A stretch of 64,000 nucleotides of DNA from Spizellomyces punctatus DAOM BR117. Its lineage: Eukaryota. The position numbers and the translations under genes are program-made. Below the pieces are notes generated by a model. It did not search any database. It had not been told where the DNA came from and worked only from the letters and a program-made list of their open reading frames with translations. The first letter of the stretch is position 1. The number at the start of each line of letters is the position of its first letter. Positions 1-64,000 of this stretch are shown here, piece after piece. The stretch lies in assembly GCA_000182565.2 (NCBI GenBank), contig KQ257465.1; one strand, written 5' to 3'.

Positions 1-80
1 AACCCTAACCCTGACCCTGACCCTGACCCTAACCCTAACCCTGACCCTGACCCTAACCCTAACCCTGACCCTAACCCTAA
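1..80. repeat. Telomeric repeat array with mixed TTAGGG/TCAGGG units (C-rich strand shown)
   Basis: 13 consecutive hexamers from base 1 (7 AACCCT and 6 GACCCT) plus AA, with the C-rich strand at the 5' end as expected for a left chromosome end. Confidence 0.93.
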
Positions 81-456
81 GTATTTGGGACCATCTGGTA
101 CCTAGGATTCGACAAAAAGTCACAACGAAAGCAGCGCTGCACACGAGCAAACACTGCAAGATACCATACACAACAGTCAACATCTCACATGTCGAATAGC
201 GGGACATCTCACTTTTCTAGTTACCAACACAAATGAAGACGCTGGGGGCACCACAAATCCCACAAGTGCCGGTTGCACGAATATTTCAGTCTGCAATACG
301 GTACGTTCTATCTACAGTTGTGGCATCTGGGCCCGTATACAGGCATTCTACACTAAAGAGCACTGTGCAATGTATGTCTAAGTCTAAAGGATCTCATTGG
401 CCTCTACCTAAGCTGACCGCCCGATCGTGATCGTGATGGATTTGCGATTGGGTGTG

Positions 457-1632
457 CTAGTCCGTGCTTGTGATCAAAATGGTCTGTGAATCCGTCAGCG
501 CCGTATCAATGGGCTGGTAGATTGAGTTCGCACAGCCTTCTGTTGGGCCGCCGCTAACTATTCCTTGCGCGATCGCATGAGTCGTCGGGCGATTTGGGTC
601 TGGCTGAAAGAGCGGTCCCCCACTGTCGCCAGGGCGGGTACACACATCAGCAAGTGTCATGCCCTTTACCTGAACTCCTGCCGATTGGTAATTGGCAGTT
701 GCATCGTAAGCCTTGACCGGTCCACATGTGTACTTTGTCGTCGTCCCGCTCTTGCAAACCGTTGCGCCAATAGGAGCTCTTCCGTAACCAGATATCTTCA
801 GAGTCTTCCCGTTGTGGAGGGTGATCTGCGTCGTAGGTCTAGGCGCAGCGATGTCGTCAACGTGAATGATACCCCAATCCATGGGCCCGAAATTGTTTTT
901 TGTATTTCCGCCGATGAGCAAGGCGTTCCGAAACCAATTGTGACCACCACTTTTCAGGCAATGACCAGCCGACATCAGGAGATCCGCCCCCGATCCGTCC
1001 TTGACCCACCACCCCATAGAGCAGCTCATAAAGTTTGCTGAGGTGAGCTCTTCGCCGTCTAAGATTCCAAATCGCGGCTTTATCTCTGGACTACCGTGGA
1101 TTAGGTTGATGCCAGGGCCCAAACCGGACACTTCATTGATGAATACATCGGTATTTGTGTTGTTGCGCTTGATGTCCCATATACTGACCGCAATATTGTT
1201 GGCTGGGACGTCTACGTACCAGGTGACCCCAGTAGGTTGGTGTTTCTGAGCAGCTGCGTCGACCTGGCTTTTGAGGTCCTCCAGGTCTGATGTAGACCTG
1301 GCGACAAAGCGATGCTCGATATCTGGATCCGTTGACAAATCACGTCGATGTCGGTGCTCCGACTTGATTGCGACGATCAATTTTCCATTTCGCCGATCGA
1401 TCCAATGACCTCCATCTACAGTGGAGTTACTTTGCGAGCTCAGGAGAGTGGCTTTTGTAGAAAGATATTGTTCGCGCTTGAACAGAAAGCCAGCGTGATG
1501 GTGGTCGACTTGTTCTGCTTCGGCTATCGATGCGATAATTTCAGCGTGGACGGGATGTGGGTTTGGAGCTGCGATTGCCGAGCAAATCAACAGAGCCGAT
1601 GTCAGCGTTAAGAAGGCATTGGCAGCGTTCAT
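457..1632 (-). CDS. Secreted S1 serine protease, bacterial alpha-lytic protease/streptogrisin type with prodomain
   Basis: Intronless 391-aa ORF with a signal peptide (MNAANAFLTLTSALLICSAIA), prodomain-like TWYVDVPANNIAV, and catalytic motifs SAGHC, DWGII and VCTRPGDSGGPLF. It also has the streptogrisin-like segments CSMGW, IGATVCKSGTTTKYTCG and AQGIVSGG. Confidence 0.9.
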   Translation of the reverse strand: MNAANAFLTLTSALLICSAIAAPNPHPVHAEIIASIAEAEQVDHHHAGFLFKREQYLSTKATLLSSQSNSTVDGGHWIDRRNGKLIVAIKSEHRHRRDLSTDPDIEHRFVARSTSDLEDLKSQVDAAAQKHQPTGVTWYVDVPANNIAVSIWDIKRNNTNTDVFINEVSGLGPGINLIHGSPEIKPRFGILDGEELTSANFMSCSMGWWVKDGSGADLLMSAGHCLKSGGHNWFRNALLIGGNTKNNFGPMDWGIIHVDDIAAPRPTTQITLHNGKTLKISGYGRAPIGATVCKSGTTTKYTCGPVKAYDATANYQSAGVQVKGMTLADVCTRPGDSGGPLFQPDPNRPTTHAIAQGIVSGGPTEGCANSIYQPIDTALTDSQTILITSTD

Positions 1633-4010
1633 TTTTTTCTGGTTAACTTGGAGATCTGGAAGTCTACTCGACTCACTCCGACCTATTTATCGTCCGGCAA
1701 TTCGCACTGCAGTTCGGGCGGTAAATGGCGACCCCCGCCAAGTTCTTTGGCCGTCCCGCATCTCACTGGAGTAGTTGTATTGTGCTGAAACAAGTTCAAC
1801 GCAAGCTTCGACACTCAAAATTTGCTTGCTGTTCGTGTCGGTGAAAGTGCAGCCCTCCGTTGGCTTCGTGTGAGACTTCAAAACTAGCCTGAAGACCTAT
1901 TTTAACCAATGCCCACATACGTAAGTACCAAAGGTTTAGGATATAGATACTAAGAATGTTCAAAATCAAAGCTGAAAGTGGTGTGGCATTGTGGTGTCAG
2001 TCGTTCGCCAGCTCCGATCGGCCTTGTCCCGATCCAGTGGCTCCATCGCAAGAAACCCGTCGAAATACTCAAGTCTCAAAAGACAGTCATGCGCTTTTTG
2101 AAGAATGAGATTGCAGCTGGTACATGAACGCATTCCGTTGATTTAGTGACTTGATTTGATGAATAGGTCAGTACTGCAAAAACACAACTGATTGTTTTTA
2201 GCTAATCATACTGAACTAATACATTGGAAACCCTCCAATATGAATATTTACGCAGAAACGCACAGACATTCTTGAATCGCAACATATTACCCCTGATCGG
2301 TTGCACTTGCATGACTTGCAGTCTTTGATGGCCCCTCACATACGAGATGCCGATACACTCAAGCAACGTTTTGAAAATTGTGTTTTCACCATACGATGCG
2401 AATTGATGCAACCAACCCTCTGATACAAAAACGACATGTCCTTGCGTTACAAAAGAAAGAGAAGGAGGGGCAATCATCGAGCATCAGCGAAACCCACCGT
2501 GGCATTGGTTAAAAAGAATGGTTTAAAAGCATGATGAGAGGTCGAGGGTGCCACCCATCAGATAGTCTGCCGACCTGCTTAACCCTAAGTCTGGTGAGCT
2601 TGCAAACCGGGACAATATCGCTTGCTATAATTGGTACGACATGTTTCGTTGGCCCTCAACCCAGGGTCTATGAAATAACGATATTTTCCAAAGCTTACTG
2701 ACGATTTCTGAGGGTTGGGTCTTTACGAGCAACGCAGAAATAGTTATGTCTTGTAAACGGACCTTGGTTATAATTAGCTTATATCTCTTCACAAACCTAA
2801 ACATTTATTATGAATGCTCATTGAAATTATTTGCCTGAAACGTGTAAGTAGGTGCTAATTATCTAAAATCCACTCAAATGTCCAGAATATACAATTTGAT
2901 TCCCTGTCAAGGGTTGGTCGGATATCTACAAACTGAGAGCGAGCATATGCTTCGTTCGCTATCTGCGCACCTTTGAATGGCCGCCTGCTGTGGGTGATTT
3001 CATTTTTGGCACCGCTAATTCACATTTTAGATGGTGATCACTCCGTCGCTCCTGTTCGATGGAATCTGGAACCAATGACAAAGAGTTTGAGACTGTCTTT
3101 CAGTTCGTCTCGCTGAGAAGCAGGCGCCACTTGTTCGTACCCACTGGGGGTTAAGTCAGGTTTGGTTCCCCTCTACACAATGTTGCACATGTTGAGCTGT
3201 CTTAGTGTCACGACATCAGAACAAGGCCATCTCCTGTAAATATGGTGCATTCGCTGCACGACAAACTGCCGATACTGCAGACTGCATTATTCGTCCTACT
3301 TGCCAGGTCCATAGTCTAGTGCACCAGAATAATGGGAAGTAATTAAGCGGTGTACACACCACCGGCCTCCTCTTTACTGTACGAAGCTCAGGATCCTTCA
3401 AAATACAACGGGCGTGAACGGGCCAAGTATATTTATGGCGCATGGAAATACGCTATATGGGCACCAAGTTTACACCTTTGTGTTCATCAATCAAGCGAGT
3501 ATACTTCTACATCGTCTACAAAGAGAAGGAAATGGCTTTAAAGTTTAATGTCTCTTCCGTAGTCCTTGCGTGCACTGTACTGGGATGTGTCTATCGCAGA
3601 ACTGACGCCAAGAGGTTACAGGTACCAGAGTCGAATACGCAAATGACGGTAGCCGCGACGTTGGGCCTTGGTATGACTGCTGCACTAAATATTGCCCTTG
3701 ATCGCGTGGCTTCCACAACAAAAGCCCTAATGCAGGCGTGCTGATTCTGTCTCTATCGTTTGTGTTCTACACTGAAAATGTAACAGATTGAAGCGTCAAG
3801 CCATCACAAAAAGAAGGTCAGTTATCTTAGAATAGATGCATAAAAATCTATAAATCCCCAACTATGTGCGCTCCAGTTCTTTCAAGAGAGATCCATCACC
3901 ACATGAATGTTCTCATCGATGCCATTGACATCAGATACCTGCACACCACTATATGAGTCTGAGGGGCTTAAGGGGTCGGGCACGGTTATCTTCTTGATAT
4001 GACACCCTGC

Positions 4011-4491
4011 GTTCGATTTGCATCCAATTCCTCTCTGTCACTGTCATTAAAGTGAGTGAGGCCTCAATGGTTAATGGTTGAAGGTTTTCGGGTCACGTAT
4101 GGTGAAGAACTCTACAATGTCAGCGGCTTTTTAAAGCGGAGGGTCGTCATATCATCATGCGGACGTGGATGGGCTTTCAAAGCCTCCTAATTCAGCCCCT
4201 GCTACTGCCCTTCCACGGACCCCGTCAACAAAATCGGACACTGCCATCCTGCTGTTCGATTGCATCCAATTCCTCCCTGTCACTGTCTTTAAAGTGAGTG
4301 AGGCCTCAATGGTTAATGGTTGAAGCTTTTCAAGTCACGTATGGTGAAGAACTCTACAATGTGAGCGAGCGGCCCTTTAAAGCGGAGGGTCGTCATATCA
4401 TCATGCGGACGTGGATGGGCTTCCAAAGCCTCCTAATTCAGCCCCTGCTACTGCCCTTCCACGGACCCCGTCAACAAAATTGGACACTGCC
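4011..4491. repeat. Tandem direct duplication of about 240 bp (2 copies)
   Basis: Copy 1 at about 4011-4245 and copy 2 at about 4254-4491 both run gttcgat(t)tgcatccaattcc...ggacactgcc, with scattered substitutions and small indels. Confidence 0.93.
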
Positions 4492-4693
4492 TTTAGCTTT
4501 GTGCAGCTGTCAGGTCCCGTCAGCTACTGCATGGCGGAGGTCCCGGTAGAGGTAGTCATCGTTCTTTTTTGGACATGTCATTGTTAAAATTGGACGCTCC
4601 ATCCATAAGTATGAAGAGGCCGTCCCATTTCCTGATCTTCTCATCGTGGACTTCAAGAGAAACAAAGCATCAGCGTCGACCGCCTTCCTGACA

Positions 4694-5568
4694 ATGCCAC
4701 TTGAAATCATCGGCGCTGGTTTTGGACGTACGGGAACAAAGTGCGTTTGATTCCGTTGCTTGTTACTGCCTTCAAGGATCAACTGCGAGAAGGAGATGCT
4801 CATGTTTCAGCACTGATTTCTAGGTCCCTTCAACTTGCTTTGCAGCAACTCGGCTTTCCGTGCTATCATATGACCGAGGCAATCCAACATCCAACGGATT
4901 TTGCGGTGTGGACAGATGCTCACGATGGAAAACAAGTCGACTTGACCCAAATCTTCAACAAATATACGGCCACGCTGGACTGGCCGGCATGCGATTTCTG
5001 GAAGGAGCTCATGGAGGTCTATCCAAATGCCAAAGTCATTCTCTCGGTGAGAGATGCGGACACGTGGTACGAAAGCGTAAGGGAGACCGTATATAAATTG
5101 AATATGCTCCCGAGAAGCATAATTCAGAATTACCCAGACATAGTCAACGTATGTCGGTCGTGCTTAGAAATGGTGTCAAACGATCCTAAAGCATGTTTCT
5201 GATTTGCACAGGTCAACGAATATTGCCAACACAGCATTTGGGGTTTGGGAGGAAACTTCAAAGGCCAGTTCGAGAACCCGGCAATCGCCAAGAAAATCTT
5301 CCGTGATCGCCTCGAGGAGGTCAAGCGTAGCGTGCCCTCGGAAAAGCTCCTCGTCTTCGAGGTGTCGCAAGGTTGGGAACCCTTGTGCAAGTTTTTGGAA
5401 CGCCCAGTACCCAATGAACCCTTTCCTCGAACCAACGAGCGGGCTCTCTTCCAGAGCATGATCCAGGATATCATGACTGGCAGACCGATTGACAAACGGC
5501 CGAATTTTCCAGATCTTCGGCAGAACATTGGCGAGGCTGGGAAGGTGGATGGTGTATCAGAGAATTGA
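4694..5568 (+). CDS. P-loop sulfotransferase-like protein (Sulfotransfer_4 family), 3 exons
   Basis: Spliced translation gives MPLEIIGAGFGRTGTK|SLQLALQQLGFPCYHM...ATLDWPA...YPNAKVILSVRD...WYES...LLVFEVSQGWEPLCKFLERPVPNEPFPRTN. Introns are 4741-4823 and 5149-5211 (GT-AG). Confidence 0.9.
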
Positions 5569-7191
5569 GTGGGTTAATCAGAATGACCCCACTGCTAGCA
5601 TATTCAATTGGCAGCTCTTTGTCGTATATCACAATTGTATATTTCCTAGTCGAGAAGATATTTTCTCGTCTCCAAATTGCGATTCATACAACTTAATGAT
5701 TAGGGTCCAGTTATTACTTTCCCGCCAATGCCAGTGTTGTTGCAAGACCAGCGACAACGACGCATAGTTCTTCCCAAAGCTGCGTAACAAACTACGACCG
5801 AGACTTTCAGAGAAATTCAAAACTTGGATTCAGGCATTCTCTCTTCCTCCCGCTAATCTCTTGGATGGCAGCAATCCGCCGGCCACCTACACTATGTTCG
5901 TTTGTTGGCTAGGATAAGGCGATCTTCATCTGATGGACAAGCTCGTGGAGGCATACGTGCCTAAACTAGCATTTGCCATCCTGCCGTGCTTCCAAATCAT
6001 TGAAGGGTACAGTGTCTGGACACCTCTCTTCGGGCGTGCTGCACAACCCATATGTTATGTCGGTACCTAATAGTTTCGGGATGCAAGAGTTAGGAATCCT
6101 TGATGTTGACTGGCCACGGCGGAACTGATTGCCATCTCTCTAACGTTTAGCACTGGACACCCCATTTTGCTGCCTGTTCGATCCCATATATATATATGCC
6201 TGTACGTTGGTTACCATCATGTCACTGGTGATTGCTTAAGGTTACGCATCGGGGACAAACCCAGCCTGTGATTGATAGATGAACCGGCATCTACTGAAAA
6301 CTGCGGACGTGTTCGAATCCGCTCGTTCGTCATCTGCCATGTCATCTGGTGGTAAACTATAGGCCGCATATGTTAATGTTGCATTCTGTATATTGGAGAA
6401 GCTAAGGACAGAGGGATGCCTTTCAATCATCAGGAGCGTTGCCGACAATGGGGAAGATTCGAATCGACCTGTGCTCATTGTCCGATGATTCTTCTTCGCC
6501 ATACATCAGCAAAAACGTTTACCATCAGAATCTGACTGCTCTGGGGTTTTCTCGTAGATTACCCTATGTGAACTTCAAATGGGCAAGAGAGACCCAAATT
6601 GTCGGAAAATGTATGCCTTATAACGGCGACGGGACAGGATAGGTCAGGGGTAAGTCCAGTATTTACATACGTAGAGGTCGAAACCACAGCTTATCTGAGT
6701 AATAGATATCAAATTTCTAGTTCATCTGGGCATGAATTACCGGTATCGCCAGATCCCATCAACCTGCGATCAAGCAATGACTGTTGCCTTGATGGTTGAA
6801 ACGTCAGCAAAAATGAATGGTTCAGCTACTGGAAAGGGTTGAAACAACCAAAGATAATTCATGTCCTCCACTTCCTATACAATCCTCCCACAGTACGCAC
6901 TGAAGGGAGCTTACAATAACAGACTCGGAAATACTCAGTCCTATTGGCGCCAATTGCCATGCCAGTTGCTCACGAGTCCTTGATTCGGATCAATGATGCG
7001 AACGGGGACATTGAAGATAAAACTATCAGGCTATGTGTCTCGAATTTCTAGCTCAAATGACATAGTTTACAGAGAGAGCCGGGGGGTTCCATGGACCACC
7101 ATTGGTATGCTTTACAATAGAGACGACAAGTCAGTGCCCACAAATGTGATATGACAATAAATTATTTAATACTCGAGGCTTCTTGCCAGAG

Positions 7192-7257
7192 TCAAGTTGT
7201 CAGATAATGATGAGTCTCGAATGATTCAAGTTGTCAGATGATGATGAGTCTCGAATG
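7192..7257. repeat. Short tandem duplication (2 copies, period 34 bp)
   Basis: tcaagttgtcagat(a/g)atgatgagtctcgaatg occurs at 7192 and 7226. Confidence 0.85.
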
Positions 7258-8156
7258 CAACCGAAGCTTTATCAGCCAAGATATTCTGGAGTGTGTGAGG
7301 GATGGGCGACATGCATAGAGGAAGGGAGGGGATTGATCATATCCTCCCAATAGTACCTTCCAAAGGTAAAAGGTAAAATTGCGAAGATGATTCAATCTCC
7401 TGTTGGAATATGTATCTTATTCACTGCAATCCTACACTCCATTATTTGGCATGTCCTCAGGATGTAGGAAAGACTAGTATACAAGGTCCCTACTATCCCG
7501 CCTGTGGGACCACTCGTACATATCGTCGCTCTGGGTTGCAATGAACCAGGTCAGGATCCGCTGGATGAGATAGTTTACAGGGGACACTTTAGACGTTTCA
7601 AAGACAGTTCGGTAATGTTAAATGCCCTGTGGCGTTCCAGCAACTTGAGTTGACTACGCTCATGTGCCATTGTCATGAAGATAAACAATAAAATGGGTCC
7701 ACCTGCATCCATTTGATGAGTGGAACATGCACTTGTTTTTCTAGATAAACCCCTGTCTTGTTTGCTCTTTTCCCCTCTTGTCCTCCATCCTTGACTCTCA
7801 ACAAGAACCAAATCATCAGCATTGCCAATCTCGCGCCGAGGCCCTCGTCCTCTCGATAATGACAGCATTGCCAAGCAACTAATACGTTGCTATGATCGCA
7901 GATATGTCTTTGTAGATATTTCCCATGCTTATTGTCCAGACTAATTCTGCTTTACAAGTATCTGAACATCCTCTGACCAAACAGCTTCGGAAAGGCCCAG
8001 TGAGATTTTTGTTGTATGATCGTGGACTAATCACCCGGTTGACCAACCGCGACGTATTGCGATGCAGTAGCTATCTGGGCTGCTTGTCGCCAGACCCAAG
8101 TGGTTCTGGTGTATTTTGACATTTGTTATTGGCAAAATACTATCGGTATTATTAAA

Positions 8157-11100
8157 TTAGTGTTTCAAATAATCTGGCAGCCTAATTTGATGCTCGTATG
8201 CGTCCGCCTGCAGCCTGTGATCCCTCAGTAAATGTTCGATTGCCGAGTAAACTGCAGCATCCGCTCCTATCGTAGACTTGGGGGAGCTAACATGGTGGTT
8301 CAGGTGAGCGGCGAGGATGCTTGACGCGGTTGTGTTTTCCAATTTCCTTTTGGCCGCCTTTTTTGTCTCCTCGTTAACGACCCATTTTCTGTTACAGTTT
8401 GCTAACAAGGCCATCGCAAGCGCACTGACGTTTTGTATCGAATCAACCACAGTGGCAGCAGTAGTCTCCACCGAAGAGAAAGCCGCTTTCACTTCTTGCA
8501 CATCATCCGCTGAGACGATGGGTACACCCAAGGCAAGAGCAACAAGTGCGTTGTCGATTGAAGATGAGAAGGAGAGTACAGTACTGGAAACTGCGATTAA
8601 TAGCCGGTATCTCTCATCGGAGATGTATGGTTCTTCGTGAAAGGCACTTGCAACATCGTCCCTACTTCGGATTGCATCTCTAACGGCTTCTTGGAGGTCG
8701 CTTCCGTGAAGCGGAACCATCAGAAGTTTCCGTCGTCCTAACAGACTTGCAAGTGCAGATGCCACTTCAACGACCACAGGAGCATTCGTAGAACTAGAGG
8801 TGTATGCGACTACGCACGCCCCTGCGACGCTAATTGATGCGCTCTGGAAAGTCCGCATCCTAGCTCTAGTAATATCTCGAGGGGGCTTCAAGTACCCAGT
8901 GTCAATGCCACGGTCCAGAATATATACAGATTCCGGATTACGTCCGCGCTTGACAATGAAGTCACGTACATGTGCGTTTGCTACAAACGTGCGGTAAATA
9001 TACTTTCCGCTAGCAGCAGACATGGCAGCGAAACCCCTCGATAGAGGTCCAGCATCGATGGAATGAATGTAATCATACACCATCGTGTTGTCAGGTAAGT
9101 GCTCGACCAGGGAGGGAAGTGCTTCATATCCAAAAACAGATTCCGTCAGTACAAAAGCTTTAATCCCTCGACTCTCTGCCAAATAGGTCAGGAACCGCGG
9201 AAAATCTGCAGTCCTTAGAAACAGGGGAAGACTAAATACATCATGAGTATACATGTAGTACTCAGGACGGATCTCTTCGGAATCGTGCAAGACGGCAGCT
9301 ACGGTTACACGCCAACCGAGACGAGCTAGGTCGCCGACCATTTGGAGTGTTCTTCGCCCAGAAACATTTCCGCCAAAGCTGTCAATAAGGACCAACGCAC
9401 TGTTTTCCGACATCGATGCAATCCAATTATCAAAGGGGCGTCCCCATCTGACAGTCTCGGAAGGTTGAGATGGGGGAATATCGTGTGCCGGCCATGTTTC
9501 CGAAGTTAAGGACGGATACTTTGAGCGAATGTAGGCAAACGTCTTGTCCCAATTGCTCAAAAGATTTGTCCACGTATGACCACTCCCTACTCGGTACCAG
9601 TACGAAAGTTCCGGAATGGTGGCTCCCCAGTTGCCGTTTGCAGCAAGGCACAGCCAGTAGTCATAGTCATCCCCACCACTATTGAGCGCGGGATCATAGC
9701 TGCAATTGACCGATGCAGAACGACGATACAGCGACCCTGAAAAGAGTCGGTTTCCTGATAGTTGGCGGGACCCCGTATGGGGACCGCTGAGAGTGGTGTC
9801 CTGGTAACTACCGAATGACACCATATACCAGCACACGATTGCCAAGTGCGGATTGGTTTCCAATAACCACACGGCTTGTTCGAGAGATACCAGCTCACGC
9901 AGATCATCGTCATCGAGGCAAACTTCATATTTGGCGTTCGACTAAAAACAAGCGGTATTGACTATTAGCATCAGCACATATCTCCGGCAATGAGCGCAAC
10001 ACACGTACATGCTGTCGTGCCACGTTTCTTGCGTTGGAGATACCCGGATTCCCTGTGTTATTAACCAGCACGATCCGCGGATCTGAGGCCGCTACTCGTG
10101 TGAGCATAGCCATCGCTTCCGGTATATCTGTATGGTCATTTACGATAATCCAACGAAAGGACTGAAGACTTTGTTGGAGCACAAAGGCAGCTGTATCACT
10201 CTCAAAAATCGGTTTAGGATTCTTGGTAACGGTAAGAATAGAAAGGATAGGCGTCGAGCCTGCCAAAGACCCTGACGATAAGAACTGATTGCGCGGTCTG
10301 GCAGGGTGTAGTGGAGTACGCTCGTAAAAGGTTGGCTCTGTCAATCGCCGTGGGCGAGCATTGGGGGACACTTTAAATGTAACAGCTTTTTCCTCGTCAG
10401 GGAGATTGTTCTGAGTCTTGATACTAGCGTCATATAGTGAACGGCATTCCCATCCTGTTTTCTGTCCGTCGAATTTGCAGCCAGGGCCTTCAAGCTTGCT
10501 TCTTTTGATCACTGAGCTCAGTAGAAAGCACCAAGCTATGACCTGCCAACAACAGGCAGCACGGGTCCCCCATTTCGATTTCCTGGCAACTGCACACGTT
10601 GATAACTGTCCCTTGTATGCATCTACTTGGCTATAGCCCTTCCCAGTACCAACAATCTCAATTGGTTCTTCCTTAGTCTGGCAGTAAATACCTCCAACAG
10701 CTCCAGCCATGACCAAAAAAATGCCGATCGTCACCGGGGATTGAGTACTGATATGGAAGTATGTCGGCCACCCATCTTGTTCCATAGTAGACGCTGAAAG
10801 GAGAACGATAACGGCCGTTCCAGTTCTAACAACTTGAAGGATTGTTCCTGAGACGATATGATCCAGAACACGCGCGTAGTAATTTCCGGCGACGGCGAGA
10901 ACAGATGTAAGGACAATGAGTGATGGGATTGACCAATTCGTATTTGCATGCTCTGTTTGCGCAAAATGCTCTCTCGTGTACCCGACTATCAACATCGTGC
11001 CAATCGTGAGTAAGAACGCAAGGTGTCCGTACGAAGTACCGAAATCATCATTTCGGTGGGCCTTGGGTATGCGGGCCCCAGACACACTGCGGAAGAATAT

Positions 11101-11659
11101 CGCAGCAACCACTACTAGCGACATGGTAACGTTCATTCCGGCGATTGTCTCCGCAGACGCTAAGGCAGCGCCGAAAAGCAGGATACCACGAAAGACCCAG
11201 ATAGACAGAATGTGGGGAGATCTCGAGCGCAATGTAGCGATACATGGGTCAATTAACATCCATAGAGTTTGGAAGACGCCAATCGGAAGAAGTGCGATGC
11301 TCCTGTAACACAATAAACGAGACTGAATTGGTAAAATGCTCGACAGATCAATATTTTTGGGGTACCCAAGGCAAAACACTAACACTAACGTACCAATATT
11401 CAAGCGTGAGTGCGACAGAATTAATCAAAGACACCGCCCAAATAGACTGATCATTTTTATCCAAAGGATAATAAATGCCCAGCTTTTTGGCGATGCGTCT
11501 AGATATATGACATGATGATTGATGGATAAGGGACAGGAACAACGCGAATTCGAGATAGGAATCTGGAGGTGCTGTTGTGAAGAAGAGCTTGTTCGCAAGC
11601 AGTCCGGTAACGCTCGTAGCAATCGAGGCAATGATGGCCAGACTTCCTCGCATTGTCAT
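8157..11659 (-). CDS. Fusion protein of about 1114 aa: N-terminal nucleotide-sugar/TPT-transporter-like multi-TM domain, GT2 domain and degenerate GT4-like domain
   Basis: Exons 11659-11394, 11302-10009 and 9941-8157 (both donors GTACGT) join in frame. The N-terminus has many hydrophobic helices with SVTGLLANKLFF and SIALLPIGVFQTL. GT2 motifs are ILSILTVTKN, LQQSLQSFRWIIVNDH, GISNARN, CLDDDD, GDDYDYWL and YWYR. The C-terminus is GT-B-like (LARLGWRVTV, RGIDTGY, ALALGVPIVS). Confidence 0.78.
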
Positions 11660-12088
11660 AGGCGCATTGCACGTTTGGGCGAACGATCCTTTGATGGTCA
11701 GAGGAAACGGTGCAGCACGACGCGTCTGGTGGTAGGGCTAACGTAAACCGCGACGCGATCGTTGGGCACTCGTTGATGTTCACGTTATGTTGCACCCGCA
11801 GATACGTCGCTCCGACGATTGAAGTAGCAAGAGAAGAATGCGCATATGAATTGTCTATGGGCCTGCGATATGAGTCCTATTCAAGTTTCGTCTGTGCAGT
11901 AATTCACATATGCAGAATGTGTCAGGAAGCTAAGAGATGGCTTGCTAATGATCACCAATCATGCGCGTATCGTAAGCGCGCTTCCTTTTAGCAGCCCGTT
12001 ACACCTTCTCCCGGTTGGTAGCTAGAAAGCACACACACTGCGTATACTCTCGAGCAATAGCACTTTGAAAACGCTCCCCGTCGGGCTC

Positions 12089-13237
12089 ATGGCTGCTCAA
12101 TTACACGCGTTTCTCACGAGTCGACCGTCAAAGATCAAGCGGGCAACCTTTTTCGCTTTATTCCTTTTTATATTTACCGTCGCATATTTCCACAACGAAT
12201 CATCAGACCGCACTATAGTGCAATATGTTCTGACGCCCAAAGGACGGAAGGCCTACGAATGGCCATTGGAGGACGGTATAATAGTGCCCAAAACTGGGCC
12301 CTCTCGTCGGCATTACTTTACCACCTGGCGGTCGCGGGAAGACAAGATTCCGATCAAACTCGATCTTACCCTTGGAACCTTCTTTTATCATCATCCTGAA
12401 GAGTCATTTCACATCTGGTCGAACACGTTGAGTAACAACTCTATCGCTTCGTATCGCGAACTGGGATACGACCTTCACATTCAACAGTATGATTTCCCGA
12501 CTCTTGCGAGACTATGCGATGTGTCGGGTAGTCTCGCTGCTTGGGCAGTAAATGGCACCTTCTTAGCACCTGGAGCCCCTCATTACAACACGCATGAATC
12601 AGATTTCCTAAAAGTGTGCATCAACTACATTTACGGAGGCCTGTATGTTGACGGGGACACATTCTTCCTGGATAGTTTTACTCCAGATGACATTCCCGCT
12701 GCTATCTTTTTTATCAGCGCGGACGAGAAACGTGGAGATCGTTGTCCTCCAGCTCCGGATCCCGTTACATGTTCCGCCCCGCATGTCAGACAGATAGAAG
12801 AAGGAGGCCGACCATATTTAGTACCTAATAGCGTTTGGTTCAATAGCAACCCCTTTGTCCTGCCCCCCAAGTCGCCGTACGCGCATGCAGTCCTCTCGAA
12901 CATGGAAGCGTTCACCGATCCACACTGTTGGAACTGTATCGGCCCGAGATCCCATTCGAAAGGTTATGCCGATCTTGTGGCGAAAGGAGACGCTTTGCTT
13001 CTTCCTCCCCTTCTCCGCTCCTGCGACAACCTGGCGGCAGAGCACATTCCGTGGGTTGCCAAGGGCCGATGGGAGGAGACTTGGGGGTTATTTTCAGCTT
13101 GCCGATGGATCCATATGTTTTCGGCTGGCCGGCCAATGGACATCAACGAAAATTCTGTGTTTGTATCATTGATGCAAACGAATTGCGTCCCTGAAATTTG
13201 TTTGAAATATATGCCAAAAACGCTGCGTAGTGGATGA
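12089..13237 (+). CDS. GT32-like DxD glycosyltransferase (alpha-1,4-Gal/GlcNAc transferase/Och1-related), type II membrane
   Basis: Intronless ORF with an N-terminal TM anchor (ATFFALFLFIFTVAYF) and the motifs YFTTW, SDFLKVCINYIYGGLYVDGD, IGPR and WIHMF. Confidence 0.82.
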   Translation: MAAQLHAFLTSRPSKIKRATFFALFLFIFTVAYFHNESSDRTIVQYVLTPKGRKAYEWPLEDGIIVPKTGPSRRHYFTTWRSREDKIPIKLDLTLGTFFYHHPEESFHIWSNTLSNNSIASYRELGYDLHIQQYDFPTLARLCDVSGSLAAWAVNGTFLAPGAPHYNTHESDFLKVCINYIYGGLYVDGDTFFLDSFTPDDIPAAIFFISADEKRGDRCPPAPDPVTCSAPHVRQIEEGGRPYLVPNSVWFNSNPFVLPPKSPYAHAVLSNMEAFTDPHCWNCIGPRSHSKGYADLVAKGDALLLPPLLRSCDNLAAEHIPWVAKGRWEETWGLFSACRWIHMFSAGRPMDINENSVFVSLMQTNCVPEICLKYMPKTLRSG

Positions 13238-13491
13238 ATATAGTGGGGGTTGTTAGGCGGTTCTGTAACTTGTAGAGTTAGGTTGAAGAGATTAGTTTTG
13301 CTTCTGTCCCAATGCGGCTCATATTCTCCCATTTTGCCCAACCCAATCTTGCTGTAAACAGATTACATTTTGGACAGTATCCTGTGCTCTTTCTATTCTT
13401 CTCGTATAAATTATGGTATCCGCATCCTGCACGGCGAAATATACCGCAGCTTATCAACAAACTAATATGCATACACTTACGGCTGCTCTCT

Positions 13492-14499
13492 TCAACATGC
13501 TGAATCTTTGAAGACAGCATGGCAGCCATCAAGTTGGAATCGCGTCTTGCAATCATGCCACCACACACTTCTTTCTCCCCAGATACTCTTGTCATGAATC
13601 CCTTTTGCTTCATTTGCCTTGCCCAGAAACTTTTCAGCATACTTAAAGCAGCCACAATTGAAGTCCCCATCGTAATCCGCCCAATATCTGTCCAATCCAT
13701 ATAGCCACGTCCCTACCATTAAATCTTCTATCTCATATACTTTCAGTTCCTCCGCATTTCGGCCGATAAATCGTACCAGATCCCATCCTACCATGTATGC
13801 AGCACCGACGCCGTATGGGTGTGTTTTTATCACTGTGCCACGAGTGTCTTGCACAAAGAGCGGATCGTAGAACTTGTGTTTGGGATCTTGAGGCAGCTCC
13901 GCATTCCACAATGTACCCCCATATATCCTCCTTCTTTTTTCCTTTGGCACTTCGGATACGGCTTTGGCCAAGCGATTTAGGCAAAGCACAACGTCATCAT
14001 CAGTTTTGATGAGGAATTCCATCGACGTGAACTTTTGTGAGAGGTAGATAAAAAGTCGACGCATCTTCTCCCCAAGATGCTTGTATCCGCTAGGAGTATT
14101 CAGATAGAGGACATCCCCCTCCCAATGTGTTTGTTTTGACGTGTCTACTATAAAGATCCAGTTGAACGGTACGGTGGTTGACGTATTTGCCCCCGGTTCC
14201 GGTATACTGAGAGAGTTTTGGTATCGCCTCCACCAACGGCGACCATATTCCCGTCGAAGCATTCCAGCTTCATCATCAGTGCTTAGAACCGCAATGATCA
14301 CGCCGCCGTTTGACCTGTCCAGATGTTTTGGAAGGTTCCCGTTGAGTGAGTTAATCAGCGCAAAAGATTTCAGGGCTGACGCAAGGAAGTTGAGACTAAT
14401 GACAGCACTGACGAAGATGGCCAAAGAAATCAGAATCTTGTGCCTTGACCGGTATGTGAAGAAGCTGTAACCTGTTGGCTTGAGGGCTGGACGGTACAT
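13492..14499 (-). CDS. GT31-like beta-1,3-galactosyltransferase, type II membrane
   Basis: Intronless ORF from the ATG at 14499 with a TM anchor (ILISLAIFVSAVISLNFLASAL) and the motifs IIAVLS...RR, GDVLYL...YKHLGEK, FLIKTDDDV, PYGVGAAYMV and IEDLMVGTWL. Confidence 0.88.
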   Translation of the reverse strand: MYRPALKPTGYSFFTYRSRHKILISLAIFVSAVISLNFLASALKSFALINSLNGNLPKHLDRSNGGVIIAVLSTDDEAGMLRREYGRRWWRRYQNSLSIPEPGANTSTTVPFNWIFIVDTSKQTHWEGDVLYLNTPSGYKHLGEKMRRLFIYLSQKFTSMEFLIKTDDDVVLCLNRLAKAVSEVPKEKRRRIYGGTLWNAELPQDPKHKFYDPLFVQDTRGTVIKTHPYGVGAAYMVGWDLVRFIGRNAEELKVYEIEDLMVGTWLYGLDRYWADYDGDFNCGCFKYAEKFLGKANEAKGIHDKSIWGERSVWWHDCKTRFQLDGCHAVFKDSAC

Positions 14500-15789
14500 T
14501 CTTGGAGAATAAAAGAGGAGGAACCAGCCAAACACGCGCGTAAGGCCAATCCAGAGACGCGTCGACGCGTCCAACCCAAGTCCAAGTTATGCGCCAGCCA
14601 TCTCCAACTTGACTCGAGAATTGCGAGGTTGTCCACAGCCTGACATGGAATTGGGATGGCTAGTTATTGCATATACATTGCGCACATGTTTTTAGTTTAG
14701 TGAATCTATCCAGACGTTTTGGCTCCATCGCATGCTCTCCGTCATGAAGGACGTTGTCCGATGCCAGCTCAAGAGTTACTGTTCGATTGCACTGCGCATT
14801 GAAGGAAAGCGGCGAAGTTGTTAATCTCGGCCTGAAATCTACGTGGATCTTTTCACTGGCGTGCGCGCAGCGAAGCATCCCGTTCGTTATCAACATTCAG
14901 GATACTGTTGTCGGTAATGACAAGCTACCGAGACCAACGAAATAAGTAAATATTGACAAAAGAGCCCTTGGGGGTACTTGTTTGAAACATGATCTTGCGG
15001 CTATCATCCGATGTTTGTAATGCCCGCTAACAGTCATCATACACCATTTGCAAGACTGGACTCCATGGGGCTCTTGCAGTGCAACAAGGGTACACCATTG
15101 TCGTGATAGCTTTGACCGCATCGACATCGGTGGGGACCGCCAGTAGCTCTCCTTTTGCCGTGAGGACTTAATGTAACAGTACAAACAGCAACAAAGGGCA
15201 GTTGTTGCGCATCAGAAACATTGCTGAGAGCCAGTTAAAATGCATTGACACGTCTAAAGGTGACTGTGAACCCTATCGCGCAACGGCGCTTGGGCACCGC
15301 TGTAGCTTCTTCTGTTAGATTGCATACTAATATGATCCACCCTATTGTTTCGCTGAACCTGAATTGAATATCCTTGTTATGGTGCATCTGGACTCAACCT
15401 ATTCACGTTGCGGACCCAATCGCCGTGAGACGGAGGCCAACGCTGTGTATGGTACAGAATAGGTAGAGATCAATCTTCTCAATGAATAGAGCTTTCAATA
15501 TCTTCAGCTAATGTCTTGAGTGCGTTGTTGCAGCATCTGCAAAATATGTTATTCTTATCCGCGAGCCTTGCGGATTTCATGCTCATCAGCGGAATGCTGC
15601 TGATGTAATACTAATTCATCCTATTAAGGAAACTGTGATATCCGCTTACCTGCCTTTCTTGGATTCATATTACCTTTCTGAACTAAATGTCGGGTTACGT
15701 AAGGCAGATCGGTCGTGTCGCGTTCAAACACGACATGGCTCGGACGCGTTCACCAGTCCTGGTGAACTGTTCCTGCATCGAGAGACGGC

Positions 15790-16971
15790 ATGGGTCAACG
15801 ACCAGCGTACCATCTTTTGGAAGGTCATTCTATTCGAATTCTGCCTCGTTCGAGGCTGCTTCTCCGGAAACATGCTCTCGTACTCTTTGCGGCATTTATA
15901 CTCACCTGTTGCCTGGTCTACCATGCATCATTTTCTGCTGGACGTATCTCTATCAAGCACAATTGGTCTCTTTCCGGCACTGATGAAATCATTTCGCAAC
16001 TCCCTTCTCAATCACCGGTCACCATCATAACCGCGTTTTTTCCGTTAAAATCTAAACATTCGACTTCAAGTTACAACCAATGGCTTCGCAATTTCATGAC
16101 GAAAGTTTCTGGCCCCATGATTGTGTATACCACTCGATCATATGCTTCTCAGATTGCGACCCTACGAAAGGGATTCGAGCATTTGACGACTGTGATTGCA
16201 GATTTTGACAGCATATGGGAACTACCACCGAATCGAAACTATAGCGACATTTACGCCGATCAACATAAAATGGATCCTGAAAAACATCATCACACCCCTT
16301 CTTTGTATGCGGTCTGGGCGGCAAAATTATGGATGGTGGTTCAAGCGACAGAGTTGAATCCGTTTAATAGCAGCTATTTCTTTTGGGTTGATGCAGGTTC
16401 ATTTAGGGATAGGGCGCATCCTTATCGTCTTTGGCCAGATCCCTTCACTGTTGACGAGATATGGAAAGGTGGTGGACCAGAGCGACGCAAAAGTCCTATC
16501 GTAGGATTAATTAACTCATGGGGCTCGCTCAATCAGTTCGAAAACGTTCACGAATCTGAGCCAGATAGTCTCTTGGACCAAACGGCCGACCGAATAGAGG
16601 GGGGTTGGTTTGGCGGGCCCATAGAGGCGATAACGTGGTGGGCCCATGAATTCTATCGCTTGCGGGACAAATACGCGGAAATGGGCAAATTCATTGGCAA
16701 GGTAAGTATCAAAAGGTTCACTGACTTCACCTCAAAGAGATATTAAGAGCATATGGGCTATCTATAGGATCAACTAGTGCACAATGCCATCGCTCTTTTG
16801 AACCCTCAGAGAGTTTTGGTGCTGGAAACCTATAAAAATGCAAATCTGCCGACATGTAAACTGGATCCATGGTTTGCGTTCCAAAACTATCTAGCTCATG
16901 AATCTGAACGCGTCCGGGGTTGTCCTCACACCCCCGCTCTTTCATTAGATGAGGCGATGGGCACATCATAA
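15790..16971 (+). CDS. HtrL/YibB-like putative glycosyltransferase with N-terminal TM anchor, 2 exons
   Basis: TM anchor HALVLFAAFILTCCLVY and the motifs VTIITAFF, MDPEKHHH...LYAVWAAK, NPFNSSYFFWVDAGSFR, IEGGWFGG, FIGK|DQ and WFAFQNYL. The intron is 16702-16767. Confidence 0.75.
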
Positions 16972-17172
16972 TGTTAGATAATACAGATAGCTATCAAATA
17001 AGGGGCTCCAGCACTGACAGGAAAGCCAGAAAGTAGGCAGGAAAGGTATTAGCCAGTCACGGTTACGATACAGCGAGGTCACATGTCCACACCAGCTTAT
17101 ATTTACGCAAGCAGCAAAGTACAATGTTAGCTTTCAGCCAAGATCTTTGTCTAGTTCATTGCTTCATCCATT

Positions 17173-18641
17173 TCACGTTTTCCAATGGCATTGGCTATGA
17201 TCTGAATCGGTTCGATCACAAAAATAAGTGATGAGTTACGCAAATCATCGACAATCTTTCTCCAGCGTACTTACGCAGATAGCCTGGCATCTCCTTCAAA
17301 TATCGTGCAGCCTCGGCCCATTTCCCACCTTTGACTTCCTTCGATAATATTCGCAAGGTTGCGTACATGCACGGCTCTCCCAAGGCTGATCCCCAGTATC
17401 GCACCTTGAGAATTTCCGTTGCTGTCGTAATGCGCTCATAAAGATGCATAACAGTCAGATACGGCAGTCCGGTCCACGCCGCCGCAATTTGACCATATGA
17501 GGATCCCAAGGTGACGATCCGATGATCACAATGCATCAGCAAACCCATATCCCACAACCCGTCTGCCAACGATCCGCCTGGGTTATTGTTTTCGTTCGTG
17601 GATACCACGTCAATAGGCGTGTATATCACACGATGTTTTCCCAACATTGACGACAGCTCCTGGCGCGCCGAGGGAGAGTCTGCAGCCACAAAGAACCGGA
17701 TATCATCTAGCGCAACACCAGATTGCATTGCCACTTGAAGAGCAACATCTGCATATGTTCTGATCTGTGGCACTGTTTTCTCGTTTTTCAAACGCCGTAC
17801 GTGGATACCGATCGTATACTTTCCAAAATGTGAATACTTGAAAGAATGCACTTTGGCCATAATATCGCTGTGTATGCTGATAAATCGCCGCATAACGTGA
17901 TAAAATATGCGGCCATCCGGGAACCATTCTTGCAAGATGGCCCGGTAATGTGGATTTGCTTGCAGAAGAGGGGCTGAATAATCAAAGCCGCGGACCCCCC
18001 ATATCCGGTGAGCTCCATAAACCTCGTTCAAGTCACTCGTAGCCAAAGTCAGCCATGTTCTATCCCGATCATGATTCCCGTGTTCGAGAATGTAAATGAA
18101 AGTGCTTTCAGCGGACGAGGTTAGTTTGCTCTCGTACTTTGACCAATTGAGCTCGATTTTGGATTCAAAGAGTTCTGGGAGCTTTTTGTAGTCCTGCGGA
18201 AGACATTGAAGGCTATGAGCAACTAGTTACCCAGTTGACCACCCCTTGCCCACTTACAACTAACAGTACTCGTCCTGTAAGCAACGCTACCAGCATTCCA
18301 TTTAAGATTTGAGGTATATTGTTTCCAAGGCCTGCCTGTAGAAACTCCACCTTGACGAACGCTGTATCGGCATCCTCTAGATTCCTTAAAGCCCGCTCAT
18401 GCCGTTGGATGTACGCGTCAAACACATGGTCAAATGTCTTTTGCTGCGGTTGAGAGCGATTGGCTTGAGGAATGTCGCTGAGAAGAAAGACCTTTTCTAG
18501 GCCTTGTCGAGCGTATAGTTGGGATGTTATAGCAACAGAACGGGAAAAGAGAACCAGGCCGAGGAAGATTGACACGGTCACTGCGCCAAGTAGGAATAGT
18601 CGCTTTTTCCGGCGAGATCTACCGTCCACAATGAGGAACAT
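17173..18641 (-). CDS. GDP-fucose-dependent fucosyltransferase, GT37-like (GT11/23/37 superfamily), type II membrane, 3 exons
   Basis: TM anchor after RRKKR and the motifs AGLGNNI...ALLTGRVLLV, IGIHVRR, FFVAADS, DMGLLMHCDHRIVTLGSSYG and EPC. Introns are 18257-18194 and about 17274-17202. Confidence 0.8.
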
Positions 18642-19214
18642 GGGTATCTAATTAAGGCAGACTTCAACCAAGAAGCAGCGCTCACATGCGTTCAGATCGG
18701 GTTCAGATCATGTAGAGACGCGGACGCGCTCCACGTTCGTCAGCAAGTTGGCGTGTCATTTATCACCCAGAACAGTGCTTCCATTCTTTCACCTGAGCCC
18801 ACAATGTTCGCGTGCGATACTGCAATCGAGCCCGACAACAGCCATGCAGCTACCTACTCCTAAAGCACCTACCCTATTTATCAGAAACGTCTTTTGCACT
18901 GCTCCCATTTATTGACGGTAGTTATCATTTCAAAAACTTGTGAGATCATCAAGAACCCTATTCATCTGCAGTGAAAGCTACCAAACGCCTTTCATGCAAC
19001 ATTTCGAGTATTCAGCAAGTAATGCAAGAACAGCGCTATTCATTTATTCATCCCTTGGTGGTCCGTATGCCTTAACCTTCTTCCAAACCAGCAGCTCAGC
19101 ACCAGACCGCAAAGCGCATGTGAGATCACGTGTCCATTGCGGCCACTTTGGAGTGATGACATCCCTTCGAGCCCCGGTTTTTGGAGCGATTTGCGACTCT
19201 TTGAAAAACATCAA

Positions 19215-20092
19215 ATGGCAGAATTACGAAGGAAATTAGTTATCGTAGGAGATGGTGCGGGCGGTAAAACGTCACTGCTGATACGGTACTCGAAGAACCA
19301 CTTTCCAGAGGTAGGTCATCTGAAGAGGATCTACAGGTGTATCCGTGCTTGCCGACTCTCACTTGAAATCCTTCCGGTTGTTAACACTTTACTATATTCT
19401 CTCTCCCACAGGAATATGTTCCGTAAGTTTTTACGCAGTAGAAGAGCATGTGCTGAGCAAGCGCTGGGAGGCGAGCGTGGCGGAGAGGAAGGTTCCCACT
19501 AATGGTGCTGACCCCAACTTTATTTCACTAGAACTGTCTTCGAAAACTATGTAGCCGACGTTGTCGTCGATAACCGCCACGTAGAGCTGGCCCTCTGGGA
19601 TACAGCTGGCCAGGAAGATTATGATCGACTCCGCCCCCTCTCATACTCCGACTCCCACGTCATCCTCATTTGTTTCGCTATTGACTCCCCTGATTCGCTC
19701 GACAATGTGGAAACCAAGTGGATTACCGAAGTCCTCCATTTTTGTGCAGGACTACCAGTTGTACTTGTGGGTTGCAAGAAGGATCTCAGGAACGATGCCA
19801 GAACGAGAGAAAACCTGGCCAGAGTCAGGCAATCTCCTGTGACTCCTGAACAAGTATGCGAATGCGTGAATTTTCGATGGCTGCTGATGTTATTTCCAAT
19901 TGCTGATGGCTAATGTGCACCCAGGGATATGCCATGGCACAGAAAATTGGTGCTTATCGGTACCTCGAATGCAGTGCAAAGACCGGAGAAGGGGTCACCC
20001 AGATATTTGAACACGCCACCCGTGCCGCGCTGGCCGTGACCGGAAAGAAGAATAATCATAAAAGGAAGAAGGAAAAGTGTATTTTCTTGTAA
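19215..20092 (+). CDS. RHO1: Rho1/RhoA-family small GTPase
   Basis: [61 protein letters not shown] and C-terminal CAAX (CIFL). There are 4 exons, including an 11-nt microexon at 19412-19422. Confidence 0.92.
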
Positions 20093-20318
20093 AGGCGAAG
20101 CAACCTTTCAATCCATAGATAGTCCTGGTGAAAATCGAAAGATGATCCTAATCCCAGTTGTGGAATTGGCTCTGCTACGAGCATGGAGGCGGGTTGACTT
20201 GAGTAGTGTCAGATTGGCGTTTCTTTATTTGCTTGCCTCTCTTTTCTTTAGTGCACCTCTTTGTACAGTGTGAAATAAAACTAGCGCGCATGGCTTTGTG
20301 AACAAACCAGGTTCATTC

Positions 20319-23300
20319 TCATTCTAAGCCTTGAAGCTCTTTTCGTGCCAAGTTTGCAATTTCGCGCCGTTCGGCAAGCCAAGCGCTAAAGTCTATCAAT
20401 TTGCTCGCTTTTTCCGCAATGTGAGCTACTCCCGTAATGGCGCTGTAGCCCTCCTTTTCCACTTTCTCCACTTCTCCTGCCAGATCAACTCCTTGCAGTC
20501 TTCCTTCCCAGCCAGCCCATATCTCCAGAAGATAATCCGCAAACACTATCAAATAGAAATACCTCACCAAGTAATTGCATCCGACCTCAAACAAATTCTG
20601 TCTCTTGGCGCTCTTCTCGCCAAGGGCTTCTATTCGCAACTTGTAGTCGTAAATGGCCCCTCGAAGATTTTGAATATGCTCACACGTATCAATGGCAATA
20701 TCCGTCAAGCGTTTGGCAAGCTTTCCATAAGACAGTACTGCAACAAGCTGCAGGATCATCTTATACTCTCCATTTTGATATCGCTGACGGATGACGTCAC
20801 TCTCTACGCTCGTCAACGGGATGTCTTCTGTTTCGTAGATCTGCCCAGGGTTCGAGATCAACGTGCTATTCCCAACGATCATTTCCATTAAGCAGGTGAT
20901 TATCATCCCAGTTGTTGTTCGGCCACGACTAGGTTCACCAAGTAAGAATTGGAACCTACGAACACCAAATATTGATGACGTACCCCATTTGGCAATTAAA
21001 CATTATGTCCGTGCTTTCTGTAACTCTGGTGAGGCGCTCCACTAGGCGATCAAACACGTCCGGAATCGGTGCTTGCTCATCCGTACTACACATAAGCAAC
21101 GACGGGAAAGGGATCTTAGTCGTTCGCTATGTAATGTCATCGTTGGAATGCTTACATGGGTAAACGTAGGTAGTCCACTCGATAACCCTCCTCTTGAATT
21201 GAGCGGTATACCTCTAACGGAGTTTGGACGTCTTCTTCTTTTACTGTTTCCCAAACAGGCTACACAGTATAATTAGTAAAGCCAGAAGGAGTTACTTGCG
21301 AATTGAATTTACACAACTGACCACAATCGAAAATCCTTGGCTGTCAGCCTCTTCTTCATGTAGTAGCATCCGCCCTCCGTATTTTTTAATCTCCGCAATA
21401 GCATCCAACTTCATCTGATATTCCATCATCTCCACGCGCTCGTGCGTTATACCGGTAGCCTCCAGGTTCTGACAAACGCATGTTAATCAAATGCTGGCCG
21501 GTATGATACAAACAGAGCGCGAACCTTCATAGGGTCTTGGAAAAGCCGTAAAACATAAGGTCTCCCTGTAATAATAACAGGCTTCAATTCCATCCGCGCT
21601 ACGCTGTTGCAAATTTTTGAAGTACCATTGATATACAAGACTGGTTCCTCTCGTAAACTTGTCCAGACCAATTGCCTTACGCCGTGAGGAGAGGCGCCCA
21701 CCTTGTGCAGCACAGTTCTTATAGCGGTCTTCGTTGGCATGCCGATCCCATACACTGCTGATGCGCGATCGGTGTCAGCGCCGAAGGCTTTCCCTTGCAT
21801 GCAAATGCCACGGACATTAGGAAGGGGTATTCGACGATAGTTCGGTGCACCTAGGTTGCCAAACATGAGCATTAGGTATCTGTACAGCACATCGTCTAAA
21901 TCATACCATCTATCCGCTCTGTTAAGGAAAGCTTCTGTGCCCCTGGAAACATGTCATACTAAGAGAGGTATCAGTATGCATTGACAGATCTGGAAGATCT
22001 GATTACCAAGACCGTACCTTCAAGATGGTATTCTTGCCCATTACCGCACCGTTCCGCTGACTAACTACCTCCAGGACTTCCGACGACAGTGCAAGCCCAT
22101 CCCCGGGGTCCATCTGCTCAACCGGGAGAATCGCATCCATACCATTCTCCAGTTCCATAGCCTGCTTCATTCCTTTGAATTCTGCATGAGAATCCAGCCA
22201 AAGAGTGAAACTCTCGAGTTCAACCCCGAAACCGGGCTCATTTTGATCCAAGTATGCCTTGAAAGCAATAAGAAGGAAATATCGTTTCAGGTTAAGCACA
22301 CCTTTTGCGATGGCGTTGGCTTTGGTTTGCTCGTCTGTGGCGTGCTCCGCCTTGAGTCTGAAATCAGATGAATCCGATGTCATTACCATTTGCGTTCACT
22401 GCGACCATAGAGAGAGACACAGATTTTACGCTACCTGAATTCCTCAATAGCGTCTCTCAGATTATATTGCTGGCCGCAGGCATCGATAAACTCATCTACT
22501 ACTCGCTTGCACTCTAAGCCGTTGCGAATCACTCGGAGCAGCGAGTGTATGATCGCATAGTTAAGGGGCGGTTTGACAGGAGTAGGAATTTCTGGCTTTA
22601 AACCTTTCAGCCAGTTCAACACGAGACACGCCACAACTAGCACCAACTGATTTTAACATCATCGCTTCGAGCGCAATACACTAGTGCACAAACAATACCT
22701 GTTCCAGTTGTCGATCGGCCCATGCCAATTTGGCAGTTCCTGGTGTTATGAATGAGGCTTTGGGGATCTCAACTGAATGAGTGACATTGAATAGCACTCA
22801 CACCACAAGCGCCGTATTTTTCGGATCAACTTCGCAGATGATTCTCCTCAGATCATCAAAGTCAGTGGTTCCAGGTGGAGTCTCGGCTGTGACGGGAACC
22901 CGCCAATAGGCGAATTCAATGTCCCTGTCCCGGTAATCTTCCTTGCCTTCGGCTTTTACTAATTCGAAGACCTCTTTAAGAGTCAGTACGTTCGAGGGAT
23001 GACAGTCCTCCCATTGCGCAACAACATCCCCGTTTGGCGTTTCGTTATGCAGAAGGATTTGATTCTCATATGTTTCAAGCTCGGACTGATGACAAAATAT
23101 TAGGGAACACAGAATTTCCTGAGAAATCTGGCAGGTTGATAGCATACCAATGTGTCCATTTTCAGTCGGGCTTCCATCAGCTCAAGGCGATTCGACGTTA
23201 TACCCGAATATGACTTTATGTTACGAAGAGTGACGTACTCGTCTCGAAGGACATAGGGTATGCCATTGATATATATGAGAGGCTCCTCCCGAAGATTTAT

Positions 23301-25731
23301 CCATATGATTTTTCTTGTGGATGGTGAGTCCTCCTCAAGAACATGCATAACGTTTTTGACACCTTGAATAGTTGGTTGAGCCACCCCGTAAACATTCAAA
23401 CCTGGCAGCTTCCTTCAATTTGCGGCTAAATTAGCACTATTGATAATGCAAAAAAGAAGGAACCACTGTGCTGGCTGCCGCATGAGCGATACCTGAAGTT
23501 AGCTGCTCCTTCAATGGTGTCTTGTGCCTCCTTCAACCAATGATCGACCTTAAGAATTGTGTGCGCGGCAAGAACTGTTCCCTTTCGTGACTGAACCGGC
23601 GAACGGGTGGGTTACTAGAGTACCAATGAGCTATCTAAAATGTCGTCAATCACCTTGATTACGTGCTTTTCCAACTCATACGCTGTTGGGCGCGTTTTGT
23701 CCCATCCTCTTCCTTTCTGAGCTTCCATGTCAGTCGATAGTAGTGAAAGATCCTCAATTGGTCTGAATAGCTGCAATCTTGGACCGTGTACCCGAAAATT
23801 CTCAAGCATCACGGATATCTCTTCAAACGTCGGTTAACGTCTACTTAGAGGGGGCTTGCCAAGGTTATGATTACCTGGTCGCATTTTCAGCCACTCAGTG
23901 AAAGACGGCTGATATCCCTTCAAGGAATGCTCGTCGATATACGAGCAAAACGCAAGGAGGAAGAAGTATCGCTCCAAACATCCTACTGCCTTTTGCAGTG
24001 ACGTCGGATCCCCATCGACAAAGTACTCAACTCGATGCATGAGCGTAACTTCCCGGAGATTGATCATAATATCACCTAAAGGCGTGTGTGAGGATCAAGA
24101 TCGTCGTAACAAGGAAGCGGGCTGCACATTACATCTGTCAATAACTTCATCCAGCAATTTCTTGTTGTGAGGACCGTGTGAAATCACACTCGCTAGCTGT
24201 GAGATGCATTGGTAGTTTCCCAGAATAGCATTTTTGAGATCTGCAATTAGTGGACCCCGGGCAAGGACCCAATCAAGGGCCGAACCCGGATGCTGTTTCG
24301 CCGAAAGACCTAGTAGCATATATAAGAGACCGTTCCCTATGAAATCCGAAAAGAAAATCGATATCACCTTTTTCCAGGACATACATCATCCGAAGCATTG
24401 CTTTATTCTGCGCTGTAGCTTCTTCCAAGCTAAGCAGATTAGCTTGCGACCCGAGGTTTTGGGTCACCGGAATCGGGTCTTCCTCTCTTCTGGCAATGAG
24501 CTGGGCGCGCCGGATCAGGATGGCCAATACCATGGCAAACGTTGCTAATCCATCGGTTACCCCATAATCGGTGTACATCAGTTGGCCTGCTCATAAGACT
24601 TACTCCGTCCGACACCCATTCCACAATTGAAAATCAGCGCATCCTCTTTGACGGTGTCTTTGATAGCCTGTACGTACTCGTCTATGTACCTGTCTTCTGG
24701 AGCTTGTTCAGGACTTACAGGAATGCGGAAGTATTTGATGCGGAAGCCCGAAGTAACAAATGATTCAAAAACTTCGCGGGATGTTTGGATATGGTCAATG
24801 GCCATCCAAGTCGGTACTACACGACCAGGTTCTGTGCACGGAACGTGAGTCTGCTTGAACGCTCCAGATGTATACCGGTAATGCGTACCCAACTCGTCAT
24901 GAACCAGGAGCAGCCCTCCGAACCTGGCGGTTTCCTTTTCGATATCCTCCTTCAATCGCGACTCCATTTGCTCAAGTCTAGTTGCGCTGATCCCTTGCAC
25001 AAACCTTATGTTCGTGAGGGGATGCTCGATATCTCGGATTACGAAAGGCTTTCTATTCAGATAGATGATTGGTTCCTCCCTTGAAGAGAACCAGCGGAGT
25101 TGGCTTGTCCCTTGCGACGTCGGGCCGCATCCCAGCAACGTAAGAATGGTGCGAATCCTGTAGGTGGTGTGCAAATGTGACTGCCATCCCTTTGATGTTG
25201 CGTGTAGGCCACACTTTTACCCTGGAATTGTCGGTTGCGCTACCCCAAAGATATTGAGGTCGGCAGAACGGAAGTTTGGGGCGCCCTGAAGATGAAAGTC
25301 GAGTCGAGGGTTCAACCCTGTACAGGTCGACAATGGCGACGAGCACGTTAAGGTTTTTTCGTTCCAACACCACCGTTCAGTCAAACTCACCAGTGTCAAA
25401 GTGGTCACTTTTCAGAATGGTCTGCCGGCAAAGCACGGACCCTGTTGTTGCAAGGTCGAAAAGTCAACATAAACCGTTGGCCATTGTGGAAGTGCGCCCG
25501 CCCGTCACCATTGCGATTTTTGACTACAGAGTTTACAGAGTGTAGTAATTCCGCCGGGTCATTTATCACGGGAACAGAATGGGCTGGAGACAAGTCTGCA
25601 GAGGCCGGCCGCAGAGACGGCTTCCTTGGGGTTTTCGCCGTAAGGGCGTGAGGATGGGTTAAGGTGGCCATGGTGGTTGGTGATCGTCGTCGAGCGGACG
25701 CGTCAGACTCTGCCGCGTCACTTTCTCTCAA
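20319..25731 (-). CDS. Paladin-like protein with three tandem PTP-like (inositol hexakisphosphate phosphatase-like) domains, many exons
   Basis: Three repeats of GA(P/A)N(F/Y)R, GVAQPT/GIGMPT, (S/L)REEP..Y.N..P(F/Y)V.R and a P-loop (NCGMGVGR, NCQIGMGRSTTG, FNCQMG|RGRTTTG), each followed by RYF.L..F..Y. Confidence 0.88.
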
Positions 25732-26139
25732 CTACTGCATACTTGCAAATCACACATTTTCCAACAAAATCTGGCAAGAAGTATAGACCTGACAAGGCCC
25801 AAAACAGCGTTCCCACCCAATTAACAAGAATTGAATTATGCAAAGGAAACGAATACAAAAATACTGACCTGCACTGTTCCCAAGACAGCATATGCTATGG
25901 ATTGACTTTCTATCTCCGCGCATTGCACTTTTTCAGTTGGCGTTGTGATGATTGCGCTATTACATTGCTGTGCTGTGCAGCTGCTGTTCTATCGTTATTC
26001 TTGATATCTTTTATTCTTTTGATCAGTTGGAAGGATCGGCTTACATACACATAAAGCACAGTCACTGTCGTGCATTGGCATAGTGTTGAACTGACGAACG
26101 TTGGCAAGCCTTTCTACTCGTGGTCGCCTGGTCCGCATC

Positions 26140-28450
26140 ATGCTGCAGTGTTTGCTCAGGTCCCACTCTGGCTTTTCACACATATTCCGCTGTCACCGAT
26201 GGTCTACCACATCCACATCCAGTCGCTTACCGTACGGATCGGTTAGCATCTCCCGTCGCTGCACTCGCACCCTCGAAACCCCCATCCCAGGCCGTTTTAT
26301 CCACTGTGCAAAGCGAAATGAAGGACGCAACGACGTTTCAAAGGGACCGACTGCAGCAGGTAGAGACCGACGGACGGGTAGCATGTGTCAGATACTCGCG
26401 TCAATCCTTTTCGTAACTGTGTTCCCTTGTCTCGAACGTGGCAGATATTGGCGAATACAAAAGTCAAGTCCGTCAATTGAAACGAGAAGTGACTGAAGGT
26501 ATAGTTGCCCGGCATGTGGCTTGTTGGGTCATCATCATAATAATGGTGCGGTATGCTATATCTTGTCACTCCCCAGTGAAATCGAAAATAAATCGAAAGA
26601 AGACTCTACAAGGTTCACAAAAGGTGGTAGGCCTTGCTATGATGAGGTGAGTGATTTGCAGATCTTGTCAGCCGTTTGATGTGAAATCCGAATATTGAAA
26701 ACGCGCATTTGTTAGCAACATTGCCTTATTCTCTGGCAAGTTGTACGCAGCCATACAGTCGGGATCGGCGTCAATGTTTTCAGAGTGAGTGGTGACGTGC
26801 ATCAGCCCTAGATCGCACCATAAACTGTAATATTTGCATATGTGTTCAGAGCATTACATTCCCTTGCAGATGGTGAGTACAAGATCTGATGAAGTTGCCA
26901 ATGTCTGAATGTCTTCTAAGTTCTTCTTGTATTGGTGCACAGCTTTGAACGAGAGGTGAGGACCACATCGTACATGGGTGAATTTCACGAGATCTTATGA
27001 TTTTATATAACCCTAGCCTGCTTATGTGGGGTAGGGAATCCTCTTGGATCCTCGATAATGGCTTTGAGTAACTCCTTTGTCCTCGCATATCACAGGAATA
27101 TGGCGATCGTTACGAGAACCAGGTATGGGTGAATGTTACTTGTAATGTAAAATTGGATACATTATGCTTAGTATCGGAACAGATCCTCAACATCCATACG
27201 GCTTCACTGCTGAGCGCTACGCATGGGCGCTTGTGAGCGGCGTCGGTCTGTGCCCCCTCGTTTGCAAATGCGCGGATGAGTGATATCTTACACGATTTGG
27301 AACGGCAGGCGTCTTCTTTTTAGGTGGAGGGGTGTCCATTTATCATGGCATAAGCGGCCTCATGGCAGCTCACCACGCCCTTGGGGATGTTACCTCCTCT
27401 TGGATCGTCCTGGGCGCGTCGCTTTTGTTTGAAGGAGGTATGCATCTAAAGTGAAGTAATGAGGGTTACAGATGAGTTTATCTTTCCCGATAGGCACAAT
27501 GACTTATGCCTGGCGACATATATCAAAGAGCGCAGAAGCAGCAGGTGTCAGCGTTCTGGAGTATTTGCGACGAGGGGCAGATCCAACCGCCGTACAGGTG
27601 TTTATGGAGGTATAAATGTCATATTGCACCAGCCATTCCGTGCTTCTGTATTCAAAAATATCCCTTTCTGTAGGATTGCGCGGCGGTTGCAGGAGTGGTT
27701 GTGGCGGGATCCTGCTTAACGCTATCAAAACTGTTGAACCTTCCTGTGATTGATTCGATCGGATCGATTACCATCGGGATATTACTGAGTTGCGTTGCAA
27801 CATTTTTGATAAGAAGAAATATAGCCGGACTTGTAGAGACCAGCATGCCGGCACACCGGCAAGCAGAGATCGTTCGCGAGTTGGAGAGTGATCCCGTCGT
27901 CAGGTGAGCTACGTTCATTAGACATCGATAACATACATCCGAGATTTTGATTCGATGCCCGGCAGCTCCGTACAAGACATAAAATCAACTGCCCTCGGTC
28001 CCGAATGGGCGCGCTTCAAGGGTAAATATTTGTCCGTCGAGGTGCATTCTATTGCGGAACGCGATGTCATTGACTGGCTGTGCAGCCGAAATCCTCTTCA
28101 ATGGAGAAGAGGTGACTCGCAGATACATCACTCGGAATCCAGAGCTATTTGCCATGGAATATGAACAACTCAAGAAGCTGAAAACAAGAGAGGAAGTGGA
28201 AGTTTGGCTTGAGAGACAGGGAGGTAGAGTCGTATCCACGTTGGGGAGCGAAGTAGACAGGCTAGAGTTCAACATAATGGTGAGTTGCATCCCAAAATTA
28301 GTTTGGCATGATTCCAATGTTTAACCATATTTTAAAGACCAAGAGACCGGAAGTGAAGCATATCGATTTAGAAATGTAAGACGGACTGGGGTAGTCGCGA
28401 CACCTCTTTTAATTCAGAACTGACTTTCATGACATTGTTACAGTTTGTAG
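26140..28450 (+). CDS. Cation diffusion facilitator, ZnT9/SLC30A9-like (probably mitochondrial)
   Basis: Basic N-terminal presequence, then spliced SGSASMFSEALHSLADALNESLLMWGIWRSLREPDPQHPYGFTAERYAWALVSGVG, ADPTAVQVFMED, DSIGSITIGILL, RFKAEILFNG, LGSEVDRLE and HIDLEIL*. Confidence 0.88.
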
Positions 28451-28662
28451 TCAAATTGCTTAAATGCAAAAGGGCGATACAGTGGTATGGATATCATCCG
28501 AAGGCCAAGGACCCGACCACGCGATCAGCCACGCGCAAACTGCGGTCTGAATTCAATCATTTTGGCATTTGTACATATTTTTGTGTAATAGATGCATGGA
28601 CGTAATGCACATCGAGTTGTGATTATTTGGTTGATGCTTGCTAGAATTTTGTACACATGACC

Positions 28663-30544
28663 CTATCCGGGATCTCTGTCGGTGTGTGGCGATGATGGAC
28701 GTCTGTCTGAGTAATGTCGACCGCCATCTTTATATGGTCCTCTCTGCTCATATGGTCCTCGCCCGAACCGAGGATGCATGCCAGGTTCCATAGGAAAATA
28801 AGGTCTACAGATAGCGATGTGACCGGGATATGTTTAGATATTTCAGGCGCACGAATGTAACTGAATCAGGCCTTCTCACCTATCGCCCCGCATGCCGCTT
28901 CGGCCGCTGGGCCTACCAGGCATCGGACCTCTTGGTCCGAATGGATCATATCCCGCTCCTGGCATGACGTCAGGAGGCATAAACGGTGGGGGCATATGTC
29001 CGTACGGATCCTGTAATACCACATAAATCAGTTTCCGGTAGTTCCACCCTCAACGCGCATACGCACCGGTCCCCCAAACATTCCCATAGGTGGCGGCCCT
29101 GCAATATATTAGGTAAGGGCCACGATCACGTCCCGCCACACCAGACATTGGACCAAACTCTCTTACCATTGAAATCTGGAGCGCCATATCCGTTCCCATG
29201 ATACCGCATGTCACGTATGCCATCTGGCACTGGTCTATGATGGTGGCGAAGCTCAGGTTGATGATTACTGATGGAACGTCATATTTGATATACCTATCCA
29301 ATCCTGGTTCAATTGGTGTGATTTCAATCACTTCCTCGTCCTCCCTCATCCGCTTTCCTGCATGGATATTCAGCTAGGCAGCCCGCATCGGACATTAAAA
29401 GCAAACTCAGAACGCGGACCTGGTCGCAACTCTTGGCCGGGTCGATGCACTCCCGGGTGGTACGGTGGCATGAACGCTTGCATGTCGGCGGTGTACTCAA
29501 CTGTGTTCTGTTGTCTTGCGGCTGATCCCTGCTGTCGACGGGACGACGAGGTTAGAAGGCTCAAAAGACTGTCAAAAGACATATGCCGCGCCTCACCTGC
29601 GTTTGGTCTTCCCTGGTACCCTTCTGTTTTGCACAATAGGCTTTCCACGTTTGTTCATTGAATCCGTAATTGAAATAGTCGGTAATATCTGCACCTGGCT
29701 TTCTCCAGGGCTTATCCTCAAACGCATCGATGTCCACATCAAATATATCCTGGCCCTCGAATTGGCCAACAGCATCAATATCAACAACTGCTTTGACAAC
29801 AACTGGAGGTGGGGCTGGTGGTGCGACGGTGCCGTCTACGCAACAAGTGAAAACAAATAAGGGTTATTTGCCCCCAAGGGTGAGGACATTCACACCGTAC
29901 CTTGTCGGGGTATTGGCAGACCAACGACCCTTACGGCGGATCGTGTAATAGGACTTGGCCTATGGCGTTTTATCAGCACAGTCATTTCTCGTACAGCTCA
30001 AAAAAAATCCAGACAGCTTACTTTTCTACGGTTGTGCCATTCACCTGGTTTACTTGCGCCGGTGGAGCTGGCACTGTACTGGCCGGTGTGCTGGAGCTGG
30101 GAGCCGCGGTATCGAGGACGATTTCTATATCCTATCCCAAGACTGGGCTTTAATGCCAACATATCATAAAATGCTTAGAGACGATATGAGATACATCGTC
30201 GCTATCGTCATCCTCGTATTCGTCTTCTTCCCCCACTGCTGTCAACTGTTATGTTACTTGCTCCGCATAAACCGCTGCACGCAAAGAAGCACATACCATT
30301 CCGAACCCTCGTCTCTGCGCTTGAGTTCGCACCGATATCATATACTTCGTCATCCTCTGGGGGCTCATAAGGAACGTCGTCTTCTTCTTCACTGACTGGC
30401 TCAACCAAGCTCTGCTGGGGTTGCTCTAGAAGACGGGAAAGCATTCAAATTGACTCCACAGGAGCAGTTACGTGACGCTCAGGACTAACTCTGCACATCA
30501 GCTGTGGCCGACTCTCCGAATAGAAATTCATCTAGTTCGTCCAT
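28663..30544 (-). CDS. FIP1: Pre-mRNA polyadenylation factor Fip1
   Basis: Acidic N-terminus, the Fip1 motif [42 protein letters not shown] (about 29620-29750, in a frame absent from the ORF track) and a Pro/Gly/Arg-rich tail. Confidence 0.92.
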
Positions 30545-30768
30545 GTCGAGGCGGTTATCCGAGATCAAAGAAACCCAAGTTGTCAGTGAATTCATCTTCT
30601 TGTCCACGTGACACATTATGACCTCTTATTCAAAATTGAAGTTATTCAAGGTCTATTGCTTTGAGTTTATGCCATGTAAATCATCACTATAATATACAAT
30701 CACCAAGACGCAGTCAATCGTCTTAACAGATTTGTTCACAGGCTATCAAACCACTATCAACTATATGC

Positions 30769-32351
30769 TTATGACGACGTAGTATCCCGGAGAGGGCGAT
30801 GGAGAGGCTCGACTGCTTGCGGCCACCAATCTGGGGCAAAAGGTCGCACCTTCAAGCCAGTTTCAGAGACCAAACTCGCTGGAGCGTCTCCATGTTCGCT
30901 TGGCTTATTACCCTCAATGTTCATGGTCACATTCTCCAAACGCATCAGAGCCAATCCAACATTATATATCCCCGAGCAAACCTTCCCTACCCCACCTGCA
31001 GCGCGCCTCCTAGCAGGTCGTACTGGCTCTGGTCCCCCATTGATTGTGATATCTGTGTTGGGAAGAGGAAGAGGGTTGGAAAAGCTTCTTTCAACATGGA
31101 TAGATGAAGGCGGGCTACAGAAAATCTGCATTAGTATGACTATCGCATATACAGTAGCCAAGTCAAATCAAAGACTAACTTGTCACTATCCTGGTAAAAC
31201 TGTACCGGTACAATGCGTTTACGTGTTACACCGGTATGGTACGTCCGTATTGTCAGCTCTTGACCCAAATAACAACCTTTGCGGAAGTCCACTAAAATGA
31301 CGACACACCGACTCGTATGAGCGTCGCGCTAGAGAAGTGGGTCATACCGAGTTTACCTCCAGACAGAAGATCTAAATTTGATTCTAGGGGAAGTGATACA
31401 CCAGAAAAGAAGTCATCTGCGCCTTCGGGTATCCCATATAGTATACGTCTGACGGTGTATTCATCGAGCGATGTCTCAGTAAAACTAGACGGTAATGGCA
31501 CTGCTATGTATGTTAGTTCTAATAGATACTCCTCGAGGAACGCGGTAGATACTCACTCAGTCCATCTCCCTCTACCACAACCCTCAACCCGAGCTCTGGA
31601 TGACGCGGGTCCTTGCAACCCATATCACAGAATCTCTCTTTGGGCAACACGCTCCCAATGGGCATATGCTTCCCTGCCGCGCCACTAACTGTTGGGACGT
31701 AATTTCCCCAAAGAAGTGACGCCGTGGGGCCCCAAACCTGATACGCACGGTATCTCGCGCTTTCGTCAGATATCGAGAGCTTTGCACGTAGCTTGTACCG
31801 CTTGAGGTGCGCCAGCATGGCCGAAGTGTGACGAGCGTCATGCTCAATGATATAGCATGGATGAGGGAAACTATCGCCCTTATTTTTGGGGTAAATGAAG
31901 GCGTCATATAAGATCCTACCCTATATAACTAGTGTAAGTGGACGCCAACCTGCTCCTGTTAGTTTCAACTAGACTTACCTGTGCTGACAAAAAAGCGCAA
32001 AAAATACCGTCGCCCCCTCTTTCCACCTTTGATATTTGGTTTGTTACCAAACCTTGCAAAAACTTTGCTGCATCTGGACCATCTAACTGGAGAAACCCAC
32101 GGTTGCTCAAGCATGCAAACTGGTCAGCGCTGTTGGAATTACGAAGATAATCCCGATAAGAGGATGTAGACAGCGTGCAAACTGCATGCTTTTGCCTTGG
32201 AAGTGTGAGTTTAGGGCTTCGGGACACGAGCAACAATGGAATGACTGTCAAACATGAGAATGAGATATTGCTGGTTGGCAAAATTGCGGTTTCAATGCTC
32301 ACCACGACTCTGGCGTTCCCGAAGACAACGGGAGAAACTTGACGTGATCAT
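30769..32351 (-). CDS. IBA57: Mitochondrial Fe-S assembly factor Iba57/Caf17 (YgfZ family)
   Basis: [52 protein letters not shown] and [10 protein letters not shown]. The likely ATG is 32351, with a presequence-like first exon. Confidence 0.92.
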
Positions 32352-32526
32352 GTTACAGGCTGTTGACTTCACAAGTCCAACTGTCGAGAATGTGTCAGCA
32401 CGCTGTGCCATGACTGTTGCCAAGGTCGGTTGCTATGCGTGCTACCATCATCGCTCACGGACGCGCAGCTCTTTGCTCGCTGAATCTGTTAACGTTCGCG
32501 TATTAGTTGAAAGCCTGACGTTCATT

Positions 32527-32915
32527 ATGGTGCGTTGTCGGTATCCTTTAAGAAATATGCAAGTCAGAGCATCCTTATGCATATCGTACTTTTAACCGGA
32601 TAGGCCAGTGCGTCGGACCGACTAGTTGGAAGTTTCCTCATTCTCTTTAGTCTTTCAGTCTTCTTGTATTATACGCTTTGGACTCTTGTGCTGGTACGCT
32701 AGTCCAGGCCTGCAATCTCCAGAATATTTATAACGTTCCTCACCGTTATCCCATAGCCGTTTGTAGATACGACACACCCCCTCCACTCGTATTTTCCCGC
32801 CCCAGAATGGGCAATCCGTGTACCAGTAATTCTGTTAATAAGTGGGGTCTCCATGATTGTTGCCTTCATATCACTAGTTATGATTAGGAGCGGAAAGAGG
32901 AAGAAGAGCAGCTGA
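32527..32915 (+). CDS. DPM2: Dolichol-phosphate mannose synthase regulatory subunit 2
   Basis: ATG|intron 32530-32603|ASASDRLVGSFLILFSLSVFLYYTLWTLVL|intron 32694-32756|PFVDTTHPLHSYFPAPEWAIRVPVILL...VMIRSGKRKKSS*. This gene is absent from the ORF track. Confidence 0.9.
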
Positions 32916-34084
32916 TACAGCCATTATGACAGGGTTTTGCTAAACCCAATACGCTGACAGCCTGGCGACCTGTGAGGGTGGAGGGCTGAGGGAAGAGCGC
33001 GAAGTACGACGGTTAATGGCCTGGAATTTGGACGGGTTTATCGTGTTATGCTGATGATTATATATGAGAACCAGAAAAGAAGGAGTTGAGCAGTGTTGAG
33101 GGTGGTTCGCATTGACAGGACGGTTACCGTCAAATATACCATTATTGGGGATGATTCTTTGAATATAGTTTGCTCATTGTGCGTACCACGCCGCGATTGC
33201 TACGCCATGCATCTTTCACTGCTTTCTGCAGCTGAGTAACGGATCTGTGAACAGGTAACATTCACTATGGTGTCATGTGAATCATGTGTTAGAGTTAGGG
33301 TTAGGATGAGCGTGCCCTCGGAACCACGACTAATGTTCACCATTTCTCCATCATTCAGTAAGATAGAAAGTCAAGACATTCCTCTAGGTGCATTCACAGT
33401 TACAGCACCGCCCAATTTCACTAAGTTACTTGTTCCGATCTGATTAACTGGTCGCTATCGAATGGGCGTCGAGGGACAAAGATACTACGCCAAAATTGCT
33501 TCTAGTCACATCAGTGAATGATCTTCTCTGAGAGGTTGCAGATTGCCCAGGTATCAGCGTCAGGATGCCCATATGCACATCCCACACCGGAAGCCTTGCC
33601 GAACAGGATCCTACGCGCTGTTGCTTAACCTGTATCTTTTTCTCTGGGCGTACGGATAAACTGAGGAAGAGGATGAGATGACAACACGGCAAGCTTTCCA
33701 CGGCGGCATCCGAGAGCGCGACAACCAGCGGTTTTGGCACCCTATTCCCACCTCTTCATTGTGTTTACCAAACTGACGGGCTCAAAAGGCCCGTTCTGCT
33801 CAGCTAACGTTGAAAAAATCTAAGTATTGAGGTACAAACTTTGCACATCGCCGTAACCTTTAACAGCAAACACAACACACATATCAGGACAACCAGCACA
33901 ACGGCCCAGCCCGCTATTTACAAGGCCCCCCACCAGCTTGCAATAAGTAAGGCCTTTCGTTTCCGCCGTCCATAAATGATAAAAAGAAAGAAAAGCGGCA
34001 TTTCTGGCCGCCATCGCCGCAGTAGAATGCTCCGAAAGAAAAGTCCTCTAGTGAGCCCCAGATCCTCAGGATAGCTTCATTTAT

Positions 34085-35046
34085 CTAGCAGGCACACATT
34101 CCTGAAGACTCTGCATTTTCATCTCCATGCACTTGAACAGCGCCGGGTCGTGGCCCTTGCTGTTTTTGCCACAGAGACGGTGTTTCAGAAATCTGGACAG
34201 GTGGTATAGACGTCAGTAAGGGCTTTACTCGTGATACTTAATCATCTAGCACTCTCACCTTCCTTACAACTTCCACAAAAGCATCCATGACGCCAGTCTT
34301 TGTCTTTGCGCTGGTCTCGATAAACAGAGTGCCCATCTTCCGGGCAAATGCTTCCCCTTCCTTCCGCGAAACTTCTCGCACCCCGGAAGTGTCCTTATCG
34401 CATTTATTTCCCACAATCATTTTGATCACATCCCGACTGGATGAGTATGTGTCTAACTCTGTAAACCACAGTTGCAGGTGTTCGAATGTTTGCCGATTTG
34501 AAACGTCATAGACTAAATCGTAATCAGTGACATTTCCGCATAATTGTCAACTAAGTCAGTCGTCTTTCTTACCAAGAATCACACCTTGCGCTCCACGATA
34601 GTAACTGGATGTGAGAGTGCGGAAGCGTTCCTGACCAGCCGTATCCTGCAGAGGATGGTACGTTGGCGCGTCTCGTACTCCAATCTTGCTACAACACGTT
34701 GCCTTACCCAAATGGCCAACTTGAATCTCTTGTCGTCCACATCAACGATTTTCACTTTGAAGTCCACTCCTAAGATACGTGCGGCAGATAAATAAGTACA
34801 GACCTTCATCAAGTGTCATGTAGGTTTCGCAAGTTCTCTACTAGAATCCAAATCTTGACCATACTGAACCCTTGCGGCAAACCACACAATCCTACCTATT
34901 GTAGCAGATGTCTGGTCAGGTTGCAACCACGTATCGTCCGTGAACCTCAATAACAGGGATGATTTTCCCGTCCCAGAGTCCCCTATGAGAAGGAGCTTGA
35001 AAGTTGCAGAAACCTCACGATCGGGAGGACTTGACGCAATAGACAT
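34085..35046 (-). CDS. RAB18: Rab18-family small GTPase
   Basis: [67 protein letters not shown] and a C-terminal CAC prenylation motif. Confidence 0.92.
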
Positions 35047-35498
35047 TATGTTTCAAAGGTGGTTCCAGTAAAATCTGCAACTCAGTGCTGCGGGATATGA
35101 GAGAAATAGCCAAAGACTTTGAATATACGGTGGGGAAAGCAGAATAGACTTGGATGAGGCTCGAATGGAACTAACCAGGAGAATAATAGGGATGGAATTT
35201 ACTCTCTGTACGTTATATCAAAAAACACCGAGACAAGCAGCGTAAAAGCGCCAATAACTAAAATAAAAAAAAAACAAAGAAAATAGCAGAATCCAATGAG
35301 GCCGCCGCTGTTGATTTTCAAGTCGAAAAAGAGGTGGAAATGCGGCAATGGCACCAACGGAGTTTTCGATAGCGGACAGCGAGGGGTGAGCGACGGCACG
35401 TCATCTCGTGGTAGGATCATGTGACAACGATCGTTTCGGACAGGTTTTCGGACAGCAATGCACTCGTTTGGCCAAACGGTTGGCAATCTCCTTGCGAG

Positions 35499-37487
35499 AT
35501 GGCGTCGGATACACCCAGCAAGCGCACGACGGAGAGCTTGAGCAGCTCATTGTTCGAGCTAAAGTTTGATTCAGGAGCGTCAGCGGGACCGTTTGGAAAG
35601 GGTTCAACAACATCTCAGACGGAGAGTCCTAATTTCCTGTCCCCGTTTCGTCAAACTCATGCGGATCGCCTATCGGAACGTTTATTCCCTTCGTTTGATA
35701 ACGCACACTCGTCTTTGCTGGGAAGCGGAACTGTGTTTACGAGCAACCATGGGGCATCAACAGACTTTGGATTAGGTGGGATGGTGGGATTGAACGAGTT
35801 TCGAAACGACTCGGTTGTGCCTGCTGCAGAAGAACCACAATACACCTTTCCCACGTCGGCAACCAACGACGATGTATTTGGACTCGGTGATTTTCGGAAT
35901 GTCTTTGTGACAGACGAGGATCTGGTGCGGTTTACATGCCTTTCTTTACGCCAGACTGTACCAGCTCATCGTGTTGGACTAGGAAAGAGCTCGAGAGAAG
36001 CTCCCTGAAGAAGATATCAAAACGCCAGAGCAGTCTATTCGGGAAATGGTGGCGCAACTGCAAGTGTGGGAAGCCAGCCGGCCAGACGTAGAGGAAGATG
36101 CTACGGAGGAATCAAAATTTGAATCCGCGTCCATCTGCTTTAACTTTGTAAGCTGCGGTTGACACCTCCTCTCGCGTCTGTATCTGTTGAATATCTTTGC
36201 ATCATTGTTTAGATTGAACTGGGTTTCGGGAAAGTCATTGTGTCGTCGGATGGTCTCTACTGGCTGGGCGATCTGCTGATACCTGATCTGATGAGATCCG
36301 ACGGTCACCCAGACAGTACATCTGTCCCGGTGCATCGAGAACGCCACTGCCTATCCTGGAAATACGATATCTTGTCTGATGTGCGATATAAATCTGTACC
36401 GGAAGACAAAGCATTGGTCAATTTCACTGTTTCAGATGAGCATTTCATACAATTTTCGTTTGTCAATGGTGAGTCCGGATACCAGATTATTATGTCATGT
36501 CTCCTGCTCTACTGACTACACCAAGTGCAGAGATAGTAGCGCAACAATGCACGCAGCGAATTGCGGAGCAGCAACGTCATACAGGGCCAACAGAGATACC
36601 CGATCGTGTAGAAAACGTTACAGAAAGTGAAATATCTCCGGCGACCACATCGCTGGTGCCACAAACTCCTGCTCCCCGACGAGTTTGGTAAGCAAGCACT
36701 CTGAAAACTCCTGTTCATCCCTTTCACAGAGTTCCATCTTACCGCCTATTTTGTTCTAGGCGTAACGCAGTGGGCATAGAAAGAGAGCTACACTCTCTAA
36801 GATCGTCAACGCCAATAATCGTTGGTACCCGAATGAGTGCGAACCCCGCATTAGTTAGCCTTAATAAGGAATACAGGTACCATCTAGCGGTGCTGCACGT
36901 ACTACACTCTTTGTTTACATCTAAGTGCAACAACGATTCTTCGCAGTCAGCGGCGCGCCACAGCCCTGGAGGAACGTGATCGCATGGTAAAGAAGGCGGA
37001 AGACGAATATCAACAAAAATTGTTGCAGCTGGAGGAAGAGTTTGAACAACGACAAGCTGAGTTGGAGGTGACAGCCCACAGAGTTTTGCGGCTACGCCAG
37101 ATTTACATGTTAACCGAATTTACCAGCAGCTGTCAATGATTGAAAGCGACAAGGAACATGATGCAGGTTGGCTTAAATTGTATTCTGTTAAACCAAGCAG
37201 CAGACACTGAGAGTTTGGACGTCCTTGTAGCGCCACGGGAATGTCATCTTTGCTTTGATGAACCAGAATCACGAGGTACGGGGCTTGAATTAGTCAGGCC
37301 GAGATTTTCAGTAAGCACTGATGTCTAGTTGCCCGCAGTTATTGAACCATGCGGTCACCGCATTTGCCATCCGTGCGCGACCAAACTACAAGAAACGACA
37401 TCGCGATGTCCTTGGGACCGTGCCACTTACACAGATATTACTATGCTACAATCCGATGAGAACAGAAGGGTGCATGTAGTGATATGA
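35499..37487 (+). CDS. C-terminal RING-finger protein (putative E3 ligase) with a central beta-rich domain and a coiled coil
   Basis: Spliced C-terminus CHLCFDEPESR|VIEPCGHRICHPCATKLQETTSRCPWDR (C3HC4-like), preceded by the coiled coil AEDEYQQKLLQLEEEFEQRQAELE. Internal exon structure is only partly resolved. Confidence 0.72.
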
Positions 37488-37600
37488 ACAGCCCCGCATC
37501 GGGACAATTATGCATCTGCGCTACAGATAGCTCGGGTTTTGTACCTACGGAATCTAATGTATATATGTTGCTATTGCTATCTACATACCAGACTGACTGC

Positions 37601-40600
37601 TTAACGCAGAGGCGTGCCAGCCGCATGCAAATATTCATTGAGCTTGTTGAACACTGTTGGGCTTACAACCCCTTGAAGCTAAATCAGAAGACGGCGTCAG
37701 TGAAATGAGAATTGCCCATGCTTAACAACAATAGAACTCACTTTTGGATGCGTTTGGATTACTGTCGCAACAGACTTTGCCAGGTAGCTTTTCGCGTCTG
37801 TGATGCCCGTCACATAGTCTTTCTTTTTCTCCCCCACAACAGTCAACTTTGAGAATGACGCCTGGTATCCAGCTTCCTCAATATCGAAAGTATACAGCTC
37901 CTCTTCCTCTGTGACAGTGCCGATTTCTGCCACAGGGGTCTCGCATAGCTGAATCAATGCGTCAAGCAATGGTTGCCTGTCGAAAGCATTATAATTGAGC
38001 CATGCATTACAACACCATATATAGACACCCTGACACTTACCAGGTTGGCAGATACGGATCTGAGAGCATTATTTGACTCTGTCCCAGGAGATTCGCCATT
38101 CCAATTGTGGAGATCTTTCGTTCACTTGGACTCAACATGGAGCCCAATTCGGGTATCAGCACATTCTGTAAGAGGTTGTTGAAGAGAGGGCTGATGACGA
38201 AGGATGGGTCAAATTTGTTTTGAACAAAAACTGAAACCACAGCCACTTACGCTTGCTGAATGCTATCAATGCTCCCAATAACGACGTCAATAGTAAAATT
38301 CTCTCTTTTCAAAACGAAGAGGAGTGAAATGAAGTTTAGAAAGCCCCTCGTGTACTTTGATGTCTTTCCTTGCATCAACCGCGTCAGCAGCAGAACGAAA
38401 ATGTTCTTCATGTACGGCGTTAGAGTGTGTCTAAATCATTAGTCATGGTTAGCGAGCGACACACGAAAAAAAATCAGCAAGCCAAGCAACAAACTCACAT
38501 GGGGATGTGCTCGAATACCGCAGACAACAATTCAAACCCGTGATGGTCGTTCACTCTCGAGCCAATAAGTTTATGTGACACGCCCAGGACTTGTTCAAGT
38601 AGCTTCTGTTCAACAAGGAACTCGGGTCCTTTGGCAAGGTACGATCGGAGCAGTCTCAGCAGAGCAGGGATACTTCCTGCATAAGGTACAAGTATGTCAA
38701 AAGCGGTGCCCAGTGAAGGTCTTGGAGTAATGCACCACTCACCATGAGATTCCCAAAGCGACGGCATAAGCAGAGGCTGTGCCATACTGCGGTAAGCCTC
38801 TGGGATTCCTCCTTCGGTATGAAAATCCAACATTTGAGAGAGAATTTGGAATACATATGGCATGAATTCTGTCAAATAAAGTTAGAATCAGTCAAGATAT
38901 TCTTGACAGCAAGTTTCACACTTGCCGTCACTTGTAACTCACCTTCGATCGCTTGCGAGATGATTGCCTGAAAGGGAGGGAACAAAAGGCGCTCGAATTC
39001 TGCAACCAATGCGGGTTTGCGAGCACAAATAAATCTGCGCAAAAATTTCAACATCTGCTTTAATGTGCGTCCAAAGATATACGACAGACCTTATGATGGC
39101 TGCTAGTGCTTCAAACACGTAGTGATTGAACTTGGGATTGCTTGGATTTCTGCTTATCACTTCAATCACTCGGGTTATCCGTCCAACAACCTCCACAGCT
39201 ACAGGTTCAAGCTCATGTTTGGCTACGATGACAATACGCATGGCGGCTGATAAGCAACAAAGATGAAATTAACATTAAAGAATAACACAGAGAACAATAG
39301 ATCAGCGCATACTTTTCATCAGATAGTCATTCTCGGCAAGTTTTTCTGGGCTTGTGGCGTTTTTCTCGATAAGATCGAACAGATGCTTTAATATAGGGTG
39401 CGCTACAGATGCGATGTCGCTTTCATGGAATCTGTGCAGTTCAACATGTAACTTCTTCACCAATGTATAACTGGCGCACAACGCAACTTACAAGAAAGCG
39501 CCATTTGGCATCTTGGTAGCAAGAATTCGCTCAATGCAAACCGCTGCGTAGGTGTATACAACGTAGTTTGTTGATGTCAAGTGGTTTAGTAAGTAGGGAA
39601 AGACAGCGGATAATTGATCCTTTGTCAGCTGTACATTAAAAAGTGTTAGCAAGATTTATTGCATCTGTGGAATATGCCGTTATGGATCCCACCTGACTTC
39701 TGAAAACCATGAGAAACTTGATAGCATCCACTTTGATGATGGGATGAGCTGCGCCGTCCGCTGAACTTTGAAGTTCCGGTAGAATGTGTGTGGTGAATAA
39801 TGGCAAAACCTCCATGAACTCGTTAACTCTGGTTACACCGGTCTGGCAAGAAATTCACTTAGCAAAGTTGACCCAAGCCACAATCATGAAACATTTCTTC
39901 CCTACCTGGACCGTCGAGGAGCGCGCCGATAGGGATGTTATAAGGAAAAGAGCCGTGTCCTTAGCTTTCCAATTGGCGGCTCGATCACTCTCGTAGCTCT
40001 GTACGAATTAGGATTGGTATGCGGTCTAGAGACGAACTGGCCATGGGTATAACACGAACCTGTAAGTATGCCGTCACATACTGGGAAAATATCGTAGTAA
40101 CTTCCTGGGCAAAGTGCTCAAGTAAACCGCGGACAAGGTCAGAAGCAGCTCGTCGGCGAGTGTTCGTGTCTGGATTGGGTGATCATTAATCATGATTCAA
40201 TACCCGGTAAGGCCGGGATGGCGAACCTGATCCCTCTAAATCACGCCGAATAAATTCGATCGGGTCGTCTTCGAAAAGTTCCTCATCTGACGCTATGAAG
40301 AGGATACGGATTCAGATGTAAACACAAATAACAAAGCAAGATTCATTCGTCCGTACCTCTTAAAGCCATGTTTGGCAGGACCACTCTCTCGCAAATTCCT
40401 CGCAACGTATCCGGATTTTGGAAAATATCGCGATGCCGTGCGGGATGTACTACGGACGTCAAAAAACCAATGGCTTTGCTAACAAGCTACCACGACAAAG
40501 GTAACTTTAGACCATAAGATCGTTTGGGCCGCTAACAAGGCTATCTGCACTGTACCAAATCATATTTGGGTTCCAGGCCGGTCGTCGTCAAGAGATTCCA

Positions 40601-41857
40601 CACAGTTTCAACGAAAGCAGGGAGGTGTGTAAACTCTTCTTCGTATTTCTTGGCATACAAATCGAGATTCTCACAGATCGCTGCCTTTAATTTTTCGAGC
40701 GGACCGGCTTCATCCTCGTCCTGTCATTTGCAAGCCATAAGGCACATCATCCCTTTCCAATTAGACGGGCAACAATTAACTTACGGTGGTCTCCAACAGC
40801 GGATTCTTGTAGGTAAGGTACTTCTGAAACAACGCCATAAATTGCGCTTGGTTATCTTCGAAAAATTCTGGTATGTCTTGGAAATTCAGATCGTAAAAGA
40901 TTTTGGTAAGGAGGAGGAGCACTTGGAATAATGGTTGCAGTGCCGCAGCATTATTTGTGTTGGAGTCCACAGCTTGATCAACAACCTATATATACCATCG
41001 TAAGTCACAATGCTAGCATACCGATGCGGATGACATTGGGTCTTACCTGAAAGAATTGCAAATACGGAACGGAGAATTGCTCCAGGACAAACTTAATCTC
41101 CAGGAACAGTTCATCAGTTCTAGTCATCGCACGGTATCTACAACAATATGTTCAGAAGAATTCGTCTTCAGATACTCGGAGACGTGCATGCCCACCTCTT
41201 GAAGATTGAGTGTGCCGTTTGTAAAATGCCTAGGTTCGCAACGTGATCGTTGGGGTTCAGCTTACTAAGTAGATCCTACAACATAACTCTTAGATGAGGT
41301 CTGAGAAACGAATCAAATATTTCGCAAAACGCACTGGAATGAGCTTCTCCCATTGCGCCGGAAAGTCATTATCCGCAATGATTGACACGGCTTCTCCAAG
41401 TTGCACTTGGAGGGTGCTGGGTACCGCCATCATTAAGCCCACAATGTGCTCTTTGATTGCGATCCGGTCTGCTGGTGATATCTTGTCTGGTTCACCTTCA
41501 TCCTGTTTGGGCATTTGAGAAGATTGTCATAATGACAGTGTTCTCACGTTTGCACTTTTTTTACCTGTCGCCAATGCCGTTTTATAAAGTTCTTGAAATA
41601 GATAACTCCAGCAAAGCGGACTGTAGCATCGGTTGCGGGGTCATGTACTAGTTTCAACAGAAGAACGGGAAAATTTGGCTGTATCTCGACTGAAGTCAAG
41701 GACTGTTCCGCTAACATCCAAAAGTTTGCTGTCAGCTGGGAAGCATGTCGTGCGATGTGATGGACAAGATCCACCTACCACTCTTCCGCGTTGCAGGGTT
41801 TAACGTTTGTCCCAAGTAGTGTGTTAGGGCCGCAAAGTTTTCTGGGTTAGCCTCCAT
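37601..41857 (-). CDS. CSE1: Exportin-2 / importin-alpha re-exporter Cse1
   Basis: VRFAGVIYFKNFIKRHW, DFPAQWEKLI, DLNFQDIPEFFEDN, ELFEDDPIEFIRRDLEGS, NPSNPKFNHYVFE, EFMPYVFQILSQ and GYQASFSKL, spread over many exons. Confidence 0.95.
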
Positions 41858-41963
41858 AACTTGTGCGCTTCAACGAAAACCAAATTTTCGAAAGGCCGCC
41901 AAGATCGTAAACGGAAAACTGCCAGCTGGCTTCGCTGTTCGACAGGCTGGACATCATTGAGGC

Positions 41964-41977
41964 CACGTGACTATAAA
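41964..41977 (+). promoter_or_regulatory. E-box (CACGTGAC) abutting TATAAA in the CSE1/BRCT divergent promoter
   Basis: The sequence ccacgtgactataaa lies about 50-60 bp upstream of ATG 42024. The same 8-mer occurs upstream of several other genes. Confidence 0.5.
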
Positions 41978-42023
41978 GGTTAGGTAAGGGGTCCGATGCG
42001 TTGGAGCAGGAAGGCGATCTGCA

Positions 42024-42695
42024 ATGGACAAGTTTGTGATAAGAACCAAGCGAACGAATACGGCAGCAAAGGATGTGAAACCAGCAACCTCTTCTTCAGC
42101 TCATAAGACTCCAGAGTTTGGTGGACCATTCAAGATCGATCACTACCAAAACCCTACTGCCGGCCATCAAGTGAACAATGGAGGAGGAGTGCAAAGATAT
42201 ATGGCAGCGCGACAGTATAAGCTGAGTCAACAAAAGCCATCAAGCGTTTCGTCCATCTTTGATGGTGTTCACGTTTACGTAAATGGTAAGACCAGTTTGC
42301 AAGGACCTTGTGCTATCCGCGCTTCTCATTCTGGTGTAGGCTACGTTGGCAGTATGGACGATCTCGAGTTTCGCAAACTGATTCAGAGCCATGGCGGTAC
42401 GATAGCGTTAACCTTAGCCCTCCGTACGGTAACCCACATGGTTTGCACGTCGCTGTGCGCCAGTAAAACGCAAAAACTACTTTCTGCTCGACGGGCAACG
42501 GTGAAAGTTGTTCACCCAGATTGGATAATACAGTCGGTCAAGAGTGGGAAAAGACTTCCCGAAAGTTCATTCGGAGTCATAAAGACTAAGATGGTATGTC
42601 AAGATGTTCAGTCTATTTTTGCTGTTGGTCAAACGTATTCTACTTGAAACCAGAAAGCGTTAGATAAGTTTCTGCCCTCCGACACTTCAGCATAA
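42024..42695 (+). CDS. Small stand-alone BRCT-domain protein resembling the Rev1 N-terminal BRCT
   Basis: YMAARQYKL...SIFDGVHVYVNG|YV...LIQSHGG...VTHMVC...VVHPDWIIQSVKSGKRLPESSF, with a last exon KALDKFLPSDTSA*. No polymerase domain follows. Confidence 0.82.
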
Positions 42696-42783
42696 TCGCG
42701 TAAATGTACATTTTTGTCAGGGCAGCATAACTCACAATAGAGCTAGAGATAATGTAAATAAAATGGTCCGTTTTACTATGCTA

Positions 42784-44246
42784 TCATTGCGCAGTTGGGA
42801 AGTTCCTCCTGCTTAACAACATTCCCTTCAAAGTTCTGATTTCACTTTTCACCTCCGAAACCTTCTTTCCCCATTCGGCTGTGGCATCCGACCCTTTTGC
42901 AGCGAACGCATCGGGCTTCGAAAAGGTCGAATACAATGCGTACATGGAAGGATTGAAGTACGTCTCTTGTGACACAAGATGACTCAGCTCATCAACTGAT
43001 TGTCGCAAATCCCGTAATGCCAAAGGGCCGTTCTCCTGTCCTTTTCCTTCCGAATCCTCAACTTGAGAATGCCCTCTCCTGTTCAGCAAGTCCAGTTCCT
43101 TAGTGACTCGAAGCAGTGAAGCGTCGGTAGATTCAAACGAAGCTCGAAAGACTGAACTAATTGTTTTCACTTGCTGTCCTATGGGTTGTGATGCCTCTGG
43201 TTGGTGCGCAAACATGTGACCCAATGAGGCAACTTTCTGGACAAAATCAGCGACCATCGCTCGTTGTTTTTGTAGATAGCTATCATAAAGGACTTTAAAC
43301 CGCATCATCGAAGGTATATGGTAATGCTACAAAGCACATGCGTTAGGAAGATGGATGTGAGTAAAGTGAAAGAGGAAGCCAGTATACCCTGATGAAAGCC
43401 ACAAGCGCGGATAGAGCGCCGCCACTGAGAATGAGAGCAAGAAGAACGTTCTTCCACATCTCCTTCCGCGACGTCGTTGGGATAGACTGCACTTGGAATG
43501 GCCTATTGGTAGGAAGACCTTGGCCTGATGTTGGAACAGATGTCGCAGGAGAAGGAACATAGCCGCTTGACGGTGGAAAGGCATTGGTAGGTAGAGCAGG
43601 TTGGCTGACGAACCATGGCAGAAACAGTAGTAGAATTTCAGGTCAGCAAATATTTGACAATGACAATACGGTGAAGATGACAATGCCAAAACAGAAACAG
43701 TAGACAGAGACAGATGCCCTTGCTCATTTACCTGATGTTGGATACTGGCTGCGGTTGGCTTGTCCCCGCACGACTTGTAGCGAGTTGGATTTCTTCTTCT
43801 GTGAGTCCCTTCTGTTTCAAGAACGCAACTTTTCGCTCTTGCGGGGACGATCGAACATTTGGAGATTGTAAAAATGAAACAGCTTGCGCAATCATGTCCT
43901 GTCGGGGAGCTTGATTCGTTTGAATGTGTGACGAGACGTTTGTTTTGGCTACGGAGGAGGGTGATGGGTGATTTCCGGAAGTGGAGGACGATGTTGCTGT
44001 GGGATTTCGCTCTTTGGGCTTGCTTTCTTGTTGGGCTGCCCTCTGCCGCTCCAAAAGTTGCTGTTTTATCTTACTCCTCTGCTCTGGTGTCAAGGCGAAT
44101 CCGGCGGGTGATGAGGTCCCATTGGGAGCAGTTTTCACCACCGGCTGTTCAGCCAACGTGGCCTGCTCCTGCTCGCTATTCTCAGTGTTCTCTTGCGCTT
44201 GTCTACTCGCATGATCCTCCTCCACAAACGGCTTGTCGTCTGCCAT
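42784..44246 (-). CDS. PEX14: Peroxisomal membrane anchor Pex14
   Basis: Pex14_N motif RQDMIAQAVSFLQSPNVRSSPQERKVAFLKQKGLTEEEI, a TM segment and the C-terminal KSEIRTLKGMLLSRRNFP. Confidence 0.92.
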
Positions 44247-44395
44247 TCTGCCGATCTGGCGATCCTATGAAGTACTTTTTGTATTACAATGTGTCATCAA
44301 TCCGGCGCGGGCAATAAAAATAAACGCTACTGAACCGCCAAGCGCGTCGTAACGAGCTTTTCACACCAACAAACCTGCCCCAACCTTACATCGGC

Positions 44396-45272
44396 ATGAG
44401 TACAGGGCAACAAGGCTCAAACGGTGTTTCCGGTTTCTCACGATATGTCCGTATAGGTGAGAGCCTTCCGGTAAAGGACGATCGGAAGTGTTTAGAACGG
44501 TACCTCACTATCTAGCGCCTCGCCAGATCCCCAAACATGGACAAACGTTACGGAGCAGTCTCGCGCGCGATTCGCAGGACTGAAGCCACTAGGGGACTTT
44601 TTTGATAAGAACAGGTTCAGAAAACCGAGCAACATTGGAGGTGAGTCGCTGGAATGGATATGCTGCCCAGAAGTCTTCTGCTCACCCCCACAGTTGTTTC
44701 GAAATAGTTTTCACCTCAAGGTTGAACTACAATTTGACATATTACCAGGTACGGTGTTGCATGCCCCATGGAATATTACAGAGGATGACTAACGCCTGGT
44801 GGTGATTAGAATAATTACATCTTGATTGTCCTGATTGTAACCGCATATCAGCTACTTACAAACTTGCCGCTACTGTTGATCATTCTATTTTTATTGGGTA
44901 AGATGGTTGTTTCTCTATAAAGAGCTGTATGTATCAAATATTTAGATCGGACACTTTTTTTCATTCCAGGTGGCTGGAAGTTCATCTCATCGCTCCCCGC
45001 AAATCAACCCACGACGCTCTTGGGTGGTACGGACAAAGATATGGACATCATATATTGGGTTCTTGACTCACTAAAATCATTTTATGCTAGTCCAAGTAAC
45101 TTCTCGACAGCTTTGGCCTGCGTTCGCTATGACCGGGGTACTGCTTTTGTGGTTTTCGGATGCGACGGGCACAATCTTCTGGATGGTTTCTCTTTGTGCA
45201 CTCATTATAGGATTCCATGCAGGGATGATGGAACCACCTGTGGAAGCCAGCTTTGCAGAGCAGCAAGTTTAA
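44396..45272 (+). CDS. PRA1/Yip3 family prenylated Rab acceptor
   Basis: Spliced LKPLGDFFD..RF.KP, RLNYNLTYYQ|NNY, hydrophobic hairpins and TIFWMVSLCALIIGFHAGMMEPPVE. Confidence 0.87.
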
Positions 45273-46656
45273 AACCACAGATTAATCAGGTCCAAGTTTT
45301 GTAACACTACATATATATAACTACAGAGTGATATGGATTCTATGCGTAAATATAGCGCAGAATATTCATGGTTGGATAGAGATCCTGCGCTTGCAGCTTT
45401 ACTAGACAGTGTCACTTCTCGCAACAGCCAACCACAACATGTCTCTTCAATCCAGACTGATGGGGTCACACTTTATAAGCAAATCACAAGTCCATCGCAA
45501 GGTGCACTCGGTGTTCGTGAACGTTTTCAATCAGATGTCGAGGTGGGAGCAAAGGGGGACACATCTTAGCAGTGTACCTCGTGTGTGATAGCCATAATCC
45601 TGTTCATGTGCGGCTACCAAAGTATCGCCTCTTGCTGTCTTTGAAACTCAGGCTGCTTTTATCGGCCACCCCAGGCGACGTCATCATCATTCAAGTGAGT
45701 GCACACCAGTTTTACTCTCAGGGATATACTGGGTGGAGGTTGGCGAGCATGTCCACCTAGGCTGGTTCGCTGTGCCTTGTTCATAAGTTCCTTGTTATCG
45801 CAGATGCCGCTGTTCTTAGCGGTCAGGGATGGTTACACTGCATGTCACCGTCGGGTTCGCTATGCCTCGGTCCAAATCATGGAGGGCGTGCAGGCCCGTC
45901 GCTGGCATCTCGTCGTTGAAGCACACTACTTTACAGTGAAATGATTTGAAGGTGAATCGCTCCACTCCGCTTGCAGAGTCATCCACAGCCTCTTCAAGTT
46001 TATATATCTGTGTTTAGGCTCAGCACGCTAAACAGCGCACCTTTGGACTAGGTATTGGCGTGGATAACTTTGTCTTTGGTGATATTGGATTGACTTCCAT
46101 GCGTTGATGCTCCATTCTTTTTGCCCTTGCGCTTATCTTTCTTAGTATCTCACTGCTTTTTCTTTCCGCGTGCGCTTCTATGATAGGTGCCGATGTCCGT
46201 GCTACCGGATGGAGTTGTCAAATACGAATATCCCGTTTGTAGCCTCGAAGTATCAGGGAAGGAAGACTGCAGCGGTTGTAACGAACTGCTATCTTTGACA
46301 ACAGCAAACCTGGGCTATTGCTCAACGAAATACGTTACTGTTTCTTCAAACATCCCTGTGGCCCAGGCGAAGTCACTGGGCAGTGTTTATGAAGTTTGCT
46401 TTTTCGGTCACTTGTGAGGTGTAGTTCTGAAGAACCACAGCTGTATCGGGTCCGGCTGTTTCCGTTAACAAAAACGGTGTAAACCCTAATATAAGCAAAG
46501 TCAAGCGACATCATGGGGGCTGGACAAGGCGGCTGGTCAGGGGGGCAGAAACGTAATCGCGTTAAAGTTTAACCACGTGACAGTGACAGCCGACTGGCCA
46601 TTCCTGGGTGGTCGATCGTTTTCGTTCAATCGAGGAAATGCAAGTAGGATCAGACA

Positions 46657-49600
46657 ATGGCTAGAAATTATTGGTCTTCACCCCACCGGTTAAAGACCAG
46701 TATGGGCTTGTTTACTATCATATTCTTGCTCGGTGCGGCCTTCGGATCCGTATACGCAATGCCACAACCCTCGGTCGAACTCAAGCATGAAGTTACCTAC
46801 TCGTCCGTTGGGGACGAAGTCAGCCTCTCGGTCCGTCTCGCAAAATCTCCCTACTTGTCTATTAAGCTGTGCTTATGAAGGTTTCTTTGCGTTCTGATAG
46901 CACTGTCGGGATATTGGAAAGCTGCCGGGAGACAAGTGTCAATACGTTTTGGAAAACTGTAGCGAGCCCACGAGCGGCTTTGGGAATTACCTGGAATTTT
47001 ATTACTGCACCATGCGGAATCATCAAATAATTGGTTGTGGACTTCTGGTCTGTGTTGTCATGTTTGTAGAAAGGTCCTATGATGCATTGCTGATTTTGGG
47101 TGTAGCTATTTGCCACGATGTACACCTTTTTGATGCTGGGGACTGCGGCAGGGGAATACTTATGTATGTTCTTGCCTATAGGCTAGATTGTAGCTTCATA
47201 AAGCTAACACTATCTGTATTTTAGGCCCAAATCTCTCCAACATTTCCTCATGGCTTCATCTATCCGAGTCGGTCGCCGGGGTGACATTGGCAGCCATTGG
47301 TAAACAATGAGCGAGGGTGCCTATCTATGTTATCGCCTGCTAATGATATATTTAGGAAACGGGGCCCCCGATCTCTTCTCGACGTTCTCGGCTATGAGGG
47401 CAGAAACCGCGGGTCTGGCCATTGGAGAGCTTTTGGGGGCTGCCATGTTTATTACGTTGGTGGTAGTGGGAGCAGTTGCCATCACAACACCGTTTAAATT
47501 GCCACGGTATGCCGGTTTCGGTGTTATAATGCAATGAAACTCAGCTAATGGCTCTTGTCTGAACGGCTCATGATAGGACAGACGACCATTTATCAGGGTA
47601 AATGTCGCTTTTTGCATATCTTTGATATTCTCTATCGGATGGCTGACTTGTATGCACCTAGGATGCGGTTGCTTTTATAGGAGCGTTATTACTTGTTCTC
47701 ATAATATGCGCGGATAAGAAGATTACTCATCTGGAAGGATGGACGCTAATTCTGTACTATATGATTTATGTAACAGTCGTCATAGTCAGTGCTTGGATTT
47801 ACCGTCGTCAAAAAGCAGAACGACTGCAGAGTCCGCCTTTGGAAGTTTCCGACCCTCACCACTCCAACGAACCACGGGAAGGTAATGATTCATTCGACGC
47901 ATCGCACAATGCCGCGCTTTCTAATCATGATTATTTGCGCAGAATTATCGCCCGTCAGTATACCAGCGACCCCTCTCTCTGTGGTATGGACAGGAGTGTC
48001 TGAACGAGACATGCCTTTTTTTGAAACCGATGCGCTTCTTGGGAACCGCGAAGATGATGATGACAGTCTTTACGATGAAGACGGCTTTGACGCCGAGTTC
48101 TTCCTGCCTCACTTCAAGCCATCGAAATTGCCCCATGATTTTCTAAAATTACCCACAAGCGGGGTTTTGGTGCGTTCATGGTCCTCGCACAACGACAATT
48201 TCAGGCGAGCGAGATCTCGGTCACCCGAGCGACGTTCAAACCATCTCAGCGGATACGGTTCCGAGGCGGGCGCAGTGGTGCAGCCTACTGAGTTCAATGG
48301 TAGCCCAGTGTCGGCAACACCTGCCAATGAATGGGAGGCGGTACAGTCTGTTTTATCGCAACCAGACGACGGGACCCCGCGACTGTGGGATGTTGACGGG
48401 GATCATGGTCTCACTGCACTAGCCTACTGTGACCGGTTGTGGGCGGCATGTCTGCATTGCCGTGATGTGCTCGAGCGACTGTTTCCCGCACTATTCAAAT
48501 GGAGGTCATTGTCCGTATGGCAAAAAATGCAGGCTTTTCTGTTCCTCCCACTGTATCTTGCCTTCTCGCTGACGATTCCCGCTGTGCACCAAGAAGAGAT
48601 GGAATTAGATATACGTAGAGAGAAGGCTAAATCAGAACGACAGTTGACGGATACCGGGGACATTCTAGTAAATTCGGATGAGCCCGAAGAGGACGGAGAC
48701 GTCAGCCTGGTGGACGTGGAGGATAAGGGACCTGTTATTACCTTTAAGACTCTCAATCGCGAGCTCACCATAATTCAGCTTGCGATTGCTCCCATTTTTA
48801 CTGCATTCGCTCTACAAGGTCAGCTTTGGGCTTATGGCAATGTACGGCGTCCAAACGTTCTAACATTCTCAACAGAGCTTACGTCATATGTTGGAAATAC
48901 GCCCATCCCCGTATGGGTATTGTGCATCGCGCTGGGAGCAGTCCTGGCTACTGTTGGATTCTATGCGACGCGTCACAGAGCGGTGATAAAATATGGTAGA
49001 ATATTGGCTCTGTGTGGGTTCTTTATGTCCGTGATCTGGATATACGGTATGCACATTGTTTTGAATTTGATAACGGCAGGTCTGGTCTGTATGTTGAATG
49101 TTCTACAGTCATTGCCAGCGAAGTCGTGGGCATGCTGGGCGCTATGGCGAGCATATTTGGAGTCAGTGAAACAGTAATGGTAGGGTCATAACTCGGCCGA
49201 TCATATGGATGAAATCACGCTCACGATACATTAACGTAGGGATTGACCCTGTTCGCCATAGGAAATAGCGTAGGAGGTAAGGTGACCTTGGATCGGGATA
49301 CAATTGTAACTGCAGTTTCAACTTATGATACCCTACAGATCTCATGACGAACATCAGTATAGCACGTATGGGCTATCCGACAATGGCTGTGGGGGCTTGT
49401 TTTGGGAGCCCTATGCTCAGTAAGTAACGCGGTATCGCGCGTTTATTCGTTGCTTGTTTTGACAACATGTTCATTCTTAGACCTGGTACTCGGCATCGGT
49501 GTCACATCTACATACATCACGGCCATAAAAGGAGAACCTTACCTTTTACGACACTCCCTGACCCCCGCATATGTCTGCGCTGTCTCACTTGTGCTTGCGC

Positions 49601-49728
49601 TATTTGGCTCAATCATATACATTTCTGCAACTGGCTTTAAAGCAACAAGAAGATACGGGGCAGCACTCATTGCTCTCTACGGTGTACTCATGGTGGCTAT
49701 TGTGCTGGTTTCTAATAGTGGCTATTGA
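46657..49728 (+). CDS. Cation/Ca2+ exchanger, CCX/NCLX (Ycx1-like) family
   Basis: Alpha-1 repeat SESVAGVTLAAI|GNGAPDLFSTFSAM...GELLGAAMF, alpha-2 repeat GLTLFAIGNSVG|DLMTNISIARMGYPTMAVGACFGSPML and a large acidic loop. Confidence 0.92.
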
Positions 49729-50019
49729 GATGTCGCTCTGGTTCTTGTGATTTATTTGAACGCTTATTCTAATTTTTGGAAAATACTTTCATAAATATAA
49801 CTGTAGATGGCTGTTAATAAGAGGAGATTTCTTTCACTTCCACTTGCCGTACGTACTTTCTTGTATTCGTTGAGTTGCTGTTGAAAGCCCCAATTGATGA
49901 GCAAGCAGAGTCACGTGAGACTGGACGTCATCAACGGCCGCCGCTCACCAGAACCGCTCGATGTGGGGCGAAGCTTTGAACTTTCACAGCGTCTAACCAT
50001 CACTGAAAATCTAGCAGCC

Positions 50020-51766
50020 ATGTCCTTCCTTAACAACATTATGAAGAATATGGACAAGGTCCCCTTAGACAAAATCCAGGGGGTGAGTTACTGCCGTTTT
50101 AGATGGAAGATGATCTTGCCCTCAAACCGCTCGACGATTTTGCAGATAGTCAAGGAAAAGTTCAATGTGGACTTGCCCCTTGGTAATCAGCAGCAGCAGC
50201 AGCAGCAGCAGGCGAGTAGTAGCTACGGACAAAACCAAGGGGGTTACCCGCCGCAGCAGGGTGGATATGGTGCTCCACAGCAAAATTACGCTGGTGGATA
50301 TGGTTCTCCACAACAAGGTAACCCCGGTGGATATGGTGCTCCCCAACCGAGTGGGTATCCCCAACAGGCTGGATACGGACAGCCTGGAGGTTATTCGGCG
50401 CAACAGTCGGGCGGCTACTCTGGCGGACAACCCCCCAGCTACGGGCCTGTTCAGGGAGAGGAGGCTGGTATTTCGGGAGCTCCTACCATTGGGTATCATC
50501 ATGTACCTCAAGGGCAACCTGGTCATATTCAGCAGCAGCCTTTGCAAGTTGCAGCAGGTACCCCTCAAGCACAACAATGGGGTACACAGACGACTGGGTA
50601 TGTCGAAATTGTGCATCACTAAGAAATAGGCTTTGCTAATGTGGATAATCCAGTGGGAAGCGGCGGGCGCTTTTTATCGGTATCAACTACTTTGGACAGA
50701 AAGGGGAGCTCAAAGGATGCATCAATGATGTTCAGAACGTCCACAAGTGGTTGACGAGTAACTATCCTTTTGCGGAGATTCTCGTGCTGACGGACGATCA
50801 GCAAGATCCATCTCGAAAACCCACACGTGCCAACCTGCTCAATGCTTGTCGTTGGCTTGTAGAGGGCGTTCAGCCTGGCGACGCTTTCTTTATACACTAT
50901 AGCGGTCATGGATCTCAGCAAAAGGATACGAGTATGTCTAGCGTAAAATCTGCTGCTTTAATGATCATGCCTGATTGACACGTCTGTGAATGATGATATC
51001 AGGTGGGTTAGAGAAGGACGGCTTTGCGGAAACTATAGTCCCTGTTGATTACGAGGCAGCTGGACAGATTACGGACGATGTAAGATGGCAAGAGTTCATC
51101 GCCCAACCTGTACATGGAGATCTCATCTTGTTTTGAAAGGAATTGCACGACATTCTTGTGCGCCCGCTTCCAAAGGGGTCCCGTCTGACGGCTATCTTCG
51201 ATTGTTGTCACAGCGGATCGATCCTGGATCTCCCCTTTACCTACACCGTCGATGGTTCCTTGGAAGTCATTGTTCGTGACAACCGAAACGAAGCCATCAA
51301 AGCTGGTATAAAGGCGGGCCTGGCCTTTTTCAAAAAGGATAATGCCACCGCTCTTAGAGAGGCGAAGCAAGTCTTCTCTCTCCTGACCCAAAAGCCGGAT
51401 GATCCGGCGCAACATGAGCAAAACGTCAAGCAATATGGATCTGATGCCTTAGTCGTGCAATTTTCTGGGTGTCGAGATGATCAAACCAGCGCGGATGCAA
51501 GCATCGGTGGCGAAGCGACGGGAGCAATGAGCTGGGCACTGTTGAAAACTTTGAATGCACACCAGCATCATATGACCTATACCGAAGTCCTTCGCGACAC
51601 CAGACAACTGCTGCAAGGCCAGTACAAACAAGTAAGTCATGACTTTCAACCAAATGAGGTATCCATCCTTTTTCGTCGGTTTTCTCAAAATTGTGGAATT
51701 TAGATCCCTCAAATGTCCACGGGTCACCAAATGGATGTCAGCAGTATGATGTTCTCCGTCATTTAA
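50020..51766 (+). CDS. MCA1: Type I metacaspase with Q/G/Y/P-rich N-terminal prodomain
   Basis: GKRRALFIGINY, LKGCINDV, HYSGHG, IFDCCHSGSILDLP, FSGCRDDQTSAD, GAMSWA and QIPQMS. A (CAG)8 tract lies at 50188-50211. Confidence 0.93.
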
Positions 51767-52779
51767 GCGTCATGCATTGCCGATTGTGGCCATTAGTTGA
51801 TATATGTATAAAACCATATTTTTTGTACTTCTGCATATCTTGGGCGTTACCGCAAAATTAAAGAGGACATAATGCACACTTTGGGTTGATCCCTCTAATT
51901 TTGAAACTATCCTGGGCTTTAACGTGTTGGGAGCGTCGGACGGTACCCTGATAGCAAACACTGTTGGGCCCACGCTTATGAAGCCACGTGAAATAGCAAA
52001 CACACAGCGGAGTATTTTTTTTTTATAACGCAATATACCGGACATTTTCATGCACTTGGCAGCAAGGGATTTCATTATTTGTGAATCTTTAGGTGTTTAT
52101 CCTATCATGTTCATCAAACCTCATTCTGTTGCAATGTGACGTATTGTACGCTGAAAATCTACAAGCACCTGCAAACTCTCAACGTTTTGTCCATTGTTGT
52201 GCTGTCAGGGGAGATGGAGGGAACCCTCTGCCCGGACCTTTCCACGGACAAGCAGGGACATTTTAACGCAAGTATTTGGCACAACATGTTCACATAGCAG
52301 ATCCAGTATTTGCTGCTTACCTGCTTACTAGTCGCGTAACGCGCAAACAAAAAATGTTCAAACTCCGACTTGCCCATGTCGGTCCCAAATCCATTTCACT
52401 TCCATACGGTTTTGGCCCTTTGCGCTCCATATGCACATGCAAACAAACAGATAGGCCCGAGTGTACTTGAGACATCCAGGAAAACTCCGCATAATACAAT
52501 ACTTCAATATAAATATCTTTCAATCATGGAACTATCAGAAAACCCCAGTTACCCGAGCCATTTATGGGTAAGCCCATCTCGAGCCCAGCTTGAGCACTGC
52601 TGGCCCGGGTCTGCCTGAGAGAGTTTCTTATCATTAATGGAAACTCTATCAGACATAAAAGCAGCCGTCCTCCCAGTCATCCCCCTCCACCATCGCTGCT
52701 CGCCCGTCCTAATTTTGATCAAGGTCGGTCGTCTACTACTCTATCTTTTCCTTGTTTCTGCATCACTCTCCGGGACACA

Positions 52780-55700
52780 ATGTTCGGCAAGCAGAACAAG
52801 TCCAAGAAACTCTTTTGGCTCGCCATCGCCGCCCTCGGCGCCGGTCTCGGCGTTGGTGTCATCGCCCAAAGCACCGTCGGGAAGGGTACATACAAGCGCG
52901 TTGGAGACTTTGTCGGTAACACTACCCTCCTCAGCGCTTGCGAGCTCGCCTGTATCGACACTCTCGAGGTGGTCCCTGGCTCCAACACTGCCACGATCAA
53001 GGGTGACAAGGCCAGCAATTCCACTGTTGCCAACTGTGTTTGCAAATCCTTCCAAGTAACCGTGACCGCCAATGGTGTCTCTGCCTCTAACATTCAGCTC
53101 GTTGAGGGCGGGCCCACCTGGACGGTCAGCGGCAACTACACCGCGCCATCCGGCTCGACTGCTACTACTTCCACGAGCTCTTCGAACTCCACTACCTCCA
53201 CCAGTACTTCCGCTGCCGCCGGCGGCGGCAGCGGCGCGGCGAGCTCAAGCGCAGGCGGCGCTGGCGGCGGCAGCAGCCCGACTCCTAGCGGCGGCGTGGG
53301 CGGCAATGGGATAGACACCTCTACATCAGGTTCGGGATCTGTTTCAGCATACTCTTCGGCAGTTGTGTCGGCTTCTAACCCTGCGTCGACTCCATCATCT
53401 CCCCAATCTTCTTCTGCTGCCGGAATCTCATCCCAATCTGGATCTATCTCCTCCGCTGCTTCTTCAACACCCGCGGCTTCATCACAATCTTCTGCCGGGT
53501 CAATCTCATCCGCTGCGTCCTCCGCTTCCGGATCGGCTTCATCTGGTTCCTCTGCGGCTCCCACATCGGTTTCTTCCGGATCAATCTCGTCCGCTGCTTC
53601 GTCTTCTGGATCGGCCTCTGGTTCCTCTGCGGCCCCAACTTCGGCTTCTTCCGGATCAATCTCGTCCGCTGCTTCGTCTTCTGGATCGGCCTCTGGTTCC
53701 TCTGCGGCCCCAACATCGGTTTCTTCCGGATCAATCTCGTCCGCTGCTTCGTCTTCTGGATCGGCCTCTGGTTCCTCTGCGGCCCCAACCTCGGTTTCTT
53801 CCGGATCAATCTCGTCCGCTGCTTCGTCTTCTGGATCGGCCTCTGGTTCCTCTGCGGCCCCAACCTCGGTTTCTTCCGGATCAATCTCATCCGCTGCTTC
53901 GTCTTCTGGATCGGCCTCTGGTTCCTCTGCGGCCCCAACCTCGGTTTCTTCCGGATCAATCTCATCCGCTGCTTCGTCTGCTTCCGGATCTGCCTCGTCT
54001 GCTTCCTCTGCGGCCCCAACCTCTTCGGCACCATCGTCCTCTGCTGGCGTCGCTTCTTCTTCTTCCGCCTCCGGATCGGTTTCATCGTCTGCCGCTGGAT
54101 CTTCTTCCTCGGCTGCAGCTACTTCCTCCGCTGGAGCATCATCGTCTGCCGCTGCTGCTTCTTCTTCGGCTGCAGCTACTACTTCTGCTGCAGCATCTTC
54201 ATTCGGCAGATGCTTCATCCGCTGGACATCTTCTACATCGGCAGCTGCATCGTCCTCTGAGCAAACTCGTCAGCCGGCGNNNNNNNNNNNNNNNNNNNNN
54301 NNNNNNNNNNNNNNNNNNNNNNNNNNNNNNNNNNNNNNNNNNNNNNNNNNNNNNNNNNNNNNNNNNNNNNNNNNNNNNNNNNNNNNNNNNNNNNNNNNNN
54401 NNNNNNNNNNNNNNNNNNNNNNNNNNNNNNNNNNNNNNNNNNNNNNNNNNNNNNNNNNNNNNNNNNNNNNNNNNNNNNNNNNNNNNNNNNNNNNNNNNNN
54501 NNNNTCTCTGCTGAATCATCCTCTCGGGCTGCTGGATCTCCTCCGACGGCGGCACCTACATCCTCCGCTGGATCATCCTCCGTCCCGTCGCTGGATCCTC
54601 TTCCTCGGCTGCACCTACATCCTCTGCTGGATCATCCCTCGTCCGCCGCCGGATCTTCTTCCTCGGCTGCACCTACCTCCTCCGCTGGATCATCCTCGTC
54701 CGCCGCCGGTTCTTCTTCGTCGGCTGCACCTACCTCTTCTGCTGAATCATCCTCTTCGGCTGCTGGATCCTCCTCCGCGGCGGCACCTACATCCTCCGCT
54801 GGATCATCCTCGTCCGTCGCTGGATCCTCTTCCTCGGCTGCACCTACATCCTCTGCTGAATCATCCTCTTCGGCTGCTGGATCTTCTTCCTCCTCGGCTG
54901 CACCTACCTCCTCGGCTGAATCATCCTCTTCCGCTGCTGGATCTTCTTCCTCCTCGGCTGCACCTACCTCCTCGGCTGAATCATCCTCTTCCGCTGCTGG
55001 ATCTTCTTCCTCCTCGGCTGCACCTACCTCCTCGGCTGAATCATCCTCTTCCGCTGCTGGATCTTCTTCCTCCTCGGCTGCACCTACCTCCTCGGCTGAA
55101 TCATCCTCTTCCGCTGCTGGATCTTCTTCCTCCTCGGCTGCACCTACCTCCTCGGCTGAATCATCCTCTTCCGCTGCTGGATCTTCTTCTTCCTCGGCTG
55201 CACCTACCTCTTCTGCCCAATCATCCTCTTCGGCTGCTGAAACCTCTTCCTCGGTTGCATCTTCCTCTTCTGCCGAATCTTCCTCTTCGGCTGCACCTAC
55301 CTCCTCTGCTGAATCTTCCTCTTCGGCTGCCGCTTCCTCCTCTGCCGAATCTTCCTCTTCGGCTGCACCTACCTCCTCTGCTGAATCTTCCTCTTCGGCT
55401 GCCGCTTCCTCCTCTGCCGAATCTTCCTCTTCGGCCGAACCTACCTCCTCTGCTGAATCTTCCTCTTCGGCTGCCGCTTCCTCCTCTGCCGAATCTTCCT
55501 CTTCGGCCGAACCTACCTCTTCTGCTGAATCATCGTCCTCTGCGGAATCTTCCTCTTCGGCTGAATCGTCCTCATCCGCCGAATCTTCCTCGTCGGCTGA
55601 ATCTTCCTCTTCCGCCGAACCTACCTCGTCTGCTGAATCTTCCTCGTCGGCTGAACCTACCTCGTCTGCTGAATCTTCCTCCTCTTCCGAATCTGCGTCG

Positions 55701-55991
55701 GAATCCCCATCTGAATCTTCCTCTGACTCTTCTTCATCGGATGAAGCAACCCCTACGAGCACTGGAGGATCCAGGCGCCGTGTGCGTCGTGAGCTTTTCG
55801 CCCGTCAAGCCAGCACCCCAGCCACGATTGTCCTCAAGCTCGGCACTGGAGCCAACACGGTCCAAGGTACCTACGAACGCACCAGCACCGACACCCCTGG
55901 TCTTGACAGCGGTGCAAGCTCTCTCGGCCACTCTTTGGCTGCCATGTTTGCTGCTGTCTTGGCTGTCTTGGCTGGTGTATTCGCCTTCTAA
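52780..55991 (+). CDS. Ser/Ala-rich mucin-like, probably GPI-anchored surface protein (interrupted by an assembly gap)
   Basis: N-terminal hydrophobic signal, a roughly 95-aa Cys-containing domain, more than 2.5 kb of Ser/Ala repeats, then RRRVRR and a C-terminal GPI-like signal (DSGASSLGHSLAAMFAAVLAVLAGVFAF*). The reading frame is broken around the gap. Confidence 0.8.
53530..54020. repeat. Coding minisatellite, 75-bp period (about 6 copies, SSAAPTSVSSGSISSAASSSGSASG)
   Basis: tctgcggc(c/t)cc recurs at 53551, 53626, 53701, 53776, 53851 and 53926. Confidence 0.92.
54280..54504. other. Assembly gap (225 N)
   Basis: Run of N inside the repeat region, with apparent indel errors in the flanks. 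Confidence 0.99.
54640..55690. repeat. Coding minisatellite: 57-60-bp units (APTSSAESSSSAAGSSSSSA) followed by shorter SSAE-rich units
   Basis: Four identical 60-bp units at 54901-55140, with near-identical neighbours. Confidence 0.92.
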
Positions 55992-56957
55992 GCGGATTGA
56001 CCTTTTTATACATCGCATCATAGTGTGATGGGGATGGGCTATATTTTGCATCTGTGTCTTGCTTGTAATGGAATACCAACAATAGAATCGTAGCTGTTTT
56101 TGTTCACAGTTTTTGCTATTGGTCGACATGTCCCCCATTCGTTTACGGTGTCAAGCTGTGGCAGACCTCATTTTTCGCAAAGGATATACAGAAAAAGATG
56201 ATGTTGCACCTAAAAACCTTCCAGCATCAAAGGTCAACTTTTACATGTTTGTCGATGGTCAAACTGCTTGCATGGTGCACAACGTGAAAGATGGCGGATG
56301 TACGTTTGCAACCACATAGCAAATGTTTAGATGATACGGGTGTGACATAAAGCCGTCGACGAAGACATGTGGCATTTGGCCACTACGCCGACAGATTGTT
56401 TCTCCATCATATCTGATGTCCATGAAAGCGTGCCTTTTTGCCAAAGTACTGCTGTCCGACAGCAAGTGAGACCTTTGAGTAGTTGGGTAGACTCGAGTTA
56501 GCCTCTACCCTCCGAACAGCTGTCTGGTTTGCTGTAACGAAGCCAAACTCTTTGCGCAAGTTGCAGGCGAGTAAGGTGGCAGGTATGCTTCCGAATCAAT
56601 CATTGCCTCTTCTCCAGTCCTTTTCGTTGGCTTCTTGGCCAGAGTTCAAAGCGCTTGTTCAAATGCCCATGCACTCAAAATGTTTGTTTTCCAGAAAGTC
56701 TACTAGTTAAAGCGTAAAAAGTTGTGGCACAAGGCGCCAATCGACGAGAACTCTTCGCGTCCGCTTTTTGCAGTTTTCTTGCGGGCGATTGGAGTAGATA
56801 TTGACCGATAGCCAAGGAAAAAAAACACAAGCAGAGCTGTAGGAAGTAGCAAAGACGTTGTGTTCGTGAGGGAGAACAAGAACGCAGACTTTACCTTCTT
56901 CACGGAAACGCCTTGTGGAGACTGATCTAGCTAGTTCCTGGAGATCGCAAGGCCGTC

Positions 56958-59900
56958 ATGGCACGTTCTTCCAACTCTCCACTGCCGGGAACCTTGGGTC
57001 CTGAAGGCCCAGAAGGCCCCAATATGCGCCGTCAACCATCCTCTCTAGGCCCGAGCTGGAGTCGAAGTGTCAGTTTTCTAGATTCTGATGTCCTGCCGAG
57101 TCCAGTGCCCTCACGACGGGCCTTCAATCCCTTTTACAGTGGGTATCTTGACTGCTTTGTTCCATGATACTATTTATCCTAAGTTGGTTGCTCTCTTCAA
57201 CCATAGATTATCATGCAGACCGCGCAATGCAGGAGGTAGCACCACAAAGAGTAACGCTTTAATACCCACTGCTGACGTTCGATATATTTGTGCACAATTG
57301 TAGGAGGACACTAAATACTGGGCTCATCGTCTCACCAAGGCAGAAACAGAGCCGTTTGCAGGAAACTCCTTGTCTAGGGACTCATCACATGGATCAGACA
57401 TTCCCCATTCTCAAACAGCTCTCAACGAGCTTCACCGATTTCCATCCCTGAGCCTTGCCGAAAGAATGGCCGAATATGCGGGCGCACCGGTCACATCGGA
57501 GGTGGTGGCAAAGTACTCTAAAGCCGAGATTAAAGGTTTGCCAATGTTGGTCTACGTCAATTTCCAATCGTGCTTGACACTGAACTCTGCTTTTCGGTTT
57601 CAGACAAAGAACTTAGTGATGAACTCCAGATGATATTCGAGTCTCTCCAGAAATGTCTACAATTGAGGAAGAGATACATGATGGGCAGTTATCAGTGCGC
57701 TGGTGACAATCCAAAAGACGCAGAAGACTGGGAAATTTATCCACCCCCGCCGCCTCCGAGTTATCCTCCGCCGGATGAGGCAGACACGACCACCTTCGTT
57801 CCCGAAGCGCCACCACCTCAAGAGGAGTTTGATATTTCAAAGTGTCGGATACCGGAGGCTGACACAGTACGTTGAAAGTGCGGGCTGCTGAATACACCAG
57901 CTGACAACTGTCTTGCGTCTTTTTCACGTAGCGTCATTTCAAGCTACGCGATGACGGTGTTTTTCAGATTTACAGTAGTCAGGGGGGTGGGTAACAAGTG
58001 GAGTATTTAACTTTCGACCTCATACTGATATTGCGGGACCCGCAGATGCCGAAGGAAATTCGCATCCCTTGTGTGAGGTGCCATCCATTAAGGATTATTT
58101 CGTTGATATGGACTATATTCTCAACGTCATATCGGATGGTCCAACAAAAAGCTTTGCGTTCCGTAGGCTTCGCTACCTGGAGAGTAAATTTCATATGTAT
58201 GTACTCCTGAACGAGTACCAGGAAATTGCAGACTCCAAGGTATTCTCCTTGCTTCTGTTCTGTCTAAGGAGCTGGTTTGTAACTAATGTGCGCACGTCAG
58301 CGGGTACCACATCGGGATTTCTACAATGTGCGGAAGGTCGATACGCACGTACACCACTCCTCTAGCATGAATCAGAAGCACCTTCTCCGGTTCATCAAGT
58401 ACAAATTGAAGAAAAGTCCGAATGTAAGCAGACATATCTTTACGATCCATGAATTGCTAGTAATCTCCGAACCTCTCTTGCCAGGATGTCGTCATCTTTC
58501 GTGACAATCAGCACCTCACGCTCAAAGAAGTATTTCAAAGTCTGCATCTCACAGCGTACGACCTTAGTATTGACACTCTTGATATGCACGTAAGTGGCCT
58601 CGTGATATTGCAATGCTCCCTGTTATCTAATTTACTTTATTTCTGCCTTCAGGCGCATAAGGATTCGTTTCATCGCTTTGACAAATTCAACCTCAAGTAC
58701 AATCCTATTGGCGAATCTCGCCTCAGGGAAATTTTCATGAAAACGGATAACTACATTAATGGCCGATATCTCGCCGAATTGACGAAAGGTGCGTTCCTGT
58801 TTGACGCATATCGGACTGCTTTGTAAGTCAACGTATGACGATGTTCACATTTCAACAGAGGTGTTCTCCGATCTTGAGGCTAGCAAGTATCAGATGGCTG
58901 AATATCGTGTATCCATCTATGGGCGGTATGCATGGCGGACTTTACCAACCTACGAAGCAGTGCAAATAGACGTTCTCAAACGATCTCGTTTATAGGTCGA
59001 CTCAAGAATGGGACAAACTGGCAAAATGGGTTGTAGAAAACAAGCTATTCTCCAACAATGTACGATGGTTGGTGCAGGTTCCACGTCTGTATGATGTCTA
59101 CAAAAAGTCGAATTCCATCAAAAGTTTCGAAGACGTTGTGCGAAGTGAGTACGTGAATTTCCAGTTTGCGCGCTGTGCAGAAGTTGCTTAACTAGCATTA
59201 TTATGGGTTAGACGTATTTCAACCTCTGTTCGAGGTGACAAAGGACCCGAGTAGTCATCCAGAACTGCACATTTTTTTGCAACGCGTTGTGGGCTTTGAC
59301 AGTGTGGATGACGAGAGTAAGGCTGAGCGACGGACGTACAAGAAATATCCGTATCCAAAAAATTGGGACATTCCTTTGAATCCTCCGTATTCTTACTGGC
59401 TTTACTACATGTACGCGAACATGTCTACACTCAATTGGTGGCGAAAGGAGCGCGGATTCAGTAAGTCGTCAATTGGGCTGATCCCTTTTGAAGTGCTTCT
59501 CTGTAACTCTTTTCTCTGCCTTAGATACATTTGTGCTCAGACCGCATGCTGGTGAAGCCGGGGATACGGACCATTTGACATCGGCGTTTTTGACGTCCCA
59601 TAGCATCAGTCACGGCATCTTGCTCCGCAAAGTTCCTGCTGTACAATACCTGTATGTCTGCGCTGACTTCCCGTGGCGTTTTCGCCAGTGGACTGAAAGC
59701 CTATTTTGGTAGATACTACTTGGACCAAATAGGCATTGCAATGTCGCCGTTATCAAATAACGCCTTATTCCTGACGTACGAACGCAACCCTTTCCTGAAC
59801 TTCTTCCAACGTGGGCTGAATGTTTCGCTCTCGACGGATGATCCCTTGCAGTTCCATTTCACAAAGGAGCCCTTGACCGAAGAATATAGTGTTGCCGCTC

Positions 59901-60795
59901 AGGTTTGTCCATTCTTCACTACATTCGATCATCTCGATGGCTCTAACGCGTGAATATATGTCAGATTTGGAAACTATCTTCAACCGATATGTGTGAGATC
60001 GCTCGCAACAGTTGCTTGCAAAGTGGATGGGAAATGCAGATTAAGAAGCATTGGTTGGGTGAAAGATGTAACCTGCATGGTCCGGCGGGCAATGGTATGG
60101 CTATTAGACTAGAGATTGTGATCCATTTGCAAACCCCACTGATAATACTATCCCGGGCAGCTATTCACAAGACGAATGTGCCCAATATCCGTCTGGCCTA
60201 TCGGTACCAAACCCTCATGGAAGAGCGGTATATGGTCCTTGGATCAAAGTGGCGAGCTCAAGGCATTATTGAAGACTCTGCACCCAGCACCGAGATGCAG
60301 GATACAGCAATCGTCGCGGAAGACCAGCACAAGGTTGCAGTTAGCAGTCACCTTCTTCCTGGGGACTTTAGAGAACTGCAAGCCAGTGCTCTGCTCGCGG
60401 AACAAGAGGACATCATGGCTGCTGACGGTAGTTACATTGGAGGGATCGATGAAGACGACAAACCACCATCCCGCAATGACCCTTCCCCAGGCGGGCGCAG
60501 AAAGACAATTCCGTCAGTCGTGTCAAAAGCTGCACCTATTTCGATTGCCCCAGAACCTCTTCTCCGCATGAATTCTCCTACCTCGACGCCGAAAGAGTAC
60601 TTTAACAGCCCGACGATGACGGGAGGCGTTTTCAAGGATGATGTGAATGCGCCTTTTCTTGCGTTGGACGCTCCTGCGCTGCCCGTCATCCCGATAGGCG
60701 ACACTGGTTTGATTCCAGGAGCGCATCTCGTAGCGGAAAAGAAACAATTGAAGAAATCGCTCGACGCTTCTGACACTATCCAAGACAAGTTTTGA
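56958..60795 (+). CDS. AMD1: AMP deaminase
   Basis: [81 protein letters not shown] and [11 protein letters not shown]. Confidence 0.97.
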
Positions 60796-60981
60796 ACAAT
60801 ATATCTGTATTTTTTTGCACAAGTTTTTGAAGTTTGGATTATTTATATTATGAAACACGTGATTTAATACTTTGGTAATGATCCAGTGGCGGTGTCCCGT
60901 TTCCGTTTCCGTTTCCGATGCAGTTTGCCGTGCAGCTCATGACTTAACAATCAACGACGAAATTACTTTGTACAGCAAATC

Positions 60982-62912
60982 ATGATAGTGTGGCCTCTTC
61001 TTAATTTGAACTTTGCCTGTGAAAAGTGCCAGACTGGTCACCGCAATGGCAGCTGTGCGCACACTGACCGAAAGCTCTTGGAAATACGTTCGAAAGGACG
61101 ACCCACTTCTCAGTGCTCTCACTGTCGAGCACGACGAAAAGAAGGCGTGGGTCACTCGCATCATCGATGTATGTGTGGAGATGGGTCTACCATACTGAGA
61201 AAGAAGGTGCAAGGTCAGCACAACTCTGCTTTACATGCTACATGAGAAGTATATGCAGTATACTGATTCGAAACACAGTTCATTTTGATCCCAATGTCAT
61301 TCTTGTGTTCACTCCGGAGCGAAGTAATGTAGATGCTTTGCGAAAGCAGCTCGAAGACACACCAAAGAGCACGTTGCTGATAAGAAGAAAGGCAAAGGGT
61401 GGTAAAGGAACTGGCGGTGAGGGTTCAGAAGCGGACGCTCTTGAGATAAGTTATACCCATGTAGACGTCATTGAAGAGTCGGTGAATTTGGATTTGAAGA
61501 AGATGATGGGTATGTTAGCATTAATTGCCTTTCGGTGGATGAGGTTAACATGATTCAAATGTGTTTGACTTGCAGAGAATCCGTGTACCTGCCAATTTGG
61601 TGGTACTTGCATTTGTTCAGAACTTCCGCCATCAAAGTCATGCGGCAGCGTAAAAGCAAAGAAATTCACCGCATCAAACTCTGCACAGCGTCCTGGCCTG
61701 GCATCATCCGCCCTTCTTGCCAACATTGCTGCGTATCCACGACCTATCGAGATCGGTCCTCCCCCAACATCATCACCCTTTCCGTACGCAGCTGGAATTG
61801 CCATTCCAGCTCTTCCACCGATGATGGGACATCAGCCCATCCTTCCAATGCCTCATCCTGGACAATTGGGGCCACTAGTACCTCCTATAGGAGGTGCCTC
61901 AACAGCCGTCATGAACCAACGTGTACCCACCCTCCTACCCAGCGGACTTTCCATGCCAACAAATCCATCATTTGCTGGCGCAATGAAATCTAACCAGCAA
62001 TTTACGGATACAGGAGGACACGATCCTGAGCTTCTTTCCGCGTTATTCGCCCTGCAACAGGGCGGTGCTGTCGGTCAAGGAATGCCGCTACAACCGATAT
62101 CTGGAAACAGTATCAATTCTCCAATGCTGGAGACCCAAAGCTCATCCAGCTGTTGTACTGGGAGGCGCAATACTCAAGACATATGGGCTTCCGCTCCCAA
62201 AAGCTGTTGTGGCGGGATTTCAGAATCAAAACCTGTCAGAGGTGGATGCTGTGGCAGCGTGGCACCACCACCGCGGAATGCTACTCGCTGTGGATGTCAG
62301 GGTAATAGTGTCCCGTCAGGAGGATGCTGCGGTGGAGGGTCACCGATCCCAGTGCAAAACGGCTGCTGCGGCACTTCAAGTGGAAAATCGGCAAGCGGAT
62401 GTTGTGGAAGTAGGACAGCGGAGCCGGTGTCGAATGTAGGCACCTGTGGTGGGTCATCATTGGCTCCAAGCAGAGGCAGCTCTTGCTGTGGTACATCAAG
62501 CAGTTGTGGATGCTCGGGGGGTGGTTGTGGATGCTCAGGTGGAGGATGTGGGAGTACATCCGGGAGCCCTTACGAGTCGAGAAGCGATCTGGATGCCAAG
62601 GACCCAGCGGAACCACATTCACCAACTTGCGAATGTGGATGCCATCAAGACAGAAAGGACTGCGAAGACTGTGCCGCAGATCTATGCTCCGTCCACCTGA
62701 TGCGAATATTGAGCAACGGGAGCGTTGGGGGCGACATGCACGACGCTGCGTCCCAAAGTGCCGCTCCAGGAGCTCAACCGTCGTGTTGTGGGGGGAATGA
62801 TGCATTTGATATGTCTGAAATGCGAAATGCCTTGTGTGGTTGCGGGTGTGGTGGAGCAAAGTCTGGATCTGGGTTTGAAACCGAAGGGCAATTGTGTAGA
62901 TGTGGCACTTGA
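60982..62912 (+). CDS. Copper-fist (Ace1/Mac1/Cup2-type) transcription factor with Cys-rich C-terminus
   Basis: FACEKCQTGHRNGSCAHTDRKLLEIRSKGRPTSQCSHCR...HHRCMCG, NPCTCQFGGTCIC, and a CC/CxC-rich tail. Confidence 0.9.
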
Positions 62913-63578
62913 TAAATACTGTGACGAGTTGACGAGCATGATTTGATGAATTTGTAGAATATGATTTTTGCAAGCTGCTTTCCTAATATCAATGTACAAT
63001 GAACAAAAGCAAACGACACAAGAGAAATGTGTATCTCCTTTGGGTAATGTTGATAAACGACATTTTTCTGATTCGAGTTCACCAATGACCATAGAAAGAG
63101 ATTCAACAATGATATTGGCCGTCTTTTTGACTCGAAGGGACACTGATAAAGTAACAGCGCTACAAAAATCCCACTCGACCTTCGATAGAGCCTTTAAACA
63201 TATGCAAAAAAGTTTCCAACAAACTCATCCCCCATGCGTTGCGTCTCTTGGACATAAGTTCACCAACCATTATCCTTCTTTTTGACTACAGAGCGAGCCC
63301 GACCGGATAAAGAATAGATGGTTGCACGTAAACCTATCAAGTGCAAGAGCTGCAATGGAGGTTAATGGGTCAACGTCCTAATCTAAATCGAAGGGCAATT
63401 TCCGTTTTATACCAAAAGTCGTCGTGGCGCGGTTATACACGTGATAGAGTATTACGTAAGTACCATCGGGGGGTCAGCGACGATGGGGGAAATCCATTTT
63501 GTGTGCGGATGGAGCGAAAACTCATAACGAACAGCTGGTTCCGCACGCCGTCGACGGCCGTACGCTCAAAAGCCCGCA

Positions 63579-64000
63579 ATGTCAACTTCTTCGACAGCTG
63601 CCAAAAAATCTCCCACTACCACCCCAGTAAAGAAAGCGTCCTCGTTCCAGTCGCTCAAAACCCCTTCCTCGTCCGACTTGAACGCTGATAAGAGTGCTGC
63701 GCTGGGGACGCCTTCCCCAAAAGGGTCCATGAGCAACCTAAAAGGCGTTTCGTCCAAAGTTGGGAGCTTGGAAAATATCAATCATACCCCCAAAGGCGGA
63801 CAAAAAAAGATATTCAACGAAAAGAAAACATATAATGTCACTAGCAAAATTGGGTCGCTTGAGGTAGATTGACGTGAAAAAACAAGATTGGGAGACGGGT
63901 TCTTTGTCATGTCTCCCCCTTTTACAAGCTAAAATATGTTGCTACGGCTTAGAATATCAACCATGTCCCCGCTGGCGGCAACGTAAAGATTACTTCCACT
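63579..64000 (+). CDS. Tau/MAP2/MAP4-type microtubule-binding repeat protein (5' part; runs off the window)
   Basis: Basic S/T-P-rich N-terminus, then LKGVSSKVGSLENINHTPKGGQKKI and VTSKIGSLE|NINHVPAGGNVKITST across intron 63864-63952. Confidence 0.85.

Follow-up and report, generated by a model that had tools for sequence, protein, structure and literature searches.

The Aspergillus fumigatus GAG cluster consists of uge3, sph3, ega3, agd3 and gtb3. Excerpts of its published descriptions (PMC4817252, PMC8224951) call these genes coregulated and portray a synthase-type system making one extracellular or surface glycan, in which one large transferase is accompanied by an epimerase, hydrolases and a deacetylase. 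In bacterial O-antigen, capsule and LPS-core loci and in giant-virus clusters, unrelated glycosyltransferases (GTs) lie side by side. Such loci additionally carry genes for sugar-nucleotide synthesis, flippases or polymerases, and the systems act at the cytoplasmic membrane or virus factory. In Golgi complexes, the mammalian nucleotide-sugar transporter SLC35A3 is physically coupled to the MGAT glycosyltransferases, which are separate proteins; donor import is thereby linked to consumption of the donor in the lumen (excerpts of PMC6453868).

We analysed a scaffold end of Spizellomyces punctatus DAOM BR117, a stretch of 64,000 nucleotides (the window). Its CCCTAA/CCCTGA array defines a chromosome end, and 8-19 kb away from this telomere lie five neighbouring genes, SPPG_07428-07432 (G1-G5; 8157-18641), on strands - + - + -. 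These genes are a real, non-random and undescribed cluster, and a variant of the known fungal glycan clusters. The block resembles the GAG cluster in being fungal and having five adjacent genes, but all five are transferase-type, belong to different families and are unaccompanied by a modifying enzyme, save for the neighbouring sulfotransferase if this possible accessory is part of the cluster. It shares its side-by-side unrelated GTs, and the co-occurrence of HtrL/YibB-type and GT2/GT4-type genes, with the bacterial and giant-virus loci. Unlike these, it has eukaryotic type II anchors, and the window holds no sugar-nucleotide synthesis gene.

Table 1. Features of the chromosome end, with published gene-level 6mApT fractions (multinucleate/zoospore) for the five genes.
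Feature	Position	Strand	Details	6mApT
Telomere array of mixed CCCTAA and CCCTGA repeats	1..80	.	sequence read; repeat family D1	
Sulfotransfer_4 gene, SPPG_07427 by position	4705..5565	+	one short intron; Pfam E 1e-32, 5e-22 on two ORF pieces	
G1, SPPG_07428, 1114 aa	8157..11659	-	exons ~11659-11394, ~11302-10009, 9941-8157	0.0005/0.0013
Divergent promoter region common to G1 and G2, 429 bp	11660..12088	.	gene coordinates	
G2, SPPG_07429 by position, 382 aa	12089..13237	+	single exon; type II anchored GT32-type protein	0.0004/0.0002
G3, SPPG_07430 by position, 335 aa	13492..14499	-	single exon; type II anchored GT31 beta-1,3-glycosyltransferase-type	0.026/0.023
Divergent G3-G4 intergenic region, 1290 bp	14500..15789	.	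RNA depth 0-0.26; no Rfam/tRNA match; no gene detected	
G4, SPPG_07431, 371 aa	15790..16971	+	exons 15790-16701, 16768-16971; type II anchored HtrL/YibB-like	0.0006/0.0007
G5, SPPG_07432, 443 aa	17173..18641	-	exons 18641-18258, 18193-17275, 17201-17173; type II anchored	0.049/0.053

The first-pass annotation had described a subtelomeric row of five genes on alternating strands with nothing recognisable between them, four with a single N-terminal TM anchor, and each of these points was confirmed. All five reading frames, traced from ORFs with exons placed by tblastn of the annotated proteins, were intact and agreed with those proteins. The gaps G1/G2, G2/G3, G3/G4 and G4/G5 measured about 429, 254, 1290 and 204 bp and contained no other gene or RNA; G1/G2 and G3/G4 form the two divergent pairs. 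Rfam families, tRNAs and long repeats were absent from 1-22000. A hydropathy scan found one N-terminal hydrophobic segment each in G2, G3, G4 and G5, and a polytopic G1. Of the other ORFs scanned in the window (at least 110 aa), 0/75 matched a GT family, which gives no hint that GTs are generally enriched at this chromosome end. Along it, a protease and a sulfotransferase are followed by housekeeping genes, with a Rho GTPase gene among the neighbours; the SPPG_07427 intron, as read from the sequence, contains an in-frame stop.

Family calls were made by running Pfam-type profiles on the full proteins and comparing bit scores with family cut-offs. The GT31-like and GT32-like labels held. G3 scored 58.7 bits for Galactosyl_T (cut-off 23; E 9e-16) and matched B3GALT6 among PDB sequences (E 1.5e-7). 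G2, whose exact protein is on record, scored 26.5 bits for Gly_transf_sug (cut-off 23) and has a hydrophobic segment at 16-34 and the DXD motif VDGD. DXD-type motifs are likewise unbroken in G3 and in the GT2 domain of G1.

The transporter/GT2/GT4 fusion proposed for G1 was borne out as a fusion and for GT2. A polytopic membrane domain (residues ~1-300) and a further hydrophobic helix (337-355) precede a GT2 domain whose DDDD motif is intact (Glycos_transf_2, 37.4 bits; cut-off 23.3) and a GT4-like GT-B module. The fusion does not stem from the gene model, because one unbroken ORF (9928-11424) covers the membrane helices, the linker and the initial half of the GT2 domain. The transporter part was not backed by the S. 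punctatus sequence alone: the N-terminal domain showed no sequence homology to transporters, profiles included, although its language-model features gave a score of 0.94 with clusters of transporters. The label rests instead on the Fimicolochytrium jonesii and Borealophlyctis nickersoniae homologues, whose matching GT2-GT4 core is joined to a genuine Nuc_sug_transp domain (E 6e-16 and 1.5e-93); in homologues P0010 and P0011 Nuc_sug_transp occupies the position equivalent to the G1 membrane domain. The family would thus be a covalent version of the excerpted SLC35A3-MGAT coupling, although only the Fimicolochytrium and Borealophlyctis proteins, and no longer that of S. punctatus, match transporter profiles. 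The GT4-like module reached only E 0.05 for Glyco_transf_4 in the full-protein search, lacks EX7E and, to judge by its sequence, looks inactive and degenerate. The GT2 and GT-B modules of G1 both align full length with bacterial, red-yeast and choanoflagellate GT2-GT4 proteins (28-37% identity, E down to 1e-60), which keep EX7E and match Glycos_transf_1 strongly, whereas four chytrid G1-family proteins have lost EX7E and gained a multi-pass membrane domain.

For G4, the HtrL-like label draws on its relatives: P0169, P0172 and an ORF of L002 do carry HtrL_YibB, but G4 itself scored 21.0 bits, under the cut-off of 24.1. Its AF2 model (pLDDT 76.7) matched GT6 and GT8 enzymes in Foldseek (E 1e-5), with VIA Z of 12.6 to LARGE1 and ~11.5 to alpha3GalT/ABO, and a GT-A fold is predicted. 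G5 resembles the GT-B fucosyltransferase superfamily in sequence, below family thresholds: neither XG_FTase (E 0.006) nor FUT8_N_cat (E 0.05) reached its cut-off, and language-model features scored 0.94-0.96 with the FUT8, XG_FTase and O-FucT clusters. The superfamily likeness of the GT37-like label therefore stood while GT37 itself was weakly matched, a motif match to plant FUT1/FUT4 chains reaching E 0.014-0.044. The fold prediction for G5 was of low confidence (pLDDT 34.9). The GT31 family has several donor specificities. With G5 under thresholds and its fold poorly predicted, a Fuc/Gal product is not inferable, and the "fucosylated, galactosylated" glycan previously suggested was a guess.

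Our leading but tentative reading, to which we give slightly less than even weight, is that the cluster is a lineage-specific subtelomeric Golgi glycan-biosynthesis module serving one acceptor class and producing a Spizellomyces-specific heteroglycan. We infer Golgi location, lumenal orientation, action order, donors and a common product. Five secretory-pathway GTs would act sequentially in the Golgi lumen on a glycoprotein or glycolipid. G1 would form the membrane-embedded core, its polytopic domain standing where other chytrid homologues have a nucleotide-sugar transporter; its extra helix would put the inverting-type GT2 domain, with its intact DXD, in the lumen, and the GT4-like module, with donor-binding residues lost, would be a scaffold at most. 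G3 would add a beta-1,3-linked sugar, G2 and G4 (whose GT-A fold resembles retaining enzymes) alpha-linked sugars, and G5 might cap the chain.

All-against-all BLASTP found no pair among the five proteins under E 1, in agreement with the earlier view of non-paralogous families rather than a tandem array. S. punctatus has 88 GT domains and 8,804 genes (Zhao et al. 2013, Table S2). From these figures ~9e-7 runs of five GTs are expected under random placement, so the adjacency is far beyond chance. Such a row of different GT-type families, about a million-fold beyond random placement and among otherwise non-GT genes, counts against aggregation without a common pathway. Under that explanation the chromosome end gathers young, fast-evolving, condition-specific genes, the GTs act independently on different acceptors, and adjacency comes from genes arising and being kept near the telomere rather than from a single product. 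We regard it as a serious possibility, though one we doubt more than we believe. The flanks also look lineage-specific or acquired, comprising the Sulfotransfer_4 gene and the trypsin/alpha-lytic protease KNC97026.1 (0 introns), published as a bacterial transfer (Ciach et al.). A word-indexed search moreover found no relatives of G2 and G5 outside Spizellomyces.

Conservation of the cluster was mixed. In Spizellomyces sp. 'palustris', orthologues of G2-G5 carry the consecutive locus tags g07995, g07994, g07993 and g07992, respectively. This is a weak test of gene order, because the sister species is ~93% identical in protein (measured on G4 and G5). The closest protein to G1 there, g05749, is 54% identical and on a separate contig, and G1's 90% cluster contained no S. 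'palustris' orthologue. The nearest named non-chytrid relatives of both G1 and G4 are in Sporidiobolales red yeasts, which favours the module. In Sporobolomyces pararoseus the G1-like and G4-like genes lay on separate contigs in 2/2 strains where both were seen, and on a eukaryote-like metagenome contig with a G4 relative 0/14 other ORFs matched a GT family; this unlinking favours aggregation. Word-indexed searches found no relatives of G2, G4 or G5 in chytrids with G1-like genes. These three also had no paralogue in our searches and so, at that sensitivity, do not come from large drifting families, the objection raised for each gene at first pass.

The relatives of G4 and G1 bear on a third explanation, that the block or most of it is a glycan island acquired horizontally from bacteria or giant viruses, landed beside the transferred protease. 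In Pfam, the G4 family is labelled bacterial, and G4 relatives lie inside glycan gene clusters on the giant-virus-like lake contigs L009 and L025 (2 loci scanned), which encode RNA polymerase Rpb3/11, MutS and two HtrL copies beside GT2/GT92, GT4 and WcbI. In a 35-row tree, however, G4 fell outside a 100/99-supported clade whose 18 rows came from dense contigs, mostly low in GC, of which only L009 and L025 were annotated, both looking giant-virus-like; it grouped with red-yeast and other eukaryote-like sequences at weak support (85/51). Among 185,579 prokaryote genomes searched by pattern, no relative of G4 was confirmed. Many bacterial-type proteins of ~750 aa, one from a Sterolibacterium MAG among them, are related to the GT2-GT4 core of G1. 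The five genes are also intron-poor (0-2 introns each, ORFs 326-594 aa), while housekeeping neighbours are split into many short ORFs. Against this, the introns of G1, G4 and G5 are spliceosomal, the type II anchors are of eukaryotic kind, G3 and G5 resemble eukaryotic families, and GC3 is 0.45-0.51, like neighbouring housekeeping exons (0.42-0.52). KNC97027-97031 are absent from the Ciach et al. transfer table. We therefore judge such an origin improbable.

Finally, we examined activity at the locus. Sense-strand RNA covered all five regions in one run (X7), at 3' depths of ~4-5 for the G1 region, 11.4 for G2, 11.1 for G3, 5.2 for G4 and 9.9 for G5; these lie within ~threefold, and the Rho GTPase neighbour reached 11-38. 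Seven RNA reads confirmed the G5 intron 17202-17274, and a poly(A) loose end in 11 reads marked a G3 poly(A) site near 13368. Decaying pseudogenes or mis-called ORFs might be suspected from the weak family matches of the G1 GT4 module, G4 and G5, the missing catalytic motifs of the first and the poor fold prediction of the last. This is very hard to reconcile with such transcripts, intact frames and DXD-type motifs, G4 and G5 orthologues kept in S. 'palustris' and a confident GT-A model for G4, and we consider it highly improbable. Similar transcript levels of five intact genes also speak against aggregation.

By contrast, 6mA and promoters favour aggregation. 6mA, a mark of expressed genes in S. 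punctatus according to excerpts of the published account, was found on G3 and G5, with almost none on G1, G2 and G4 (Table 1; housekeeping neighbours 0.014-0.057), and telomere-proximal SPPG_07426-07429 were all unmarked. No motif common to the cluster promoters exceeded shuffles, and k-mers of at least 9 from the G1/G2 region were absent from the other two promoter regions. The proposal of a co-inherited one-glycan module is hence favoured by adjacency, the type II anchors of four of the five proteins, sister-species linkage and transcription, and weakened by uneven 6mA, promoters and red-yeast unlinking. Reads assigned to G1 at 7468-8401 may reflect a long 3' UTR or a separate small transcript.

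The window is the end of a 579,104-bp scaffold of the chytrid fungus Spizellomyces punctatus DAOM BR117. Exon structures of its five glycosyltransferase-type genes, SPPG_07428-SPPG_07432 (G1-G5), were obtained by tblastn of the annotated proteins and reading of the junctions. The Sulfotransfer_4 gene beside them consists of two same-frame ORF pieces with a short stop-containing intron between; sulfation of whatever the cluster makes would be a speculative role for its product. The far flank begins with a Rho-type GTPase gene, followed by housekeeping genes fragmented into numerous short ORFs (PTP-like phytase, CSE1, BRCT, Pex14, metacaspase and AMP deaminase). A scan of 75 flanking ORFs (>=110 aa) gave no match to any glycosyltransferase family.

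Features of the telomere-proximal part of the window, with sense 3'-end read depth in the RNA run X7
Feature	Position	Strand	Description	X7 depth
Telomere array	1-80		CCCTAA units mixed with CCCTGA variants, not a pure repeat	
Trypsin / alpha-lytic protease prodomain gene, KNC97026.1	460-1686	-	nearest gene to the telomere	
Direct tandem duplication	4000-4491		~245 bp, 89-97% identical; upstream of Sulfotransfer_4 gene	
Sulfotransfer_4 gene	4705-5565	+	telomere side of G1, 2.6 kb away	
Two 34-nt tandem copies	7189-7256		between Sulfotransfer_4 gene and G1	
G1, SPPG_07428	8157-11659	-	1114 aa, two introns	3.9-5.2 (G1 region)
G2, SPPG_07429	12089-13237	+	382 aa, no intron	11.4
G3, SPPG_07430	13492-14499	-	335 aa, no intron	11.1
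G4, SPPG_07431	15790-16971	+	371 aa, one intron	5.2
G5, SPPG_07432	17173-18641	-	443 aa, two introns	9.9
Rho GTPase neighbour				11-38

According to Zhao et al. 2013 (Table S2), the 8,804 genes of S. punctatus contain 88 GT domains. At this density about 9e-7 runs of five are expected under random placement, and assuming 200 GT-like genes raises the expectation to only ~5e-5 by our own arithmetic. All-against-all comparison found no similarity between any two of G1-G5 (every pair E > 1), which excludes tandem duplication. The physical clustering of non-paralogous families described in the first-pass annotation is thus beyond chance. The single N-terminal anchor which that annotation ascribed to four of the genes was also found, with one hydrophobic segment in each of G2-G5 in a hydropathy scan. 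In the same scan G1 gave eight or nine peaks and one later helix.

The labels GT32-like and GT31-like held for G2 and G3, respectively, both of which scored above Pfam cut-offs with acidic motifs visible in their translations. G2 matched Gly_transf_sug at 26.5 bits (cut-off 23) and carries a VDGD motif (DXD), whilst G3 matched Galactosyl_T at 58.7 bits (cut-off 23) and carries a DDD run. The closest solved relatives of G3 by sequence were B3GALT6 (E 1.5e-7) and B3GNT2 (E 2e-4); a PDB sequence search with G2 returned no matches.

G4 scored 21.0 bits against HtrL_YibB (PF09612), just under the cut-off of 24.1. The domain is carried by G4 relatives at 33-40% identity, namely P0169, P0172 and an ORF of contig L002 (35.5 bits). 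In Foldseek, an AF2 model of G4 built from a 15-sequence alignment (pLDDT 76.7, pTM 0.75) matched ABO and alpha3GalT (GT6) and XXYLT1 (GT8) at E 1e-5. In VIA the model reached Z 12.6 to LARGE1 (rmsd 4.4, 212 aligned) and ~11.5 to GT6 alpha3GalT/ABO over ~200 residues. As the model matches solved GT-A fold enzymes, G4 can be called a candidate GT-A fold transferase; the enzymes it resembles are retaining ones. A PDB sequence search with G4 gave one meaningless match only, and when prokaryote genomes were scanned with the alignment of G4, none of the 79 pattern matches was confirmed. A search for literature on HtrL in eukaryotes found nothing relevant.

G5 is the weakest family call of the five. 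It fell below the profile cut-offs of both XG_FTase (15.6 bits versus 23.4, E 0.006) and FUT8_N_cat (12.8 bits versus 27.6, E 0.05), and its fold model, from a 2-sequence alignment, was of low confidence (pLDDT 34.9). Language-model features placed it near the clusters of FUT8, XG_FTase and O-FucT, with scores of 0.94-0.96. N-terminal glycine-rich and basic H-x-R-R type motifs have a role in fucosyltransferases. A 35-40 residue motif of G5 (98-137) aligned weakly to the Arabidopsis GT37 FUT1/FUT4 chains (E 0.014-0.044), its HVRR run falling on their H/Q-V-R segment. The profiles did not bear out the earlier GT37-like fucosyltransferase label, and with this short motif the placement of G5 in the superfamily is tentative.

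G1 had been described as a transporter/GT2/GT4 fusion. A single uninterrupted ORF (9928-11424) encodes the membrane helices, a linker and the first half of the GT2 domain, so the DNA itself carries the fusion and a gene-model artefact can be discounted. The GT2 part of the description was upheld, with Glycos_transf_2 at 37.4 bits (cut-off 23.3) over residues 462-571 of the full protein, P0158. Its acidic motif is intact: DDDD is invariant in four chytrid proteins (D530-D533), lies after the first Rossmann half and aligns with DxDD of the bacterial and yeast relatives. The GT4 and transporter profiles, by contrast, were not matched. The C-terminal module stayed below the Glyco_transf_4 cut-off (14.1 bits versus 28.5, E 0.05) and the full protein had no Pfam match to Glycos_transf_1, yet the homology of this module to GT2-GT4 proteins is clear despite the sub-threshold profile.

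The donor-binding half of GT4 enzymes is marked by the EX7E motif. In an alignment of 12 of the 150 G1 relatives listed, both glutamates at the EX7E positions were conserved in all eight non-chytrid rows (yeast, choanoflagellate and bacterial-type). Both were replaced in G1 itself (P0158) and in the chytrid fused homologues P0009 and P0011, and one of the two was lost in P0010. The GT2 acidic motif is thus retained in fused chytrid proteins where the GT4 glutamates are lost. Judging from this loss of donor-site glutamates, the GT4 module of G1 is probably not catalytic.

Searched exhaustively and without profiles, the last exon of G1 (594 aa) had 1,316 protein matches at E <=0.001. Among the matches listed, the four best non-self ones with a long N-terminal extension were chytrid proteins. 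They include a protein of the sister species S. 'palustris' (54% identical) and homologues from Fimicolochytrium jonesii (P0010, 1141 aa) and Borealophlyctis nickersoniae (P0011, 1103 aa), and the fused family so far comprises chytrids of the Spizellomycetales and Rhizophlyctidales. The next relatives were GT2-GT4 proteins of Rhodotorula, Sporobolomyces and a choanoflagellate, together with bacterial-type proteins ~750 aa long. A domain scan of 14 of the 150 matches listed revealed a true Nuc_sug_transp domain ahead of the same GT2-GT4 core in P0010 (E 5.8e-16) and P0011 (E 1.5e-93, spanning profile positions 5-315 of 315). The N-terminal domain of S. punctatus G1 had no Pfam transporter match up to E 10, and hhalign against the transporter gave a probability of 0.1%. 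Nothing significant was found against the transporter domains of P0010 and P0011 (hmmsearch E 0.19-0.55, BLASTP E 0.2-2). Language-model features placed it at 0.94 to DMT / nucleotide-sugar transporter clusters, which we take as a lead only. Because the domain holds the transporter's position in homologous fused proteins, we infer that it is a diverged descendant of the transporter domain.

Clustering of glycan genes is the norm in bacteria and a rarity in eukaryotes. The most far-reaching interpretation of G1 makes the locus a self-contained eukaryotic counterpart of an O-antigen locus, and we consider this unlikely. A Golgi nucleotide-sugar transporter would be covalently joined, via one extra helix, to a lumenal GT2 and a pseudo-GT4 scaffold, passing the donor sugar straight to the transferase. 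The four type II transferases G2-G5 would dock on this core, or act after it, to build a species-specific surface glycan. If true, the G1 family would be a natural nucleotide-sugar transporter-glycosyltransferase fusion, and such a fusion would lend direct genetic support to the coupling of transporters with transferases proposed in Golgi glycosylation. We found no literature on fusions of this kind.

The reading we tentatively prefer, at somewhat less than even confidence, is that the cluster serves as a module assembling a lineage-specific glycan in the Golgi lumen. G1 would form its membrane core, G3 would act as an inverting beta-1,3 transferase, G2 and G4 as alpha-transferases and G5 as a capping enzyme; Golgi location, order, donors and product are here presumed from family knowledge. 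The nearest fungal precedent is the five-gene GAG cluster of Aspergillus, whose gene composition differs from that of the chytrid cluster. A search for fungal 'glycosyltransferase gene cluster' literature found nothing relevant, and little published work turned up on chytrid surface glycans, with no pathway evident from titles or abstract openings in the chytrid, fucose and zoospore literature. SPPG_07428-07432 were not found named in the literature, and none of the five gene ids occurs in the supplements of Farrer et al. 2017. S. punctatus is transformable, and such a cluster of five transferases in a chytrid amenable to genetics would provide a small, testable starting point for work on the surface glycans of these fungi.

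The main rival to an assembly module holds that the chromosome end gathers young secretory enzymes which work independently, and we regard it as only a little less probable than the module. In S. 'palustris' the orthologues of G2, G3, G4 and G5 (g07995, g07994, g07993 and g07992) lie on one 55.6-kb contig. Adjacency is kept in the sister species, but little rearrangement is expected at such a distance, G4 and G5 being ~93% identical to their orthologues. No G1 orthologue was seen beside g07992-g07995, and the G1-like protein is encoded on a different contig. Two strains of S. pararoseus likewise carry their G1-like and G4-like genes on separate contigs. Evidence for the expectation that orthologues stay clustered in relatives is thus mixed, with four of the five genes kept together in one very close species and G1-like and G4-like genes unlinked in red yeasts. 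By a word-indexed search, which misses distant relatives, G2 and G5 were found only in Spizellomyces, and G4 in Spizellomyces, Sporidiobolales red yeasts and environmental sequences.

The gene nearest the telomere, that of the protease, has 0 introns and was published as acquired from an actinobacterium, Phytohabitans (Ciach et al. 2024). If the five genes are independent, the locus would still show a chromosome end collecting lineage-specific secretory enzymes beside a published bacterial transfer. KNC97027-KNC97031 are absent from the transfer table of that paper, a check covering accessions short of KNC97032-97034 (G4, G5). GC3 of G1-G5 (0.45-0.51) equals that of neighbouring exons. Relatives of G4 are abundant on dense, mostly low-GC lake-metagenome contigs. 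Two such loci, L009:3516-10756 and L025:7352-10759, are giant-virus-like (RNA polymerase Rpb3/11, MutS, Cu/Zn SOD and SKI2-like helicase). In each, a pair of HtrL/YibB-like genes lies next to GT2/GT92, GT4, WcbI, methyltransferase and nucleotidyltransferase genes, an arrangement suggestive of viral glycan clusters on the two contigs scanned.

A G4 tree of 35 rows was built from 26 of 80 loci, of which L023, L074 and L079 were dropped for stops, and 12 of 15 alignment proteins; several long branches leave its deep nodes unsure. Chytrid G4 grouped weakly with the red yeasts (85/51), outside an 18-row clade of the dense, mostly low-GC contigs (100/99). Since GC3 matches that of the neighbours and G4 falls outside the low-GC-contig clade, a recent transfer of the block is not supported.

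Co-expression was assessed in X7, an RNA run of 60-nt reads that is 3'-biased with the first mate sense. Depths were similar across the five genes, and 7 reads confirmed one of the two G5 introns. Reads adjoining G1 (7468-8401) may stem either from a long 3' UTR or from a small transcript of other origin. G4 and G5 are convergent with only ~200 bp between stop codons, and since reads of both strands overlap there (16808-17274), their 3' UTRs probably overlap. Contigs of runs X1-X3 span intergenic DNA and keep the G5 intron; they are DNA-like and were rejected as expression evidence.

The 6mA marks were discordant. Gene-level 6mA fractions from a 2025 study (PMC12695648, file 10, sheet 3C) are 0.0002-0.0013 for SPPG_07426-07429 and 07431, 0.023-0.053 for SPPG_07430 and 07432, and 0.014-0.057 for 07433-07436. 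The mark is thus near zero in the four telomere-nearest genes and G4, and normal in G3, G5 and the inner housekeeping genes. Over SPPG_07426-07436 (460 to ~30000) its distribution is patchy and does not follow a simple subtelomeric gradient. According to that study, 6mA marks expressed genes in S. punctatus and does not follow changes specific to a stage. The idea that the cluster is co-expressed is therefore favoured by similar depths in one RNA run and opposed by the 6mA marks. No 9-mer or 10-mer was common to the three promoter regions; one 8-mer was shared, whereas in shuffles shared 8-mers averaged 0.29 and numbered at most 6.

Further along the window, composition is strongly skewed at 52000-56000 (GC skew -0.34 and AT skew -0.42 at 54-56 kb). 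Long ORFs in this stretch (377-390 aa) matched no Pfam family, and 225 consecutive positions (54280-54504) are masked as N. The Tau/MAP tubulin-binding repeat, a family discussed mostly in animals, is matched in two stretches by an ORF at 63528-63869 (+; E 3.6e-15).

What the first reader, a model, noticed from the sequence alone, without database searches (positions are those of the whole stretch)
63579..64000. Tau/MAP2-like microtubule-binding repeats in a fungus
Seen: two repeats 30 aa apart, VSSKVGSLENINHTPKGG and VTSKIGSLENINHVPAGG. The second is only visible after removing intron 63864-63952. They follow a basic region rich in SP/TP sites. Established: tau repeats read VKSKIGSTENLKHQPGGG and VQSKIGSLDNITHVPGGG with 31-32-aa spacing, KxGS is the MARK/PAR-1 site, and the family is mostly studied in animals. 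Inference: a compact tau-like MAP lacking the acidic projection domain and with PGGG changed to PKGG/PAGG. It suggests a pre-animal origin of the repeat, possibly tied to flagellar or rhizoid microtubules. The gene is truncated by the window edge.
Basis: partly seen in the sequence, partly recalled or inferred. Interest (0 to 1): 0.72.

Follow-up and report, generated by a model that had tools for sequence, protein, structure and literature searches.

The report
Small tau-like microtubule protein in chytrid
A soil chytrid fungus carries and expresses a very small gene whose repeats closely match the microtubule-binding repeats of animal tau and MAP2; databases already annotate it, but nobody appears to have studied it.

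Summary
Window 63579-63863 and 63953-64000, with the 89-nt GT..AG intron 63864-63952 removed, encode the first 111 of 172 residues of an annotated protein. That protein is SPPG_07449 of Spizellomyces punctatus DAOM BR117 (100% identity). It scores 135.7 bits on Pfam PF00418 against a cut-off of 27, in four stretches. It is 45% identical to a mammalian tau over 146 residues, including the basic S/T/P-rich flank. RNA reads and RNA contigs show the predicted splice.

The protein has pI 10.2, no acidic projection domain, and KxGS motifs spaced 30, 32 and 32 residues apart. Named homologues occur in 15 fungal species: 5 chytrids, 5 Glomeromycotina and 5 Mucorales. Ten of these belong to lineages that, from recall, have no flagella, so a flagellum-specific role is not supported.

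A pre-animal origin is plausible but unproven. The tree is unresolved, and fungal monophyly is not rejected (AU p = 0.176).

Public annotation already carries PF00418. One 2016 paper mentions a Rhizopus homologue. My searches found no functional study. I rate it a new member of a known kind, of moderate interest.

The parts
63521..63578 (+). Likely 5' untranslated leader of the transcript
   Evidence: In RNA run X7, depth with first mate on + rises from 0.2 (bin 63481-63520) to 6.1 (bin 63521-63560). Bins 63401-63480 are empty on both strands. No ATG lies between about 63493 and 63579 (read).
63579..63863 (+). Exon 1 coding sequence, codons 1-95 of SPPG_07449
   Evidence: Open frame. 100% identity to P0001. 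PF00418 56.7 bits on this exon alone.
63579..63746 (+). N-terminal basic Ser/Thr/Pro-rich flank (residues 1-56), in the position of tau's proline-rich region P2
   Evidence: Residues 1-55 have 8 K+R against 2 D+E, 26 S+T+P, pI 10.2 and SP/TP at residues 11, 15, 28, 44 and 46. HMMER and BLASTP extend the alignment with tau back to residue 11-14.
63747..63800 (+). Repeat 1 core, VSSKVGSLENINHTPKGG (residues 57-74)
   Evidence: Its nearest repeats are fungal (Racocetra, Batrachochytrium, Geranomyces; 21 of 30 identical).
63837..63863 (+). Repeat 2 core, first half, VTSKIGSLE (residues 87-95)
63864..63952 (+). Intron of 89 nt, GT..AG, lying inside repeat 2
   Evidence: A joint skipping 89 bases was seen in X7 raw RNA reads (2 reads, 2 starts) and in one RNA contig each of X1 and X2. 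P0001 reads across it. Intron bins still carry depth 4.6-5.75 in X7, so some RNA is unspliced.
63953..64000 (+). Start of exon 2 (residues 96-111), second half of repeat 2, NINHVPAGG then NVKITST; the gene continues beyond the window
   Evidence: P0001 residues 96-172 continue with repeat 3 and a truncated fourth repeat. The X2 contig runs 25 letters past the window; read by eye, they give the next residues of P0001.

Best explanation
This is the 5' two-thirds of SPPG_07449, a 172-residue member of the Tau/MAP2/MAP4 family in the chytrid Spizellomyces punctatus. The gene is expressed and spliced. The protein is basic (pI 10.2) and probably disordered. It has a Ser/Thr/Pro-rich N-terminal flank, three full repeats and a truncated fourth repeat, each of 30-32 residues with a KxGS...N.NH.PxGG core. 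It has no projection domain. Inferred mechanism, by homology with tau: the repeats lie end to end along the outer ridge of one microtubule protofilament, each bridging tubulin interfaces, and so promote or tune microtubule assembly. Phosphorylation of the KxGS serines by a MARK/PAR-1/Kin1-type kinase, and of the SP/TP sites by proline-directed kinases, would release it. Shown here: gene structure, splicing, expression and family membership by sequence. Inferred: microtubule binding, regulation by phosphorylation, and which microtubule arrays it serves.
For: PF00418 scores 135.7 bits against a cut-off of 27, in 4 stretches. phmmer against PDB chains gave 49 distinct sequences, all named tau (or tau filament or fibril). 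The best is 7pqc_O at E 2.4e-43, aligned over query residues 11-150. BLASTP against a mammalian tau (P0223) gives 45% identity over 146 aa, E 2e-32. That is about the same as against the nearest chytrid homologue, P0121 (47% over 166 aa). KxGS motifs lie at residues 60, 90, 122 and 154; there are 28 K+R against 10 D+E. The stretch after repeat 3 (KVKIHSEKLAFKEKAAPK) aligns with tau's NKKIETHKLTFRENAKAK, the start of the C-terminal pseudorepeat. That pseudorepeat strongly enhances microtubule binding according to Niewidok 2016 (abstract and passages). The Atlas model has pLDDT 0.56 and pTM 0.11, as expected for a disordered protein. On expression, X7 reads lie with first mate on +, like the upstream + strand gene whose reads end in poly(A). 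The intergenic bins are empty, so this is not DNA background. The spliced joint was seen in three RNA runs. Homologues carry the names of 15 fungal species. A review passage states that one tau repeat spans three tubulin monomers along a protofilament.
Against: No binding experiment exists, and none can be run here. None of the three full repeats has the canonical PGGG. The sequences that align with tau's VQIINK and VQIVYK are KKIFNE and VKITST, so tau-like amyloid behaviour should not be assumed. RNA coverage is low: depth 2-7 over exon 1, with about 6 in 100 of run X7 read. Only 2 clean junction reads were found in X7, and the intron is covered at a depth similar to exon 1. The KxGS kinase in this organism was not looked for, because no genome is held.
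Confidence: 0.85

Rival explanations
1. The fungal genes are not inherited from the opisthokont ancestor. They entered Fungi by ancient horizontal transfer from an animal, or moved the other way, and then spread vertically.
For: Chytrid-to-mammal identity (45%) is about as high as chytrid-to-chytrid identity (47%). In the tree the fungal rows do not form one clade. A starred branch (95/90) joins Lingula with two chytrids. No row named as a unicellular holozoan or other protist appeared among the listed hits.
Against: Homologues carry the names of 15 species across three deep fungal groups. The AU test does not reject fungal monophyly (p = 0.176). The nearest neighbours of the Spizellomyces repeats are mostly fungal, and the PKGG form accounts for 26 of 75 fungal repeats against 7 of 111 animal repeats. 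The intron lies inside a repeat; from recall, vertebrate tau exons end after PGGG. The lists show only the best 120 rows each, so absence of protists from them is weak evidence.
Confidence: 0.15
2. It is a MAP specific to the zoospore or flagellum (axoneme or kinetosome rootlet).
For: Chytrids have flagellated zoospores, and 5 chytrid species carry the gene.
Against: 10 of the 15 named fungal species are Glomeromycotina or Mucorales (lineages checked for 4 of the 10). That these lack flagella is recalled. No stage-resolved expression data were examined.
Confidence: 0.1
3. The repeats are kept for another job, such as actin or membrane binding or scaffolding a condensate, and microtubule binding is minor or lost.
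For: PGGG is altered in all three full repeats. The protein is very short and lacks a projection domain.
Against: The KxGS, N, H and P.GG positions are invariant or nearly so across 9 fungal proteins. Altered PxGG forms also occur in animal family members (31 of 111 repeats). The flank and the start of the pseudorepeat are conserved with tau.
Confidence: 0.07
4. It is an artefact: animal DNA contaminating the assembly, or a wrong gene model.
For: None beyond the unusually high similarity to animal tau.
Against: The gene lies on the same continuous sequence as a copper-fist transcription-factor gene and an AMP deaminase gene. The protein's longest contig is 579,104 bases. RNA of a run with the same species label covers it, and the spliced form appears in two environmental RNA contigs. 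Five chytrid species have homologues.
Confidence: 0.01

Closest known systems
Vertebrate tau (MAPT) microtubule-binding region, e.g. PDB 7pqc/6cvn chains and P0223 (Microtus tau)
   Same: Tandem repeats of 30-32 residues with a KxGS...N..H.PxGG core. A basic S/T/P-rich flank precedes them and a truncated pseudorepeat follows. Identity is 45% over 146 aa; the best PDB match has E 2.4e-43.
   Different: Only 172 aa, with no acidic N-terminal projection domain and no long C-terminal tail. PKGG/PAGG replace PGGG. There is no cysteine. Nothing like VQIINK or VQIVYK is present; within the sample these were found only in the mammalian tau. The intron lies inside a repeat rather than after PGGG (the vertebrate exon structure is recalled).
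Chytrid homologues, nearest P0121 (Rhizophlyctis rosea HK097_001659, 239 aa); also Geranomyces, Cladochytrium, Batrachochytrium
   Same: Small basic proteins (115-266 aa as stored; some are partial models) with an S/T-rich N-terminus and 2-6 repeats. Identity to P0121 is 47% over 166 aa.
   Different: Repeat number and PxGG variants differ. Rhizophlyctis rosea has two distinct entries from two assemblies. None has been characterised, as far as my searches show.
Glomeromycotina and Mucorales tau-like proteins (e.g. Gigaspora margarita 'microtubule-associated protein tau-like isoform X1', P0138) and the Rhizopus delemar protein of Sundermann et al. 2016
   Same: PF00418 repeats. The HTPKGG form of Spizellomyces repeat 1 is the dominant form in Glomeromycotina (23 of 30 repeats).
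   Different: They are longer (382-660 aa) with 4-9 repeats and long non-repeat tails. From recall, they come from non-flagellated, hyphal fungi.
Invertebrate tau/MAP2-like proteins (mollusc, chelicerate, echinoderm, brachiopod rows)
   Same: The repeats and the 'KI.S.KL.FKEKA.P+I' tail after the last repeat are shared, for example in Bulinus, Biomphalaria and Tachypleus. The highest identity in the tree alignment was 61% over 75 columns, to Biomphalaria.
   Different: Most carry long N-terminal regions (up to 1,847 aa).

Membership tests
Tau/MAP2/MAP4 family (Pfam PF00418 tubulin-binding repeat) | Match to the PF00418 profile above Pfam's gathering score | tested here: met
   135.7 bits against 27, E 4.4e-40, 4 stretches on P0001. 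Exon 1 alone scores 56.7 bits.
Tau/MAP2/MAP4 family (Pfam PF00418 tubulin-binding repeat) | Three or more tandem repeats with a period of about 31-32 residues | tested here: met
   KxGS at residues 60, 90, 122 and 154, giving spacings of 30, 32 and 32.
Tau/MAP2/MAP4 family (Pfam PF00418 tubulin-binding repeat) | Conserved core with KxGS and a PGGG end | tested here: inconclusive
   KxGS or RxGS is present in 4 of 4 repeats. PGGG is present in 0 of 3 full repeats (PKGG, PAGG, PAGG). However, 31 of 111 sampled animal repeats and 42 of 75 fungal repeats also depart from PGGG.
Tau/MAP2/MAP4 family (Pfam PF00418 tubulin-binding repeat) | Basic proline/serine/threonine-rich flank directly upstream of the repeats | tested here: met
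   Composition. The alignment with tau's flank runs from residue 11-14 onward.
Tau/MAP2/MAP4 family (Pfam PF00418 tubulin-binding repeat) | C-terminal pseudorepeat after the last full repeat | tested here: inconclusive
   Residues 136-154 align with the start of tau's pseudorepeat, and a truncated KIGSL repeat follows. The 18-aa motif of Niewidok 2016 was not scored with its own profile.
Tau/MAP2/MAP4 family (Pfam PF00418 tubulin-binding repeat) | N-terminal projection domain (acidic in tau; variable across the family, so not strictly defining) | tested here: not met
   Only 56 residues precede repeat 1, and residues 1-55 have 2 D+E.
Tau/MAP2/MAP4 family (Pfam PF00418 tubulin-binding repeat) | Binds the microtubule lattice and promotes assembly | not testable with these tools
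   This needs co-sedimentation or imaging experiments. No complex prediction was run, because filament partners are a poor case for that tool.
Tau/MAP2/MAP4 family (Pfam PF00418 tubulin-binding repeat) | Regulation by MARK/PAR-1 phosphorylation of the KxGS serine | not tested
   The motif is present. The kinase was not searched for because no genome is held. The MARK/KxGS link is recalled.

The most novel reading that the evidence does not exclude
The tau/MAP2/MAP4 microtubule-binding module predates animals. The last common ancestor of fungi and animals had a small basic 'proto-tau': flank, three or four repeats and a pseudorepeat, with no projection domain. Zoosporic and coenocytic early-diverging fungi kept it, and Dikarya lost it. 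SPPG_07449, in a transformable chytrid, would then be a near-minimal living example. It could be used to test the ancestral cellular job of tau outside neurons.
Probability: 0.6. Interest if true: 0.6.

Novelty: new member of a known kind. Interest (0 to 1): 0.42.

Why it matters
Tau and MAP2 are studied almost entirely as neuronal proteins of animals. This protein is 172 residues long and 45% identical to mammalian tau across the whole binding region. It is expressed in Spizellomyces punctatus, a unicellular fungus that can be transformed with Agrobacterium (passages). It therefore offers a stripped-down natural version of the module: flank, repeats and pseudorepeat, with no projection domain and no amyloid-core hexapeptides.

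Three questions become directly testable. What does the module do in a non-neuronal cell? Is KxGS regulation ancient? Which tau features are animal additions?

The value is limited. The family assignment is already in public annotation, and a fungal homologue has been mentioned in print.

Tried and rejected
- **No genome.** No whole genome is held for this window. The downstream gene sequence, the MARK/Kin1 kinase and the tubulin genes could not be examined. The rest of the protein comes from the stored protein P0001.
- I asked listing of cluster members to name 10 ambiguous unnamed representatives, to look for protist or Dikarya members. Distribution outside animals and the 15 named fungi therefore remains open.
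- **Tree uninformative.** The tree of the last two repeats plus tail (35 named rows, 76 columns) is a polytomy with 16 of 32 inner branches open. It says nothing about the origin of the fungal genes.
- **Atlas structure search uninformative.** TM-scores were at most 0.26 on a model with pLDDT 0.56, which means little for a disordered protein.
- **No structure or complex job.** I ran none, because the protein is disordered and its partner is a filament.
- **Neighbouring sequence.** Rfam gave nothing for 62900-63600. Pfam gave nothing for the Cys-rich ORF 61569-62909.
- **Earlier findings of this scan.** Nothing by sequence, words or place.
- **Papers not held.** Kellogg 2018 and Dehmelt & Halpain 2005. 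Residue-level tubulin contacts and the statement that the family is 'animal only' are therefore recalled, not checked.
- **Supplementary files** of Sundermann 2016 were not opened. They may list further fungal homologues.

Full report
**What is in the sequence.**
- On the + strand an open frame starts at ATG 63579 and runs to 63863. It reads MSTSS...NLKGVSSKVGSLENINHTPKGGQKKIFNEKKTYNVTSKIGSLE.
- GT follows at 63864 and AG ends at 63952.
- From 63953 the same frame continues NINHVPAGGNVKITST to the window end.

**Is it more than chance?**

**Identity of the gene.**
- A search for longer relatives returned a 172-aa protein, P0001, that is 100% identical to exon 1. NCBI names it 'uncharacterized protein SPPG_07449 [Spizellomyces punctatus DAOM BR117]' and UniRef names it 'Microtubule-asso...'. 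PF00418 is precomputed for it, and its longest contig is 579,104 bases.
- Its sequence reads ...KIGSLENINHVPAGGNVKITSTKLDFGSKVSPRVGSLDNVNHVPAGGKVKIHSEKLAFKEKAAPKIGSLPKSNSRKSLNGSDS.
- The window holds 111 of the 172 codons.
- S. punctatus is a chytrid of the order Spizellomycetales.
- No whole genome is held for the window, so the remainder of the protein rests on P0001.

**Expression and splicing.** Four runs were laid on 62801-64000.
- X7 is raw RNA-seq from a run with the same species label as the best DNA holder; about 6 in 100 of the run was read. Exon 1 has depth 2.1-6.85 with first mate on +, and the last bin reaches 23.
- The upstream + strand gene shows the same orientation, and its reads end in poly(A) at about 62986 and 63008. 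The tau-like transcript is therefore on the + strand.
- Bins 63401-63480 are empty on both strands, so the signal is not DNA background. Depth begins in bin 63521-63560.
- A joint skipping 89 bases with GT..AG ends, equivalent to intron 63864-63952, is seen in 2 X7 reads (2 starts). It is also seen in one RNA contig each of X1 and X2, which are root-metagenome RNA libraries.
- Twelve further X7 reads have loose ends before 63951. The last letters of their consensus fit the end of exon 1, but agreement is only 0.55, so this is weak support.
- The intron bins still carry depth 4.6-5.75 in X7, so part of the RNA is unspliced. Read through, the intron gives a stop after two more codons (ORF 63528..63872).
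- X1 carries G>A at 63764. Read by eye, this is the third base of the Gly codon of KVGS and so is synonymous.
- X2 runs 25 letters beyond the window. Read by eye, these give the next residues of P0001.

**Family membership.**
- The full protein scores 135.7 bits on PF00418 in four stretches.
- phmmer against all PDB chains gave 49 distinct sequences with E up to 0.001, every one named tau (or tau filament or fibril). The best is 7pqc_O at E 2.4e-43. The alignment covers query residues 11-150, so it includes the flank before the repeats.
- BLASTP against a mammalian tau (P0223) gives 45% identity over 146 residues, E 2e-32. Against the nearest chytrid homologue, P0121 of Rhizophlyctis rosea, it gives 47% over 166 residues.
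- The protein has pI 10.2, 28 K+R against 10 D+E, no cysteine, and KxGS/RxGS at residues 60, 90, 122 and 154. SP/TP sites lie at residues 11, 15, 28, 44, 46, 70 and 120.
- The segment after repeat 3 aligns with the start of tau's C-terminal pseudorepeat. In tau that region reduces the dissociation rate from microtubules more than sixfold (Niewidok 2016, abstract and passages).
- The ESM Atlas holds the sequence with pLDDT 0.56 and pTM 0.11, consistent with disorder.

**Differences from tau.**
- There is no projection domain: only 56 residues precede repeat 1.
- The three full repeats end in PKGG, PAGG and PAGG.
- These variants are not unique to this protein. In my sample, 33 of 75 fungal repeats and 80 of 111 animal repeats are PGGG. 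PKGG accounts for 26 of 75 fungal repeats (23 of 30 in Glomeromycotina) and 7 of 111 animal repeats. PAGG accounts for 5 of 75 and 2 of 111.
- The positions aligned with tau's VQIINK and VQIVYK read KKIFNE and VKITST. A VQI[IV][NY]K match was found only in the mammalian tau of the sample.

**Distribution.** Named fungal rows were as follows.
- 3 of 120 listed rows (Spizellomyces, Cetraspora, Mycotypha).
- 6 of 18 rows (Spizellomyces, Rhizophlyctis rosea twice, Geranomyces variabilis, Cladochytrium tenue, Batrachochytrium dendrobatidis).
-, using a profile of 9 proteins (8 with fungal names and the unnamed P0132): 12 of 120 listed rows. Four were query members. The new ones were Gigaspora margarita, Racocetra fulgida, Rhizophagus clarus, Funneliformis geosporum, Helicostylum pulchrum, Syncephalastrum racemosum, Benjaminiella poitrasii and Pilobolus umbonatus.
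- Together this makes 15 species: 5 chytrids, 5 Glomeromycotina and 5 Mucorales. Lineages were checked for 8 of the 15; the rest are placed from recall.
- All other named rows were animals. No listed row carried a Dikarya or protist name. Each list shows only the best rows (120 of 3,363), so this absence is weak evidence.
- An exhaustive profile search of 1.84 billion cluster representatives found 1,710 with E up to 0.001, 887 up to 1e-10 and 371 up to 1e-30. That library carries no names. By BLAST against my named set, 14 of the 148 unnamed proteins screened matched a fungal row best.

**Origin.**
- The nearest neighbours of the Spizellomyces repeats are mostly fungal: 8, 6 and 3 of the top 8 for repeats 1, 2 and 3. 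Over all chytrid repeats, the best outside match was fungal for 10 of 20, animal for 7 and unnamed for 3.
- A maximum-likelihood tree of the last two repeats plus tail (35 named rows, 76 columns) is largely a polytomy. Only Glomeromycotina form a group (80/94). Neither the fungi nor the chytrids are monophyletic in it, and one starred branch joins Lingula with Geranomyces and Batrachochytrium.
- An AU test does not reject a tree that holds the 16 fungal rows together (log-likelihood 16.7 lower, p = 0.176). This does not demonstrate a clade.
- Presence in three deep fungal groups favours an origin before the fungus-animal split, with loss in Dikarya. Ancient transfer remains possible.

**The flagellar idea.** Ten of the 15 fungal species belong to Glomeromycotina or Mucorales, which lack flagella (recalled). 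A role tied only to the flagellum is therefore unlikely. A shared role on long cytoplasmic microtubule arrays of coenocytic cells is my inference and is untested.

**What is in print.**
- Sundermann et al. 2016 state that the 'fungus Rhizopus delemar' has a tau-like binding domain of distinct architecture (passage only; figures and supplements not seen).
- Several full-text searches found nothing relevant. 'SPPG_07449' gave 0 papers. tau + MAP2 + chytrid gave 0. Spizellomyces + 'microtubule-associated protein' + tau gave 1, a dynein paper seen only in the listing. PF00418 gave 5, of which 4 were listed and none was on fungi.
- Two 2025 papers on chytrid microtubules and cellularization contain neither 'tau' nor 'microtubule-associated' as whole words. 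A 2026 MAP review lists tau/MAP2 repeats only for MAP2, MAP4, tau and JPT1/2 (passages).
- The library lacks most subscription journals, so this is not proof of absence.
- S. punctatus is described as genetically tractable by Agrobacterium transformation.

**Verdict.** The family assignment is right and already sits in public annotation. The evolutionary inference is reasonable but unproven, and the flagellar link is unlikely. This is a new, uncharacterised member of a known family, of moderate interest as a minimal, experimentally accessible tau relative outside animals.

Noticed in passing
window 60943-62912 (+): The gene directly upstream encodes a copper-fist DNA-binding domain (PF00649, 53.4 bits, on 60943-61245). 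A long ORF (61569-62912) follows that is very rich in Cys-Cys-Gly and Cys-Gly-Cys runs and has no Pfam match. It looks like a Mac1/Cuf1-type copper-sensing transcription factor with an unusually long cysteine tail. In RNA run X7 it is far more strongly covered (depth 135-176) than the tau-like gene, with poly(A) ends at about 62986 and 63008.
   Followed up: partly
window 63041-63400 (-): RNA reads of the opposite orientation (first mate on -) cover the intergenic stretch between the two genes, peaking at depth 15.8 in bin 63321-63360. Only short ORFs of 31-41 aa lie there on the minus strand, and Rfam gives no match. It may be an unannotated minus-strand transcript, possibly divergent from the tau-like gene's promoter.
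   Followed up: partly
window 63864-63952: The intron of the tau-like gene is covered at depth 4.6-5.75 in X7, similar to exon 1, while the intergenic DNA is empty. A good share of the RNA therefore keeps the intron. That form would stop two codons into the intron and encode about 97 residues with one complete repeat.
   Followed up: no
window 63764 and 64000: Environmental RNA contigs from root-metagenome libraries carry the spliced transcript. They show one or two differences that are synonymous when read by eye: G>A at 63764 in X1, and a different letter at 64000 in X2. A near-identical strain therefore appears to express the gene in those samples.
   Followed up: no
window 59947-60795 (+): This is the C-terminal part of an AMP deaminase gene (PF19326, 74.1 bits).
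   Followed up: no
P0009 and P0035 (unnamed metaclust proteins, 633 and 552 aa): P0009 shares an identical 16-residue run (EKKTYNVTSKIGSLEN) with the Spizellomyces protein, and both unnamed proteins have a PAGG repeat. Yet their best named match overall is an insect tau at about 31% identity. This is probably convergence within a tightly constrained motif.
   Followed up: no
P0122 (Rhizophlyctis rosea, 266 aa): A second Rhizophlyctis rosea entry, from another assembly, has six repeats in two blocks separated by about 70 non-repeat residues. It sits on a very long branch in the tree (1.67). It may be a divergent paralogue or a different strain's gene model.
   Followed up: no
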